Shown here: one piece after another, positions 1 through 64,000 of the stretch
Numbering within the stretch: the first letter of the stretch is position 1
Layout: the number at the start of each line of letters is the position of its first letter
Origin: Candidatus Latescibacterota bacterium
Lineage (GTDB): Bacteria; Latescibacterota; UBA2968; GCA-2709665
Assembly (NCBI GenBank): GCA_965226795.1
Contig: CBDDDZ010000003.1
Location: 1-64,000, forward strand
Reading direction: 5' to 3'
DNA: 64,000 bases
Translations under genes and position numbers: made by a program
Notes under the pieces: generated by a model
What the model was told of the DNA's origin: nothing
Database searches by the model: none
Seen by the model: only the letters and a program-made list of their open reading frames with translations

Positions 1-425
1 CCTTGCTGATTTGTCCCGAGCAGTCGCACGAGGAAACGCCGGCCCAGTTCCTGACAATAGCCGAATCCTCGGAAGATACAGTCTGTCTGATTGTGGACGG
101 ATATCTGTGCGCCGGCAATTTCGGATCGAAGCGGAAGGTATGCGCGTTTGAGACCGGAGTCGGGAATCCGGTACCGGTTTTTGGAAGCACGACGCGCGTT
201 ACAGGACAGCGCGTCGAGTATGCCATGCCCATCGAGGGCGGAGAGGCCGTCTACGCGAGGGAAGTGATGAAGGTCCGGACCGATGGGGATATTCGGATCG
301 AAGCGGTCCCTGCCGGCGGCGCGTATATCACCAATGAAGCGGGACGAAGCGTGGAGGCGAGTGTTCTGAAAGACGGGAGAGTACGGATCTTGCAGATCGA
401 AGCGGAACAGGTGGTGCGCATTTGA
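1..425 (+). CDS. C-terminal part of an uncharacterised protein, paralog of the 6114..8528 protein (5' end outside the window)
   Basis: LICPEQSHEET..CLIVDGYLCAGNF..GDIRIE..GAYITN aligns by eye with LLIPEQAHEDT..CLVADGFLAAANF..GDIRVD..GAIYVTN at the C-terminus of 6114..8528. Confidence 0.8.
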   Translation, partial: LLICPEQSHEETPAQFLTIAESSEDTVCLIVDGYLCAGNFGSKRKVCAFETGVGNPVPVFGSTTRVTGQRVEYAMPIEGGEAVYAREVMKVRTDGDIRIEAVPAGGAYITNEAGRSVEASVLKDGRVRILQIEAEQVVRI

Positions 426-496
426 CGTCAGGGATGGAATACCGGCAAGATGGTCGATGGTCCGTACCCACGGGTAAATGAATGGGAAATTGTAAA

Positions 497-1885
497 ATGC
501 GGCTGGCGATCTGCGGCATCCGGCATGAAACGAACACATTCTCGGCATTACGGGCTGGAATCGAGGATTTTCACGTCTTGCGCGGGAACGAGATTCTGGC
601 TGATGGACCCTGGCAGGCGTTTGACAACGTTGAATGGGCGCCGACGCTGGTTGCCAGGGCGCAGCCCCATGGGCTCGTTCTCCGGGACACGTACGAGTCG
701 ATGGCGGCCGAGTTGGTGGATCGTTTGCGTCGGGCATTGCCGGTGGACGGCGTGTACCTGGATTTGCACGGCGCAATGGAGGTGGAAGGCCTGGGCGACG
801 GGGAACGCGACCTGGTTTGTCGGGTCCGTGGGACGGTCGGTGACGAAATTCCGATTGTCGCCAGTCTGGACCTGCACGCCAATCTTGCGCCTGAGGTCCT
901 GGAAAAGACCAATGTGCTGACGGCGCTGAGGACCGCGCCCCACGTGGACCGGACCGAGACGCAAAGGCGGGCAATTGGACATCTCATCCGCTGTGTGAAA
1001 GAAAATATCCGGCCGGTGAATGCCATTGTAAGGCTGCCCATGCTGCTGCCTGGGGAACACGCGGCCACGGGGGTGGAGCCGGCGCGGTCCCTGTACACAG
1101 GACTTCAGGAGGTGGAATCGCGTCCCGACGTTATCGACGCGTCGATTATGATCGGGTGCGCATGGACGGATTCGCCTTTTACGTCCGTCGCCACGATTGT
1201 GGTCTCGGAAAATCGTACGGCAGCCGGGGAACACGCGGAACGCATGGCCGAGGAAATCTGGCGACAGCGTGAGCGATTTGCGCCGGATGCGCCGACGATG
1301 CCGGTCGAGGAAGCCGTGAGGAGTGCCGTCCGAGAGACCCGGCACCCCGTGTTTGTTTCCGACTCGGGAGATAACGTCACGGCCGGGGCGGCTGGTGACA
1401 TTCCCCTGGTATTGAAAACATTGATTGAAGCAGGCGCCAGAGATGCGGTAGTCGCCGGAATTGCCGATCACGAGGCCGTGGCGCGATGTCTTGAAGCAGG
1501 TATCGGCGCTGAGTTGGCACTGGCCGTGGGTGGCAAACTCGACAGGGTCAACGGATTTCCTCTGGAGGTAACCGGCCGGGTGGTCTCGATGAATCCGCCG
1601 CGGATTGTCGTGTTCCAGGTGGGAGGCGTAAGGGTGGTTCTAACGGCCGACCGCATGCCGTTTTTGGATCTCCGGGCCTTTGAAATGGCGAACGTGAATC
1701 CCTCGGAACACGAGATCGTGGTTGTGAAACATGGATATCTCGCGCCGGAACTGCGGGATATAGCCGGGACGGCGCTGATGGCGATCAGCCCGGGGTGTAC
1801 GGCCCTGGCGCTGGAGACGTTGCCCTATGAACGGATCCGGCGGCCTGTGTTTCCACTGGACGAGGACGTCGTATTCCGGACGTGA
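497..1885 (+). CDS. M81 family metallopeptidase (MlrC-like)
   Basis: N-terminal HETNTFS, plus LDLHGAM, SLDLHAN, RTAPHVD and DSGDN motifs; start set at MRLAIC. Confidence 0.9.
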   Translation: MRLAICGIRHETNTFSALRAGIEDFHVLRGNEILADGPWQAFDNVEWAPTLVARAQPHGLVLRDTYESMAAELVDRLRRALPVDGVYLDLHGAMEVEGLGDGERDLVCRVRGTVGDEIPIVASLDLHANLAPEVLEKTNVLTALRTAPHVDRTETQRRAIGHLIRCVKENIRPVNAIVRLPMLLPGEHAATGVEPARSLYTGLQEVESRPDVIDASIMIGCAWTDSPFTSVATIVVSENRTAAGEHAERMAEEIWRQRERFAPDAPTMPVEEAVRSAVRETRHPVFVSDSGDNVTAGAAGDIPLVLKTLIEAGARDAVVAGIADHEAVARCLEAGIGAELALAVGGKLDRVNGFPLEVTGRVVSMNPPRIVVFQVGGVRVVLTADRMPFLDLRAFEMANVNPSEHEIVVVKHGYLAPELRDIAGTALMAISPGCTALALETLPYERIRRPVFPLDEDVVFRT

Positions 1886-4602
1886 TGGAGCGGACGATCA
1901 TGTTGATTTGTATGGTGGTAACCCTGTTTCTTCTGCTGTTTCTGATGCCGGACCGGCTTAACGCGGAACCGGTGTTTCGGCCTCAGGTCGACCAGGGTCA
2001 CGTTGCGGGCCTTGAGGAAAACCTGGCGTCCGTAATAGCGCTGTCCGAAGAAGAACTGGTACGACTGATTCCGAACCGGTCCGGTTTTCGGTTTGTGGAC
2101 TGTCCGAATTGCGAGGGAGGAGCGGAGGAGAATCAACTGTCGTGGTCGATCGAGGAACCCCACCGGGTTTTCTGCCAGTTCTGCAACATGCGGTTTCCAA
2201 ACGAGATATACCCGGAAAACGGGGTACTTCGGGTGGCCAATCCGCGTGGCGAGGTCCAGGAGTATCCGTACTGGGAGGCGCCGTTCCCGCCGCCGGCGCA
2301 GTTGCCGGGACCGCTTTCTCATATCGAGCCCGACAAGAAGTACCGGCACTATTTCCGGGCAAAGGGATGGTACGTCGCCCGGATGTATTTTTCGGACGCG
2401 GCTTATCAACTCGGGAAGCTCTATTATCTCACGGGAAGACCGACATTCGCCCGCAGAGCGGCGCTGATTCTGGATCGCTTTGCTCAGGTTTATCCGGGGT
2501 ATTGCGCCCGGTTCGACGCGCCCTTCCGGACCAAGGTGGTATTCGAGGGAGACCACACGTTTCCCTATCCGGTGTCTCCGTATCTGGCGGCAAAGTGGGA
2601 TTACTGGGCGTATGGGGATATACCGTCGAACTTGATCCTCGCCTACGACCTGATTCGGGAAAGTGGCCAGATAGACGACGAGATGCAACGGCGGATTGAG
2701 GATGATCTGATTCGCGGTAGTGTCGGGTTCGTACGGTCGTATCCGATTACACTCAGCAATATGGACCCGGCGATCCTTCGGGGACTGATTTCGGCGGGGC
2801 GGGTCCTTGCCGAGCCGGCGTACGTGCACGAATCGGTACAATGGATTGGCGATCTGATCCGGAAGCAGTTTTTCGTGGATGGAATGTGGCGGGAAGGGGC
2901 CGTCTCCTATCATAATCAGACGGTGGAAGGCCTGGTGTCCGTCATGGACCTGTTGAAGGGATACAGTGATCCAAAGGGTTACTCAAATCCTGAAAGCGGC
3001 GCGCGTTACGACAACCTGGATCTCCTGGACAGCTTCCCGTTTTTTGAAAGGGCCAGACGGATTCCGGATCTCTTGCGATATCCGAACGGGCGCCTTGTCG
3101 CGGTGCACGATACGTGGGCCTGGCAGGAAAGGGCGCCAACGACGGAGACCGCTCCACATCTGCTGGCCGGCGTCGGACATGCCTGGCTGGGGCGGGGCAA
3201 CGGCGCGTATCAGATGCAGGCGCACCTGCATTTTTCGGGCGCTTACGGACACGCCCATGCCGATTTGTTGAGCATTTCCCTGTTTTCACACGGGCAGGAG
3301 CGTCTGTCAGATATCGGCTATACCTGGACCCACCAGCGGCAGTGGGCGTCGAGTACGCTATCGCACAGCACCGTGGTCGTGAATGGCGAGGATCAGGCGC
3401 GGGGCAATGAAAACGACCCTTCCGATGGCAACTTGCTGCTGTTTGTGCCGGGAAACAGTTGGTTTCAGGCGGTGGCTGCACAGGGCGATCGGGCGTATCC
3501 CGGGGTCGTAAGGGATTACAGACGACTGCTGGTGATGATCGGCGTCTCGGCGCAGGATGCGTACGTGGTGGATGTGTTTCGTGTTGACGGGGGAGCGCGG
3601 CACGACTACGTGCTGGTGGGAGATGCGAATAACGATGGGTCTATCGAGACGGATCTGGATCGGTCGACCTATGGTGAGACACTGCTGCCGCCCGACGTGG
3701 AGGTCGTGTTTCCCAGCGGCGAGACCGTGCCGGGTTACGCGGAGGGACACAATTTCGTCTACGGTTACGTGCGGGACGTGAGCCGGGCTGAAGTCTCCGC
3801 GCCGTGGAACGTGGTCTTCACCAGCGAGGGCGAGCCGAAGGGTCGTATCCGTACCCACGGGGTCTCAGAGCCGGATGGGGAACTGCTCTTCGGGAGCATG
3901 CCGTCCGTTCGGCGTGCGGAAGAGAGCGAAGGCAGACTTGATGATTGCACCATGCCGGCATTGATCCATCGGCGGGAGGGGAAGGATCTCTCCAGTGTAT
4001 TCGTGAATGTGCTGGAACCGTATGGCGAAGCGCCTTTTATCCGCTCGGTGACGCGGCTGGGCAAAGATTCCGACGGCCTGGCGCTGAAAATTACAGGAGA
4101 GGATTATACGGACTATCTGTTCTGTAACCCGGACGGTAAACGGATGGTTGTGGGAGACATGGCGCTGGATGGCCGGATCGGGTTTGTGCGTGAGCGCGAC
4201 GGTGCCGTGGAGAGGATGACCCTGGTGGGCGGGAGGCTGCTGCAAAAGGGAAACGTACACCTGTCGGGAGCGGGTATCATCAGGGGTACTGTCCTTGGCG
4301 TGTTGCGGAAGGAAAGTGGCGCCGATATGGACGGTCTGGTGGTGGACGGCAGCGTTCCCGAAGGCGATAGAATGAAGGGATTGACGGTTGTGGTTAAAGA
4401 CGGTGCAGGGTTTACGCTGGGGCTCCGGTTGTCGGATGTCGTAAGACGGGACGGACGGACGGTGCTGGTGCTGGCGGACGATCCTGGATTCGAAATGGAT
4501 CCGGATGGGACGAGCCGGCAAGTTTATTTCCCCCGGCGGTCCTGGGACGGAGAGAATCGATTTGAGATTATGGATGTGAGACACAGAATCGGATCGAAGT
4601 GA
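1882..4602 (+). CDS. Secreted heparinase II/III-like protein (polysaccharide lyase-like)
   Basis: Signal-peptide-like N-terminus; DGMWREGAVSYH, GHAHADLLSI, LSDIGY and HSTVVVNG motifs typical of Hepar_II_III; CPNC..CQFC near the N-terminus. Confidence 0.8.
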   Translation: MMERTIMLICMVVTLFLLLFLMPDRLNAEPVFRPQVDQGHVAGLEENLASVIALSEEELVRLIPNRSGFRFVDCPNCEGGAEENQLSWSIEEPHRVFCQFCNMRFPNEIYPENGVLRVANPRGEVQEYPYWEAPFPPPAQLPGPLSHIEPDKKYRHYFRAKGWYVARMYFSDAAYQLGKLYYLTGRPTFARRAALILDRFAQVYPGYCARFDAPFRTKVVFEGDHTFPYPVSPYLAAKWDYWAYGDIPSNLILAYDLIRESGQIDDEMQRRIEDDLIRGSVGFVRSYPITLSNMDPAILRGLISAGRVLAEPAYVHESVQWIGDLIRKQFFVDGMWREGAVSYHNQTVEGLVSVMDLLKGYSDPKGYSNPESGARYDNLDLLDSFPFFERARRIPDLLRYPNGRLVAVHDTWAWQERAPTTETAPHLLAGVGHAWLGRGNGAYQMQAHLHFSGAYGHAHADLLSISLFSHGQERLSDIGYTWTHQRQWASSTLSHSTVVVNGEDQARGNENDPSDGNLLLFVPGNSWFQAVAAQGDRAYPGVVRDYRRLLVMIGVSAQDAYVVDVFRVDGGARHDYVLVGDANNDGSIETDLDRSTYGETLLPPDVEVVFPSGETVPGYAEGHNFVYGYVRDVSRAEVSAPWNVVFTSEGEPKGRIRTHGVSEPDGELLFGSMPSVRRAEESEGRLDDCTMPALIHRREGKDLSSVFVNVLEPYGEAPFIRSVTRLGKDSDGLALKITGEDYTDYLFCNPDGKRMVVGDMALDGRIGFVRERDGAVERMTLVGGRLLQKGNVHLSGAGIIRGTVLGVLRKESGADMDGLVVDGSVPEGDRMKGLTVVVKDGAGFTLGLRLSDVVRRDGRTVLVLADDPGFEMDPDGTSRQVYFPRRSWDGENRFEIMDVRHRIGSK

Positions 4603-4749
4603 AAAAAAAATCGACCTGAACCGAACCTGGATTCGTCAAGGGTTGTCGAATGGACTTCGACCCGGGCAGGACGTTTTTTCAGTTAGAAACGCGACGGTGG
4701 ACGAATTCATCTCAGGGAGTTCCTACCGGAGGTTTTAAAGGTCTTTGTA

Positions 4750-6024
4750 ATGGGCGCATTCGAAATAGACGTGACTCGGAACATCCATATTTCCGCACCC
4801 ACGGGTGCCGCAGTGTACGCGACGCCGACGTACGCGCGGGCATTCGGTGTGAAAATGATCGAGGACGTGCAGTATGCGGCAATGCACGTCAAACCCGATG
4901 GGGCGCCGCATTATTATGCAAAGCGGATTTACAGGAGACGTTCCCCGGATAACGGACAGACGTGGACCGACGCCGAGGAACTGCATCGGGCCGATCCTGA
5001 TGACGTTTCGGAGGTACAGCGTCACGACCTGGCGACAATTCTGAATCCGGCTGATGATATCCTGATTTATCTGTATATGACTCACGAAGTGGACCTCAAC
5101 GAGGGTCCGTTTACGAGGGGAAACCGGATCCAGCGGACACAGCGGACCTATTACCGGTTGTCGCACGATGGCGGTTGCACGTGGACGGGCGCACGGCAGG
5201 TAATAGACGGACGGGAGCCGTATGACGAAACGAACTGGGCGCCCGGTGTGGTATACGGAGTGCAGGGGGCCCGCTCGAGCGGACAGTGGGTGTTTTTGCC
5301 GGATGGGACTCCGGTCATCGGGTTCGACGTCATGCAACCCGAGCAACCACCCGGTTTTCCGCCGGGGATATCGAGTTACTACATCAACACAATCTACGCA
5401 CAGGCCCGTCTGGCCGCGGACAGACAGACGCTCAACTGGCGGTTCGGGGACACGATTGAGGTGGTGTACCCCAAATCGATGGTCGGATGTTGCGAAGCGG
5501 CGCTGGCCTGGTTGGGCGGCGAACGGCTGTTCAATACGATGCGGTGCCAGGGAAACGCGGCGCACGGCATTCATTCCATTCGATATACGACGATTTCTGA
5601 AGATGGAGGGATGAACTGGACGGATCCCGCACCGCTGGTCTATGAGGACGGCGGAACGGTCTGGACGCCGGCGTCACCCCATCGGTTCTTCCTGTCGTCG
5701 AAGACCGGAAGAACATACGTTCTGGCCAATATCCTCCCGGGTCCGGTTCACGGGCAGACCCCGAGGTATCCGTTGTCGATCGCCGAATTTGATACGGATC
5801 GCCTGTGCGTGTTGAGGGATACGGTACAGGTAATTCAAGATCTGCCCGAAGGCGCGCCAGAGTCCAGGCGATACACGAATTTCTCAATGTATGAAGAGCG
5901 GGGTTCCGGCGACCTGATCTTGCAGATGCCGGAGCAACCGAAAGACGTGGAATTTGAAGCGATGACCAAACCCGAGGATTTTACGGCGGACTGTATTCGG
6001 TTTCGCATTGAAATCAGCGGATAA
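4750..6024 (+). CDS. Sialidase/BNR (Asp-box) repeat protein
   Basis: Three Asp-boxes: SPDNGQTW, SHDGGCTW, SEDGGMNW; PRYPL motif. Confidence 0.8.
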   Translation: MGAFEIDVTRNIHISAPTGAAVYATPTYARAFGVKMIEDVQYAAMHVKPDGAPHYYAKRIYRRRSPDNGQTWTDAEELHRADPDDVSEVQRHDLATILNPADDILIYLYMTHEVDLNEGPFTRGNRIQRTQRTYYRLSHDGGCTWTGARQVIDGREPYDETNWAPGVVYGVQGARSSGQWVFLPDGTPVIGFDVMQPEQPPGFPPGISSYYINTIYAQARLAADRQTLNWRFGDTIEVVYPKSMVGCCEAALAWLGGERLFNTMRCQGNAAHGIHSIRYTTISEDGGMNWTDPAPLVYEDGGTVWTPASPHRFFLSSKTGRTYVLANILPGPVHGQTPRYPLSIAEFDTDRLCVLRDTVQVIQDLPEGAPESRRYTNFSMYEERGSGDLILQMPEQPKDVEFEAMTKPEDFTADCIRFRIEISG

Positions 6025-6113
6025 CGCAGACCCTTGGGAGCAACCCCGAGGTGTCGACCGCCCACCAACGTGCGGCGCACCGCGGGTTCCGTGCAGTGAC
6101 GGGGGAATACACA

Positions 6114-8528
6114 ATGACGCGGATGGCAGACACAACGGAATTGAAGGCGCCGTTCTTGCCGGCGGAGGAGAATGAATTGAGCCGCCGGTACCTGAGGATG
6201 ATCGAAAAGTGGATTCCGGTGGGCATCGAGTATTTCCGGGAATGGCCGGACCGGCCGAACTGCGGGCATTTTTTCGGCGGGTGTCACTGGTATGGAAACG
6301 AGACGGCGCCGCCCGTGGAGACATTCGCCCTGGCCAGCGTCTCGCCGGAGTACGATGAGAAAGGGGTTGGCGTATCCCGGGACGACCTTCAGCGCATGGC
6401 AATTATGGGATTGCGCTATCTTTGTTTCACACACGACTCCGGGCCGGCGGATTGCGTGCGGCCCAGCGTGGGAATGGGCCGGCCGGAGATCTGCGGAACC
6501 AAGTGGGGGGAACGAGGATTGGGGTTCTTCAAGGAAAGCCAGTGCGGCCATGGGATCTCGGCCCTGGGGCGCGTCTGCCTGTTGCTGCGGGACCGGGTGG
6601 ACGATGAAACCTGGATGATGATGGCTCGTGTCCACGCGGACTATGCCGGCAGGTTCGGGGATATGGCGCCGAAGAGCGGGATCTACGTCGACACGCAGAT
6701 GGAAGAGAATGCCTGGACGTCCAACGGATTGACGTCGTGCTTCCTGTTTCTGGAACGCCACGAAAGTGCGGCTCAGTGGGAGGCCACCTGCAGACGATGG
6801 ATGTATTCCACCTGCGCGGCGCCCCAGGATGCGAAGGACCGCGGCGAGTTGAACGGCGCCACGGCGGGGGCGCTTGCAGGAAAGACGTTTACGGCGCTGC
6901 CGGATTACTGGGCGGAAAACCACGGGATGGTGCATCCGAACTACACCGCGTCGGGCGTTCGGCCGCTCACTTCGGCGGGAGCACAATTGAAGCTGTGGGG
7001 ACGGGAACTGCCGCCGGAGGTGTTCTGGAACCGCCGCAGGGTGTATGAGAACCTTAAGGCGATGACCGACGGGTCCGGATATGCCCAGGCCGTGCAGGGG
7101 ATGGACTGGCACTATCTGCCGTCCACGGGAAGCGAGACCCCGCATTCCGCGGCGGCTGTGTTTTTTGACGACCCGGACGCCGCCGCGCTGCTGCGCAGAG
7201 GACTCCGGAACGCGGAACTGCGGCAGGATGGAAACGGGGGTCGGATGTACGACAGGGAATTCTCCATGAGGGCGCACGACCAGCAGGATCCGATGATCAT
7301 GCGGGAAGTCACCATCGGCGCCATCGCGCACCAGTATCTTTTTCACCGCTTGTTCGGTCCTGGCGCGAAACCCACCCCGGAAGATGAACTGGAACGGCGA
7401 TTGGCAGGCGTGCGGGAATACCCGCACGCGGGTTTCGTCCATCACCGGCATCCCAAAGGGCAGACTTCCTTTTCCTGGCGGAATTCCGTGATGGCGATGC
7501 CGCTCACGAGAGAGGGAATCTATACGATCGCGCCCTGTTCGGATAGCTGGCTGGGCAGGCCGGTGGTGAAGGGACGGCCGGACAGCCATCGACTGAAGCG
7601 GGTGCGGGTGACCGACTATGACGACGGATTCGCCGCCGCGATGGTCATGGACCGGTGCCAGGAGTCACTGCGGCAGCAGGTGTTGTTCGCCAGTCTGCCG
7701 GATGGACGCGCGCTTTCATTCGAACGGTTCACCGCCATGGAAGATCTGACGGTGGAATCGCTCGACCAGGGGTTCCTGCGGATCACCAATGAACATTTTC
7801 CGTTGCTCCAGCCGAACTGCAGGGGCGTCCGCGCACTGTATCGCCCCGACGGGTCAACCGACTACAGAGGCTGGCTCGGCGATCGCGAGGAGGACGATAT
7901 CCAGGATCGCCTCGGCAAGCCCGAATGGTTGAATATTGACGACCGGCTGGGCATTGTATTTTCGGGAACGGGCGACGCGACTTATCTCAATCGGCACTAT
8001 TACAAACCGTATCGCGCCATCGCGGATGATCTCACACTTTCTCGCCTGGATCAAGAAAGGGCGCTGCGGGCGGGTGAGGAAGGCGGATCCCTGGCGGCGT
8101 TGCTGATTCCCGAGCAGGCCCACGAAGACACGGCTTCAAGTCGCCTCGACGTCCTGACCGGGCCGGACCAGAGCGCCTGCCTGGTTGCGGACGGCTTTCT
8201 CGCGGCGGCCAATTTCGACACGGAACGCAGGGTGTGTGGGTTTACCCAGGCCCGGCGGGAGGAAGTCCACGTTTATGCCGGCACTTCAGTGGACGTGAGC
8301 GAAGATTCAGTTCGGTATGGCGTCCCGCTCAACAGCGAGAGCGCCTGTTTGCTGGCCAAGACACATTCGCTGCGTGTGAATGGAGATATACGGGTGGATA
8401 CGGCGCCGGATGGCGCGATCTATGTGACAAACACCGATACGGATCATCTGGTCGTCGAGATTGCAGACGGGGAAGATGCGGGAGAGGAGCGGGCGATCGG
8501 CGCCGGGCAGACCATACGTATCGTATAG
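6114..8528 (+). CDS. Uncharacterised large protein, possibly carbohydrate-active (lyase-like fold is an inference)
   Basis: About 800-aa ORF with GC-biased codons, GGGGGA upstream of ATG 6114; DTQMEENAW and ENHGMVHPNY motifs; paralog at the window start. Confidence 0.75.
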   Translation: MTRMADTTELKAPFLPAEENELSRRYLRMIEKWIPVGIEYFREWPDRPNCGHFFGGCHWYGNETAPPVETFALASVSPEYDEKGVGVSRDDLQRMAIMGLRYLCFTHDSGPADCVRPSVGMGRPEICGTKWGERGLGFFKESQCGHGISALGRVCLLLRDRVDDETWMMMARVHADYAGRFGDMAPKSGIYVDTQMEENAWTSNGLTSCFLFLERHESAAQWEATCRRWMYSTCAAPQDAKDRGELNGATAGALAGKTFTALPDYWAENHGMVHPNYTASGVRPLTSAGAQLKLWGRELPPEVFWNRRRVYENLKAMTDGSGYAQAVQGMDWHYLPSTGSETPHSAAAVFFDDPDAAALLRRGLRNAELRQDGNGGRMYDREFSMRAHDQQDPMIMREVTIGAIAHQYLFHRLFGPGAKPTPEDELERRLAGVREYPHAGFVHHRHPKGQTSFSWRNSVMAMPLTREGIYTIAPCSDSWLGRPVVKGRPDSHRLKRVRVTDYDDGFAAAMVMDRCQESLRQQVLFASLPDGRALSFERFTAMEDLTVESLDQGFLRITNEHFPLLQPNCRGVRALYRPDGSTDYRGWLGDREEDDIQDRLGKPEWLNIDDRLGIVFSGTGDATYLNRHYYKPYRAIADDLTLSRLDQERALRAGEEGGSLAALLIPEQAHEDTASSRLDVLTGPDQSACLVADGFLAAANFDTERRVCGFTQARREEVHVYAGTSVDVSEDSVRYGVPLNSESACLLAKTHSLRVNGDIRVDTAPDGAIYVTNTDTDHLVVEIADGEDAGEERAIGAGQTIRIV

Positions 8529-8562
8529 GGAACGACCGGAAACGTTCGTTGCCCTTAGAAAG

Positions 8563-8818
8563 TCCTTCGCCGACCCTTCGACCCTTCGACACCCTTCGAC
8601 AGGCTCAGGGCGAGCGCTCAGGGAGCGGCTCACGGGACGGTATAGGTGCCACAGTTCAGGATGCGGGCTCAATGACGTTCGTTACACTTGTCGAAACGAG
8701 CGGTCGAAATGTGGACGCTGCCTGTGCTGAGTTTGTCGAAGCAAGCTTGTCGAAGCGCGTTCATTGAGCTTGTCGAAATGCGCGTTTCGCTACCCGTTCG
8801 GTGCCCTTCGACAGGCCC
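8563..8818. repeat. REP-like cluster of TTCGAC(A) / (T)GTCGAA palindromic units
   Basis: Multiple CCCTTCGAC and GYTTGTCGAA copies, including CCCTTCGACAGGCTCAGGGCGAGCG; 32 bp (8766-8797) identical to 12408-12439. Confidence 0.8.
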
Positions 8819-8865
8819 AATTTCGGCAATCTATTTCCGGGACAGAACACCAAGGAGGCATTTCC

Positions 8866-11400
8866 TTGACCGATCAATGCATGCTACAAAACAACGCCCT
8901 TTGTCTGAAATGGGAGGGTGGGGATCTGCAGGTGGAGAATCGGCTTTCGGGCACGCGCCGCTCGTTTGACTTTCCGGCATTCATGATCCGTCTGGGAGAC
9001 GTGGAGATTCCGGCCGACTGCTTTGTCCGGACCGGTATGCAGTCTGGTACGGATGAGGTGGCGTTCGACTATCGGCACGACGCGACCGGCATTCGGGTCC
9101 GGGTGCGGTACTGGATCGATGGAGACAATCCCTGGTTCAGGAAGCAATTGACGCTTCAGGCGCCGGACAGTCCGAGCGCACCGACCCCGGACCGGCTCTG
9201 GGTGGACATACAGGAACAACCTCCGCGGCCGATTCGGCGGGTCGGATACGGCGTCCGCGGCGGGCCCGACGTAGAAGAACAGACCGGGCTCGACTCCTAC
9301 GCCCCCCCTGTACCGGGGTGCGGGTATCCGGTCTGGGCCGGTGACTGGTTCGCCGGTCTGGAGCATCCGGTGGGGTTCGCCGTTCCGGGAGAAAGGCTGG
9401 AACTCTTCCACCACCCTGTATGGGACAATGAGCGACGCATCGAGAGCTACACGGCGGTCTACGGCGCGGCAGAAAGCCACGAGACCGTGCGAGACGCGTT
9501 TATGGACTATCTGTGGCAGATCCGCCTGCCCCGGCTTTCAAAACCGATTTTCCATCTTTCCGTGGGATGGTCGGTCCGTTATCTCGGAAACCGGGAGTAT
9601 ATCGACTCGTTCGAGATGAATCAGGCCTATGCCGAGGCGGTGTCGGACCTGGGTCTGAAGCCGGATTCCCTGGCGTTTGACGCGGGGTGGTTCGACCGGA
9701 AGTCCATCTACCGGCATAAGGGAGACGACGAGAATGACTCACGGCTTATCGCGTTTTCCGAAGACCTGAAACAGAAGGGGTTCTCGCTGGCATTGTGGGT
9801 GACCCATAACGGCCCCGTGGGTTTTGACACCGATTGGATCCAGGAACAAGGATGGCGCGTGGGTGAAGGTCCCGGCTCCTATGGAAGCGGGACGTTCGTG
9901 GTGATGGCGCAGCCGTCCTTCGAAGAGGCCCTGGCGCAACGCTGGGAGCGGCTGGTGAGAGACGTGGGAACCGTGCACTTGAAAATCGATTGGGACAACG
10001 AGTGCGCCACCCATCCTGAATTCCGGGACCGTTTCCCGACATCCGATCACATGCGTGAGGCTTCGGTAAACGCGTTCAATCGGATCGATCGCCGGCTGCG
10101 GGCAATTAATCCGGACCTGGTGACACGGAACGGGTGGTGGCCCAGCCCGTGGTGGTTATGCCTGGCGAACCACACGTGGCTGGTGCATTCGGGAGATTGT
10201 GAGTATGCGTCGTGGCCGTCTCGCACCCAGCGCGACCGGGCCCTGACGCATCGGGACGCGGTTTACTATCAGATCATGCGCCGGGCGGAAACGCCCATCT
10301 TTTTCGACGCGTACGACAATCACGAATTCGTGCAGGCATTGACCAACGCGTTTGCAGACCCGGACCATACGTGGCTGGACAACCTCGTGCTGGCGGCCTG
10401 CCGTGGCACCACCTATATGCCGATGCCGATAAATCCTGAAAGTTTGAGAGCGGAACGGGCTGAACAGCTTCAGGCGATGATGGACTGGATGCGGTTCAAC
10501 GCGGACCAACTTGGCACGAAGGGAACGCAAATGGTGCTGGGGAGTCCCGCCTTTGGCGAAGTCTACGGTTTCCTGCATCCGTCGGACGGAAGTGCGTGGC
10601 TCATGCTGCGAAATCCGTCCGTCGAGCCGCAGGCTGTGGACCTTCGCGTGGATTACGGGTTGGGATATGTGCCGGGCGCCATCCGACAGGTTTATCCTTT
10701 CTGGCAGGACCTGGAAGGGTCGGTGACGATGTTGGGTCACGAAGTACGGCTGCTGAAGATCTTCGCTGACAGGCAGGAGGACGTCTCTCCGATACCCGGC
10801 GCGCCGTTCATGGCGCGGCTATGCGATGGCGGGTGTGAATACCGTTTTCCAGGGGACCGGCGACTCACGGACGACGTGGGGCCGGTGGTGCATCCGGATA
10901 TGCAGATTCCCGGTCTCTCCGCCGAGGCAACGTGCGACGACCTGAACGACGGGATGCACAGGATGCAATGGTACGTCGCGGTTCCCCACCGGTTCGAGCG
11001 TCCGGAACTGCAGGTTGTCCTGACCGGGCCGGAGAAGGTGCTGGACAGCGTGGACGTCCGCGCCGGCGGATCGCGGTACCGGGGTGTGCCCGCTCGTTAC
11101 TCGTACGTGACCCAGCGCGTCCACCGGCAGGATCGCAGCGGCCACGGCACGTCCAGGTTTCTGCCTCCCGTGGGTCCCAGAGAAAGAGATGACTATCTCT
11201 TCGCCATTCACGACAGCGGATGGTCGTCCGTAACGGTGGATATTACGGGCGACGACCTGGAAGAACTGACAGTAAAAGCCTGGATCACGGGATACGAGGC
11301 GCCCGCCAGGCAGACGATTGTCCAGGATAGACCGCCGATGCCGGGTGCGCTGTTACCGATGCATCCGTATGGGTTTTCGAGATGTCTTGAAATCAGGTGA
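8866..11400 (+). CDS. Putative glycoside hydrolase (GH36/GH27-clan-like TIM barrel)
   Basis: AGGAGG then TTG 8866; FDAGWFD and HLKIDWD resemble the alpha-galactosidase DDGW and YxKxD motifs. Confidence 0.65.
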   Translation: MTDQCMLQNNALCLKWEGGDLQVENRLSGTRRSFDFPAFMIRLGDVEIPADCFVRTGMQSGTDEVAFDYRHDATGIRVRVRYWIDGDNPWFRKQLTLQAPDSPSAPTPDRLWVDIQEQPPRPIRRVGYGVRGGPDVEEQTGLDSYAPPVPGCGYPVWAGDWFAGLEHPVGFAVPGERLELFHHPVWDNERRIESYTAVYGAAESHETVRDAFMDYLWQIRLPRLSKPIFHLSVGWSVRYLGNREYIDSFEMNQAYAEAVSDLGLKPDSLAFDAGWFDRKSIYRHKGDDENDSRLIAFSEDLKQKGFSLALWVTHNGPVGFDTDWIQEQGWRVGEGPGSYGSGTFVVMAQPSFEEALAQRWERLVRDVGTVHLKIDWDNECATHPEFRDRFPTSDHMREASVNAFNRIDRRLRAINPDLVTRNGWWPSPWWLCLANHTWLVHSGDCEYASWPSRTQRDRALTHRDAVYYQIMRRAETPIFFDAYDNHEFVQALTNAFADPDHTWLDNLVLAACRGTTYMPMPINPESLRAERAEQLQAMMDWMRFNADQLGTKGTQMVLGSPAFGEVYGFLHPSDGSAWLMLRNPSVEPQAVDLRVDYGLGYVPGAIRQVYPFWQDLEGSVTMLGHEVRLLKIFADRQEDVSPIPGAPFMARLCDGGCEYRFPGDRRLTDDVGPVVHPDMQIPGLSAEATCDDLNDGMHRMQWYVAVPHRFERPELQVVLTGPEKVLDSVDVRAGGSRYRGVPARYSYVTQRVHRQDRSGHGTSRFLPPVGPRERDDYLFAIHDSGWSSVTVDITGDDLEELTVKAWITGYEAPARQTIVQDRPPMPGALLPMHPYGFSRCLEIR

Positions 11401-11452
11401 GACGGCGGACGAAAGAAGATTGCGATTGCCTATCCAAACAGGAGACTGAGAG

Positions 11453-12331
11453 ATGGCGTTGAGACACGATGCCGAACAGGACGTGTGGCACTTTGAGACG
11501 GAGCAGATGACGGGACACATACAGCCGGACGGGGACCGGCATGGGATCAAGGCGTTGACCCATAAGCCCACCGGGGAGCAGGTGGTGCATCCGAAGTACG
11601 ACCTCCTGAATCTGTTTTTCATGTTTTCACAGAATCACTGTATGGGGCAGGCCCGCGAGAACGAGCGCAGTATTACAGCCGAGGGCAATGCGATCGACGT
11701 ACACTGGGCGCCGACGGACGATCACAAGGCGGAGATGACGGCCAGGTACGAAGTTGTGGAACCCAACGCGGTGGATTTGTCGATAACCGTGGCGTCCAAC
11801 TGGCCGTACCCGGCTTATGAAGTGTTCCTGTCGAACTATTTCGATCTGTCGCTGAAACCGTACGTGTACGTTCAGGGCAGTCCGTTCGATATCCCGGCAG
11901 ACCAGGCGCGATGGATAGCGCCGGAAGTAAACGACGTATTTGTGGGAACGGGACTGGTATTCTCGAGGGATCAACACGCGGCCAGGCGGTCTACCGACGG
12001 GCGATGGGACCGAATCTGGGGCCTCTACCAGTGGAATCCCCAGCGCTATTTCGAATTTCCGGTGATCATGAGCGCGAACCTGGAAAAGGGCATTGCGGGC
12101 GTACTGATGTCCAGGCCCCGGGATTGTTACGCGGTGATCAGCGGGTACGAGAGTGAGAACATGAAAGATCCGTTCAGGGATCAGAACCCGCTCTACCTCT
12201 CGCTGTTCGGGGACGATTTCCGCGTTGGCGATGAACGGACCGTGGAGGTAAGGTTCGCCGTCACCGAGATCGATGAATCGATGGCCCAGCCCTTGGCGTT
12301 GTACGAGGCGTTTTTGGAAGAGAAGGGGTAG
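11453..12331 (+). CDS. Hypothetical protein
   Basis: 292-aa ORF with AGGAG RBS, co-oriented with the cluster. Confidence 0.8.
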   Translation: MALRHDAEQDVWHFETEQMTGHIQPDGDRHGIKALTHKPTGEQVVHPKYDLLNLFFMFSQNHCMGQARENERSITAEGNAIDVHWAPTDDHKAEMTARYEVVEPNAVDLSITVASNWPYPAYEVFLSNYFDLSLKPYVYVQGSPFDIPADQARWIAPEVNDVFVGTGLVFSRDQHAARRSTDGRWDRIWGLYQWNPQRYFEFPVIMSANLEKGIAGVLMSRPRDCYAVISGYESENMKDPFRDQNPLYLSLFGDDFRVGDERTVEVRFAVTEIDESMAQPLALYEAFLEEKG

Positions 12332-12337
12332 GTAAGT

Positions 12338-12440
12338 CGCGCTTGTCGAAACGTGGTCATTGCGTGCGTTGCCTGCGCTGAGCTTGTCGAAGCAAGCCTG
12401 TCGAAACGAGCTTGTCGAAATGCGCGTTTCGCTACCCGTG
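12338..12440. repeat. Second REP-like GYTTGTCGAA cluster
   Basis: Four GCYTGTCGAA units; shares two blocks with the 8.7-kb cluster. Confidence 0.8.
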
Positions 12441-13294
12441 AAGTTGAGGTTCCACCACCCCCCAACGTCCCCTATTCCCTTGCCCTTTTCGCGAGGCGGG
12501 GAGACGGAAGAGGTAAGACGGTAGAGGAAAAACCTTGCCACCTGATGTGGCGCCAAGCCAAATAGGATAGCGCCGGAACGCCATATTGAAATCTGTGCGC
12601 CATGGTCTTGAGATTGACACAACAGCGTTTCCACGTGACCCGTGCCTATTCAGTAGACATTGTTGTTACGGCAAATTGAACGACCAGGCACTCATATCGT
12701 CTCACTTTTTCCGTCTAACGTCTCACTGCCTTTGGAAGAAGGGCGCCTGCCTGCCGAGCACGGCTCGGCGCAGGCAGGCCGCTCGGCGCGGAGCCGGTTT
12801 TTCCGTGAATCACGCCAGGGAAACAAATGGGAATCGGGTGCCCTACCAGCCTCTCAGCTGAACCAATACAGCGGTGCTGGACGGAATAGCACGGAGAATC
12901 CGCCTCCGCCCGCGCAGCGGGTGACCTGTTGTTCCGGTGATTCTGCGGGACAACAGGGGACGTCTGTTTCTGGCGTTCGAGGCTGATGGTGAGCGGCGCG
13001 TTTCTTGCCGCGAACAAACCCCCCACGCCACCGGGCGGGAAGAGGTTAGACCCGAAAGGACCGCCGCGTGGATTTGCGCAGTACCGCCTTAGGCTGATTG
13101 CTGAAAGATGACCGCTGTTTTTGCTGCTTCTTGATGGCACCTACATACCCACTTACCCATCAAAAAGACACGGGTAGATGATTATGGAGTTTCCCCGGTT
13201 TAGGGGACTTTCGAGGGGAAAATGGGAATAAATCGGCCCAGAGAGATGAGTGTTTTCCCAGGGCGCTGTATTTTCCGAAAAAATGATCAGTAGG

Positions 13295-14629
13295 TTAATA
13301 ATAATGATTTTGCCGCACATCCTTAAGTTCTTTAGCAACAAATTCAATACTTAATGGGCAAAAGTTAAATTGTTCATAAAGTCGTTTTAGAATCGCATGT
13401 ACTACCTCGATAAGATTATTTTCTATTTCTTCTGATTTAACTGTCAACCCGACCGAATATTTTTCAATCTTACTTACATAAATATCTCTGCGGAGACCTG
13501 GTACTTCAGCATTGGCAATGTGACGTCCTTTGAGGCCCGTAAAATGAAATTGAAGTATAACCTGCTCTATTTTATCAAGAGTTTTCATATATCGATTAAC
13601 AAATAATATTCCTTCACCTAAACGCCAGATCAGTGAAGAGTCATAAAGTACCTTACCAGGTGGTTCCTGACTATCTTCACGATAACCACAAATAGTGTAC
13701 AACTTGCCATCAAGAGAAGCCCGCCAAAAATTACAGTGATGCGTCTCTTCAATTGATCGTTTATCATTAATTGGTATTCCAATATGCGCATTGATGAAAT
13801 CATCATACGGGAATGGCGCCCAATCAGAATTTTGTAAGATGGGGAATACAGGCCACCCCGTATGGTTAATTTGTCCAGCTTCATAAAGATGTGATTGAAG
13901 TTCGCTAACATTTTTAAAAGGAGTTGGGTTTAGTAAGGAAATAGACATTTCATAGTAGCCATGCGGAAATCGAATAGGAGAATTAGTGGGTTGGTCTGCT
14001 ACGGCTTTCTTCCAATAAGCACGAGCGTCACGGACAAATCTACGTAGTTTATCTATCTCATCTGGTTCTTTAGTTTCTGTTTCTTCAATATCTCCTGCTA
14101 AAGCTGTTCTAATTGCACTAAGTAGCTCTTCCTTATTGGCGATCACGCACCGCCTTAACAACTTTCGCCATTCTTCTGATGTCTTTGGCTCTTCACTTTT
14201 AGGACCTGGTTTACGGATATAACAACGGTGTTGTCGGATGATACCTTCACAAAGTCGTTTACTCATTATAGGTGTGGTTAATTCGGCTGGTACAATAATA
14301 ACGGGATGCATTACCTCTGTATCGGGATGAGGTATATTATGGACATTACACTGCAATTCTGGTTCAGCAAATCTATTAATCGCTTGATTTACTAAATCTT
14401 GAGTCACTTGTGGCATTCTATCTGGTTTTGGAACTGATTTGAGAAATTGATCAACTTCACCAAAACCCATAACTATGTAACTCCCACCATGGTTAGCGAG
14501 AGCAATAGCAGCCTTTGCGAGTTTTGCTTTATCCTCAGTAATTGATAAATCAAGCCAATCTTTATATTCAACAGAGAGATCTTCCCGTGGTTGTGTAACA
14601 AGCGATTTAAGTTCTTCAATAGGAGGCAT
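13295..14629 (-). CDS. Schlafen/AlbA_2 domain protein, candidate defence nuclease
   Basis: N-terminal EDLSVEYK..LAKAAIALANHGGSYIVMG is the AlbA_2 signature; strongly AT-rich relative to flanks. Confidence 0.85.
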   Translation of the reverse strand: MPPIEELKSLVTQPREDLSVEYKDWLDLSITEDKAKLAKAAIALANHGGSYIVMGFGEVDQFLKSVPKPDRMPQVTQDLVNQAINRFAEPELQCNVHNIPHPDTEVMHPVIIVPAELTTPIMSKRLCEGIIRQHRCYIRKPGPKSEEPKTSEEWRKLLRRCVIANKEELLSAIRTALAGDIEETETKEPDEIDKLRRFVRDARAYWKKAVADQPTNSPIRFPHGYYEMSISLLNPTPFKNVSELQSHLYEAGQINHTGWPVFPILQNSDWAPFPYDDFINAHIGIPINDKRSIEETHHCNFWRASLDGKLYTICGYREDSQEPPGKVLYDSSLIWRLGEGILFVNRYMKTLDKIEQVILQFHFTGLKGRHIANAEVPGLRRDIYVSKIEKYSVGLTVKSEEIENNLIEVVHAILKRLYEQFNFCPLSIEFVAKELKDVRQNHYY

Positions 14630-14798
14630 AAGACCAATCCTTAATTTTGAATTTGTCTACATCTGTGGGACGCCAATTCTTATCTCCTAAAAAGGAGGTG
14701 CCTTTTTGATGACCGGAGATCTCGGGAGATGTGGCTATTGAAGAGAATTAGATCTGTTATCGTGTTGCTGTACCGCCATCCCTCGACACTCATCAACT

Positions 14799-15568
14799 TC
14801 ACGGCATCCAGATATTCCACTTGCCGTATTTTTCCCAGATGCGGCAGGTGTCGCAGGCGCACATCCACCGGAGGGCGAAACGCGGTTTATTGCTTGTGTT
14901 GAGAGATCCGGCGTGCACCAAAAGATAATGAAAAAACAGTACGTCTCCCCGGGAAGGCGTCAGCTCAACAGGCTCTCCCAGATCGAACTTCTGCTGCGGG
15001 TTCTTTAAATCCGGCAGCATTCGATACCTGTCAGGGTCCTGCGCCGCCGTCTCGCGTAGCCTCCGGTGCGATCCGGGCCAGACAGCGGTACCGCCACCCT
15101 GAGCAACACCGGTATCGAGATACGTCAGCGACGAGACGCGAAATGATCCGGGAAAGACCGCGAAAGGTCGATGGACGCCGTCGGCATGCCCACCGAGATG
15201 ATTCCAGATTCCCGATACCGGAAATACACTCCGCGTCCACACTGCCTCGGGCTGTGGTTTCCGACAATGAAACGCCTCTGGATTTCTCCGGGCAAGTTGG
15301 CTTTGCACATCGTAAAACGCTGGTGTGCAACAGGCCAGCAACGCGGAGTCCTGGAGCCCGAAATGTTCAATCACACCCTGGCTTACGGCTGTCATCATCC
15401 CTTCCGGTTCGTCCGGCAACGGAGACCAAGACGCCGGATCGTTCCGATCCATACCAAGGACAGACCACATCGCGGTTTCGGCACTGGCAATTGTCGCTTC
15501 CGAATCAACCCGGACACCATCACGTACCCGTCCCGGTCATATTGCGCCAATATCTCTTGTGAAAGCAT
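14799..15568 (-). CDS. Phytanoyl-CoA dioxygenase (PhyH) family protein, frameshifted near 15501
   Basis: N-terminus MLSQEILAQYDRDGYVMVSGLI is in a different frame from the rest (GHAD, VWPGSH, GDVLFFH..HAG..N..R); one extra base restores LIPEATIASAETAMWS. Confidence 0.8.
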
Positions 15569-15604
15569 TAATATCTCCTGGATCGATTGAATTTTCTCTA
15601 AAAT

Positions 15605-15700
15605 TGGACACCGATATCCGTAATATGCATTTCGCTGAAAGTGTACGCAAGGAGCCAGAAGGGCCCCTAAAGGATGAACTTTCATCGTGCGGTAACGCTC
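15605..15700 (-). promoter_or_regulatory. Copy A of a dispersed promoter/operator-like repeat
   Basis: Minus strand TTGCGT(15650-15645)-17bp-CATATT(15627-15622), pointing at the PhyH start 15568; homologous to 21770-21872 and 24455-24556. Confidence 0.55.
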
Positions 15701-15894
15701 GGTAGTTTCATCGGAGAGCACACAGGTGACTGCTGTTCCCGTCAGTCCCTGGCGAATTGAGGAATTGGCCGAGAGACGCACATTGCGACGCGGTAAAGTC
15801 ATTGGACGGTGCCGTTCCTTGTGCGGAGCATTCAGGCCATCCGTCCTGAGGCTCCGGTGATGATGAAATACAATGATGGTGTGTCCCCAGCGCA

Positions 15895-18800
15895 ATGGCC
15901 GCTGAAATATGGAAACCAATGATCGAAAGAACATTCCAGAATATCTCTGAGGGCAAACTCAGCGAGGCAGATCAGCAGTCGTTCTTGGTCAGTTTAGATT
16001 GGTCGAGAGGGACGACATGGAAAAACCTTCTGCGCTCGAAGCGTGTGCTGATAATCTCAGAGGCGGGCGCGGGCAAGACGTATGAATGCCGAAAACAAGC
16101 GCGGCGTCTTTGGGATGCCGGAGAACCTGCATTCTTCATTGAGATGGCATCACTGGCGACGGGTGATCTACGCAGCCAGTTAGATGATAAAGAGGAAACG
16201 CGCCTGGACGATTGGCAATCCTCGCAATCCGACATCGCGACATTTTTCTTGGACTCTATCGATGAGCTCAAACTGACCCTCGGTTCATTTGAGCAGGCCC
16301 TAAAGCGCTTGAATAAAGGCATCGGTAGCCGGCTCGGCCGAGCCCGGATCGTCATTACGACGCGGCCGACCCCATTTGACGAACAGCTCTTGCGTAGCGT
16401 TCTGCCCGTACCTCCCGTGCCTTCGGCGGTGCCGAGTGAAGAATCGTTCGCGACGATCGCAATGCGTGATCATCAAACCCAACAAGCCGGGAACAATGAC
16501 GATCACGCCCCTCCCAATTGGCGAACTGTTGCGCTGATGCCGCTATCCGAAGAGCAGATTATCGAATTCTGTAGCGATCAACTTGTGGAGAACCCTGCCG
16601 CGCTCCTGGAGGACTTGAAGAGACGGAACGCAGAGGAATTCGCGCGCCGCCCGCAGGACCTAATCGAATTATGCGCGGATTGGCGAGAACACAACCACAT
16701 CCGCACTCATCGCGCTCAAGTGGCGGCAAATGTGCACATAAAGCTGCTGCCCCGAGACGACAGGCACGAGCCCGCCCAACTGTCTGTTGAAAAAGCCGTT
16801 GAGGGGGCGAGCCGATTGGCCCTCGCCATGATGTTCATGCGCCGAATGACAATCCGGCACAGCGCAGCGTCAGATATCATCGATGATGAAGCCGCCCTTG
16901 ATCCGGAAATCCTACTGTCGGATTGGAACCCGAATGAGCGGAAAGCTCTACTTGAACGGCCGCTCTTCGGATTTGCCTCGTACGGGCGCGTGCGTTTTCA
17001 CCATCGTTCCGTCGTTGAATACTTAGCTACAGAACGCCTTAGGGCGCTCCGTGCCATGGGCATGTCGTTCCGGGCTCTTAGGCGTTTGATCTTCGCGCAG
17101 ACAAAAGGCAAGACGATTGTCCGACCATCAAAACGACCGATCGCAGGTTGGTTGGCTCTCACAGAAAATAGAATATTCAAGATGCTTCGGGACAACGAAC
17201 CTGCTGTGCTTCTTGATGAGGGTGACCCAGAGGCTCTATCAAGACCGCAGCGCAGCCAAGCACTAAGTGCCTATGTGGAACGTTATGGTCAAGGCGGACG
17301 GCGAGATTTGAGCGTTCCATACATCCAGGTTCATCGTTTCGCGTCTCCCGAACTGGCAGACGACGTCAAAGAACTCTGGGCTATAGGTGTCGAAAACCCC
17401 GATGTTCGGGAGACACTCCTCTATCTCATTGAGGCGGGACGAATCGGTAATTGCGTTGACATTGCATATGGAGTTGCGCTTGACGTTCAGGCGTCAGTTG
17501 TAGAGCGGCTGATTGCTGTCGATGCGATGGTTGCGATGCGGGATTCAAGACTCAAGGACATCGCGTGCGATTTGGCGGCTGCTGATAGTCAATGGTCACA
17601 CGAACTCGCACTGGGAGTCTTGTCGCAGCTGTTTCCGAGAGATCTTTCGATCGACCAGTTTCTACAGACCCTGAGTTGGTTGAAAAATGGAAAGCGGAAT
17701 ATCCGCCAACTGAGTTGTCAACTACCCCGTCTAATCGCCAACACTGAGCTTGACCCGCAAGACCTTAAGGCGCTTCGCGACGGGCTGGTCAAATTACTCT
17801 CTACAGGCCTCCGCTGGCGACCGGAATGGCCACACATCGTATGTGATCGGTCGTATCTAAGCGGCGCATTGGCCGTGGTCTGCGTGCGCGGACTCGGCCG
17901 GAGGAAAACCGATGGCTGGCTGCATGCGAGCGTTCTAGCGCTTCGTCTGAAAGATGATCGCGAATACAGCAATGACGGAGGGTTCGTTGAGCTTCGCGAC
18001 CGACTGAAGAACTTAGCAGCTGAAGAGAACGCGCGCCTTTTTTTTGCGGAAGACGCCTTGGTTCAATCACTCCGCGCCGTCGCCGATCCCTGGCAGCGCT
18101 TCGCGGAAATCACGTTACACGACGGACCCGTCGAGCTTCGCTCAGATCGGGATCTGGACTGGATCAAGGAAGCTCTCGCCGACGCGGCCCGTTCCGAAAA
18201 CGACCGAGCTATGCTATTGGAGGCGGCGATCCGCCTACCGCCAAACCGAAAACAGTGGCGGGATCATGTGTCGGGCCTGAAGGCGCTGGTTGCCGATCGG
18301 CCAAGTCTCCTTGCAGTAATCGATGAGCGCCTGAAGCCATCGAAGCACAACAAGGAGCGAGAGTACTGGGAGAAAAAGAAGGCGGAGTGGAAAAAGAAAC
18401 GAGAGCGGCGAGCTGCCAAGAACCGTGCTAGTTGGATTCAGTTTTGGCGGAAAGTTGCGGAGCACCCAGACGACGCTTTCTCTTCCGAACATAGCCAGAA
18501 CACAGCGTGGAAACTTTGGCAGGTAGTGAGCCACGACGGCGAAGATAGCCGTACATCTGGGTGGAATCGGCGCTTTATTGAAGAGCACTTTGGAAAAGAC
18601 ACAGCGGACCGGTTGCGACGCACACTGATGGATATCTGGCGCAAAGACCATCCCACCCTCCCAAGCGAAAGACCGGAAGACCAGCGCGGAACCTATCTCG
18701 TCTGGTGGCAATTAGGGCTCGCCGCACTCTATGCGGAGGCCGAAGATCCTTCATGGGCCGAGAAACTGACCGACGAAGAAGCCAAGCTTGCCGCACGTTA

Positions 18801-20206
18801 CGCACCCATCGAACTCAATGGGTTGCCCAATTGGATGGAAAGTCTCGTCGATGTCCATCCAAGCGCGGTGGACGCAATACTTGGTAAAGAGTTGAGCTGG
18901 GAACTGAAGAGGGATCCTTCCGAAAATGGACATTCAATACTATTGCAAGACATTAGTCTCGCGCCTGAACCGGTCGCAAGATTGTTTTTTTCTCGACTTC
19001 GCAAATGGTTGGACAGGGGCGGAGATGTTGTCGATGATGCGAGCGACCTCGCTGGTTCCACGGAACGACTTCGGCAGGTAATCGGCATTATGCTAAAACA
19101 TGGCGACAAAGAAACGCGTGCGTACGTGCTCGCCATGGCGCATCGGCGTCTCCAGAAAGACCATCCAGAAGAGTCTGTTTTTATTTGGCTGCCGACGCTT
19201 ATGCGACTGGATCCCGCTCTCGGTGTATCCACGTTTGAGGATCGTATCCGTACGATCAAGCCGGGAGCTAATAGCGATGCGGTCAAATGGTTCAGCGTTC
19301 TATTCGGTGATCGTCATGATGCGATTAATCTGAAGACACCCGGCATTCACGCCGCAACTGCTCCTTCGACTGCTCCGCCTCTCGTATGAGCATGTCAGGC
19401 CGACTGACGATGTCGAGCACGAGGGACCCTATTCGCCCGACACCCGCGACCACGCCGAACGCGCACGAAACGAGATTGTGAGCGCGTTGTTGGAGGCGAA
19501 AGGCGAAAAGGGCTGGAAAGCGAAACTGGAAATGGCTAGTGATCCGCACTGCGCACATTTCAGCGACCGCATTATCGCGGTCGCTGAGGAGCATCGGGCA
19601 CTTGAGATAGATTCTGTCCCGTTCGACGAGGAGCAAGCCATTGCGCTCGACAGGACACACGAAGCACCTCCTGCAACAAACGAAGCAATGTTTGCCCTAA
19701 TGAACGATCGGCTGGATGAAATTGATGACCTTTTGCAACACGACGCATCGCCACGGGAAGTTTGGGCAGCGATCACTGACGAAAGGGTTCTGCGGCGCGG
19801 AATTGCACACGAGCTTGGAAATATTGCGAATGGTCTATACAAAGTGGACCAGGAAGCTGTTACGGCGGACGAAAACAGAACGGATATTCGTCTGCGTTCG
19901 GTAGTGTCAGAGCACGAAGCCGTGATCGAACTCAAACTCGCCGATAAACGGACGGCCAGCGACTTGCGAGACACGATCTATGGTCAACTGGTCACGAAAT
20001 ATATGGCGGCCGAGAAAAGAAAGTCAGGCTGCCTGTTAGTAACTCTGGCACGAGATCTGAATCGGAAGTGGAAACACCCGGATAGCGGAACCGATATCGA
20101 CCTACCTGAGTTGGAGACGCTACTCCGTGAGGAAGCTACACGCGTGGAGATGAAATTGGGTGGTGCACTAGCGCTGAGCGTTCGCGTTCTAGACCTGCGT
20201 CCCTGA
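15895..20206 (+). CDS. NACHT/STAND-like P-loop ATPase with C-terminal PD-(D/E)XK-like nuclease domain; single frameshift near 19340
   Basis: Walker A SEAGAGKT, Walker B FFLDSIDE, IVITTRP and RFHHRS; C-terminal E..RTDIRL..VIELKLAD..QLVTKYM; removing one C in ACACCCGGC joins ORFs 15895..19389 and 19478..20206. Confidence 0.8.
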
Positions 20207-20285
20207 TTGGATTCCCAGAAACTGCGAAAGAACAGCAGCGTGGGCATTGGGGTGCCTCAGGTCGGTTGGGCTACCCCCCAAGAAA

Positions 20286-20879
20286 TCACGACGTCAGCGA
20301 ATCCAGGTGTTCGAGGATCTCTTTCTGTTCGGCTAAATCAAACTGACTCGATCCGATGTACGCATATCTGACAATGCCGAGTTTATCAATGATAAACGTG
20401 GCCGGGCGGGCAATGCTGTTGTTTAGACCGTGGTCCGCCAGGCCAATCCACTTGTGTATAGAACGGCCGAGATTGCCGATTATGGACGTCGGGGGGCGGA
20501 CGATATAGTAAGCGATGTTGTGCATTGCCAGGGCGAATCAGTGACGTACCCCGTAACTCCTGATGACGCTCCAGTCTTCGTCCGCCAGAAGCGGAAAGGT
20601 GATCCCGTAGCGTTCGGCGTATTCGCTCATTTCGCAAAGCGGCTGCCCCGCGCCGACAGCTATAGCTGTCGCGTTACGGTCGGCGCAAGCGTCCAGATGT
20701 TCCTGTACAGTCGCCAACTGACGACGGCTTCGCCGTCACCAGGTCCCCCGAAAAAACGTCAGAACGACGTTCTCTTTTTCCCGATGCGATGCCAGCGACA
20801 CGTTTTGTTGCTGATGCGAGGGGAGGGTAAATAAAGGGGCGGCATCACCGACGTTGAGGACCTTGCTTTTTCGCGGCAT
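20286..20879 (-). CDS. AhpC/TSA (redoxin) family putative selenoprotein, Sec at codon 48 (TGA 20736-20738); second in-frame TGA at 20538-20540
   Basis: MPRKSKVLNVGDAAPLFTLP..VVLTFFRGTW-TGA-RRSRRQL matches FxRGxWCPxCxxQL; FPLLAD and RPATFIID downstream; SECIS-like hairpin 20710-20725. Confidence 0.75.
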
Positions 20880-20954
20880 AATGTGTTCTTTCTCGGTACT
20901 CAATCTGCGTTCCGCGTAACAATATACCGTTAGCTTGACTCAGGATCATCCGCT

Positions 20955-21713
20955 ATGGATAGCGAATTGTTGCAACGGGGGTTCGTCCCCGAGCCGCTGA
21001 CGCCCGCGCAATACAGCGCGCTGGACACCAACGGCTTCGTCATTCTGGAAGGCGTCATCGCGCCCGACTGGCTGGCCGGGTTGCGCCATGCCTTTGACGC
21101 GATCTTTGCCCGCGAGGACGACAAAGCCGGTGCTGAAGTCGCCCAGATGGAGGGCGTGCGCCGCCTCGCCGATCTGGTCAACAAGGGGACGGTCTTCGAC
21201 GCTGTGTACCTGCAGCCGGCGCTGCTGACGGCGGTCTTTCACGTCTTGCAGCGGCCGTTTAAGCTGCACTCGCTCAACGGGCACGATCCACTACCCGGCA
21301 GCGGGTTACAGGGCCTGCACGCGGATTGGGGGCAGCCCACCGTGCCCGGTGGACCGTACCACGTCGTCAACTCGATGTGGATGCTCGACGATTTCACCCG
21401 GGTCAACGGCGCGACCCGCTGCGTCCCCGGCAGCCACCGCAAACCCGGCAGGATCGCCGACCACGTAGCCGATCCCCTGGCCGATCATCCGGATCAAGTA
21501 CAACTAACTGGACGCGCCGGCTCGGTCGCCGTATTCAACGGCAGCCTCTTGCACAGCTCGTATCGCAACCTCAGCGACGCCCCCCGCCGCACCCTGCACT
21601 GCGCCTTTATCGCCCGCGAGCACCCGCAGCAGACGAACCAGCGCGAGTACTTGCGGCCCGCAACCGCCCAACGGCTCTCGCCCCTGGCGCGCTATATCCT
21701 CGACGTGGAGTGA
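20955..21713 (+). CDS. Phytanoyl-CoA dioxygenase (PhyH) family protein
   Basis: NGFVILEGV, LHADW, LDDFTRVNGATRCVPGSH, GSLLHSS..N..R. Confidence 0.9.
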   Translation: MDSELLQRGFVPEPLTPAQYSALDTNGFVILEGVIAPDWLAGLRHAFDAIFAREDDKAGAEVAQMEGVRRLADLVNKGTVFDAVYLQPALLTAVFHVLQRPFKLHSLNGHDPLPGSGLQGLHADWGQPTVPGGPYHVVNSMWMLDDFTRVNGATRCVPGSHRKPGRIADHVADPLADHPDQVQLTGRAGSVAVFNGSLLHSSYRNLSDAPRRTLHCAFIAREHPQQTNQREYLRPATAQRLSPLARYILDVE

Positions 21714-21769
21714 ACCTGGAGGTACTTCTCATACTGCTTTTCTTTAAGATGATCCGCCGCGTATCTATA

Positions 21770-21872
21770 GGAAAAATAAGGCACCGATATCAATACTATG
21801 CGATTCGCTGAAAACGTACGCAAGGGTCCGGCAGCGGCCCTGTTGAATCGCATGTCGCCGCACAGACTCGCT
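21770..21872 (-). promoter_or_regulatory. Copy B of the dispersed promoter/operator-like repeat
   Basis: Minus strand TTGCGT(21823-21818)-17bp-CATAGT(21800-21795); about 100 bp similar to copy C. Confidence 0.5.
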
Positions 21873-21994
21873 TCGCCATCATGTTCGACGATCGCGTCCC
21901 TTTTCATTGATCCACGAACACCAATTACACGATATTCTTGACACCCCCGGCCAGAGACCGTTCTTGAAACTGCCTCAGATTCGCTGCCGACGCC

Positions 21995-22255
21995 TTAATG
22001 AACCGCCTCGAGATACTCGACGAAGGTGCGGACCGCCTGCCGGTCGCTGAAATCGCAGGCATAGCCTGTGAAACTCTTGCCGCGCTCGGAAATGTCCCGC
22101 CCGACCTCGGAGTCTGCTTCCAGCGAGGCGCTGACGCCGACGATATTTGCTCCGGCCTCGGCCAATGCTTGCGCGAACCCGCGCCCGATACCTCAACGAC
22201 ATCCGGTGACCAGCGCCGTTTGGCCGTCGAGCTTAAAAAAAACCAAAATCCCCAT
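21995..22255 (-). pseudogene. Truncated short-chain dehydrogenase (KduD/gluconate 5-dehydrogenase-like)
   Basis: MGILVFFKLDGQTALVTGCR*GIGRGFAQALAEAGANIV..CDFSDR: TGxxxGIG motif with a probable CGA>TGA nonsense change; ends after about 86 codons. Confidence 0.75.
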
Positions 22256-22256
22256 G

Positions 22257-22631
22257 CTATTCCCCTTGGTTCTGTCCTTGAAGAACGGTCAGTGCATCCC
22301 ACGTCGCCGGAAATCCGCCGAAAGCGCTCATCTGCAACATGACCTCCTCAATCTCCTGCCTTGTGGATCCGCAACCAAGGGCTCGGTCGATGTGAACAGC
22401 AAGTTGTTCCGGCCTGCCGAGAACCGTCAAGGCCGCGATCGTGCACAGCAGACGGGTCTTGATGTCCAGCCCGTCCCGTCCGTACAGGTCATGCATCACG
22501 TGCTCCATCACGAGTCGCTCGAACTCGGGATGAAGTGTGCGCATCTTCTTGGCAGAGGCCTCTGCAGCGGCCTCTCCGAGCATCGTCGAGAGAACTCTGC
22601 GCCCTGCTTCGTAGCGTTCACTTTCAGTCAT
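22257..22631 (-). CDS. Carboxymuconolactone decarboxylase family protein
   Basis: RYEAGRRVL..LYGRDGLDIKTRLLCTIAAL..QLAVHIDRAL..EVMLQMSAFGGFP. Confidence 0.9.
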   Translation of the reverse strand: MTESERYEAGRRVLSTMLGEAAAEASAKKMRTLHPEFERLVMEHVMHDLYGRDGLDIKTRLLCTIAALTVLGRPEQLAVHIDRALGCGSTRQEIEEVMLQMSAFGGFPATWDALTVLQGQNQGE

Positions 22632-22697
22632 ACATCCTCCGCCCTTGGGTGTCGATTAAAATTTTGACCGTGCTGTCGCCGCAGTAGCAGGCCGCCT

Positions 22698-22850
22698 TCA
22701 TCGCAGGTGCCAGTCTGCGTCTTCAAGCGCCTCGTAGACCACGCCGCCCCCCACCTGCTCGGACATGGGGATGCCGAGCAAGTAGCACAACGCCGGCGCG
22801 ACATCCACCGCCCGCACCTGCCGACTGAGCGCCAGCAGCCCCTCAGCTCG
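22698..22850 (-). pseudogene. C-terminal fragment of an alkaline phosphatase/nucleotide pyrophosphatase family gene
   Basis: QVRAVDVAPALCYLLGIPMSEQVGGGVVYEALED resembles the family C-terminal DvAPT..lLGi..G motif. Confidence 0.55.
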
Positions 22851-22889
22851 ATTCAGCCACGGTATCCACTTGGATGTACCCCGGATCGT

Positions 22890-24305
22890 TCATACAAACA
22901 GCTCTTGTACCAGCGTCCGAGCCCGCTCGACCACGGTTTCAAGGCAGCCGGGGGCGAGTTTTGCCCAGTAGGTAACGTCTTCGTTGGCCTCGTGTCCGCC
23001 ACGGGCGTAGGCCGCCCGCGTCGGCAGGTAGCCGACATAGTGCGTCGTGAGGTGCGCTGGAAAGAGAAACGGTGCCGCTGAGTTCGTTTTGAGTGCGAGT
23101 TGTCCTTCGACAAAAGGTTCTCCAGGCAGGCCGATAACGCCGAGGTCGCCGATGCGGAAACCCTGGATTTCATAGGGGAACTCGGCGTCCCGCTGCCGGC
23201 ATAGTTCGACGCTGCGGGTCGATGCGGCCCGAAACCAGTGCCGATCCACTTCGCTGTTTGCCTGGCGCGGCGGATGTGGATTCTCAGTGAGAATCGCATT
23301 GACCTCGCGCAAGCGCTCGGCCGGAATCTCGCGGAAGGGCAGGCCGACCTTGTCGACTCTACAAGCCAACGCAGCGTTGTTGGCAAACGCCATATTGTGA
23401 ACAATTCGTTCGCTCATCTGCGCCAATTCGCGCCCCATTCGCTGGTGATCCGGTCGGCAATCCGGGTCGAAAGGATGCCAGGGGTTGATGTTGCCGCAAC
23501 AGCCGTTGACGACCAACGGCACTGCGTCGGAGCCGAATAGCTGTTGCATCTCCCGCGTCCAGGCACCAGGCCAATCCGCCGACACCGCCCGGTAGGACTT
23601 GGGATTTCCGAACACATTGACCGGATGACAGGTGTAGTGCAGGAGAAAGGCCAGCGGCCGCATATCCATATCCTGGACGCAGCACACGCCAACTTCCGGG
23701 TCCATCGGCCCTTCGAGATAGCAGATGTCCGCGATCCCGAACGGCTGTTGTTCCCGGCCCAGCGGCTTGGGCATGGCGATGGTGCCGTCCCGGCGTATGC
23801 CGCGGCGATTGAAAGCCAGATCCCCCAACACGCCACGCCCCAAACCGATGCGCACGGGTTGCAGCTTGCCCACCGCTTCGACCGCGGCCTCCACTGCGGC
23901 GGCAGCAACCCGGTCCCCGTAGGCGCGCTCGCCTCCGCGCAGATACTCCGTCTCCTCGTTGGTCTCCAGAGGGAAATCCGCATCCAGCATAAAGTAGCCG
24001 AGGCTCGGGGCGGAGTGCGTCTGGGTCGCCTGGACCATGATCGCCTCCGGTGCGATGCCCGTATGCTCGCCAATAACGGCGCGGATCTGGTCCGTGTAGT
24101 CCCAGGTGACAATGGTGAGATCCAGGATCACCATGCAGACGCGCCGCTGGCCGACTTCAAAGACGATGGCCTTGACAAAGAGCGGATCCATCACGGTTTG
24201 GGCCGGGCGGTGCTCGCCAGCCCCGCTTCCCGCCAGATGCGTCCCCGGCGGTGGCGTGATGTCAATCATCGCCGCTCCGGCTCTCAGTAGGTTGGTCTCG
24301 TGCAT
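22890..24305 (-). CDS. Neutral/alkaline ceramidase-like hydrolase
   Basis: GAAMIDITPP, DPLFVKA, ATQTHSAP, FNRR, YTCHP, SADWPG, GCCGN, GLPGEPF, GYLP. Confidence 0.85.
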   Translation of the reverse strand: MHETNLLRAGAAMIDITPPPGTHLAGSGAGEHRPAQTVMDPLFVKAIVFEVGQRRVCMVILDLTIVTWDYTDQIRAVIGEHTGIAPEAIMVQATQTHSAPSLGYFMLDADFPLETNEETEYLRGGERAYGDRVAAAAVEAAVEAVGKLQPVRIGLGRGVLGDLAFNRRGIRRDGTIAMPKPLGREQQPFGIADICYLEGPMDPEVGVCCVQDMDMRPLAFLLHYTCHPVNVFGNPKSYRAVSADWPGAWTREMQQLFGSDAVPLVVNGCCGNINPWHPFDPDCRPDHQRMGRELAQMSERIVHNMAFANNAALACRVDKVGLPFREIPAERLREVNAILTENPHPPRQANSEVDRHWFRAASTRSVELCRQRDAEFPYEIQGFRIGDLGVIGLPGEPFVEGQLALKTNSAAPFLFPAHLTTHYVGYLPTRAAYARGGHEANEDVTYWAKLAPGCLETVVERARTLVQELFV

Positions 24306-24454
24306 GATTTTTCCTTTCGACGCCAAGGGCGTTGAAGCGCAAAAGAGGCTCGGCGTCGGTCAGCGCCCCTGATGCATAGGCAGGATAAACGGAATTTTGG
24401 CTGATTTGGAAAGGATCCAGGTCGTCACGCGAACGTGTGCGTTGTTCGGCCTGA

Positions 24455-24556
24455 GGAAAAATAAGGTACCGATATCGGTAATATGCAATTCGCCGAAAAC
24501 GTACGCAAGGATCCAGCAGGGTCCCTCATGAATCGCTTGTCGTCCCACAGAATCGT
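24455..24556 (-). promoter_or_regulatory. Copy C of the dispersed promoter/operator-like repeat, with a perfect 14-bp palindrome
   Basis: Minus strand TTGCGT(24508-24503)-17bp-CATATT(24485-24480); TACCGATATCGGTA at 24467-24480; points at the ceramidase-like gene. Confidence 0.55.
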
Positions 24557-24967
24557 CCGGGAATGCTCAGAGTACCGCGGTAAAGGATTTTGTCGCGTTT
24601 CAGGGATCGGCCTGGCACTTGAGGGCGCACTCCTCCGTACGGCTCACGCAGGGAGCGAATCGCGTAGGAGGTCAGGCGGCGAACTCGAACTGCGGCGGAG
24701 GGGGTAGGAGACGATGCAATATTGGCAAAACGGAGGGAGCAGCTCGTTCTTCCTTCACCGTACTTCCAACGGGGCTATGGGTTGCTATACACCCAGCACA
24801 TTGAGCAGGCGCACTTGGGCTTTGATTTTGATTTCCTTTAGTTATACCTTTACTGTCAAATTATTGAAGGAGAAATGCAGATGCGAACAGGCGGATATCG
24901 AGCGTACGTTGGCGGCCCTCTTGGAGGAGTGGGTGGAGGCAGAGGAAGCCATGGATAATGGAGACCC

Positions 24968-25354
24968 ATGAAACGCAAAAACATAGCTACCAGCAGCCCG
25001 TTTGGCGCGGAGTTTGGTTATTCGCGCGCCGTGCGCGTGGACCGGCACGTCCACGTCGCTGGCACGTGCGCCCAGCCGCCGCAGGACCAGGGCGATGCCT
25101 ACGAGCAGGCCATGGGCGCATTGCAGATCATCGACAAGGCGCTCGTCAAAACCGGTGCCAGCCTCGGCGACGTGGTGCGGACGGTCGTGTACATCACGGA
25201 TACGGCTCATGCCGCTGGCGTCACCTGCGCTCACCACGAGGTGTTTGGCGAGATTTTGCCGGCTTCGACCTTGGTCGTCATAGCCGCGCTGCTAAAGCCG
25301 CATCTGGTCGTCGAGATCGAATCCTACGCCATTTTGCCCACCGAAAGTGCGTGA
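24968..25354 (+). CDS. RidA (YjgF/YER057c/UK114) family protein
   Basis: GYSRAVRV..VAGT..GASLGDVVRT..HHEVFGEILPAST..VEIE. Confidence 0.9.
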   Translation: MKRKNIATSSPFGAEFGYSRAVRVDRHVHVAGTCAQPPQDQGDAYEQAMGALQIIDKALVKTGASLGDVVRTVVYITDTAHAAGVTCAHHEVFGEILPASTLVVIAALLKPHLVVEIESYAILPTESA

Positions 25355-25815
25355 ACAAAGACCGCCAAGTCCTGTCTATTGGCGTGTTGGGCTGCGGCCC
25401 CATCGCCCAATTCGCCCACTTTGAGTCGTGCATCAAGGCCCGCAATATGCGGCTGTACGCGCTGTGCGACCAGGCGCCGGACTTGGTCGAGCGCATGGAC
25501 TACCAAGAGGGCTTTCACATCTACGGAGAACACGGCAGCGTCGTCGGCAAAACCTATTTGCCGTGGTTTTTGAAATCCAGCGATGTCGAGTGCTTCTCCA
25601 CGCGAGACGGTCAGTACCATCGGCCTTTAGGAGCCGACGCGCATTTCTACCGACTCCAGCTCGAAGGTTTTGCCGATGTCGTTCTCCACGGCGCGCCCCA
25701 AATGGGGGCCGATGTGGAGGATGGAACTCTAGCTATGCGGGCGATGGCCGCCATTGTCCGCTCGGTCGCAAGCGGCGATTGGGTCCGCTTGGAGACCGTC
25801 ACCGGCGGCGTCTAA
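25351..25815 (+). pseudogene. Gfo/Idh/MocA oxidoreductase with an in-frame internal deletion
   Basis: N-terminal IGVLGCGPIA..LYALCD..ERM is joined directly to C-terminal DYQEGFHIYGE..QLEGFAD..AIVRS; the central EKP region is missing. Confidence 0.75.
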
Positions 25816-25827
25816 CACAGGGGATCA

Positions 25828-27372
25828 ATGCCCATGTCCTCGGCTGGCCCTCGCTTATGGCCTCTCTATTTGCTCGGAGGAGGCGTCGTCCTGGCGCTCC
25901 TGTTGATCTGGTTGCCCGAAGCCCCCCATCGCCAGCAACAGGTCATGCGCACCATGGCCGCCTTCATTCTCGCGATTTTCTTTGCTTTGCTCTGGTTGCT
26001 CTTCGCGTCGCGGCTGGCCTGGGGACAACGCCTGCGCTATTTCGGCGGTATCGTCCTCGTCATTGCGCTTGGTATCGGGTTTTTTCGCGTTGAGGGTATG
26101 AGCGGCGACTTCGCACCGATCCTCGAATGGCGTTGGAGTACTGAGGACGAAGCAGGCGCTGTCGAAGGAGGGGACGCCACCGCGCTCGACGCCCGCGATT
26201 GGCCGCAATTTCTCGGCCCCGAGCGCAACAACCGCCTCCGCGGCGTTCACCTCGAACGCGACTGGACCAAGCACCCGCCGCGCGAAATCTGGCGTCGCCC
26301 CGTCGGCGCAGCTTGGTCTTCCTTTGCCATTGTCGGCGGCCGGGCCGTAACCCAGGAGCAACACGGCCCCGAGGAGCAGGTCGTCTGCTACGACTTGGCA
26401 ACGGGCCGCAAGCTCTGGCAACACGCCGACTCGACTCGCTACGAGACCGCCATTGCCGGCATCGGCCCGCGCGCTACGCCCACCATCGCTGGAGACCGGG
26501 TTTTCACGCTGGGCGCTACTGGCATCCTCAACTGCCTGGATCTGGCCAGCGGGGCGCTGTTTTGGTCGCGGGACATTCTCGCCGACAATCAGGCTAAGGC
26601 CCATATATGGGGCATTAGCTGTTCGCCGTTGGTCCTCGACACCTTGGTCGTGGTCAGTGCCGGAGGCCCGGATGAGCGCTCGCTAGTGGCCTATCACCGC
26701 CAAAACGGCGCATTTGTCTGGGGCGGGGGCACAGACAAGGCCGGCTTCAGCTCGCCGCGTCTGGTCACGTTGGCTGGACGCGAGCAGATCCTGATCTTCA
26801 ACAACCACAGCGTTGTCGCGCACGATCCGCAGAGCGGAGCTCCCCTCTGGCGTCAGCCTTGGGATCGGGCCGAATGCATTGCCAATCCCCTGCCCTTGCC
26901 CGGGGACCGGGTTCTGGTCTCCACCGGCTATGGCATTGGAGCCAAGCTGTATCAAGTGAATGCCGCGCCCAACGGCGAGTTGACGACCGATATCGTCTGG
27001 AAAAGCCCCCGGATCAAGGCCAAATTTGCCAACATGGTCTATCGCGATGGTTTTGTCTATGGCCTCGACGACGGGGTGCTGGTCTGCCTCGACCCGCAAG
27101 ACGGCAAGCGTCGCTGGAAGCGCGGGCGCTACGGCCACGGCCAGCTCATCCTGATAGACGATATCCTGCTGATAATGAGCGAATCGGGTGACGTGTTACT
27201 GGTCGAGGCTCGCCCCGACCGCCACGTAGAACTAGCGCGCATGACGGCCTTCGACGGCAAAACTTGGAATCCCCCGGCCTTTGCCACACCCTATCTGTTA
27301 GTGCGCACGGACAGCGAGGCCGCCTGCTACGAGCTGGCGCTTGCAAACGGTGCTCAGGCGCAGCGCTTCTAA
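25828..27372 (+). CDS. Membrane-anchored PQQ-like beta-propeller repeat protein
   Basis: Three N-terminal TM segments; DWPQFLGPERN, GPRATP, repeated ATG/ASG..LW blades, KTWNPP. Confidence 0.9.
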   Translation: MPMSSAGPRLWPLYLLGGGVVLALLLIWLPEAPHRQQQVMRTMAAFILAIFFALLWLLFASRLAWGQRLRYFGGIVLVIALGIGFFRVEGMSGDFAPILEWRWSTEDEAGAVEGGDATALDARDWPQFLGPERNNRLRGVHLERDWTKHPPREIWRRPVGAAWSSFAIVGGRAVTQEQHGPEEQVVCYDLATGRKLWQHADSTRYETAIAGIGPRATPTIAGDRVFTLGATGILNCLDLASGALFWSRDILADNQAKAHIWGISCSPLVLDTLVVVSAGGPDERSLVAYHRQNGAFVWGGGTDKAGFSSPRLVTLAGREQILIFNNHSVVAHDPQSGAPLWRQPWDRAECIANPLPLPGDRVLVSTGYGIGAKLYQVNAAPNGELTTDIVWKSPRIKAKFANMVYRDGFVYGLDDGVLVCLDPQDGKRRWKRGRYGHGQLILIDDILLIMSESGDVLLVEARPDRHVELARMTAFDGKTWNPPAFATPYLLVRTDSEAACYELALANGAQAQRF

Positions 27373-27444
27373 CAGGGCCATGGATTTTCCCGCTACCCCG
27401 CCAATCGCGACTCTAATAACCGGGCACTTGTATGGAGGAAAATC

Positions 27445-27740
27445 ATGGCAGACTATTCGCACATTCAAAAGCCGGACTTGGGCTACCGCCATGAGTCCGG
27501 CCCGGGTGCTTGGGAGGTGCTCGACTACGAGCCCTTCATGGATATCAACCGGCACCTGATTGCCACCGACGAGTTGACGATCCACCGCTCGGCTGCCATC
27601 ATCCGCCGGACCGGTTCGGCTCCCGTAGGGTGGCACACCGATTGGCGCGGCTATTCGACCGAAATCAAGCACTCGGGCGACGTCCTCAATCGCGGACTGT
27701 GGCCGTCGGGCAAGTGGTTCTACCTGACCGGTTCGCGGCG
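27445..27740 (+). pseudogene. PhyH family fragment
   Basis: GWHTDW and KWFYLTG present; breaks off before the PGSH region and runs into the opposite-strand gene. Confidence 0.6.
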
Positions 27741-27761
27741 ACGAAATTACTCATTCGGACC

Positions 27762-28487
27762 TCACTGCGTCAGCGAATTCAAGTGTTCGAGAATTTCTTC
27801 CTGTTCGGCCAAATCAAACTGATTCGAGCCGATGTACATATATCTGATAGTGCCGAAGCTATCAATGATAAACGTCGCCGGGCGGGCAATGCTGTTGCTG
27901 AGATTGTGATCCGCCAGGCCGATCCAGTTGTGTAAAGGATAGCCGAAATTGTCGATGATGAACGTCGCGGGGCGGACGATGTTGTAAGCGAGGTTGTGCA
28001 TCGCCAGGCCGAACCAGTGATATACCCCATAACTCTTGATGATGCTCCAGTCTTCATCCGCCAAAAGAGGATAGGTGATGCCACTGCGTTCGGCGTATTC
28101 GCGCAGTTCGCAAAGCTGCTGCCCTGCGGCGATGGCAATAGATGTCGCGTTACGTTCGGCGTACGCGTCTGTATGTTCTTGCACTGTCGCCAACTGACGA
28201 CGGCTTCTCCTTCACCAGGTCCCCCGAAAAAACGTCAGAACGACGTGTTCCTTTTCCCGATGCGATGCCAGCGACACGTATTGTTTCTGATGCGAGGGGA
28301 GGGTAAATAAGGGGGCCGTATCGCCGACGCTGAGGACCCGAAGCTTGTACCGCGCAGTGAACCGCCGGCGCTTCGCCTTCTCTGACACTTCCGGGTCAGG
28401 GCGGGGCGCCTCGGTAGCAGTCCCTTCGCTCCGCTCCGGGACTGCTACCGACACCTGCTCCTGTCGGCCGTTGTCCATACTCATCAT
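27762..28487 (-). CDS. Second AhpC/TSA putative selenoprotein (TGA 28212-28214), N-terminus replaced in frame by an IS3 OrfA fragment
   Basis: ORFs 28212..28487 and 27762..28193 are in one frame separated by TGA in FFRGTW-U-RRSRRQL; same downstream hairpin as copy 1. Confidence 0.75.
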
Positions 28488-28558
28488 CTCTTGCTCTCCT
28501 CTCTGCCCTCAAGACTACACTAAACTTGGATGGTGAGTTGTCTCACTCTATATTGGCA
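28335..28558 (-). mobile_element. IS3-family left-end remnant (terminal IR plus 5' orfA)
   Basis: PDPEVSEKAKRRRFTARYKLRVL is typical IS3 OrfA; minus-strand TGCCAATATAGAGTGAGACA from 28558 is an IR-like end starting with TG. Confidence 0.65.
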
Positions 28559-28644
28559 CGTAGGGATATAATATTTACATTTGACAAACGATCTCCAAAA
28601 GGCTATATCATAAGTAGGAAGTTAGCCAACAAAAGGGATCGGAA

Positions 28645-29265
28645 ATGGAACAGAAAAAGACGACATACAAGCCGATTAAGGATATGAGTATTTTCCAATT
28701 TAGCAAGCGGTTTCCGAATGAAGCTGTTGCCATATCTTATGTCGAAAACCTGCGATGGAAAGATGGGATTTACTGTCCGCATTGTGGGGTTATCGGCAAT
28801 GTTCAGAAAACGAAAAACGGCAAGCCGCAACCTTATCGCTGTCGAGAATGCCGCAAGCATTTTTCAGTAAGGACCGGAACGATCATGGCGCAGTCCAACC
28901 TGCGATTGACAACGTTTCTCAATGCTATCTATCTTATCATCACACATCGCAAGGGTGTGCCGAGCACTATGCTTGCCAGGGAGTTGGGTGTTACGCAAAA
29001 GACAGCATGGCATCTGGCCCACAGAATTCGTAAAGCGTTGGAGATGAAGGGCGGTTTGTTCTCCGGACCGGTAGAGGTTGACGAAACCTATATTGGCGGC
29101 AAGGAACGGAACAAACATTCTTCCAAGAAGTTGCATGCTGGCCGTGGTACTGTTGGCAAGACTGCGGTTGTGGCAGTGCGAGATCGTGAAGATGGTAAGG
29201 TTAAAGCCAGGCTGGTACAGGGAACGGATAAAAGGAAGTGGACCCCATCGTCAAGACCAATTTGA
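28645..29265 (+). mobile_element. IS1595-family transposase, 3' truncated
   Basis: CPHC..CREC zinc ribbon, FSVRTGT, HTH (LARELGVTQKTAW), VEVDETYIGG; the TD/E catalytic part is absent. Confidence 0.9.
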
Positions 29266-29406
29266 GGCGAATTTAAGGTGGATATGTTTTTGGTTTTCGA
29301 TAGGGTTCTTCTTTGCGGCCCGTGCAACCGGCTGAAGAGCAATGTGTATACGCTTTCAGGGTTAAGGCGGGAGAACAAGAAGCGGAGATATTTGTACAAC
29401 GGATAA
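29235..29406 (+). pseudogene. Degenerate HNH endonuclease C-terminal fragment
   Basis: EVDPIV..GG followed (frameshifted) by DRVLLCGPCNRLKSN, matching the HNH pattern vDHi..GG..N..LLC..CN..K. Confidence 0.6.
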
Positions 29407-29418
29407 AGGGGGTACAAG

Positions 29419-29625
29419 ATGGGTGCTGTTACCGTTGTGATGGGTTTGATTAATCGAGTAGTAAAAGGGGAGCGTCCTGAGGTTGTCGTTCGAGAGGCGG
29501 AGGAAGATCCCTTTCTGGCCCGATCTCTTCAGATTGATGAGGATATTCGTACCGGGCGGAACCGTCCGTTATCACCGGAGGAACAGCGCCAGTTTATTGA
29601 ACGAGTAAGAAGGGGCGGGAAGTGA
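29419..29625 (+). CDS. Small protein, probable antitoxin
   Basis: 68 aa, GTGA overlap with the downstream RelE-like ORF; ends DEDIRTGRNRPLSPEE. Confidence 0.55.
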   Translation: MGAVTVVMGLINRVVKGERPEVVVREAEEDPFLARSLQIDEDIRTGRNRPLSPEEQRQFIERVRRGGK

Positions 29626-29984
29626 ATGAGGGGCGCGAGAGGCAACGGACCAGAAAAGCAGAGACGCCCGTTGAACAACCCAAACCGGAAGCACCACCGG
29701 TAGAGCAAGAGGTTATCATCTATCGGCGTGTTTCACGGTTTATAGAGAGGAAATTGCAACCAAAAGTACAGACACGTGCGCTTGCGGCGATTGATTCTCT
29801 CAAAGTCCCCACAAATATACGGGGGTCGGTAAAGATAGAGGGACGACCTGCCAACGATCCCATGTTCAGGATTGATAAAGATGCTTATAGGATCTTCTGC
29901 AAGCGTCTTGAGGGCAAGGTTCATGTGGTAGACATGGAGAATCGGCAAGGTGCTTATGACAAGGGTCGCACGAGGAAACGCTGA
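29622..29984 (+). CDS. RelE/ParE-family toxin
   Basis: KLQPKVQTRALAAIDSL..KIEG..FRIDKDAYRIF..VVDMENRQGAY follows the RelE pattern. Confidence 0.65.
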   Translation: MNEGRERQRTRKAETPVEQPKPEAPPVEQEVIIYRRVSRFIERKLQPKVQTRALAAIDSLKVPTNIRGSVKIEGRPANDPMFRIDKDAYRIFCKRLEGKVHVVDMENRQGAYDKGRTRKR

Positions 29985-30039
29985 TCTCCACAAGATGGGG
30001 ACAGTGATATTAGATTCCATAGACGTTGCGGGGAAGGCA

Positions 30040-30234
30040 ATGAAAAAGACAGGCAAGCGCAGGGCGGCAACCAAAGGAAGAATTAAGGTTGCAAAGTCTT
30101 CGTACAGTCCCACGAAGGCGGAGACGGAAGAGTTGGTAAAGATTCCAAAGAAGTTGGAAGGTGCGTCTTTTGACGCTTTTGTGAGTGTTGCGATAAGGCC
30201 AGTTGAAGTTAAGGAGTCGGACAAGCCGAAATAA
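30040..30234 (+). CDS. Small basic hypothetical protein (IS passenger-like)
   Basis: GGGGAAGG upstream; 64 aa, YSPTKAETEE motif. Confidence 0.45.
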   Translation: MKKTGKRRAATKGRIKVAKSSYSPTKAETEELVKIPKKLEGASFDAFVSVAIRPVEVKESDKPK

Positions 30235-30528
30235 TTAGATTTTTCTCGTGTGCAAACTTCACTTCCCGTCGGCTAACATTGTATATAGTTCCCATTGTAA
30301 AAGGATTTCGGCGCGTTTCAGGCGTCAACCCGATACTCCCGCCACCCGTCTCCCCGGCAGTCCCGCTCCTGCGGAGCGCAGACGCCCGAACCTGTCCCAT
30401 TTCCCGCCAGATTCCCCTTGCCTGTGAACGAGAGAACGTCGTATTTTCTTCCTATACGCCAACAATACACCAGGCTTGCAACGGTTCCGTAGGGTTGCGC
30501 CATATCCAGAACATCTAACGGGAGGTAA

Positions 30529-32664
<2,136 letters not shown>

Positions 32665-32825
32665 TCTCAGCGGGTGCTCGCAACGGCGGCCTTCGAGCAT
32701 CCGAGATCGGCGCAGATTGAAGGGCGTCAGTCGACAACGTGCCATTGACGTAGAGCAATTCGTCCCGAAGCCGCACTTCGGCCTGCAGTGCATACTCGAT
32801 GAAGGTAGTAGAAGAAAGGACCACG

Positions 32826-33299
32826 ATGGCAATCACGCTGGGGGCAGGCGATGTTGCCCCGGATTTCGCGCTCGCCGACCAGGACGGCAATATCCATTCG
32901 CTGGCCGAATACAGGGGCCGGACGGTCGTCCTCTACTTCTATCCGCGCGATGAGACCCCGGGTTGTACGACTCAGGCCTGCTCTTTTCGGGATGGTCACG
33001 CCGAAATCCTGGCCGAGGGTGCAATCGTGCTCGGTGTTTCGAGAGACGACGCCGATTCGCACCGGGCTTTCCGCGAACGCCACCGGCTGCCGTTTCCCCT
33101 GCTGGTAGATGCCGAAGCCACCGTCTCCGAGCGCTATGGCGCCTGGGGTGAGAAAGTCCTCTATGGTCGTCGGTTCCAGGGAATGACGCGGTCGACGTTC
33201 ATCATTGGCCCCAATGGAATACTGACCAGGGTTTGGAAACGGGCCAGGCCCGCCGAGCACGGCGCGGCGGTGCTAAAGGCGCTGCGCGAGTCCGCTTAA
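32826..33299 (+). CDS. bcp: Thioredoxin-dependent peroxiredoxin (Bcp/PrxQ)
   Basis: VLYFYPRDETPGCTTQACSFRD, GVSRD, RSTFII. Confidence 0.93.
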   Translation: MAITLGAGDVAPDFALADQDGNIHSLAEYRGRTVVLYFYPRDETPGCTTQACSFRDGHAEILAEGAIVLGVSRDDADSHRAFRERHRLPFPLLVDAEATVSERYGAWGEKVLYGRRFQGMTRSTFIIGPNGILTRVWKRARPAEHGAAVLKALRESA

Positions 33300-33461
33300 G
33301 CTCTTTGCGTTGGCCGGCACACGAACTTCGCGCCGGGTTCGAGCTTAGCCTGATCAATTCATGAATTGTCACGGTTAGCTGGTTTATTCGCGAATCAATC
33401 ATTTCCACCGCCGCACAATGGCTTTTCTGGATCCGCGAGCCGTCGCGGAAGCGTGTTTGAA

Positions 33462-33720
33462 GGTGGGGTAGACATTCCTGTCTGCCCTTCTCGTGTTTAC
33501 GCAGCAGGAGAGGGACATTTCGTTCGACTCCCCCTCTCCTCGCAGGAGAGGGGGCCGGGGGGAGAGGTCCTTCTGCCGGAATGCTGACAGAAGTGATCCA
33601 ATAGATAGCGCCATCGTTTGCCCGTGGGGGAGACGGCGGCGCGTCGTGGTGTGTCCGGACACAGGATTCCGAGGTTCCGGTTTGATGTATGTGAGCAGAC
33701 AAGAATGTCCGCTCCACCCT
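33462..33720. repeat. REPIN-like composite: inverted AGACATTCCTGTCTG units around a CCCTCTCC..GGAGAGGG palindrome
   Basis: GGGGTAGACATTCCTGTCTGCCC (about 33465) and its inverse GCAGACAAGAATGTCCGCTCC (about 33695); CCCCCTCTCCTCGCAGGAGAGGGGG at about 33530. Confidence 0.65.
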
Positions 33721-34094
33721 TTCAAGCTCTCGTTCGATGTTTACATCACAGCCTATCAGGCTGCTCTCTTCGAAAATCCATCATCTCCACGACCGCACAA
33801 TGGCTTGTAGAACCGTTGAGGAAGTGGATGTGAGCCCTTTCAAGCCTTTTTTCGAGGTATCGCTTGAGCGCGTCATCCATCTGTGACAGATCGCCTGTAC
33901 TGGCATCCACTTCCCGAAACCGCAAGGCGCCACTGTCACCGACCTGCTTGCGGTGACGCACATGCTGGCTGGTCAGGACGCGACCGTCGAAGGCGCCTTC
34001 CATATTCCTGGCGCATTGACTTGGAAGTGCGACCCTGTCATAATTACACTGCCATAGAGAATGACCCCGTCACTGGAGGAAGGGGCATTCGACT

Positions 34095-34340
34095 ATGATT
34101 GAATGGCTTGGTATCGGCCACCTTTTCGAGCTTTCCCGGACGGAAGCGATTGCGGGGTTTTTCACCCCGCTGGTGATCTTCGCCGTGTTTTTCCTGGCGC
34201 AGCTCATACTGCCTGGAAAGTGGGTCCCCGGCTACGTCATCAATCCGAAGACCAGCGAGCCCCGCACCTATCGGCTGAACGGTATTCTGGTATTTGCAAT
34301 CGCGCTGATCGTGTGGGCGTTCGAGCTCACCGGGCTGACG
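34095..34340 (+). pseudogene. 5' fragment of an ERG4/ERG24 sterol-reductase-like membrane protein
   Basis: LILPGKWVPGYV..YRLNG motif plus TM segments; similarity stops after about 80 codons, then a katG-like piece follows. Confidence 0.55.
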
Positions 34341-34603
34341 TGCGGTCCACACGGACGCGTCGCGGGCGTGGACCGACGGGGAGTCGTCTGCCGTACTCTA
34401 ATGTTCTGGCCCGGAAATAGATTGCCAAAATTCGGCCGATCAGAAGCAGCAAAAACAGCTATCAGCCGTCAGCTTGAACCAAAAACCCAATCAGTTGACA
34501 TCAGCGCCGTGAAGAGACGAGACCAGAACGGGCGCAGCGAGACGGGATGAACCGGCGGGATAATAGTGAGATATTTTCGGGTTAGAACATTGGGACTGCC
34601 TTG

Positions 34604-35506
34604 ATGATAAGGCTTTTTTTTGTCACCATTGTGGCGTTGTCAAGCATGTTTTCCTGTTCAGGAAATGACGACATGCCACTCGATGCACCCGCAACAACTG
34701 GTCTATTTGCACAAACACTTTCAAATAATGGTATGACGAGACAATATATCTTGTATGTGCCTGATTTTCACGATGAAGCTTCGGCAGTTCCCCTGATGCT
34801 TAACTTTCACGGATATGGTCAGACTGCAGACCAATATTTGAATTTCGCAGATATGCGGTCTTTGGCAGATACGGAAAAATTTATTCTGGTTTATCCTCAA
34901 GGCACCCTGCTGGATGGAGACCCGCACTGGAATGCCGGCTTAGAATCAGATACCAACAAGAGTAATGCGGATGATTTTGGCTTTGTGGAAGCACTGATCA
35001 ATGAAATTTCCTCGAATTACAAGATTGACCCGGCAAGAGTATATTCCTGTGGTTTCTCAAACGGCGCTTTCTTTACGTATGCACTTGCCTGCTATCATAG
35101 CGATAAAATAGCGGCAATAGGTTCTGTTGCCGGAACGATGATGGAGGAAACATATAACAACTGTAACCCATCACACCCTACGGCCATGATAAATATTCAT
35201 GGTACATCAGACGCCTATGTCCCCTATGGCGGGTGGAATGAAGGATTGAAATCAATTGACGACGTGCTTGCTTATTGGACAGGTTTCAATAATACCAGTG
35301 CTACTCCCACAGTAAATCGCATAAATGATGGTGCAACAACAATCGAACGCTATTCTTATACAGATGGCGACGACAATATTTCTGTTGAGCACTATAAGGT
35401 TATCGACGGAGGACATGTCTGGTTTGATATCAGCTACGACGGCTCTGATACAAGTGCTTTAGTCTGGAATTTTGTGTCAAGATATGACATAAATGGATTG
35501 AGGTAA
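34604..35506 (+). CDS. PHB depolymerase/LpqC-like esterase, probable lipoprotein
   Basis: Lipobox FSC; LNFHG, YPQG, GFSNG nucleophile elbow, IHGTSD, GGHVW; AT-rich. Confidence 0.9.
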   Translation: MIRLFFVTIVALSSMFSCSGNDDMPLDAPATTGLFAQTLSNNGMTRQYILYVPDFHDEASAVPLMLNFHGYGQTADQYLNFADMRSLADTEKFILVYPQGTLLDGDPHWNAGLESDTNKSNADDFGFVEALINEISSNYKIDPARVYSCGFSNGAFFTYALACYHSDKIAAIGSVAGTMMEETYNNCNPSHPTAMINIHGTSDAYVPYGGWNEGLKSIDDVLAYWTGFNNTSATPTVNRINDGATTIERYSYTDGDDNISVEHYKVIDGGHVWFDISYDGSDTSALVWNFVSRYDINGLR

Positions 35507-35706
35507 TTCGACGGGATCCAGGCATACCCCTCCAATGCCAACGTGGGCGGCCTGCTCCGCAGCCGCCCACGACAATAATACGCCGGGGACCGAATTCAAA
35601 CACCAAGTTCCCTATATGGATCCAACCATCGACATCAAGGGCATCCAGAAATTCCACTTGCTATACTTTTCCCGGATACGACAGGCGTCGCGGGTATACA
35701 TCGACT

Positions 35707-36444
35707 TCAATGCTTATATGCCACATGTCGATCTTCGTATTTTCCCTTTAGAAACCTTTCCGGATTCAGTTTTTCCGGCAAATAATGCCAGGCCGTACTA
35801 TAGCGCGTGCGATTGCTGTGGTTATCATACGCACCGTGCAAGAGACTGGCGGAAAACAGAACAACCGTGCCAGCGGGAATGACCAGATCCACAGCCCGCG
35901 ATTCATCGACCTCCGTCCAACTGCCATGCCTGCCTGGATTTTTGCGGTACTCGACAATCTTGCCTATCCGGTGGCTGCCGGGCACCACCCGCAAACACCC
36001 ATTCTCCACATCTAAATCTTCCAGATAAATTCCGCAACTGACAATGCGATCCGTATCGGTGCCAAAATAATAATTATCCTGATGCCAGCTCGTTGACGTG
36101 CCGCCGTTGGGCAACTTCGGAAAAAACTTGGTGCCAAACACATCGATATTTTCACCAATCAATACTGCGACGCGGTCTAAAATCGCCGGTTCACGCGCCA
36201 GTTTCAACACGCGGGCATCGACCACGCAAACCCCCTGAACTTTGTGCAACAAACCCGCCCGGGGTTTACCGCGTTCGTCCAACTCGAGCGCCCAGTGCGG
36301 CGTCTCCTCGGTCATTTTACGCCCCTCTGCGACCAGTTCATCAAACACGCGCTTGTAATGGGCCAACCGCTCGCCTTGTATCAGGGCTTCAAAAACGAGA
36401 TACCCATCTTCTCGAAACTGCCGGTCCTGTTCGTCAGTTAACAT
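35707..36444 (-). CDS. Phytanoyl-CoA dioxygenase (PhyH) family protein
   Basis: QFREDGYL, WHQD, ENGCLRVVPGSH, LLHGA..N..R. Confidence 0.92.
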   Translation of the reverse strand: MLTDEQDRQFREDGYLVFEALIQGERLAHYKRVFDELVAEGRKMTEETPHWALELDERGKPRAGLLHKVQGVCVVDARVLKLAREPAILDRVAVLIGENIDVFGTKFFPKLPNGGTSTSWHQDNYYFGTDTDRIVSCGIYLEDLDVENGCLRVVPGSHRIGKIVEYRKNPGRHGSWTEVDESRAVDLVIPAGTVVLFSASLLHGAYDNHSNRTRYSTAWHYLPEKLNPERFLKGKYEDRHVAYKH

Positions 36445-36656
36445 TAAGACCTCCTCAAATTCGCTCGGCTACTTCGGTCGCGCAAACGCGACCAGGGGTG
36501 ATTACGCCAACCAGTAGCCAGACATAGGACCTTTTTTTGGCTATATTAAGCCGGGAATCAAGGGTACGAGCGCTTGAACGCGCCCCGGCCGGGGACTTGC
36601 CCTATACGCTGACATTTCGGACGTTAACTTAGGTAAGATCAGAAAGGAAAAGACCG

Positions 36657-37394
36657 GTGTCAAGAATCGAACCCGCATCCCGACTAACCCGCCTGAATGG
36701 TGCCAGGATCGGACTCCTGGACCCGGGAAAGCGTACTGCGGGAGCCGTTCTCAAGGCAGTTGGTGAGCGGCTCGCGGCAGAGTACGACGCGAATGTGGTC
36801 GGACCCTGGAGAAAGTCATCGCCCTACCGCGTCTGCTCAAAGAAGCTTCTGGAGGAGATCGTTCCACATTGCGACGGGCTTGTCATGGGGGTCGTGGATT
36901 GATGTGGCGCCAGTTCGTGCAGTTTGCACGATATGCTGGAGTTCGAGTTGAGAGGCATACCGACCGCCTACATCACGGCCGCAGGAAGGGTTCCAATGGT
37001 CGAACGCGATGGTGATGGCTTCAGCCTTTCACATGCAACAGGAAACTACCTGGTTGAAGGATGGGAGGACTCCGGACCGCAGTCAGACGAGGTCCATCGC
37101 AGGCTGATTCACTTCGGAGTACACCGCAGGATGAGGATGAGCGATGTGAAGGAGGGGGATCGGGTTCGCTACGGCGGTAAGGACCTGCGATGGGAGTATC
37201 CTCGAATGGAGCTGGAAGCCAGAATCAGGCCTGCCGGAGCCGGCGCCTGGTCGAGCACCTTTGACGGCGTCGCAGGCTACAGGAATATCGAACTGCGCGC
37301 GACCGCTGCACCCGTGGAAGGCGATGAATTCGATGAAAGCGTGGAAGAGGCCGTCCCACAGGTGGTGTCGATTTTGACGGGTGGGAGGGCGTGA
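36657..37394 (+). CDS. UGSC-family putative selenoprotein, Sec at TGA 36900-36902
   Basis: ORFs 36657..36902 and 36924..37394 are in frame; LNGARIGLLDPGK..CDGLVMGVVD-U-CGASSCSLHDMLEFELRGIPT matches the UGSC family; hairpin 36915-36931. Confidence 0.8.
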
Positions 37395-37590
37395 GTTCAC
37401 GATCCGCCGTCGCAGTCTCGACACCAACAACCTCCTCGAAAAACCGAACCGATGACGCACGATCCGTGTTCAGATGCTCCGACCAGGCAAACGCGCCTCC
37501 CTCCGACATAACTCCGCATCCCACGAACTCGTCGGGCTCCCACAGCGTCGTCACACAACCAGTCGGGTCCGCGAAGACAGGCGCACGCAT
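37391..37590 (-). pseudogene. VOC/glyoxalase family internal fragment
   Basis: VFADPTGCVTTLWEP..GAFAWSEHLNTD..RFFEEVVG. Confidence 0.55.
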
Positions 37591-38037
37591 TAGCATGTGC
37601 ATGCCCCCCGTTTTCGCTCGGCGATGGAAATGGCAATGGCCGCCACTTGCCTGCTCGAGGCGGATCTGCCGGTACAGACCCGCAACTCCTGATGTCGTGC
37701 ATGCAAGCAGACCACCCTCACCATCTAGCTCTGCAGCCAAACGCTGGCCGCCCCCTACTTGGCGAACGAAGGCGTCTTGGCTCTTCAACAGCTTCAGCAG
37801 GGAAGGCCCGCGGCATGCTCTCGACCATCGGTTTCGCATCAAGAATGGGCACGCCTTGCTTCGGCCCTTCTTCGTTTTCTTGCTCAACGGTCGCACATCT
37901 GTGTCATCGCCTCCGACCCGGCAGCGGCAACGCGGGCCGACGACCCCACGCCCACTAAGCTGACAGCGCGGCGCCGGTCACTCCTCGACGACGACACGTG
38001 CGCGGACCGAGGCACAGCTCTCAACCGCTTCCGCGCC

Positions 38038-38688
38038 TTACTGTATTTGCTCGCCAGTCGGTTGTACTATGGCGACTCGCATACCACGCACGAGCCACGG
38101 GTCCCTGCGTTGGCCACGGTTAATCGCCAAATCGCTCTTCGCGTGCAGGCCCGCGTACCACTCCGCGAACTGTCGAACCGGAATCCCGTTCCCCGGCTCC
38201 AACTCCTCTACCCCTCGGAGTTCATACTCCGGATTTATGGACGCCAGCCGCCGTTCGCAGCGCACGGTCCTGGTCTGATACGTGCCGAACGGGTCCGTTC
38301 CACTCATGGATCCCACCGGCAGAAACCATGTATCGCGGAGCAGACAGGGCACACAACGCTGCAGCTTCGCGGGAAGCACGTAGTACGGCAGAACGTAGAA
38401 CACGTTCCCCGTCGACCCTGCTGCGAGTGCAGACAGCTTCTCATGCTGTCGGCGCTGGATCGTGAACCTGTAGGGCTCACCTTCTTGACGCCCCTTCGGT
38501 GCCTTGAACTGAAACGCGAAGATCCTCGTCTTCGGCGACAGCTGGGCAAAGAAATCCGCGCCCTCCTGACTTTCCTCGCGTTGAGTGAGACCCCTTAGAT
38601 ATGTCTTCGGCATCCTCCACCGCCCGCGTAGCAGCGCCAGCAGTTCCGCGCCCACATTCAGCTCCAGCGACTTTTCCGAGACCTTCAT
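38038..38688 (-). CDS. Hypothetical protein with PD-(D/E)XK-like motif
   Basis: SE..LTQREESQEGAD..FAFQFKAP fits the E..D..QxK restriction-endonuclease-like variant. Confidence 0.65.
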   Translation of the reverse strand: MKVSEKSLELNVGAELLALLRGRWRMPKTYLRGLTQREESQEGADFFAQLSPKTRIFAFQFKAPKGRQEGEPYRFTIQRRQHEKLSALAAGSTGNVFYVLPYYVLPAKLQRCVPCLLRDTWFLPVGSMSGTDPFGTYQTRTVRCERRLASINPEYELRGVEELEPGNGIPVRQFAEWYAGLHAKSDLAINRGQRRDPWLVRGMRVAIVQPTGEQIQ

Positions 38689-38733
38689 TCAGTCAACGTT
38701 CCTCCACCAGCAACACCTGGCTCAACGATTACC

Positions 38734-40136
38734 TCACTTCCCCACGATCACCAATTCCTCCCAATTGCTGGGCGGGCCTTCCTTCAACAGCTTGAACAGC
38801 GTCCTTGCCGCGAGGTCGAACCCTGTGTGGAACCATTCGCGGTATCTCCCCGCTGATGCCTTTCGCTTCCCTTTGTGCACGATTTCCGACCGTACCCCGT
38901 AGAACCCCTTGACTGATTCCATGACCCGAAGCCGTTCTTCCGCATCCCGGCCCAGAAACCACGATGACCGGGTGCGCATCTTGTGGGATATCTCGCCGCC
39001 GCCCAGCTCATACATCCGCTCCAGGGCGATGGCGACGTCCAGGATCTTGTCTTCCGCCGCAAACCGTCCGTCCCTCGCAAGCGCTTCGGCGAGTCGTGCC
39101 ACAACCGGCGCCAGCTTAACGTAACGCTGGCCTTTCCGTTCGCCATACGCAGTTTTCGCGTCCGCGACCGCCTCTGGCCGGGGCTCCGGGGGTTTTTCAA
39201 AAGGATCGAACCGATGGACTGGACGGCCCGATTGCACCCCTCGCATGATTGTGCGCCTGTCCGAGCAGGTGACAGGCGGATCGGCTCAGACACTCGCGAA
39301 CCGCCGCAAGACACACGATCGGCACCCGATGCGATACCGCCAGCAATTCCAGAAACTCCAGTGCATCCGGCACGAACGGTCTGGGAGGCACCGCATCCGT
39401 CTCCGTCGGGTCGCCCCTCCGGTGGAACACCGGCCGCCACCGGAAGGGTTTCACAACCGCCCCGACCAGCCGCCAATCCCGATACCTGATGACGTCCGGC
39501 GCCATGTCCTTCAGCACCTCTTCGTCTACGAAGGCCCGCACCTGCTCAAACGGCAGCATTGCGAGCCCGCCTCCGATGTCGATTTCCTCTTCCAGGCACA
39601 GGCCATGGAACAGCACCACGTGGTATGCGATGTTGAGATCGCCCGGCACAGCCGAGGCGTCTCCGCCACTGGCAGAGTCGAGCATGGCGTGTAACTCTCC
39701 TGCGGCTTCGTGGAAACCGTCCCCCGGCAGTTCGTTTGCGCGCGCCATCAGCCCGCCGATCAGGTCCGTGAGCGACGTCGAGTTGCCATGACCGCGGGAT
39801 CTGAACCCAGAAATCATCGTTGTTGATGAGTGGACCCACGGCGCGCCACAGCGTGGGATGCGATCTCAGGACGGTGCGAACCGGGTCTATCGCCGCGCGT
39901 AGCGGCGCGTAGTTCTCGCTCTCGCCGAAGCCCTGAACCGCTTTGGCATAGAGCATTCGCAGATCGTCCAGTGGAAACGGCGTCTCGTCCCGGCCATTGA
40001 CGATGACCTGCTTGCGCGGATTGTGCTGCCAAATTTCCTTCAGGAACGGCTCCTGGGCCTTTGACAACCCGGGAAGCGCTCGCGCGAGCCGCTCGATCCA
40101 GACTCCGGCTTCGAATTCCTCGGACTTCATGCGCAC
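38734..40136 (-). CDS. HEPN (ApeA-like) domain protein, two frameshifts (about 39800 and about 39240)
   Basis: Three overlapping ORF pieces; C-terminal AIALERMY..RTRSSWFLG..FYGVRSEIVH contains RxxxxH. Confidence 0.75.
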
Positions 40137-40141
40137 CCTAG

Positions 40142-41838
40142 CCTGAAAAATTCACAAAAAAGGTAGTTTCCTTACCCAAGTCATTGTATTATATTGTGGT
40201 TACGCAAATAACCATAACACAATGAAACAGGAGGAAACTACCGTGGGAGTTCAAGATACACATCACAGGGTGTCTTTCGCAAGTCTTTCTGGTAAGCCGG
40301 TAGAAGCCACCTTCGACGGAGGCATCCTGACCAGCGACAGCGGGGTGATGCTGCTTCGTGAGGTGGAGGCCAGAACCGGGATTTTGCATAGGATGGTTGC
40401 GGCGCTCACGGATCGTCGACATCAAAGTTACGTACATCATCAGATGATGGATCTGGTCAAACAACGTGTGTTTCAGATGGCCTGTGGATATGAGGACGCG
40501 AACGATTGCAATACGTTGCGCGAGGATCCCGGCTTCAAGGCGGCCTGTGATCGGTTGCCGCTTTCCGGTGCGGATCTGGCCAGTCAACCCACGATGAGTC
40601 GGTTCGAGAACCGGATCAGCAGAACCGATTTGTATCGGATCGCCAAGGCCTTTGCGGATGTGTTTGTCGCCTCGTATGAGGAACCGCCCGAAGCCATTCT
40701 GTTGGATATCGATGACACGGAAGACAAGGTGTATGGGTCTCAACAGTTGTCGTTGTTCAATGCGTATTTCAATGGCTATTGCTACCAGCCCCTGCATATC
40801 TATGAAGGCCAGACGGGCAAGTTGATCACGACGGTCTTGCGTCCTGGCAGGCGGCCCACGGGTAAAGAGATCGTCACCATTCTCAAACGGGTGATCGCCT
40901 ACCTGCGCCGCGCCTGGCCCGACGTGGCGATCCTGTTGCGCGGCGATGCTCATTTTTCGTGTCCGGAAGTGCACGCGTTGTGTGAAGACCAGAATGTGTA
41001 TTTTGTCCTCGGACAAAACGGCAACGCCAAACTGCTGCGCTCGGCACAGTCCTTGATAGACCAGGCCAAAACGCTGTATGCCGCTTCGGGAAAACCCGTG
41101 CGCCTTTATCGCTGTTGGGACTATCAGGCGAAAACCTGGGCTTGTCCACAACGCATCATCTGCAAGGCGGAAGTCACCCCGCAAGGAGACAATATCCGAT
41201 TCGTGGTCACCAACCTAAAGCGCGCCCAACCGTCATTCATCTACAAAACCGCCTATTGCGCACGCGGCAGGATGGAAAACTTCATCAAGAATCACAAGAC
41301 CTTTCTCCATTCCGATCGCACCTCTTGTCACATCTTCCAGGCCAATCACTTCCGTCTCTTTCTCCACAGCGCCGCCTATGTCCTGATGCACGCCTTGGCA
41401 CAAACCGGGTTGCGCGGCACGAAGTGGACGAACGCACAGTTCAATACCCTGCAAAACCGTCTCTTGAAAGTCGCCGGGCGCGTTTGTGAGTTGAAAACAA
41501 AAATCAGGTTCCATCTGCCAACGGCGTTTCCACTCAAACACCTTTATCGCAAGATCCTCTACAACCTGGCAACGTGTGTTCCATAACGCATCGTCGAGCT
41601 GACCGCGCCTTCACGTTTGGACCGACACGACCAACAGCCACGGAGACGTCTGTGCTCTTGACAGCGGAATTCAGAGCAAGCTGACGCCACGGAGCAAACG
41701 TGCTGCCAGCAGGCGCCGCCGACACGGCCGGGACACGCCAAATCCGTCTCAGCCCGTGCTCTTTCGTTTCTCGTCTCACTCGGAAGCTCTTTCTGCTTCC
41801 TCATACTGCATTCCGTGACGATTCATGAATAGGTCAGG
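40142..41838 (+). mobile_element. Complete IS1380-family element
   Basis: Ends CCTGAAAAATTCAC and (rc) CCTGACCTATTCAT; CTAG on both flanks (40138-40141, 41839-41842). Confidence 0.93.
40222..41586 (+). CDS. IS1380 transposase
   Basis: FDGGILTSDSG, GYEDAND, LASQPTMSRFEN, LDIDDT, RGDAHF, YCARGRMENFIK. Confidence 0.97.
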   Translation: MKQEETTVGVQDTHHRVSFASLSGKPVEATFDGGILTSDSGVMLLREVEARTGILHRMVAALTDRRHQSYVHHQMMDLVKQRVFQMACGYEDANDCNTLREDPGFKAACDRLPLSGADLASQPTMSRFENRISRTDLYRIAKAFADVFVASYEEPPEAILLDIDDTEDKVYGSQQLSLFNAYFNGYCYQPLHIYEGQTGKLITTVLRPGRRPTGKEIVTILKRVIAYLRRAWPDVAILLRGDAHFSCPEVHALCEDQNVYFVLGQNGNAKLLRSAQSLIDQAKTLYAASGKPVRLYRCWDYQAKTWACPQRIICKAEVTPQGDNIRFVVTNLKRAQPSFIYKTAYCARGRMENFIKNHKTFLHSDRTSCHIFQANHFRLFLHSAAYVLMHALAQTGLRGTKWTNAQFNTLQNRLLKVAGRVCELKTKIRFHLPTAFPLKHLYRKILYNLATCVP

Positions 41839-41844
41839 CTAGAA

Positions 41845-42609
41845 ATGAATCGGGCGGAATGGGGCGAGGGCCACCGTTATCTGGCTGCCAGGAGGAGAAA
41901 GGGCCCGGACTGGATTGGCAAGTTCCGCGACGGCGGGACGACATTCACTGAGAGGGAAGTGGAACTTCTCGGCGACGTCTCCGGACTGGATGTGTTGCAA
42001 CTGAGCTGCGGAGGCGACGCGAGTCAGGCGTTTTCTTTCGCAAACCTGGGCGCCAGCGTAACGGCCTGTGATTTCAGCCCGGTCGCCATCGAGGAGGCGA
42101 AACAAAACGCGGCCAGGGTTGGTCTGGCCGTGCGGTTCGTCCTTGCCGACGCTCAACGTCTCTCGACGATAGGAGACGGTGCGTTCGACCTTGTACATGC
42201 AGATGGCAACCTGTGGTACTACGAAGACCTTCCCACGGCATGCCGAAACTGGTATCGAGTTCTACGGGCAAACGGCCGATTGTTCCTGCATGAGAACCAC
42301 CCACTCACGCTGTGGTGCCTGGAAGCGGATGAGACCGACGGCAGCCTGAGAGTCGTTCGGAGCTACGGCGACAGGAGGCCGGAATATTCACCGTTTCAAA
42401 TTGACGATTTCGTCTCGAAGGAATCCGACGAAGTGGAGTTTCCCCACACGTTGGCGGACATTTTGAATGCCGTCGTGCAAACCGGCTTCGTCCTGGAGCA
42501 AATGGTGGAATGCAATCTGAGCCAGGCCGGTTTTCCGATAGAGGGACTGGGTCGGTGCGCGGAGAAGCTGCCTCACGACTTCTACGTGCTGGCTCGGAAG
42601 GTTCGCTGA
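41845..42609 (+). CDS. Class I SAM-dependent methyltransferase, possibly 5' truncated by the IS
   Basis: LGDVSGLDVLQLSCGG, VTACDFS, FDLV, VLRANGRL..HP, HTLADILNA. Confidence 0.85.
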   Translation: MNRAEWGEGHRYLAARRRKGPDWIGKFRDGGTTFTEREVELLGDVSGLDVLQLSCGGDASQAFSFANLGASVTACDFSPVAIEEAKQNAARVGLAVRFVLADAQRLSTIGDGAFDLVHADGNLWYYEDLPTACRNWYRVLRANGRLFLHENHPLTLWCLEADETDGSLRVVRSYGDRRPEYSPFQIDDFVSKESDEVEFPHTLADILNAVVQTGFVLEQMVECNLSQAGFPIEGLGRCAEKLPHDFYVLARKVR

Positions 42610-42680
42610 AGCAACGCCACGGCTCCCACCCTGTCAATCCCGGCGCATGACGCCGTCACCGTGGCGCCCTCCCTCGTTCC

Positions 42681-44549
42681 TTATTCGCATACCCCGTAGC
42701 TGTAGACGTGGGATCCGCTCCCGAAGTAGATGCGTCCGTTCAACCAGTCCCCGCCGAAACCGATGGGTACGGGAGACGCAGCCAGCATGGCGAGGCTGTG
42801 GTCATTCGGGTTTACGCGGACGATCCCTTTGACGAACAGCATGTAGACATCGCCATCCGGGCCGGAGACGAAGACACGCGGGCCCTGCTGCATCGCGGTA
42901 AGCCCGAAACGGTGGACGGTCGTTTCGCTGCGCAGGATTTCCCTGGTATCGGGATCGAAGGCGAAAAAACGTTCCCCGTCGGCAACGCCGTAGACCAGGC
43001 CGTCCGGACCCGGACAGAGATCCGTGTACGATTGCACACCGGGGAATGCGACTTCGCGCCACAGGATCCGTCGGGTGTCCGGATCCATCACGAAGAGTTC
43101 GGCTTCTTCCGCCTTCCGCTCGCCGCCCGTGCCGGGATTGGTGGTGGACCCGCCCAGGAGGTTGCCGTCCGGAAGGGCGATCAGGCTCATCGTGCTGTGA
43201 TCGGGGAGAATATCGGTGTGCTCGAGCAGTACGTACGAGCCGGTTTCCCGATCCCAGAATAGCATCCCGCCGCCCGTGTGACCGTAATCCGGTGTGCCCG
43301 CCAGGATGACGGTCTTGCCGTCCGGGTGGGCGAGCAATGTATGCGGGCGGTTGATGGCGGGTTTGCATTCGGTCAGGAAACGTGGGTTGGAACCGGGATT
43401 GTCTTTTTTGGTAGGGACCCAGGGTCTGGCGGGGTCCCATTCCAGCAGAAAACCGCCGGTGTATCCGCCGGCGAAAAAACGGTCCGTCTGCCGGGCAACG
43501 GTGTTCCACTGCCCATGGTTGGGGCGATTCGTCCAACTGTCGGCTTCAGGATCGTAGCTGAAGAAGCGCGCGGGAAAGGTGGTGCCCCCGCAGATGGTGT
43601 TGTCCGGAGCCGCGGCAAGGCCCATCACGTGGGCGCCTTCGGTCGTGTATTCGAAGTCAACTTCCCGGATTTCTCCGGATACGGGATTCTCTACGGACAG
43701 GGTGCGGTTGGCCAGGTCGCACGTCAGGACGCGTTTGCCATCGGGGAAATCCCGGTGGAAAAGGCCTTGGCTGCCCGTGACGATCGGTTTTTCGTTCTGT
43801 GCTTCCAGCGACCCGACAGGTTTACGCGTACCCTTGTAGAGTTCAAGCCAGTTATGGGAATTGTCGCCGGCATGTCCGTATACCTTCCCGTTGAGGTCGC
43901 GGTAGACGTGGCTGCTACCCTGGACGCGTTCGCTTTCGGATAGCATGGGTTCCGCAGTGCCGGAATCCGGTTCCAGGCAGATGATCTGGCTGGCGGTGCT
44001 TCCGATACCGAAGTAGATCCATCCGGCCTCGTCGGCGGCAACCGAACGCGGGTATTGCCGCCAGTTCTGTTTGTAGACGTGACCGTAATCCCTGAACGCG
44101 CGGGTTCGGGGATCGTAAGACAGAACGCCGCTATCCGGATGGGTGGCCGCCCAGATTAGGCCGCTGTCGTCTTCCGTCATACCCATGGCCATCTGCGGTA
44201 CGGTTTCGTGGCAGAACGTAAACGCCCGCTCGCCGGGATCGAAGGCCAGGAAGTGGCTGTGAAAGTGGGTACAGAAGAGGTTGCCGCTGGAGAGAAGGGA
44301 CGAAAAGGGGCACGCATTGAAGTCATCGCCCGGAGGAAAAAGCAGGGGGTACTGTTCGCTGGCGCCGGTCTCCGCGTCGATCAGCAGGAGGGCGTAACAG
44401 CCCCGACGATCGTACAACCAGAGCAGCACCACGTTTCGGCCTTGTCCGTCCACGGTGGCGACAAGCCCCCGGCTGTTGCCGATGTCAGTCGCGACGCCGT
44501 GGTGCCGGAAACCGTTGCCCAGATCCTGTGACACTTGCATTGGCGGCAT
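42681..44549 (-). CDS. Beta-propeller repeat hypothetical protein
   Basis: GAGGAG before ATG 44549; repeated blade-like units (FDP/YDP, GxIYFG, PDG). Confidence 0.8.
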   Translation of the reverse strand: MPPMQVSQDLGNGFRHHGVATDIGNSRGLVATVDGQGRNVVLLWLYDRRGCYALLLIDAETGASEQYPLLFPPGDDFNACPFSSLLSSGNLFCTHFHSHFLAFDPGERAFTFCHETVPQMAMGMTEDDSGLIWAATHPDSGVLSYDPRTRAFRDYGHVYKQNWRQYPRSVAADEAGWIYFGIGSTASQIICLEPDSGTAEPMLSESERVQGSSHVYRDLNGKVYGHAGDNSHNWLELYKGTRKPVGSLEAQNEKPIVTGSQGLFHRDFPDGKRVLTCDLANRTLSVENPVSGEIREVDFEYTTEGAHVMGLAAAPDNTICGGTTFPARFFSYDPEADSWTNRPNHGQWNTVARQTDRFFAGGYTGGFLLEWDPARPWVPTKKDNPGSNPRFLTECKPAINRPHTLLAHPDGKTVILAGTPDYGHTGGGMLFWDRETGSYVLLEHTDILPDHSTMSLIALPDGNLLGGSTTNPGTGGERKAEEAELFVMDPDTRRILWREVAFPGVQSYTDLCPGPDGLVYGVADGERFFAFDPDTREILRSETTVHRFGLTAMQQGPRVFVSGPDGDVYMLFVKGIVRVNPNDHSLAMLAASPVPIGFGGDWLNGRIYFGSGSHVYSYGVCE

Positions 44550-44595
44550 CTCCTCTTTAGCAGTCCGTTGAAAAAGTTGCTCTGCAGGCGAGGCT

Positions 44596-45951
44596 TCAGC
44601 CCGCGTCCGAAAGTCGTCCTTCCATCTCCTTGCGAAGGCGGAAAACGTCGCTGTCTTCGTCGAGTTCCACGTCGGATCGAAGGATCGGCTGGCCCGCAGT
44701 AATTCCACGTTTCAGCCTGAGTGTGTGCGCCAGGCCAATGGGCAGAATATCGCCCTTCACCGCGCCGGCCGCTGGCATGAGTTTGCCGTAAACACGATAT
44801 CCGCCCTCGCCGTCCAAGATTTCTCCCTCGTCAAGATCGCGTTTCGCGGTGGCAACGACGTCTCCGACAAACGCACGGGGGCAGCCGGTCGCTTCGCCGC
44901 GCACCCCCGCGCGCATCACGCTGGTGGCAAGTTCCATGCCGACCAGATGGTAGGGACGGTAGATGGCCGTATAACGTCCGGAGGCATCCGTCGGCAGGCC
45001 GTATTCGGCGAAACAGCGCCGGATATAGTTGCCCGACCCTTCGATGGTGACGTACACGCCCCAGCGAAGGTGCGGGTCGACCGGCGTTCCGTCCGGTTGC
45101 ACGCAGGAGACGACCTCGACCGTTCCCTTGTGCGAGAGTCGACCGCCCGCGCTCCGGGGCCGGCAGACCTCCGGCAGGCGGTCGATTTCGCATGGCGGGA
45201 AGTTCAGACCCTCCGGCTGCGGTTCCAGCCCGGTGGCATTTGAGACAGCGGCCATTTCGATGGCCGATTTCGTTCCGTCCAGGAAGGAATTGAACATCCT
45301 GGGGTTCATCCCGCCGCGAGCCGCGGTTTCCGCGTCAATCCCGTAGTGGTCCCAGACGGTATCGGGCGTCGATGCATGGTAGGCCGGCCGATGTTTCGTG
45401 CCTTTACCGGCGCAGACGACGTCGAATCCGTTGGTCCTCGCCCATTCGACGAGTTCACAAATCAAAGCAGGCTGGTCGCCATAGGCAAGCGAGTAGACGA
45501 GGCCGGCGGATTCCGCCCGTTGCGCCAGTACGGGGCCGGCGAGGACGTCCGCTTCGACGTTGACCATGACCAGATGGCGGCCTTCGTCGATGGCTTTAAG
45601 GGCGTAGTGGATGCCCGCGAGTGGATTGCCGGTGGCTTCGACCACCACGTCGAGTCCATCCGCGCAAACCAAGGCATCGCCGTCGTCGGTAAGGTGGGTG
45701 GCCCCGGTCTTAAGGGCATTGTGGAAGTCCGTTGCGGCGAATTGGCTGGGCGGCCACTCCGCGCGCCCGAGGGCTTCGCGCGCCCGGTCAATGGAGACAT
45801 CGGCCACACCCAGGACATGCAGATCCGGAATGCGCCGGGCCTGGGCCAGGAACATCGTGCCGAATTTTCCGGCGCCGATGAGACCCACCCGAACGGGATT
45901 CCCGGATTCGGCGCGCGCCGATTTCTTTCGCGGGCTACGAGCGTTATGCAT
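44596..45951 (-). CDS. NAD(P)-dependent oxidoreductase, homoserine-dehydrogenase-like with C-terminal SAF domain
   Basis: GLIGAGKFG, VMVNVEAD, GDQPA, DGTKSAIEM, YRPYHL, DVVATAKRDL..LDGEGG. Confidence 0.9.
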   Translation of the reverse strand: MHNARSPRKKSARAESGNPVRVGLIGAGKFGTMFLAQARRIPDLHVLGVADVSIDRAREALGRAEWPPSQFAATDFHNALKTGATHLTDDGDALVCADGLDVVVEATGNPLAGIHYALKAIDEGRHLVMVNVEADVLAGPVLAQRAESAGLVYSLAYGDQPALICELVEWARTNGFDVVCAGKGTKHRPAYHASTPDTVWDHYGIDAETAARGGMNPRMFNSFLDGTKSAIEMAAVSNATGLEPQPEGLNFPPCEIDRLPEVCRPRSAGGRLSHKGTVEVVSCVQPDGTPVDPHLRWGVYVTIEGSGNYIRRCFAEYGLPTDASGRYTAIYRPYHLVGMELATSVMRAGVRGEATGCPRAFVGDVVATAKRDLDEGEILDGEGGYRVYGKLMPAAGAVKGDILPIGLAHTLRLKRGITAGQPILRSDVELDEDSDVFRLRKEMEGRLSDAG

Positions 45952-46050
45952 ACCGCACCTTGAAATGCGAAAAGCCTTGGGTGCCGCGGAGAAATACAAT
46001 GGACCAGGTCCCGGATCGAATTCCAGGTTCATCCGAGACCGGATATGCCA

Positions 46051-46896
46051 CTAACGACCGTCTTCGAAGCAGGCGCCCATGTCCTCCAGGAACTGTCCGG
46101 ACTCTACCCTGCGATACCGTTCCACGTGACAATGGCCGGTTCGAGAGTCTTCCACCAGGTCCGCAGCCGAGGAATGCCCCGCCGACAACCCTTCAAGTTG
46201 GGACAGCCTGTAACGGCTTGTCTGTACAACCTCGTTCACGTTCGATCTGGCGCGGATTTCGACATCGGGTTCCGCGGATCTGTAGTAATGCACGGATTTC
46301 AGGTACGTCCGCATCATCTTGAACGCGTAATCCGGAAGACGCGACTCGCGCCCGCCGGGAACGAAGGACTCGGGCCAGAGGAGTCGATTGATCTGGAGAT
46401 CGAACGCCTTCTTCAGCGCGCCTGAAACGCTGCCGTCAGACGGAACCCACTTCGAGTCGGGCCAGACGTCCAGGTTGCCCCACGGCCATCCCAGACGTTC
46501 CTTATCCAGTGTAAGGCGACCGCTGCCGGTATTGACGCCTTTTTCCGAAACGTCGAGAATGGCGAAGTGCTGCGGATAAATGAAGAAGTCATCCCCCCGT
46601 GCCCGCCAGGCATCGTAAAAGGCCGTGGTTAGCGCCAGAATCGCGTACGAGGCGTGGAGGATGCCGTCTTCGAGGCAGGGCGAGACGATTCCCGTACGAT
46701 CTGACTCAACGTAATCGGGACAGAATTCCTTGAAGGGGACGGACGTAAGGCCGTTCCCCCCACACTTCCAATATTCGAAATCCCGTGCGGCAAGGACTCT
46801 GCTGGTATGCATATCGGGTAACCTCGCGAACAGCGATAAACCGGCACTGCGTTGGGGCGAGTCTTCCACGGGCGGCGTGGATTCGGGAATCCTCAA
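46051..46896 (-). CDS. Hypothetical protein
   Basis: 281-aa ORF overlapping the upstream stop codon in a co-oriented string. Confidence 0.7.
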   Translation of the reverse strand: MRIPESTPPVEDSPQRSAGLSLFARLPDMHTSRVLAARDFEYWKCGGNGLTSVPFKEFCPDYVESDRTGIVSPCLEDGILHASYAILALTTAFYDAWRARGDDFFIYPQHFAILDVSEKGVNTGSGRLTLDKERLGWPWGNLDVWPDSKWVPSDGSVSGALKKAFDLQINRLLWPESFVPGGRESRLPDYAFKMMRTYLKSVHYYRSAEPDVEIRARSNVNEVVQTSRYRLSQLEGLSAGHSSAADLVEDSRTGHCHVERYRRVESGQFLEDMGACFEDGR

Positions 46897-47612
46897 TTCG
46901 TCTCGCCGGAGGAAACAGCGTCGTTTTGAGGGACGTCACGTGCGTCCCGGATATGACCCCTCCGCACCGCCGACCTCATGGATCGATACATCGCGTAGAC
47001 GGAAATCAGGGCCCAGACCAGAGCAATCGGATAAGCCAGAAGCGGCGTGTCCCAATGCCGGGCGAGGATGCCCGCATCGGTGCGTTCGGTATACATCCAG
47101 AGATCGGTGCGGAAGTCGTAGAGGCTGTAAAGGCACAACATCACGCCGAGCCACGTGGCCACCCAACGCGCGACGCCTGGCAGCAGGACGGCCGGGATCA
47201 GAAGAAGGAGACCGCTCGCGATACCGAACATGAAATCGATGCTGGCCAGGGGTGTGTAGAGTACGGTCATACCGATGGCGAGGCCGCCGATCCCGGCAAG
47301 TAGAATGCGCTGCAGCAGCGGCCAGGAACTGACGAAAATGAAAAAGGCGCCCAGGAAAGCGGAACCGACGTAGCCGGCAGAGGCGATGACCGGAAAAATG
47401 CCGCCCCGGCTCTGCGCGTGGCCGGATTCGTCCCAGTTGACGCGGATTTCAAGGACTTCGCCCCCGGTTGCGAGGGCGGCGCCCGCGTGGCACATTTCGT
47501 GTACCAGGACCACGAAGACCCTGAAGGGTTTGATGAAGGGCGTGTCCCAGAACGCCAGCGCGACGATGGCGCAGACGATCGCGGGCCAGAAACGTTTGAG
47601 GGCTGCCAGCAT
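46893..47612 (-). CDS. M50 (M50B-like) membrane metallopeptidase
   Basis: HEMCH, TGG, ASAGY, TDA; multiple TM helices. Confidence 0.9.
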   Translation of the reverse strand: MLAALKRFWPAIVCAIVALAFWDTPFIKPFRVFVVLVHEMCHAGAALATGGEVLEIRVNWDESGHAQSRGGIFPVIASAGYVGSAFLGAFFIFVSSWPLLQRILLAGIGGLAIGMTVLYTPLASIDFMFGIASGLLLLIPAVLLPGVARWVATWLGVMLCLYSLYDFRTDLWMYTERTDAGILARHWDTPLLAYPIALVWALISVYAMYRSMRSAVRRGHIRDARDVPQNDAVSSGETN

Positions 47613-47614
47613 TT

Positions 47615-48337
47615 CTATTCCTGGTACCTGTTTACAATCCTGAGGTCGGTTTTTCCCGACTCCGCGTGGATGAACTTGACAAGCAGGGAGACTCTGTTTG
47701 CTTCGTTAAGCACGTTCCAGTAGAAGTTGCACGTCATTTCAATCCTGTCATGCAGTTCGACGGCATACGGTTCGCCGGAAAACGCAGGCGGCGGATTTCC
47801 GTCGTCTCGGTACGTGGTAATGCAGTGGCCGATTCCTGGTATCGCCGTCTCGTAGCTGAAGTAATGTCTGGCAGCGATATCGCCGCCTCGGTCCAGGGCT
47901 TTGAGAATCGCGAGCTTGTAGTCGGCGCACGGGTCCTCCAGGTTGACAATGCCCGCGATACGTGGCGTAAGGATGGGGGGATCGGGTTCGAAGGATCGGG
48001 TATTCAGGGCGGATTCGAAGGTGCCGCCGCTGCGAAGCGCGTCGTAGATGGTATCCGTCTGGTCACCGTTGGACACGATGTGACAGGCGTTGGCGACTCT
48101 GATGGGACAATAGACAACCAGAGCGGGATTCTCCAGCGCGGATTCGTCGAAGGCCCGGGTTCTGACAACATCGTTTTCGGCGACAAACATCCGGTTTCGG
48201 CTTCCAGGGCTTCTGCCCATGATCCAGTAGACCTGGACGAGGTGTCCGGCATCCGGAGTCTGGCCGATGATGATCCCGCGTCCCGGATATACGGAATCTC
48301 TGAGCGCGTCCAGGTTGGTTTCAACGGCTCGGCCCAA
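47615..48337 (-). CDS. IMP cyclohydrolase (PurO-like)
   Basis: YPGRGI, YWIMGRS..SRNR, IVSNGDQTD, FEPD..TPRI. Confidence 0.85.
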   Translation of the reverse strand: MGRAVETNLDALRDSVYPGRGIIIGQTPDAGHLVQVYWIMGRSPGSRNRMFVAENDVVRTRAFDESALENPALVVYCPIRVANACHIVSNGDQTDTIYDALRSGGTFESALNTRSFEPDPPILTPRIAGIVNLEDPCADYKLAILKALDRGGDIAARHYFSYETAIPGIGHCITTYRDDGNPPPAFSGEPYAVELHDRIEMTCNFYWNVLNEANRVSLLVKFIHAESGKTDLRIVNRYQE

Positions 48338-48372
48338 TTCGCGGCTCTCCTTATTTTCCTTCCCGGCACGAA

Positions 48373-49242
48373 CTATGCGGCAAGGGTGTCGTAGACCGCT
48401 CTTGCAAGTGCGGCCAGGCTGAGGTCGACGACCATTCGGTCCGGGCATTTCAACTCCCTGGCCATTATGGCAACCGTATATGGACCGGTCGGCGAATAGA
48501 CGATGCCCACGTCGGCACGCACACCGAAATAAAAACCCGTCTTGTGCGCCACACGCGTTCCAACAGGCAGCGCATGGGGAATAACGGTTCTGAGTTGCTG
48601 CCGTTCGAGAATGTGCAGGGCGTCTTCCCGGGATGCGGGTGAAAGGATATTGCCGGAATAGAGCATTTCAAGCAATTTGCACATATCGCCGGGGGAGGAA
48701 ACGTCGGAACGCGCGATGTCGTACCCCGAGCCATCCGGTACGCATTCCTGGTTGAACAGCCGTTTCGCGCACAGGTCATAGGTATGGTCGGGATTGTTAG
48801 GATCAAGACCGACGACGACGAAGAGCAGTTGCCTGCAGGTCATCGGGATACGGGTTTTGGACAGGCCGAGTTGCTGAATCGTTTGGTTGAGATTGTATCC
48901 TCCCACAAGGTTGTACAGGCAATCCGTTGCGGTGTTGTCGCTGATGATAATCATCAGCATGGCCAGATCGCGAACGGTGGGGTTCAGACCCTCTGCCATT
49001 TCCTTCAGAATACCCGAGCCGGGAACACGAAGATCCCTGGTGATCTCGATGTGCTGGTCCAGGTCGATATCGCCCCGGTCCACCTGCCGATAAAGTTCGA
49101 CCAAAAGGGGAACTTTCAGCGTGCTGGCCGTGAAGAACACGTGGTCGGCATTGTGTTCAATGCGCCGGCCGGTTTCCAGGTGTCTGGCCGACACACCCAC
49201 GGTCCCCTCGATCCTCGAGATGGCGGTTTCGATAGATGTCAT
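48373..49242 (-). CDS. Class A beta-lactamase-like serine hydrolase
   Basis: SxxK (STLK), SDN and HKTG motifs; no signal peptide. Confidence 0.9.
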   Translation of the reverse strand: MTSIETAISRIEGTVGVSARHLETGRRIEHNADHVFFTASTLKVPLLVELYRQVDRGDIDLDQHIEITRDLRVPGSGILKEMAEGLNPTVRDLAMLMIIISDNTATDCLYNLVGGYNLNQTIQQLGLSKTRIPMTCRQLLFVVVGLDPNNPDHTYDLCAKRLFNQECVPDGSGYDIARSDVSSPGDMCKLLEMLYSGNILSPASREDALHILERQQLRTVIPHALPVGTRVAHKTGFYFGVRADVGIVYSPTGPYTVAIMARELKCPDRMVVDLSLAALARAVYDTLAA

Positions 49243-49362
49243 TTCAAATTATCCAAGGTTTGCGCTTCGGTTTTTGCCTTGTCTCCCGTCTTACCTCTCG
49301 CGGCCTTTTTTTCCCTTTCTAACGTCTTCCGTCTCGCCTCTCCCGTCTTGCGTCTACCCGGT

Positions 49363-51276
49363 TTATGGTATCGCCATTGAGAGTACTTTTTGCTTCAATG
49401 CGCCGTAGCGACGGGTCTCATACGCCGGCAACTGGCTTTCGCGCAGGTCAAACCCGAACGCGCGTTTGCTGAGTACAATGATCGGCGGCGCCTGGACACG
49501 CTTGAAATAGTTGACCCGCACCTGCTGCTCGATCCACTCCAGGTCTTCAATCCAGCTGTTCACGTCCGGGAACCAGGCCTGGAATTGCTCCCGGTCATTC
49601 CACCCGATCTCGTCCAGCAGGATTCCATCCAGGAACCACTGCAGAAAATCGACGGGGTGTTTCCGATACTCGATGATCTGGCGAAGTATGGCATCGTGGT
49701 ACCCGTATTTGATCGGATCCCCCAGACCCCGGGTCACGTCCTGGGCTTCCGACAATTCCGCACTGGGCACCGTCTCCCCGCTAATCAGGTTTTCCGGAAT
49801 GACCTCGCTTCCAAACACGTGCGCGTTCAGGAACCGCGCCAGTTGCAGGACCTGTACCTTATACAGGTCTGCAATAGGGGCTACGGCGCCGTTCACGTCG
49901 CCATAAAGCGTGGCGTATCCCAGCGCCGTCTCGGTCTTGTTGCCGTTGTTCGTAAAGACCAGCCCGAACTTCGCGGCCAATGCGGCGAGAATATCCGCCC
50001 CACGAATGCGCGCCTGGAGGTTCTCGTCGACGAGACGGGTATAGTCGCCCGGCGACCTGGAGAAGCTTACGCCCCTGATCTTCTCGGACAGGTTCTCGTA
50101 CAGATCCTGGATCGGGCAACTCAGGTAGTCCACCTCGAGCATCCGGCAGACCTGCCTCGCGTTCTTCTGCGTGACGGACGAGTTGAACCGGGTTGGCATA
50201 TTCACCGCGTACACGCGCTCGGGTCCGAAGGCCTGGGCGAGCATGCAAGTCACCACGCTCGAATCGATCCCTCCACTGGCGCCCACCAGGAATTGGTTCT
50301 CTTTCTCCCGGATATCGTCGAGGTGCCGCAGTCCGGTCAGTATGGCGTCGTAGATCGCGGCGACCTCGTCCTGAGAAGAAGCGGGCGGGTCTCCGCCCTG
50401 GCTCGATATAATCTGCTGCCGCCATGGCTGCGCGCGCCTCAGAATCTCTCCCGACGCGGAATACACCGTCGAATCGCCGTCGAAAACGATGATATTCTTG
50501 CCGTTGTTCTGCGCCCCGACCTGATTGACGTAAAAAACAGGAATGGGAGAACGGCGCAGAATCTCCCTGACAACCCGGTTGCGCTTCAGATTCTTCTGCC
50601 ACGTCCAGGGAGAAGACGACAGATTGAACAGCGCCTGCGCCCCGCGGTCGTAGAACACGCGCAGCGTATCCAGCGTATCTTCTCCGTAGCCGTAGTCCTG
50701 GCACCATATATCTTCACAGAGTTGCACGCCGAACGGAAACGTCCGGCCGTCCCTCAAGCGGACCTCAAAGGGCCTGATCCAGTCGTAAACCGATCTCCCG
50801 CAAGCATCGGCGAGTTTCCGGAGCGAGTAGAAGTGGCGGTCGTCGTCGAAGAACCGGTAGTTCGGATGCAGCGTCTTGGGATGCACCCCGGCGGGCAACC
50901 CGGAAGGGACCTCGTTGCGCGTCACATAGCGGCCGTCGGCGCAGACATGGACGGCGTTGTACTTTCGTATCCGGCCGTCCTCCCCAATGTTCGCCCGATC
51001 CACCGCCACGTTCCCGAAGAGTACGATAATGTCCTGACTCGCTTCCCGGATCGTTTCGCTGTATGCCGCGAAATCCTCAACGAGCGCGTCCACCTCCCAC
51101 AGGTCGCCCAGGATATAGCCGGAAATGCAGAGTTCCGAAAAAACGATCAGTTCCGCGCCTTCTGCCCTCCCTTTGTCGATGTAATACAGCATCCGATCCA
51201 CGTTCAGATCCGGGCGTGCCGCCTTCACATCCATCTGGACCAGAGCGATTTCGGGCAACGCGTCAACGCCAGTCAT
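49363..51276 (-). CDS. nadE: Glutamine-dependent NAD+ synthetase
   Basis: Nitrilase domain (ELC..GY, CEDIW) plus SGGIDS, ENLQARIRG, GNKTE..GYATLYGD, PSAEL. Confidence 0.95.
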   Translation of the reverse strand: MTGVDALPEIALVQMDVKAARPDLNVDRMLYYIDKGRAEGAELIVFSELCISGYILGDLWEVDALVEDFAAYSETIREASQDIIVLFGNVAVDRANIGEDGRIRKYNAVHVCADGRYVTRNEVPSGLPAGVHPKTLHPNYRFFDDDRHFYSLRKLADACGRSVYDWIRPFEVRLRDGRTFPFGVQLCEDIWCQDYGYGEDTLDTLRVFYDRGAQALFNLSSSPWTWQKNLKRNRVVREILRRSPIPVFYVNQVGAQNNGKNIIVFDGDSTVYSASGEILRRAQPWRQQIISSQGGDPPASSQDEVAAIYDAILTGLRHLDDIREKENQFLVGASGGIDSSVVTCMLAQAFGPERVYAVNMPTRFNSSVTQKNARQVCRMLEVDYLSCPIQDLYENLSEKIRGVSFSRSPGDYTRLVDENLQARIRGADILAALAAKFGLVFTNNGNKTETALGYATLYGDVNGAVAPIADLYKVQVLQLARFLNAHVFGSEVIPENLISGETVPSAELSEAQDVTRGLGDPIKYGYHDAILRQIIEYRKHPVDFLQWFLDGILLDEIGWNDREQFQAWFPDVNSWIEDLEWIEQQVRVNYFKRVQAPPIIVLSKRAFGFDLRESQLPAYETRRYGALKQKVLSMAIP

Positions 51277-51331
51277 ATCTGCCGAGCCAAAGATGAAGGT
51301 TTGGTTTGACCTTCCCAACCCAACGCATTAC

Positions 51332-52639
51332 CTACGAAATGCCGAGGGACCGACTCACGGCGGCGTGAATCCGATCCTCGGTGGCGGCCACGTAGGGCCC
51401 CGTTCGCTTCCAGTATTGCTGGCTGAACCAGACTTCGTAGCCGCCTTCGGGAATCTGGCGCGTGACGGGGACGTAGCCGATGATGTCATTGGTATATGCC
51501 AGAACCAGGACGTTGTCGAAATGCGGACCCAGTTCCCGTTTCAGGCGCAAGCCATGCTCGACAGTCATTTCCCCTGCAAGTGTGACCACCGCCAGGGCAT
51601 TTCCGAAACGTACCGTCTGAACTTCAAACGGGATGGTCGTGGGTGCGGGAACATTCTTTTCGACGCATTCAAACAGATGTCGCGCCCACGCCTGAACAAA
51701 CGCCCGGTTGTCTTTCAGGCCGGCCCTCACGAGGTCCATGTCGATGGGTTCGGTTTCCAGACCGAGGACGGTCTGGCACACCGAAATCGGACCAGTGACC
51801 GGCTCGAGGGCGCCCGAGGCGAGGACATGGACCACGGATTCCCCCAGGCGGCCACCGATGTCTCGGATTTCATCGACGGTGCGCGGCACGAAACGATCCT
51901 TCGCGGGGTCGACGGGTCTTGTTTTCTGGTCTCCGGCGCAGCCCTGGAGAAAAAATGCCGCGGCGCCCGGAACCATTGCTTCCACGTGGTCATAGGCGAA
52001 ACAGACGTAGTCGCCGCCGATGAGGGTGCCGCTCCGGCTCGTGGGGTGGCACGCGTAGCTGAAGATCACACTTCGCAGTTCGCCGTCCGGAGATTCGACG
52101 ACCAGGACGGGAACTTCGTGGTCGTGAGGCGCTTCAGCATCGGGGTTCCACTCGATGCCACCCTTCCCGTCGGGCTTTCGGCGGGAGACGGCGATATCAC
52201 AATTCCCGGTTCCGAAACGAAGCCGGGCGGGCTGGCGGGACTCCCAGGCCGTTCTAGCGCTACGGGTGACCCGTTCGAATAGTTGTTCGATGTAGTTCTC
52301 GTCCAGGTCGCCGTGGCGCTGCCGGTCCATTTCACGAATACAGGGGCCGCAGTGGGTGTGGGTTCCGCTGAGAATGATGCTCGACGGCGCTAGGCCCGTC
52401 GCCGCCGAGATGCGGGACCGAACCTGGTCCGTGTGTTCGTAGAAACCCAGGATCTCTGCGCTGACGATGAGCAATGGGCTTGTGCCGTCGTCTATGGCAA
52501 TGGCGTTGGCCTTCAGAGGATGATAGACGGCCGTGGAGGGTTCGGTGCGGGCGGCGAACCCGGCCATATGGATACCGACCGGTGGCGTGATGTCATCGCC
52601 GCACACACCGATCCGGTAGGTGTCGTTGGATATCGTCAT
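51332..52639 (-). CDS. Neutral/alkaline ceramidase-like hydrolase
   Basis: DITPP..MAGF, GTHTHCGP, YACHP, GCAGDQ, LAGE, GYVP..EGGYE. Confidence 0.85.
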   Translation of the reverse strand: MTISNDTYRIGVCGDDITPPVGIHMAGFAARTEPSTAVYHPLKANAIAIDDGTSPLLIVSAEILGFYEHTDQVRSRISAATGLAPSSIILSGTHTHCGPCIREMDRQRHGDLDENYIEQLFERVTRSARTAWESRQPARLRFGTGNCDIAVSRRKPDGKGGIEWNPDAEAPHDHEVPVLVVESPDGELRSVIFSYACHPTSRSGTLIGGDYVCFAYDHVEAMVPGAAAFFLQGCAGDQKTRPVDPAKDRFVPRTVDEIRDIGGRLGESVVHVLASGALEPVTGPISVCQTVLGLETEPIDMDLVRAGLKDNRAFVQAWARHLFECVEKNVPAPTTIPFEVQTVRFGNALAVVTLAGEMTVEHGLRLKRELGPHFDNVLVLAYTNDIIGYVPVTRQIPEGGYEVWFSQQYWKRTGPYVAATEDRIHAAVSRSLGIS

Positions 52640-52655
52640 GCGACAAGCTCCGTGA

Positions 52656-53657
52656 TTACAGATGGACCGCCTGTTTTGTCCGCGCGGACTCTACGATGGC
52701 CAGGCCCACGCGAAGGGCATTGCGCGCATCCTGCAATGTGCCGTGCGCCGGATTTCGATGTTCGATGACGCAGTCCGCGAAGTGGGTGAGTTCCTGCTCC
52801 ATTGCCCCGACGATTCTCCCGTGAAGTTCAGGCGCAAGATAAAGATCCGGGCTGGACGTTGCTTCGCCGGTCCATATCCATGAGGCGTCGTTGGGTTCCA
52901 CGATGTGAGCCGTCCCGTCCGTGCCGACCACTTCGAGGCCTGCGTCGGACCAGTAGAGCCGGCGGTCGGGCATGAAAAAACTCTGTTCGATGACGCCGAC
53001 GAGACCGCTTTGAAAAGTGAGCATGGCCCACCAGGTATCGGGACGGTCCGGTTCCGTCATGCTGCGCGTTCTGGTATAGACTTCCCGTACTTCCTCGCCG
53101 GCCATCCAGAGCAACTGGTCGATGGTGTGAATCCCGGGCTGAAGGACGAGGGGATAGGGTTTGAAACGCGGAGCGTCCAGGATGCCGCGCCAGATGTTCC
53201 GGCGACCGTAGATGGAGACGAGTTCTCCCAGGTCGCCCGCGTCGATTTTCTGTTTAATGTTCCCGCGCCGGACGTCGAAACGTTCGAGGAATCCGACCAT
53301 GAAAACGACGCCGCTCTTTTCCGCCTCGTCGATGAGCCGGTCGTTTTCATCCAGACTGTCGGTCAGCAGGATCTCGCTGAAGACGTGTTTCCGCCGTCGA
53401 AGCGCGGCGAGGGCGATTTCGGTGTGCCGGCCCACCTCGGTGACGATGTCGACGCCGTCCACGTCGGGATCGCGCATCAGGTCTCTATAGTCCGTATAGT
53501 GCCTGGGTACGTTGTATGTCGAGGCGACGCTACCCGCGCGTTCCGCCGAGCGGGAACAGACCGCCGTGAGTTCGACATGAAGAAGTTGGGCCAGGACACG
53601 GGCGTGCTGGACGCCGAAACGTCCCAGACCGATGACACCGATTTTTGTACGGTTCAT
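52656..53657 (-). CDS. Gfo/Idh/MocA family oxidoreductase
   Basis: IGVIGLGRFG, GFLERFD, IHTID, C-terminal AIVESA. Confidence 0.9.
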   Translation of the reverse strand: MNRTKIGVIGLGRFGVQHARVLAQLLHVELTAVCSRSAERAGSVASTYNVPRHYTDYRDLMRDPDVDGVDIVTEVGRHTEIALAALRRRKHVFSEILLTDSLDENDRLIDEAEKSGVVFMVGFLERFDVRRGNIKQKIDAGDLGELVSIYGRRNIWRGILDAPRFKPYPLVLQPGIHTIDQLLWMAGEEVREVYTRTRSMTEPDRPDTWWAMLTFQSGLVGVIEQSFFMPDRRLYWSDAGLEVVGTDGTAHIVEPNDASWIWTGEATSSPDLYLAPELHGRIVGAMEQELTHFADCVIEHRNPAHGTLQDARNALRVGLAIVESARTKQAVHL

Positions 53658-54655
53658 GTCGCGTTCAGGTTGACAACAACCCTGCCCTTCTGTTGGCCTT
53701 TCAGCATTCGTTGAATTTCCGGTTCGAGCGTCTCCAGCCCACATTCCATTACGAGGTCGTCTGACGCATCGATCTTCCAGGGTCCCGCGATCTTTTTCCA
53801 GATATCTGTTCTTTCCGGCATAGGGCACTCGGCGGAGTCGATGCCATGGAGGCCGACGCCTCGCAGGATGAAAGGGTAGACGCTGGTGCTCAGATCCGCG
53901 GACGCAACGAGACCGCAGCACGCGACAATGCCCCGGCGGCGGGTGGATTTGAGGGCGGTTGCCAGAATGTTGCCTCCCACGGTATCCACGACGCCCGCCC
54001 AGCGTTCTGCCAGAAGCGGACGTCCGCCGGCATCGTCGACGTCGTTTCGATGCACGACCGAGGTGGCCCCTAGGTCGTGCAGGAACCGCGCCTTGTCCGT
54101 CTTGCCGGTGGCCGCGGCCACCGTGTACCCCAGCCGGGCGAGTATGGCGACCGAGAGGCTGCCGACGCCCCCCGTGGCGCCGGTGACGAGAATCTCGCCG
54201 CAGCCGGGAACAACGCCATGGCCTTCCAGTCTTTGCACCGACATGGCGGCGGTGAATCCGGCGGTACCGTAGACCATGGCCTCTCGCAAGGTGAGGCCGT
54301 TTGGGAGTGGGACGATCCACCCGGCGGGTACGCGGATGTACTGGCCGAATCCGCCGGGTGTGTTTACACCCAGGTCGTAGCTTGTGACAATGACTTCATC
54401 GCCCGGTCGGAAGCGTCCGTCCGGGCTTTCCGCGACAACGCCCGCGGCGTCGATGCCGGGCGTATGCGGGTAGCGCCTGGTGACGCCGCGATGGCCGGTG
54501 GCTGACAGCGCGTCCTTGTAGTTCAGCGAGGAGTAGTGGACCCGGATCAGGACGTCGCCTGCCGGCAGTTCATCGATGCACCGGCGCTCCACCCTGCGGA
54601 TATAGTCGTTGTTCTCCTGGCTCACGACCAGGCATTTAAAGCTTCGGTCGGTCAT
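53654..54655 (-). CDS. YhdH/YhfP (AcuI-like) medium-chain oxidoreductase
   Basis: YSSLNYKDAL, PGIDAAG, GTAGFTA, VTGATGGVG, PFILRGV..GIDS. Confidence 0.92.
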   Translation of the reverse strand: MTDRSFKCLVVSQENNDYIRRVERRCIDELPAGDVLIRVHYSSLNYKDALSATGHRGVTRRYPHTPGIDAAGVVAESPDGRFRPGDEVIVTSYDLGVNTPGGFGQYIRVPAGWIVPLPNGLTLREAMVYGTAGFTAAMSVQRLEGHGVVPGCGEILVTGATGGVGSLSVAILARLGYTVAAATGKTDKARFLHDLGATSVVHRNDVDDAGGRPLLAERWAGVVDTVGGNILATALKSTRRRGIVACCGLVASADLSTSVYPFILRGVGLHGIDSAECPMPERTDIWKKIAGPWKIDASDDLVMECGLETLEPEIQRMLKGQQKGRVVVNLNAT

Positions 54656-54726
54656 ACCCCTTTCCGTGTCTTTCTACGCCGGAAGCGGATTCCTTTCTGT
54701 TGCGCCGCCGGGGCGCGCCCGGTCGT

Positions 54727-55866
54727 TCAGGAGAAGAATCGTGTGATCCGATAGGCGTCAAGTTCAATTGGAAGACCCCTGCCCATGATGAGATCGGCAA
54801 TGAGTTTTCCGCTGTACGGACCCAGCTGCAGGCCGGTGGGCCCATGCCCGGTTGCCACATAGACGTTTCTCTTACCGGGAACGGGGCCGAGTACGGGCAA
54901 CAGATCCTGCGTATACGGACGCAGGCCGACTCGAATTTCACGGATTTCCGCCGCAGCCAGGCCGGGGGCCACCCGCAGCGCCTCGCCGAGTACTTCCCTC
55001 ACCCCGGCGGCCGTGGCGCGGGCGTCGAAACCGGATCCGGTTTCCCGCGTGGCGCCTACGACCACCCGGTTGTCCGGCCAGGGCACCATATAGTGGCCGC
55101 GAACGGCGCTGACGATTGTCCACGACGACGTATCCGCGCCAGCAGGCAGACCCAGGTGGATGATCTGACCACGCTGGGGTTCTACCGGGATCCGGACCCC
55201 CAGTTGAAGGCCGAACGCGTGCGACCACGCGCCACCCGCGATGACCACACCGGCAGCCGAAATGCTCCCTGCATCCGTGACGACACCGGTGACCGTGTCG
55301 TTGTCCATGAGCAAGCCTTCAACGCCCGCCTGTTGGATGGTCAGCCCACGGGCCTCAGCGGCCCGGCGCAGGGCGCCCGTCAGGAGGCGGCCGTCGACAC
55401 GGGCGGCCTCTCGGTAGTAGATGGCCCCCTGGACGTCGGCCAGGGCCGGAAACCGGCTGCGGGCTTCTTCGGACGATATTTCATACAGATCCTCCGCGGA
55501 GGGTTCCCCGCGGCGACTCCGGCGGTTGAAAATGCGGCGGCGCGCAATGTCAAAGGGCTCCAGTTCGTCGTCTGACACGGCAACGATCATCATGCCGCAG
55601 ACGGCGAAACCGGTTTCTCCCGCCTGTTCGGCTGTCAGATTCTCGATCAGTCCGGGATAGTACTCAACGGCAAGAGAGGCCAGGCGCTGCCATGGGTCCG
55701 GATCCCGTGTATTGGTGGCCGGAGACAGAATACCCGCGCCGGCATCCGTAGCGCGACCCTTGTCCATACGGTCGACAAGCAGGGTTCGTGCGCCTGCGCT
55801 GACGAGATGGTAGGCGGCGGACATCCCCACAATCCCCCCACCGATGACAATGGCGTCATAGCTCAT
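54727..55866 (-). CDS. FAD-dependent oxidoreductase (DAO/DadA family)
   Basis: GGGIVG, AGAG, AGGAWS, PQRGQ, GLRP, ATGHG. Confidence 0.92.
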   Translation of the reverse strand: MSYDAIVIGGGIVGMSAAYHLVSAGARTLLVDRMDKGRATDAGAGILSPATNTRDPDPWQRLASLAVEYYPGLIENLTAEQAGETGFAVCGMMIVAVSDDELEPFDIARRRIFNRRSRRGEPSAEDLYEISSEEARSRFPALADVQGAIYYREAARVDGRLLTGALRRAAEARGLTIQQAGVEGLLMDNDTVTGVVTDAGSISAAGVVIAGGAWSHAFGLQLGVRIPVEPQRGQIIHLGLPAGADTSSWTIVSAVRGHYMVPWPDNRVVVGATRETGSGFDARATAAGVREVLGEALRVAPGLAAAEIREIRVGLRPYTQDLLPVLGPVPGKRNVYVATGHGPTGLQLGPYSGKLIADLIMGRGLPIELDAYRITRFFS

Positions 55867-55999
55867 CTTGAACCCTGTGTTTATTGAAAACCCGCATACG
55901 AAACGTCCGATGAAAACGTGCCGGCCGAAACGCTCGAGACAGCGGGGCGGCTGTTTCCCGCCGCCGTTCCCGGAGGGGCTGCAAATTCACCGGTGCCGT

Positions 56000-56848
56000 T
56001 CAGAACGGCCGGTCGCCCCTGATGGTGATCCGGTGCATCGTGCGCCGGTGGCCGTGATAATCGTTGACCGCGTAGTGCTGCGTGCAGCGGTTGTCCCAGA
56101 GCGCAACGGTATTGTCCCGCCAGCGGTAACGGCAGGTGAATTCCGGCTTTGCGGTCTGCCGGTAAAGATATTCGAGGATCGGACGGCTTTCGGCCGGGGT
56201 CATATCCTTGAAGTGCGATGTGAAAAAGGGGTTGACGTAGAGCAATTTTCGGCCGGTTTCGGGATGGGTGCGGAAAATGGGGTGCTCCACGGGTGGCATG
56301 TTTTCGCTGGCGGCTTCAATGTCTTCCGCGCTGGCTTTGGTTCTTCCGAGCCGGGCCGCCTCCAGAAAGATCCGTGTATAGTCGTGTACGGCGAACCGGC
56401 CGCCGAGCATCTGTTTCAGGCCGTCGGACAGGGATTCGTAGACAAGGTACATGTTGGCAAAGAGGGTGTCGCCTCCGTACGGCGGAACGGTCAGGGCGTA
56501 GAGAATGGAGCCCACCGGCGGGGTCTCCAGGAACGACATGTCGGAATGCCAGCCATTCCCGACGTTGGTGTCCGCGGTTTCCTTTTTTTGCAGAAGGACG
56601 ATTTCGGGATGGTCTTCCAGGTTCGGCAGAAAGGGATGGATGTCCAGTTCACCGAATCTCCGGCCAAAGGCGATGAGCGCCTCCGGACCGAGGTGCTGAT
56701 CCGGGAAGAAAAGCACATGGTGTTCCAGGAAGGCCGCATGGATACCCGCAAATACATCGTTGTCAAGCGGCCGTGAAAGATCGACGCCCGTGACTTCAGC
56801 CCCCAGGGAGCCCGCGATGGGTTTGATGCTGGTCTGTCCCGAAATCAT
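56000..56848 (-). CDS. TauD/TfdA family 2-oxoglutarate dioxygenase
   Basis: LGAEVTGVDL, WHSD, GGDTLF, HPETGR, WDNRCTQH. Confidence 0.93.
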   Translation of the reverse strand: MISGQTSIKPIAGSLGAEVTGVDLSRPLDNDVFAGIHAAFLEHHVLFFPDQHLGPEALIAFGRRFGELDIHPFLPNLEDHPEIVLLQKKETADTNVGNGWHSDMSFLETPPVGSILYALTVPPYGGDTLFANMYLVYESLSDGLKQMLGGRFAVHDYTRIFLEAARLGRTKASAEDIEAASENMPPVEHPIFRTHPETGRKLLYVNPFFTSHFKDMTPAESRPILEYLYRQTAKPEFTCRYRWRDNTVALWDNRCTQHYAVNDYHGHRRTMHRITIRGDRPF

Positions 56849-57002
56849 GGTTGCATTCCTGAGTGTTCGATCCGTTGAACCCGGCCCCCACCGCCGTGTG
56901 GACCGGCCGCGCCCAGGACCGCCCGCAACCCGAAACACCGGGTCCGGAGCCGCGCCTCCGCGTCACTTCTGTATTCCACACACGATGGTTTCTGCCGGCT
57001 CC

Positions 57003-57779
57003 TTACGCTTCCATCCCGTCGATTGCGCTCATCTCGTCTTCGGACAGGGTCCAATTGAAAACATCCAGGTTGGCGCGGAGATGCTGTTCCGTGCTGGCTT
57101 TCGGAATGACGTTCATGCCCTTCTGGAGCAGCCACCTGAGCGCGACGTGCGCGGACGTCTTGTCGTGGCTGCGGGCGATGTTCGTCAGTACGGGATCCTG
57201 AAGGATATTCTTTTTGCCCAGTGGCGAGTAGGCCGTTACGGCCACCTTGTGTTCCAGGCACCACTGCAGCACGTCGCGCTGTTCATAGCCCGGATGGTAC
57301 TTGATCTGGTTGACGCTGATGGGCGCCTTCGAGATGGATCGGGCGTGTTCCATCTGTTCGACGGAGAAGTTGCTGACGCCGATGCTTCTGGCCTTGCCGG
57401 CGTCGAGGATCGCGTTGAAGGCGCCAATTGGTTCTTCCATGGGCACGCAATCTGGCGGCCAGTGTACCAGCAGCAGATCCACGTAGTCCATCTGCAGAGA
57501 CTGTAGATTCTCATCCGCCTGTTTGATGGCGACGTCGTAATGCAGGTAGTCCTTGCCGACCTTGGTCGTTACGAACAGCCTTGAACGGTCGACGCCGGCC
57601 TCCCGGAGCGCTTCGCCGATCTCCCGCTGGTTCCCGTAGATCCAGGCCGTATCGAAGTGGGTGTAGCCGAGCTCGAGTGCCTGTTTGATCACCTGCTTGC
57701 ACGATTCGCCTTTCAGCGGATAGGTGCCGAGGCCCACAACCGGCATGGTGTGACCGGAAAGCAGGGTCAAGGATTCCAT
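57003..57779 (-). CDS. Aldo/keto reductase
   Basis: GLGT, DTAWIY, LLLVHWP, IGVSNF, AYSPLG, IPKA. Confidence 0.95.
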   Translation of the reverse strand: MESLTLLSGHTMPVVGLGTYPLKGESCKQVIKQALELGYTHFDTAWIYGNQREIGEALREAGVDRSRLFVTTKVGKDYLHYDVAIKQADENLQSLQMDYVDLLLVHWPPDCVPMEEPIGAFNAILDAGKARSIGVSNFSVEQMEHARSISKAPISVNQIKYHPGYEQRDVLQWCLEHKVAVTAYSPLGKKNILQDPVLTNIARSHDKTSAHVALRWLLQKGMNVIPKASTEQHLRANLDVFNWTLSEDEMSAIDGMEA

Positions 57780-57944
57780 CGTCTACTCCCTGGTGTCGAG
57801 GCGGCAAAGAGTCATCATCGCACGCAACCAATACAAGGCTGCCAGGCGCGAATAACTGGTGGCTGCGGCCCGTAAATTACGTAGAAAAACATATGGACGG
57901 CAAGTTGTAACGGAGCCGGGGGCAACGGACAGGACTTCAGGCAT

Positions 57945-58721
57945 TCAGGAAGGTGTAACAATATTGGGGCGGTTGTAGGTATCGGGTTCTTCTCGGAGGG
58001 AGTAACCCAGGTCTTCCAGCCGGTATCGTGGACGGTAACCGAGGATCTTCGCAGCCCGGGAGAGATCCCAGCGGCGCCGGGTGCTTTCACCGACAAGGGT
58101 GATTATTTCGTAGCCGATGTCGGGAGCCTCGAGTGCGAGTTTGTAGGCCTGAATAAGGTCTGGAAAGGCGAGCCACTGGGGAAGGATGGGTGCATTCCTG
58201 AATTCCGGGTCGTCAATATCGAAGGGTTTGGGGATGCGCAGACAGAGTGCGGAGATACCGTGCAGTTCGGCGTAGTATTCAGCGATTTTTTCGCCCAGGT
58301 ATTTCGTGAGGGCGTAGCTCCCTACGGGTCTGGCCGGCGCGTCGCCCGCGACCCACTGCGGCGGGGGATAGCCCCAGACAACGGTCAGGCTGCTGGTGTA
58401 GATCACCCGCTTGAGCCGATGACGCCGGGCGGCTTCAAAGAGGTTGTAGGTGCCTTTAACGTTGATATCCATCCGCTGGCTGTTGAAGGCGTCGTCTTCG
58501 TAGTCGCCTTCCCTTCCGGTGGCGATGGCCAGGTGGATGGCCATGTCCATCCCTTCAGCGGCATCGCAGACCTGGTCGATATCCGTAATGTTCACCTGAT
58601 GCCAGCGGGAATCATCCGGAATATGACGCCGGCTCAAGAGGCGCAGTTCGTGTTCGCCCTCGAGCGCGGGTACCAGCCTGCTGCCGATGACGCCCGTAGC
58701 GCCTGTGATGAGGATTTTCAT
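57945..58721 (-). CDS. NAD-dependent epimerase/dehydratase family protein
   Basis: TGATGVIG, NVKGTYN, YTSS, YALTK. Confidence 0.92.
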   Translation of the reverse strand: MKILITGATGVIGSRLVPALEGEHELRLLSRRHIPDDSRWHQVNITDIDQVCDAAEGMDMAIHLAIATGREGDYEDDAFNSQRMDINVKGTYNLFEAARRHRLKRVIYTSSLTVVWGYPPPQWVAGDAPARPVGSYALTKYLGEKIAEYYAELHGISALCLRIPKPFDIDDPEFRNAPILPQWLAFPDLIQAYKLALEAPDIGYEIITLVGESTRRRWDLSRAAKILGYRPRYRLEDLGYSLREEPDTYNRPNIVTPS

Positions 58722-59446
58722 AGTGGGGTAGTTTCAGATATACGTTGGGGATCCCCGTCCGGCGACGCGAAACAGGAGGACTCGTGAATCAGGGTAACCG
58801 GAGACGTTTGAGACGTTGCATCCTTTGCTAATTCGTTAAATTGCCTCTCCGGTTGGTCGGTAGATTATACAACTGAGAAGTTCCAAATATCCTGCTTTTT
58901 CACGGATGACTTGGCGCACTAAACTAATCGACGGATCAAGTTGGATCTCAATCCAAAACCAAGGATAAGTCGACGGGATTTACTGCTTGACCGGACCGTA
59001 GCGCAACATTACACTTTCTTTGATTTTGCATCTGTGAATGCCGGACTTGAATTTTGCTATGGTCCTACAACTGCAGTACATGGCTATTGGCAATACAAGT
59101 TGGCGTGAAAAAAATGAAGAAGGACTTTACATAGGAAATATAGTGGTGATGGCTCGTTCGGTCAATTCAACGTCATATGTTCTATCGGCGCGAGAGGTTG
59201 ATTGGAGACGGGGGAAATGCAGACGAGCACCTCAAACTTCCTTGTGAAGGTCTCCAATCCATGAAAGAAGATCGGCTCTCGCCGATTGTTTCATGCGGCT
59301 TCGGCAGATTCCAACCACCAAATGAGCGCGAATCGAGGGCTATTGTTGGAGAAAGCTCTTGTGATCTTTGTCCTATTATTGTTATACTATAATCGTCTAG
59401 ACGATTAGGTAGTTCTTGCGAATTGACAAAATGTCATTTTGCAGGC

Positions 59447-59476
59447 CCCACGGGTTTCGGCCCGTGGGATTTTTTT
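59447..59476 (+). terminator. Intrinsic-terminator-like hairpin directly upstream of the NYN gene
   Basis: CCCACGGGT-TTCG-GCCCGTGGG followed by A and T7. Confidence 0.7.
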
Positions 59477-59487
59477 GGAACATTTTT

Positions 59488-60117
59488 ATGAGTCGTAAGA
59501 AAAAGATAGAAGTTTACATTGACGGTTACAGTCTATACCATGCCATTGATGATTTAGCTAAACCTTATCTTAAGTGGGTTGATTTATGGAAATTGTCGGC
59601 TTGTTTTGTTCCTTCTAGAACACATACATTAACAAGCGTTTATTATTTTTCTGCTATAGCTAAATGGCGAAGGAGTTCGGCTAGAAGGCATCGAATTTAC
59701 ATAAATGCCTTAGAAGCCAAAAAGGTGCAGATTACGTTAGGAGAATTTAAAGAAAGGCAAGAGTCTTGTAAGAGATGTAAATACTCATGGAAACGACATG
59801 AAGAAAAACGAACTGACGCAAATATTGCTGCGGCCTTAATGGCTGGTGCACTTAGAAATAGATACGATGAGGCTTTTTTAATATCTCAAGATACTGATTT
59901 TTCTACAGTTGTTGACGCAATTGTACGTTATAGCAGAAAGCCAATTAAGCTTGTTTTACCACCAAAAACCGTTCACATTCAAAGTCTAATAGATGCTGCG
60001 TCTTCAAAGGCAAAGATCACAGAAGCACACCTTGAACGATGCCAGCTAGATGAATTAATAATTGATACTAAGACCGGACAATCAATTGAAAGACCACAAG
60101 AATGGATGAAGGTATAG
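59488..60117 (+). CDS. NYN domain (PIN-like) RNase
   Basis: VYIDGYSLYH, VYYFSA, EEKRTDANIA, LISQDTDF; AT-rich. Confidence 0.9.
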   Translation: MSRKKKIEVYIDGYSLYHAIDDLAKPYLKWVDLWKLSACFVPSRTHTLTSVYYFSAIAKWRRSSARRHRIYINALEAKKVQITLGEFKERQESCKRCKYSWKRHEEKRTDANIAAALMAGALRNRYDEAFLISQDTDFSTVVDAIVRYSRKPIKLVLPPKTVHIQSLIDAASSKAKITEAHLERCQLDELIIDTKTGQSIERPQEWMKV

Positions 60118-60143
60118 TCTACCCATTACATAATACTAAGTTT

Positions 60144-60175
60144 ACCGCCCGTCCTCAAACGAGCGGTTTTTCTTT
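60144..60175 (+). terminator. Probable terminator after the NYN gene
   Basis: ACCGC(C)CGT..ACG(A)GCGGT stem followed by a T run. Confidence 0.5.
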
Positions 60176-60383
60176 ACCCATCGGCAACACTTCATGTGGA
60201 ACTATATACGAAACTCACCTTCAAGGAGGGGGGTGGAACGTGGAAGGGTGGGGTTGGGGGTGAGGGGGCAGGCACGTAGGTAGGGCCCATTCGAAGGAAA
60301 TTTCGATATTTCACGCGAGCGTAGCAACGAGATCATTGATCACATTATGTCATGTCATTGGCAATCACACCAAAGGAGAGTCC

Positions 60384-60989
60384 ATGGCGCAGCCGGCTCA
60401 ATCCACAGCGACGCATCAGGACGACGATCAAGTAAGGACAAGCTATTTCGATGAAATTGACATGCTTCGGTACTTTGTGCGAAATACACACAACGCAGTC
60501 CAATCCTGGGTAGAGCATCGAACAGGCTCCCTGACGACAAGTGTTCGCGATTCAGATGTAGACACCGCCGATTTAACATCGTTCGACGATCGCGGTCAAG
60601 ATAGTGATCAGATATTCCGGTTTACGGAACTGCCACTACACAATGTATGCAGGTCGACGCAGGTTACTTTTCACGCGTTGCACGAGTGGGAAGGTTACGT
60701 CACCGCAATCAACGACAATGAATTCACAGCCCAACTTTCCGACCTCACGTCAGGTTTACCCTATGCTCGCGAAGAAGCGTACATCCCCTTAGACGAAATA
60801 TCGGAAGACGATGCGACAAAAATGAAGGTCGGAAGCATCTTCCGCTGGGTTATCGGCTATGAGCGCACTGGGGTATGGAAAAAACGGGTTTCCAAAATCG
60901 TGTTCCGTGACCTTCCCGTGATCACGAAGTCCGACCTGCGGGACGGAAGAGACTGGGCAGGTGAAGTCCTCAAAGCTTTCGAACAATGA
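60384..60989 (+). CDS. Hypothetical protein
   Basis: AAGGAG RBS; C-terminal LHEWEGYV..FTAQLSDLT..GSIFRWVIGYER domain. Confidence 0.7.
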   Translation: MAQPAQSTATHQDDDQVRTSYFDEIDMLRYFVRNTHNAVQSWVEHRTGSLTTSVRDSDVDTADLTSFDDRGQDSDQIFRFTELPLHNVCRSTQVTFHALHEWEGYVTAINDNEFTAQLSDLTSGLPYAREEAYIPLDEISEDDATKMKVGSIFRWVIGYERTGVWKKRVSKIVFRDLPVITKSDLRDGRDWAGEVLKAFEQ

Positions 60990-61327
60990 CGGAAGCCGCA
61001 ATAGCAGTAGGTCCTCGGAGCGAGAATGAAGTTAAAATTGTCTCAATTGGCCACGATATGGCGGACGCTTTTGGTTTGGGATTCGACTCTTAATCCGTCT
61101 GCCATGCGTTGACAAAGGTTGAGATCGGAGCGTGGCAGATTGAATCGCTCCACGTACAAATCGCCGAGATCCGTAGCAGCGAATGTTGTTTGAATGAAAT
61201 CAGAAGAGCAGCCGATGCAATTGAGATCGGCTGCTCTTTTGTCTCGTGGTTCGATTTCTGGGTGTTGTATTACAACGCGTTACGCCATATTACAACGTCA
61301 CATGCGTTGAATAGATCTTTGCTTCCC

Positions 61328-62372
61328 CTACAGACTGGCGTATGCCAGGCCCAGGACGGCGATGATGCCTGTGGAGGCGAGGCCCAGTGCAAAGGGGCGA
61401 ATCCCGCCGGTCTTGAGCGCGTGGAACTCGGTGATAAGGCCCACGGCTGCCATCGCTCCCGTAATCAGCCATTTGCCGGCGGACGCCAGCAGCAGTCCCA
61501 GATGGAATGTGCGGTCTCCGCCGCCGAGCAGGAAGCGGTCGGTCATATGTACGGTGACTTCCGGTAGAAATCCCGTGGTTCTCAGAAACGCCAGCGCGAG
61601 GAAGAAGATGACGAACGCGGGAATCAGCCTGGCGTAGCTGACCCTTTGCCCCACGTAGACCTCCTGTTTGCGCCGCTGACGGGCGTACACAACGCCAAGA
61701 ATAAAGAGTGCGGGACCAAGCAGTGAGATCCGGGTGAGTTTGACAATGGTGGCGATTTCACCCGCGGTCTGCCCGCCGGTGGGGTGGGCGAAACCCGCCG
61801 CGATGACCTGTGGCGTGGCGTGGATGGCCAGGCCGCACCATTCCCCGTAGGTCTCGGGTGACAGCAGAAGTAGCCCGCCGAGGACCGGGAAGATCAGCAT
61901 GGCCACGACGCCGAGCAGATTGACGGCGGCGATCGAAATCGCGATATCTTCTTCATCGGATTCAATGACAGGTGCGGCGGCAACAATGGCGGCGCTACCG
62001 CAGATGGCGGTGCCAATACCGATCAGCATGGCCAGCTTGCGTTTGACGCTGACAAACCTGGACAGATACCGGGTCGCCAGAACGATGGCGGCGATGATGA
62101 ACGCGGCGCCCGCCAGTACGCGCATCCCGAGCATCAGGAGGTTGTAGAAATCCAGTCCCGCGCCGAGGAGGACGATGCCCAGAGGCAGGACTCTCTTGAT
62201 CACGAAGTCCGTACCGGGTCTGAGCTGCCAGGTTAAGGGCACGAGATTGCGAAGGATGAGGCCGAATAGCAGGGCAAGGAGGACAGCGCTGAGGGGATGG
62301 TGGTTGTCGGAAAGGGTGAAGGGTGGGGCCGGATACTGGTGCAGGACGAACGCCAGCCATGTAAGCGCCGCC
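61328..62372 (-). pseudogene. YeiH-family (putative sulfate exporter) membrane protein lacking its native 5' end
   Basis: LGIVLLG, IGIGTAICGSAAIVA, GLAIHATPQV, VKLTR, AMAAVGL; the frame extends up to AALTWLAF at about 62372, where unrelated sequence begins. Confidence 0.8.
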
Positions 62373-62447
62373 GGGCGGCGAGAGATTGTTGAGCTGCATC
62401 ATCGGGGTTCTGCCGATGAGGTCCGCGATCTGTCTGTGCATTGCCAT
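62365..62447 (-). pseudogene. Cysteine synthase (CysK/CysM-like) 5' fragment
   Basis: MAMHRQIADLIGRTPMMQLNNLSPPGGA matches the PLP fold-II I.xlIGxTPl..L start. Confidence 0.65.
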
Positions 62448-62746
62448 GGAACTGCTCCGGGAAGGCCTGAAGGCGCGACCGGACCGCGCCTGCCGCGATA
62501 TGCAGCTAGAGTACCAAGAACGACCGGGGGTGTCAACGGGAAAGGCGACCCGGCGACGCCTGAGCGGATCGTTGGCGCCGCTAACCGACGCGGGAACAAT
62601 AACCGGCGGGTGGGCGCTTCCCGCCGTTCGCGTCTCCGGCACAGCAATCCAGGTCGATTTTCGTTTTCCTTTTTCGCCCCGTCCTGTTTACTTTGCAGCC
62701 AACAGGGCGCCAAATCCCACTCGACGCGGACGAAAGGAACTTTGAA

Positions 62747-64000
62747 ATGAAAACCGGACGCACGTTGCATACGGAGGATGGGGTCCGCCGGATGAGGGAC
62801 CACGTGGAGCGGTTTCCCGCAGCCAAGAAGATCGCAACTGAGATTGTCGACAGGGCGGAGGTCTGGGCGAATCTCGATGACGCATACGTTCGCGACCTTC
62901 CGCCCCCCGCAGACATTTACCGGGGGTTTCTACCGTCGTTCGACGGATGTCCGGTTCACGGCGAGGCGGTTTTCCAGGCGCAGGGCGGGCCCTGGCAGGC
63001 GGATATCTTCAACCGTCCATGGAAAATAAAGTGTTCCGTGGGCGGCGAGGAGTATCCTTCGAACGATTTTATGGCGTTTCACGGAACCCGAGACCGTTCC
63101 TTGCTTTCCGGCGATTATTCGGACGACGGGCTGGGGTGGGATCCTGGAGACGGACGGCCCCGGTTCTGGTTCGCGGCGCACTACTGTTACCGTCTTTGGC
63201 ACCGGTTGATTCCGGCGCTTCAGGATCTCGGGCGGGCGTATCTGTTAACCGGAGACGCGCGGTACGGGCGCAAGGGCGCAATCCTGCTGGACAGGATGGC
63301 CGCGCTGTTTCCGACCATGGACCACGCGGCGCAGTCCTGGTACGGCTTGAACTATCAGGTAGGATATACGGGGCGTTTTCTGTATGCGGTTCAGGAGTCG
63401 TTCAACATCGGACTCTATGCCGAAGCATACGACAATCTGTACCCGGCATTGCGCTCCGACAGTGAAGTGCATGCGTTTCTGGAAAAGGAACCTGAAGCAT
63501 TGATCCGGCACGTGGAAGACAACCTGGTGCGGCAGTCGGTGCGGGATATCTGGGAGGGGAAGATCCGGGGGAACTACGGGCTGCACCAGGCTTCGGCGGT
63601 GAAGGCGCTGGTGGTGATCGATGACGGGGCATTCACGGATTGGGCGATAAATAAACTCGAGGGCTATACCGGATGCGGGCCCACGACGGCGGTATGGGCA
63701 TACGGCGTGGAGGGATGGGATCACGCGCTGGATAATTTCCTGTTCAGAGACGGCGTGTCGTTCGAGGTGGCCATCGGTTACTCGGCGGGCTGCTGGACGC
63801 GGTATATGCTGGATACGGACCTGGTACTGAAACGGCTTGGCAAACGTCGGTTGCCCGGGGAACACGTGCGTTCGCTGGGCAGCTGGTCCCGGCGGCTGGC
63901 ATGCTGGGGAGGCAAGATGCCATCTATCGCGGATACCGGCGCCGGGGTAACCTATCCTCAGTTGGATCATTCGTCGCTGCAGCGGTTCTTCAGGGGTTTC
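62747..64000 (+). CDS. Heparinase II/III-like protein, runs off the window
   Basis: AAAGGA RBS; MKTGRTLH..GCPVHG..PWKIKCSVGGEEYPSNDF..DDGLGW..AYLLTGDARY..GNYGLHQ..DGVSFE..Y; not in the ORF track because no stop falls inside the window. Confidence 0.75.
   Translation, partial: MKTGRTLHTEDGVRRMRDHVERFPAAKKIATEIVDRAEVWANLDDAYVRDLPPPADIYRGFLPSFDGCPVHGEAVFQAQGGPWQADIFNRPWKIKCSVGGEEYPSNDFMAFHGTRDRSLLSGDYSDDGLGWDPGDGRPRFWFAAHYCYRLWHRLIPALQDLGRAYLLTGDARYGRKGAILLDRMAALFPTMDHAAQSWYGLNYQVGYTGRFLYAVQESFNIGLYAEAYDNLYPALRSDSEVHAFLEKEPEALIRHVEDNLVRQSVRDIWEGKIRGNYGLHQASAVKALVVIDDGAFTDWAINKLEGYTGCGPTTAVWAYGVEGWDHALDNFLFRDGVSFEVAIGYSAGCWTRYMLDTDLVLKRLGKRRLPGEHVRSLGSWSRRLACWGGKMPSIADTGAGVTYPQLDHSSLQRFFRGF

Follow-up and report, generated by a model that had tools for sequence, protein, structure and literature searches.

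A UGSC-family selenoprotein gene of Latescibacterota with a predicted Obg C-terminal domain nested in its core

The gene, its in-frame TGA and the SECIS-type hairpin

This study examined a window of 64,000 nucleotides from a Candidatus Latescibacterota genome and focused on a gene on its forward strand at positions 36657..37394. The frame contains a single internal stop, the TGA at 36900..36902, on either side of which it reads GVVD and CGASSCSLHD; this confirmed the first-pass annotation of two open reading frames joined in one frame by a single TGA. Read through, the gene encodes a protein of 245 amino acids with the TGA as codon 82 (D-U-C-G-A-S-S-C-S-L-H-D), and it is best described as a selenoprotein gene consisting of a UGSC core and a nested Obg C-terminal (OCT) domain. 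A Shine-Dalgarno-like AAGGA, assigned by sequence, is located on the same strand at 36644..36648, 8 nt ahead of the GTG start. Relatives, several of which begin with ATG, also have a purine stretch of the AAGGA/GGAG type ahead of this start, and no Shine-Dalgarno-like motif was found ahead of the would-be start of the second half.

The results of the profile searches revealed that the two halves match consecutive positions of the Pfam UGSC family PF24696 (16-92, then 93-119). The joined protein scored 86.6 bits against a gathering cut-off of 25, which bears out the UGSC ancestry proposed earlier and makes it a member of that family; its score against the NCBIfam equivalog NF041046 (62 bits) was below the cut-off of 125. 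The N-terminal part of the core (residues 5-108, 36669..36980, + strand) covers PF24696 positions 16-119 with an E value of 2.8e-24 and corresponds to predicted strands 1-4 of the alpha/beta sheet in the secondary structure of the model. It is followed by the inserted domain (residues ~112-181, 36990..37199, + strand) and by a linker (residues 182-203, 37200..37265, + strand) that is modelled with low confidence and is shorter in one homolog branch; in the full model, pLDDT falls below 50 at residues 192-207. The C-terminal part of the core (residues 204-245, 37266..37391, + strand) supplies the last strand and a helix, which spans residues 223-241 in the model. The corresponding stretches of homologs match PF24696 positions 129-171, with scores of up to 33.4 bits (P0037).

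We compared the TGA codon across loci gathered by protein similarity, without a motif filter. In one set of 18 loci (L010-L027, the window itself accounting for two), every locus had a TGA followed by a Cys codon. In a second set of 23 (L048-L070, many of which repeat the same genomes), 22 did so, and the remaining locus does not cover the site. The codon is thus TGA in every insert-type locus covering the site, and the terminal stop of these loci, unlike the internal TGA, varies between TGA and TAA. All 12 uninterrupted insert-bearing homologs carry Cys at the position aligned with Sec, as judged from protein records, in which some of the "C" may be Sec. The residue at the TGA codon was accordingly TGA-encoded or Cys throughout and never Trp or Arg; moreover, the halves are contiguous in every locus covering the site, uninterrupted Cys forms exist, and no relative carries the halves as separate genes. 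Reading TGA as Trp in this genome was considered and rejected, TGA being the commonest end of its long open reading frames (3763 of 7017).

The source genome (95.9% complete) contains the whole set of genes sought for Sec incorporation, namely selA, selB, selC and a Sec-type selD. The selA (E 7.5e-169) and selB (E 2e-110) matches exceeded their cut-offs on contig C5, with a tRNA-Sec(TCA) gene beside them, and selD (C4:335792-336715) has its own in-frame TGA (C-G-U-A-A-K) and a SECIS-type hairpin. Of the 21 other carrier genomes, 20 also had a SelB match over the cut-off, and the exception is a genome that is 80% complete.

The hairpin TCGTGC-AGTTT-GCACGA reported in the first-pass annotation was located at 36915..36931 (+ strand), where 18 nt separate the TGA from AGTTT. 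The predicted fold has a stem of 7 bp and a GUU loop that lies 19 nt beyond the codon, with an energy of -8.2 kcal/mol. The bacterial SECIS rule given in the legend of Figure 2 of PMC13188914 comprises a loop of 3-9 nt with G in the first two places, a stem of 4-16 bp, a spacing of 16-37 nt and an energy of -7.5 or lower; the hairpin satisfied all four constraints as implemented in our own script rather than in bSECISearch. When 1500 ORF-ending TGAs sampled from the genome were put through the same script, 56 (3.7%) passed, and the folding energy alone was modest (z -1.06 for a 61-nt piece and z -2.63 for a 43-nt piece). The pattern of substitution was more telling. Among 25 distinct genes, codons 87-91 showed zero third-position differences, the minimum over 175 windows (median 0.31). 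Six codons encode invariant residues without any synonymous change, and three of them are codons 87-89. The motif used to select these genes constrained codons 81-86 together with two bases of codon 87 and left the tested third positions free; because of this selection, the set does not serve as a count of U-C conservation. Only two hairpin variants were seen, one with a loop change and one with a change from U-A to U-G. Sequence comparison therefore indicates that the SECIS-type hairpin is under selection.

Taken together, these findings make it almost certain that the in-frame TGA is read as selenocysteine and that the locus holds one gene, not two. The opposite reading, in which the TGA is a true stop and the locus comprises two short genes or a pseudogene, draws on the separate proteins of 81 and 148-156 amino acids recorded by gene callers, on the existence of partial copies and on a second in-frame TGA at codon 9 of one metagenomic copy (L066:471-1214), where the others have Arg and which represents either a nonsense change or a sequence error. 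We consider it extremely improbable: the codon is invariably TGA, with neither TAA nor TAG seen at the site, the SECIS is under selection in a genome with Sec machinery, the Cys forms are uninterrupted, the cut would fall within a single domain, and synonymous codon differences exceed non-synonymous ones in both halves. The annotation is corrected accordingly, gene callers having split the gene at UGA. RNA-library contigs from four runs of two studies cover the gene and also its neighbours, such contigs being unable to show transcription, and a promoter scan yielded one site against 0.5 expected, which is the chance level.

The inserted domain and the Obg tail

Between UGSC profile positions 119 and 130 the protein has 92 residues, a net gain of ~81, in agreement with the 80-90 extra residues claimed before. 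We conclude that residues ~112-181 of this insert very probably constitute an OCT (DUF1967) domain. At the sequence level, Pfam DUF1967 gave weak matches in seven of eight proteins (E 4.5e-4 to 0.05). The insert of the window protein itself remained below the cut-offs of both PF09269 (15.6 bits; cut-off 27) and TIGR03595 (14 bits; cut-off 37.65), and two of the 17 subfamily proteins scanned, P0043 and P0048, passed PF09269 at 29.2 bits against 27. A profile built from the insert only and searched against 1.84 billion proteins returned 22 matches, which comprised relatives of the gene and three Obg proteins: one full-length Obg, matched at tail residues 352-419 with an E value of 4.8e-5, and two Obg tail fragments. 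The matched Obg cluster is named Chloroflexota ObgE. A wider subfamily profile matched residues 344-411 of Thermus thermophilus Obg (1UDX; E 6.8e-4), and a narrower first profile found nothing useful in the PDB. An hhalign comparison of the insert with Obg tails gave 99%, a biased value, the tails having been chosen as insert matches.

Structure prediction led to the same identification. The insert model, built from an alignment without any Obg row, reached a pLDDT of 86.7, and its top VIA-align match was 1UDX residues 341-416 (Z 6.3, rmsd 3.4, 72 residues aligned), followed by a match at Z 3.4; 1UDX was the only chain among 48,161 to reach Z 5. Foldseek also ranked 1UDX first (probability 1.00, TM 0.67, E 0.043). 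The first-pass annotation had left the insert unidentified and proposed a structure prediction, and the predicted fold is that of OCT. Because the C-terminal stretches match UGSC positions 129-171, the OCT domain is nested within the UGSC core. In an alignment of 29 rows, the most conserved insert residues were G154 (29), H156 (28), R157 (28) and R160 (29); in the Obg tails examined, E or D stands at the position of H156.

No Pfam or NCBIfam match to the Obg fold or the G domain was found on the window protein. The Obg of the host has ~330 amino acids and is tail-less, and OCT was detected by TIGR03595 in none of the 41 Obg proteins of relatives, compared with six of 14 controls. Since the host Obg has no tail and those of its relatives give no OCT match, the insert was not derived from the present host Obg. 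A complex prediction of the insert with the tail-less host Obg (score 0.00, mark 0.32) spoke neither for nor against an interaction. In three proteins (P0072, P0075 and P0034), the first seven residues run straight into the central portion of OCT, the whole Sec-bearing part being deleted; P0072 has five members on two contigs.

Whether the OCT domain ties the gene to translation is a separate question. According to this reading, OCT is a portable targeting module outside Obg that brings the Sec centre, which in this clade would include a vicinal Sec-Cys pair, to the ribosome, RNA or the tail-less Obg, and the protein is a redox regulator that carries its Sec switch to the 50S subunit, RNA or tail-less Obg. 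That the insert is a whole OCT domain speaks for such a role, as does the tail-less state of the host Obg and its relatives set against the controls. However, related genera manage with a tail-less Obg in the absence of this gene, so the tail is dispensable; the gene has a patchy distribution and has moved sideways; no translation genes lie near it in the 25 neighbourhoods compared; and the insert has its invariant His where Obg has Glu or Asp. We regard both the regulator and the portable module as improbable. If true, a portable OCT would connect the redox chemistry of selenium with the control of translation in marine and sponge-associated Latescibacterota.

The cysteine motif, distribution and genomic context

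The codon of Cys83, which adjoins Sec (36903..36905, + strand), is TGC or TGT in all Sec-clade loci, and Cys83 is specific to that clade. Cys88 (+6; 36918..36920, + strand) is the last Cys of the family motif U-x-x-C-x-x-C and is a candidate resolving Cys; it is present in 25 of 25 distinct Sec-clade genes, its codon also lying within the SECIS stem. The window protein has Cys at +1 and Ala at +3, whereas ordinary UGSC has Gly at +1 and Cys at +3, so that the U-x-x-C motif is absent from the window protein (U-C-G-A). The +3 Cys is kept in all ordinary and fused UGSC loci examined. The 12 uninterrupted insert-bearing homologs have Cys at position 0 in 12 cases, at +6 in nine (it is missing in P0049, P0070 and P0073), at +1 in one and at +3 in one; these counts are not independent because seven of the 12 belong to one close clade. 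The only homolog with a +1 Cys, P0036, is also the only one with a +3 Cys, carries five Cys within eight residues and groups on a long branch with the Sec clade in the protein tree (97/81).

The proposal that the Cys had moved from +3 to +1 is not supported for the subfamily, in which each position is occupied in one of the 12 homologs. Loss of the +3 Cys and gain of the +1 Cys look like separate events, because P0036 has both and most homologs have neither. The different redox chemistry that had been deduced from the move is correspondingly weakened for the subfamily, the wider membership being mostly without both Cys. On the available alignments, the insert and the loss of the +3 Cys appear to define the subfamily, and the +1 Cys would be a later trait of one branch. 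The subfamily extends to metagenomic proteins at 29-44% identity. Further distant members, P0037, P0048 and P0052 among them, are recorded only as C-terminal halves that begin directly behind the motif, a form of record that suggests additional Sec forms.

Cys83 has nevertheless been considered as a redox centre in its own right, with an adjacent Sec82-Cys83 selenylsulfide ring replacing the U-x-x-C pair in this clade. Cys83 is found in every Sec-clade locus covering the site, with both TGC and TGT, and is conserved down to 58% identity with synonymous change, a pattern that a genuine role would fit; it also lies beyond the upper stem of the SECIS, so the RNA does not fix it. The +1 Cys forms constitute one starred clade (97/81), and Table 1 of PMC13188914 includes other bacterial selenoproteins in which Sec and Cys adjoin (C-U and U-C). 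However, 73 of the 179 codons scanned are as invariant as that of Cys83, 11 of the 12 uninterrupted insert-bearing homologs have Gly or Ala at +1, the sole +1 Cys homolog also has the +3 Cys, so that no "move" is needed, and Cys88 is the better conserved partner. This vicinal chemistry is therefore judged unlikely.

The subfamily profile matched 48 of 168 genomes of the phylum, and the insert type occurs in 22 of them, including the source genome. The other carriers are 13 of 14 genomes of the same genus, one of genus g5, six of another family and one of another class; records matching the close profile are titled Candidatus Latescibacterota metagenome-assembled genomes, with some labelled "Gemmatimonadota" or uncultured. 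The source genome has three copies of the gene. The copy on C2 is a true paralog (67%), and the copy on C4 may come from a second strain because it is 99% alike and lies within a duplicated block. Two partial copies are also present in G013. In the DNA tree, the genes of the window's genus form one clade (97/97), the six genes of family f4 were rejected as one clade (p-AU 0.00014), and the gene from the other class nests among the f4 genes. DNA likeness to the four other-family regions fetched, and to L061, is limited to the gene and at most ~90 bp upstream. From these sequence comparisons, vertical descent within the genus together with sideways spread of a single gene would fit the distribution. 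A protein-tree hint that the window gene itself had been acquired from another family was overruled by the DNA tree, which places it with its own genus (97/97). Viral contigs contained no relative of P0042, and the six plasmid records obtained match the N-terminal UGSC part only.

No neighbour gene was common to all loci in the 25 neighbourhoods, which thus reveal no conserved operon. In the window, the gene is flanked by a divergent PhyH-family dioxygenase gene, found nearby in 12 of the 25, and by a ~170-bp remnant of a convergent VOC/KbpA-like gene (37403..37574), of which several relatives have a longer version. A catalase-peroxidase-type gene and, after it, an AhpC/TSA peroxiredoxin gene are located 3.4-6 kb upstream (30532..33299); katG likewise lies close to the selenoprotein gene in two loci of another family, L055 and L060, with 81-85% DNA identity to the window. 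A functional link to katG and peroxiredoxin was rejected, katG being near in just three of the 25 neighbourhoods. Long blocks of the window are repeated at 96-99% identity, namely 25001-37574 at C4:879613-896967, which includes the selenoprotein gene, and 41839-50000 at C2:18458-10297; they may represent strain haplotypes or recent duplications. A DDE transposase element lies at 40137..41843, with two 100% identical and several diverged copies on C5.

We further examined the partner of ordinary UGSC proteins. In genus g6, a 471-aa protein encoded just upstream of ordinary UGSC matches the GOS "Unknown_1" domain, and this protein and ordinary UGSC occur together in the same 14 of 16 genomes. 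With one query protein, the partner was not found in the source genome, in any of the 14 same-genus genomes or in either of the two g5 genomes; among the 22 insert-type carriers it was not found in 18 and was present elsewhere in the genome in four. It was likewise not found in the neighbourhoods of the insert-type gene. A third UGSC type of ~548 aa with the motif H-U-S-T-C, found in other genera of the same order, is fused to Unknown_1 (L092-L097, in G020, G038, G037, G019 and G015); fused forms longer than 445 aa were covered by the insert profile alone, at 50% clustering. In G104, a fused UGSC-partner gene (L130:12570-14150), frameshifted past its UGSC part, lies ~4-5 kb from the insert-type gene. 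In g6, a gene recognised by eye as MsrB-like follows the partner-UGSC pair (L029:1963-2388 and L035:930-1325), a hint that ordinary UGSC operates in a redox or repair setting.

Working model and comparison with known systems

The full model of the protein reached a pLDDT of 75 and a pTM of 0.68 and was the only good one of five, the others having a pLDDT of 50-57. It predicts an alpha/beta fold with Sec82 after strand 3 and before a helix at residues 88-98, the motif loop at 84-86 having a pLDDT below 50. The structural matches are flavodoxin-like and Rossmann-like domains, 65 chains reaching Z 8, and thioredoxin was absent by title from the 50 best matches, families outside that list not being covered. 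Foldseek returned nothing at E 0.001 or better for the full model, and the ESM Atlas contained no usable match for P0042.

The best structural match was chain H of 8S7V, from the MCR activation complex (Z 10.8, rmsd 3.8, 130 residues aligned, chain range 66-207), and the next reached Z 9.7. To judge from its size, chain H is presumably Mmp7. PMC12176620 describes H84, C90 and C143 of Mmp7 as binding [8Fe-9S-C]-like clusters. The match raises the idea of a metal or iron-sulfur carrier or sensor with Sec82, Cys83, Cys88, His91 and perhaps His156 as ligands, and the five Cys in eight residues of P0036 would suit such a role. However, a Z of 10.8 is just ~1 above generic alpha/beta folds, the likeness is one of overall fold, with no sequence match to chain H, and several homologs retain a single motif Cys. 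A metal-binding function is thus doubtful.

As a whole model, put forward tentatively and rated somewhat short of probable, we propose that the protein is a stand-alone selenol oxidoreductase in which the OCT domain serves as a targeting part in place of a lost partner. By family analogy to the GrdB-type U-x-x-C-x-x-C motif, the attacking nucleophile would be Sec82, which follows the third strand where a helix starts. The chief residue to resolve oxidised Sec82 would be Cys88, which is retained across the subfamily, and Cys83, an add-on of one clade, may provide an extra vicinal selenylsulfide or a metal ligand. Ordinary UGSC would act together with the large Unknown_1 protein, either as the product of an adjacent gene or as part of a fusion. 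In the window protein, the OCT domain would have replaced the helix after strand 4 of the UGSC core and may pick its target through the near-invariant F-G-x-H-R-x-x-R surface. With this helix replaced and no partner in most carriers, the OCT domain has probably assumed the task of recognising the target.

The gene is a variant of a known and unexplained selenoprotein family, and its nested Obg tail is more surprising than its adjacent Cys. UGSC is described in passages of PMC2398784 and PMC13188914 as being among the most abundant marine selenoprotein families, with an undefined reaction. In a 2026 inventory of 119 prokaryotic selenoprotein families, Table 1 lists UGSC with the UGSC motif only and has no DUF1967 entry (PMC13188914), and the short motifs of the variant were not found in four GOS supplements (PMC2398784). 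Our literature search, whose coverage excluded most subscription journals, found no description in print of a UGSC variant with a nested OCT domain, which supports the earlier suggestion of a distinct, undescribed subfamily. It also found no description of an OCT domain in a protein other than Obg and nothing joining Latescibacterota with selenoproteins or selenoproteins with DUF1967. Background on the OCT domain is available in sections of PMC5765353, PMC3775756 and PMC9545696. The role of OCT in Obg is unsettled, so UGSC and OCT are two orphan parts in one small chain. The natural Cys forms are easy to express and offer a handle on OCT binding free of the GTPase; the same protein is a handle on the action of the UGSC core without its usual partner.

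Among known systems, GrdB/PrdB and ordinary UGSC are alike in having U-x-x-C-x-x-C with a helix and then a G-I-P strand behind it, the UxxCxxC motif being named in PMC13188914. Ordinary UGSC aligned with the GrdB/PrdB Sec motif in hhalign (84%, E 7.6e-6, 32 columns), whereas the window variant gave no significant match to GrdB/PrdB (PF07355; 3%) and differs from it in having lost the middle Cys and in lacking a reductase operon. A search for GRDB-family genes found the family in four of the 168 phylum genomes and not in the source genome. Four genomes (L134-L137; G141, G146, G163 and G160) have GrdB-like and PrdB-like genes with an in-frame TGA (U-G-S-C-N-R-C and U-P-N-C), and these PrdB-like genes carry a long C-terminal extension.

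The closest known relative is UGSC itself (PF24696/NF041046), with which the variant shares a homologous core on both sides of the insert, the Sec position ten residues before a conserved Asp, the last motif Cys and the same SECIS spacing; function is undefined in both. Ordinary UGSC has U-G-S-C, whereas the variant has U-C-G-A without U-x-x-C, possesses ~81 extra residues that make up the OCT domain and linker, and has the Unknown_1 partner neither beside it nor fused to it. In their 2008 report (PMC2398784), Zhang and Gladyshev called the family "likely Trx-like" and described the fusion with "Unknown_1"; the present model predicts a parallel alpha/beta sandwich in place of that thioredoxin-like guess. 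The inserted domain shares with Obg OCT (PF09269/TIGR03595; 1UDX 341-416) the predicted fold over 72 residues and the pattern G-x-x-R-x-L-R-x-x-G-x-K-x-G-D-x-V. Obg OCT, however, sits at the end of a GTPase and has Glu or Asp after the conserved Gly, whereas the copy in the window is nested in a redox-type domain and has His at that position.
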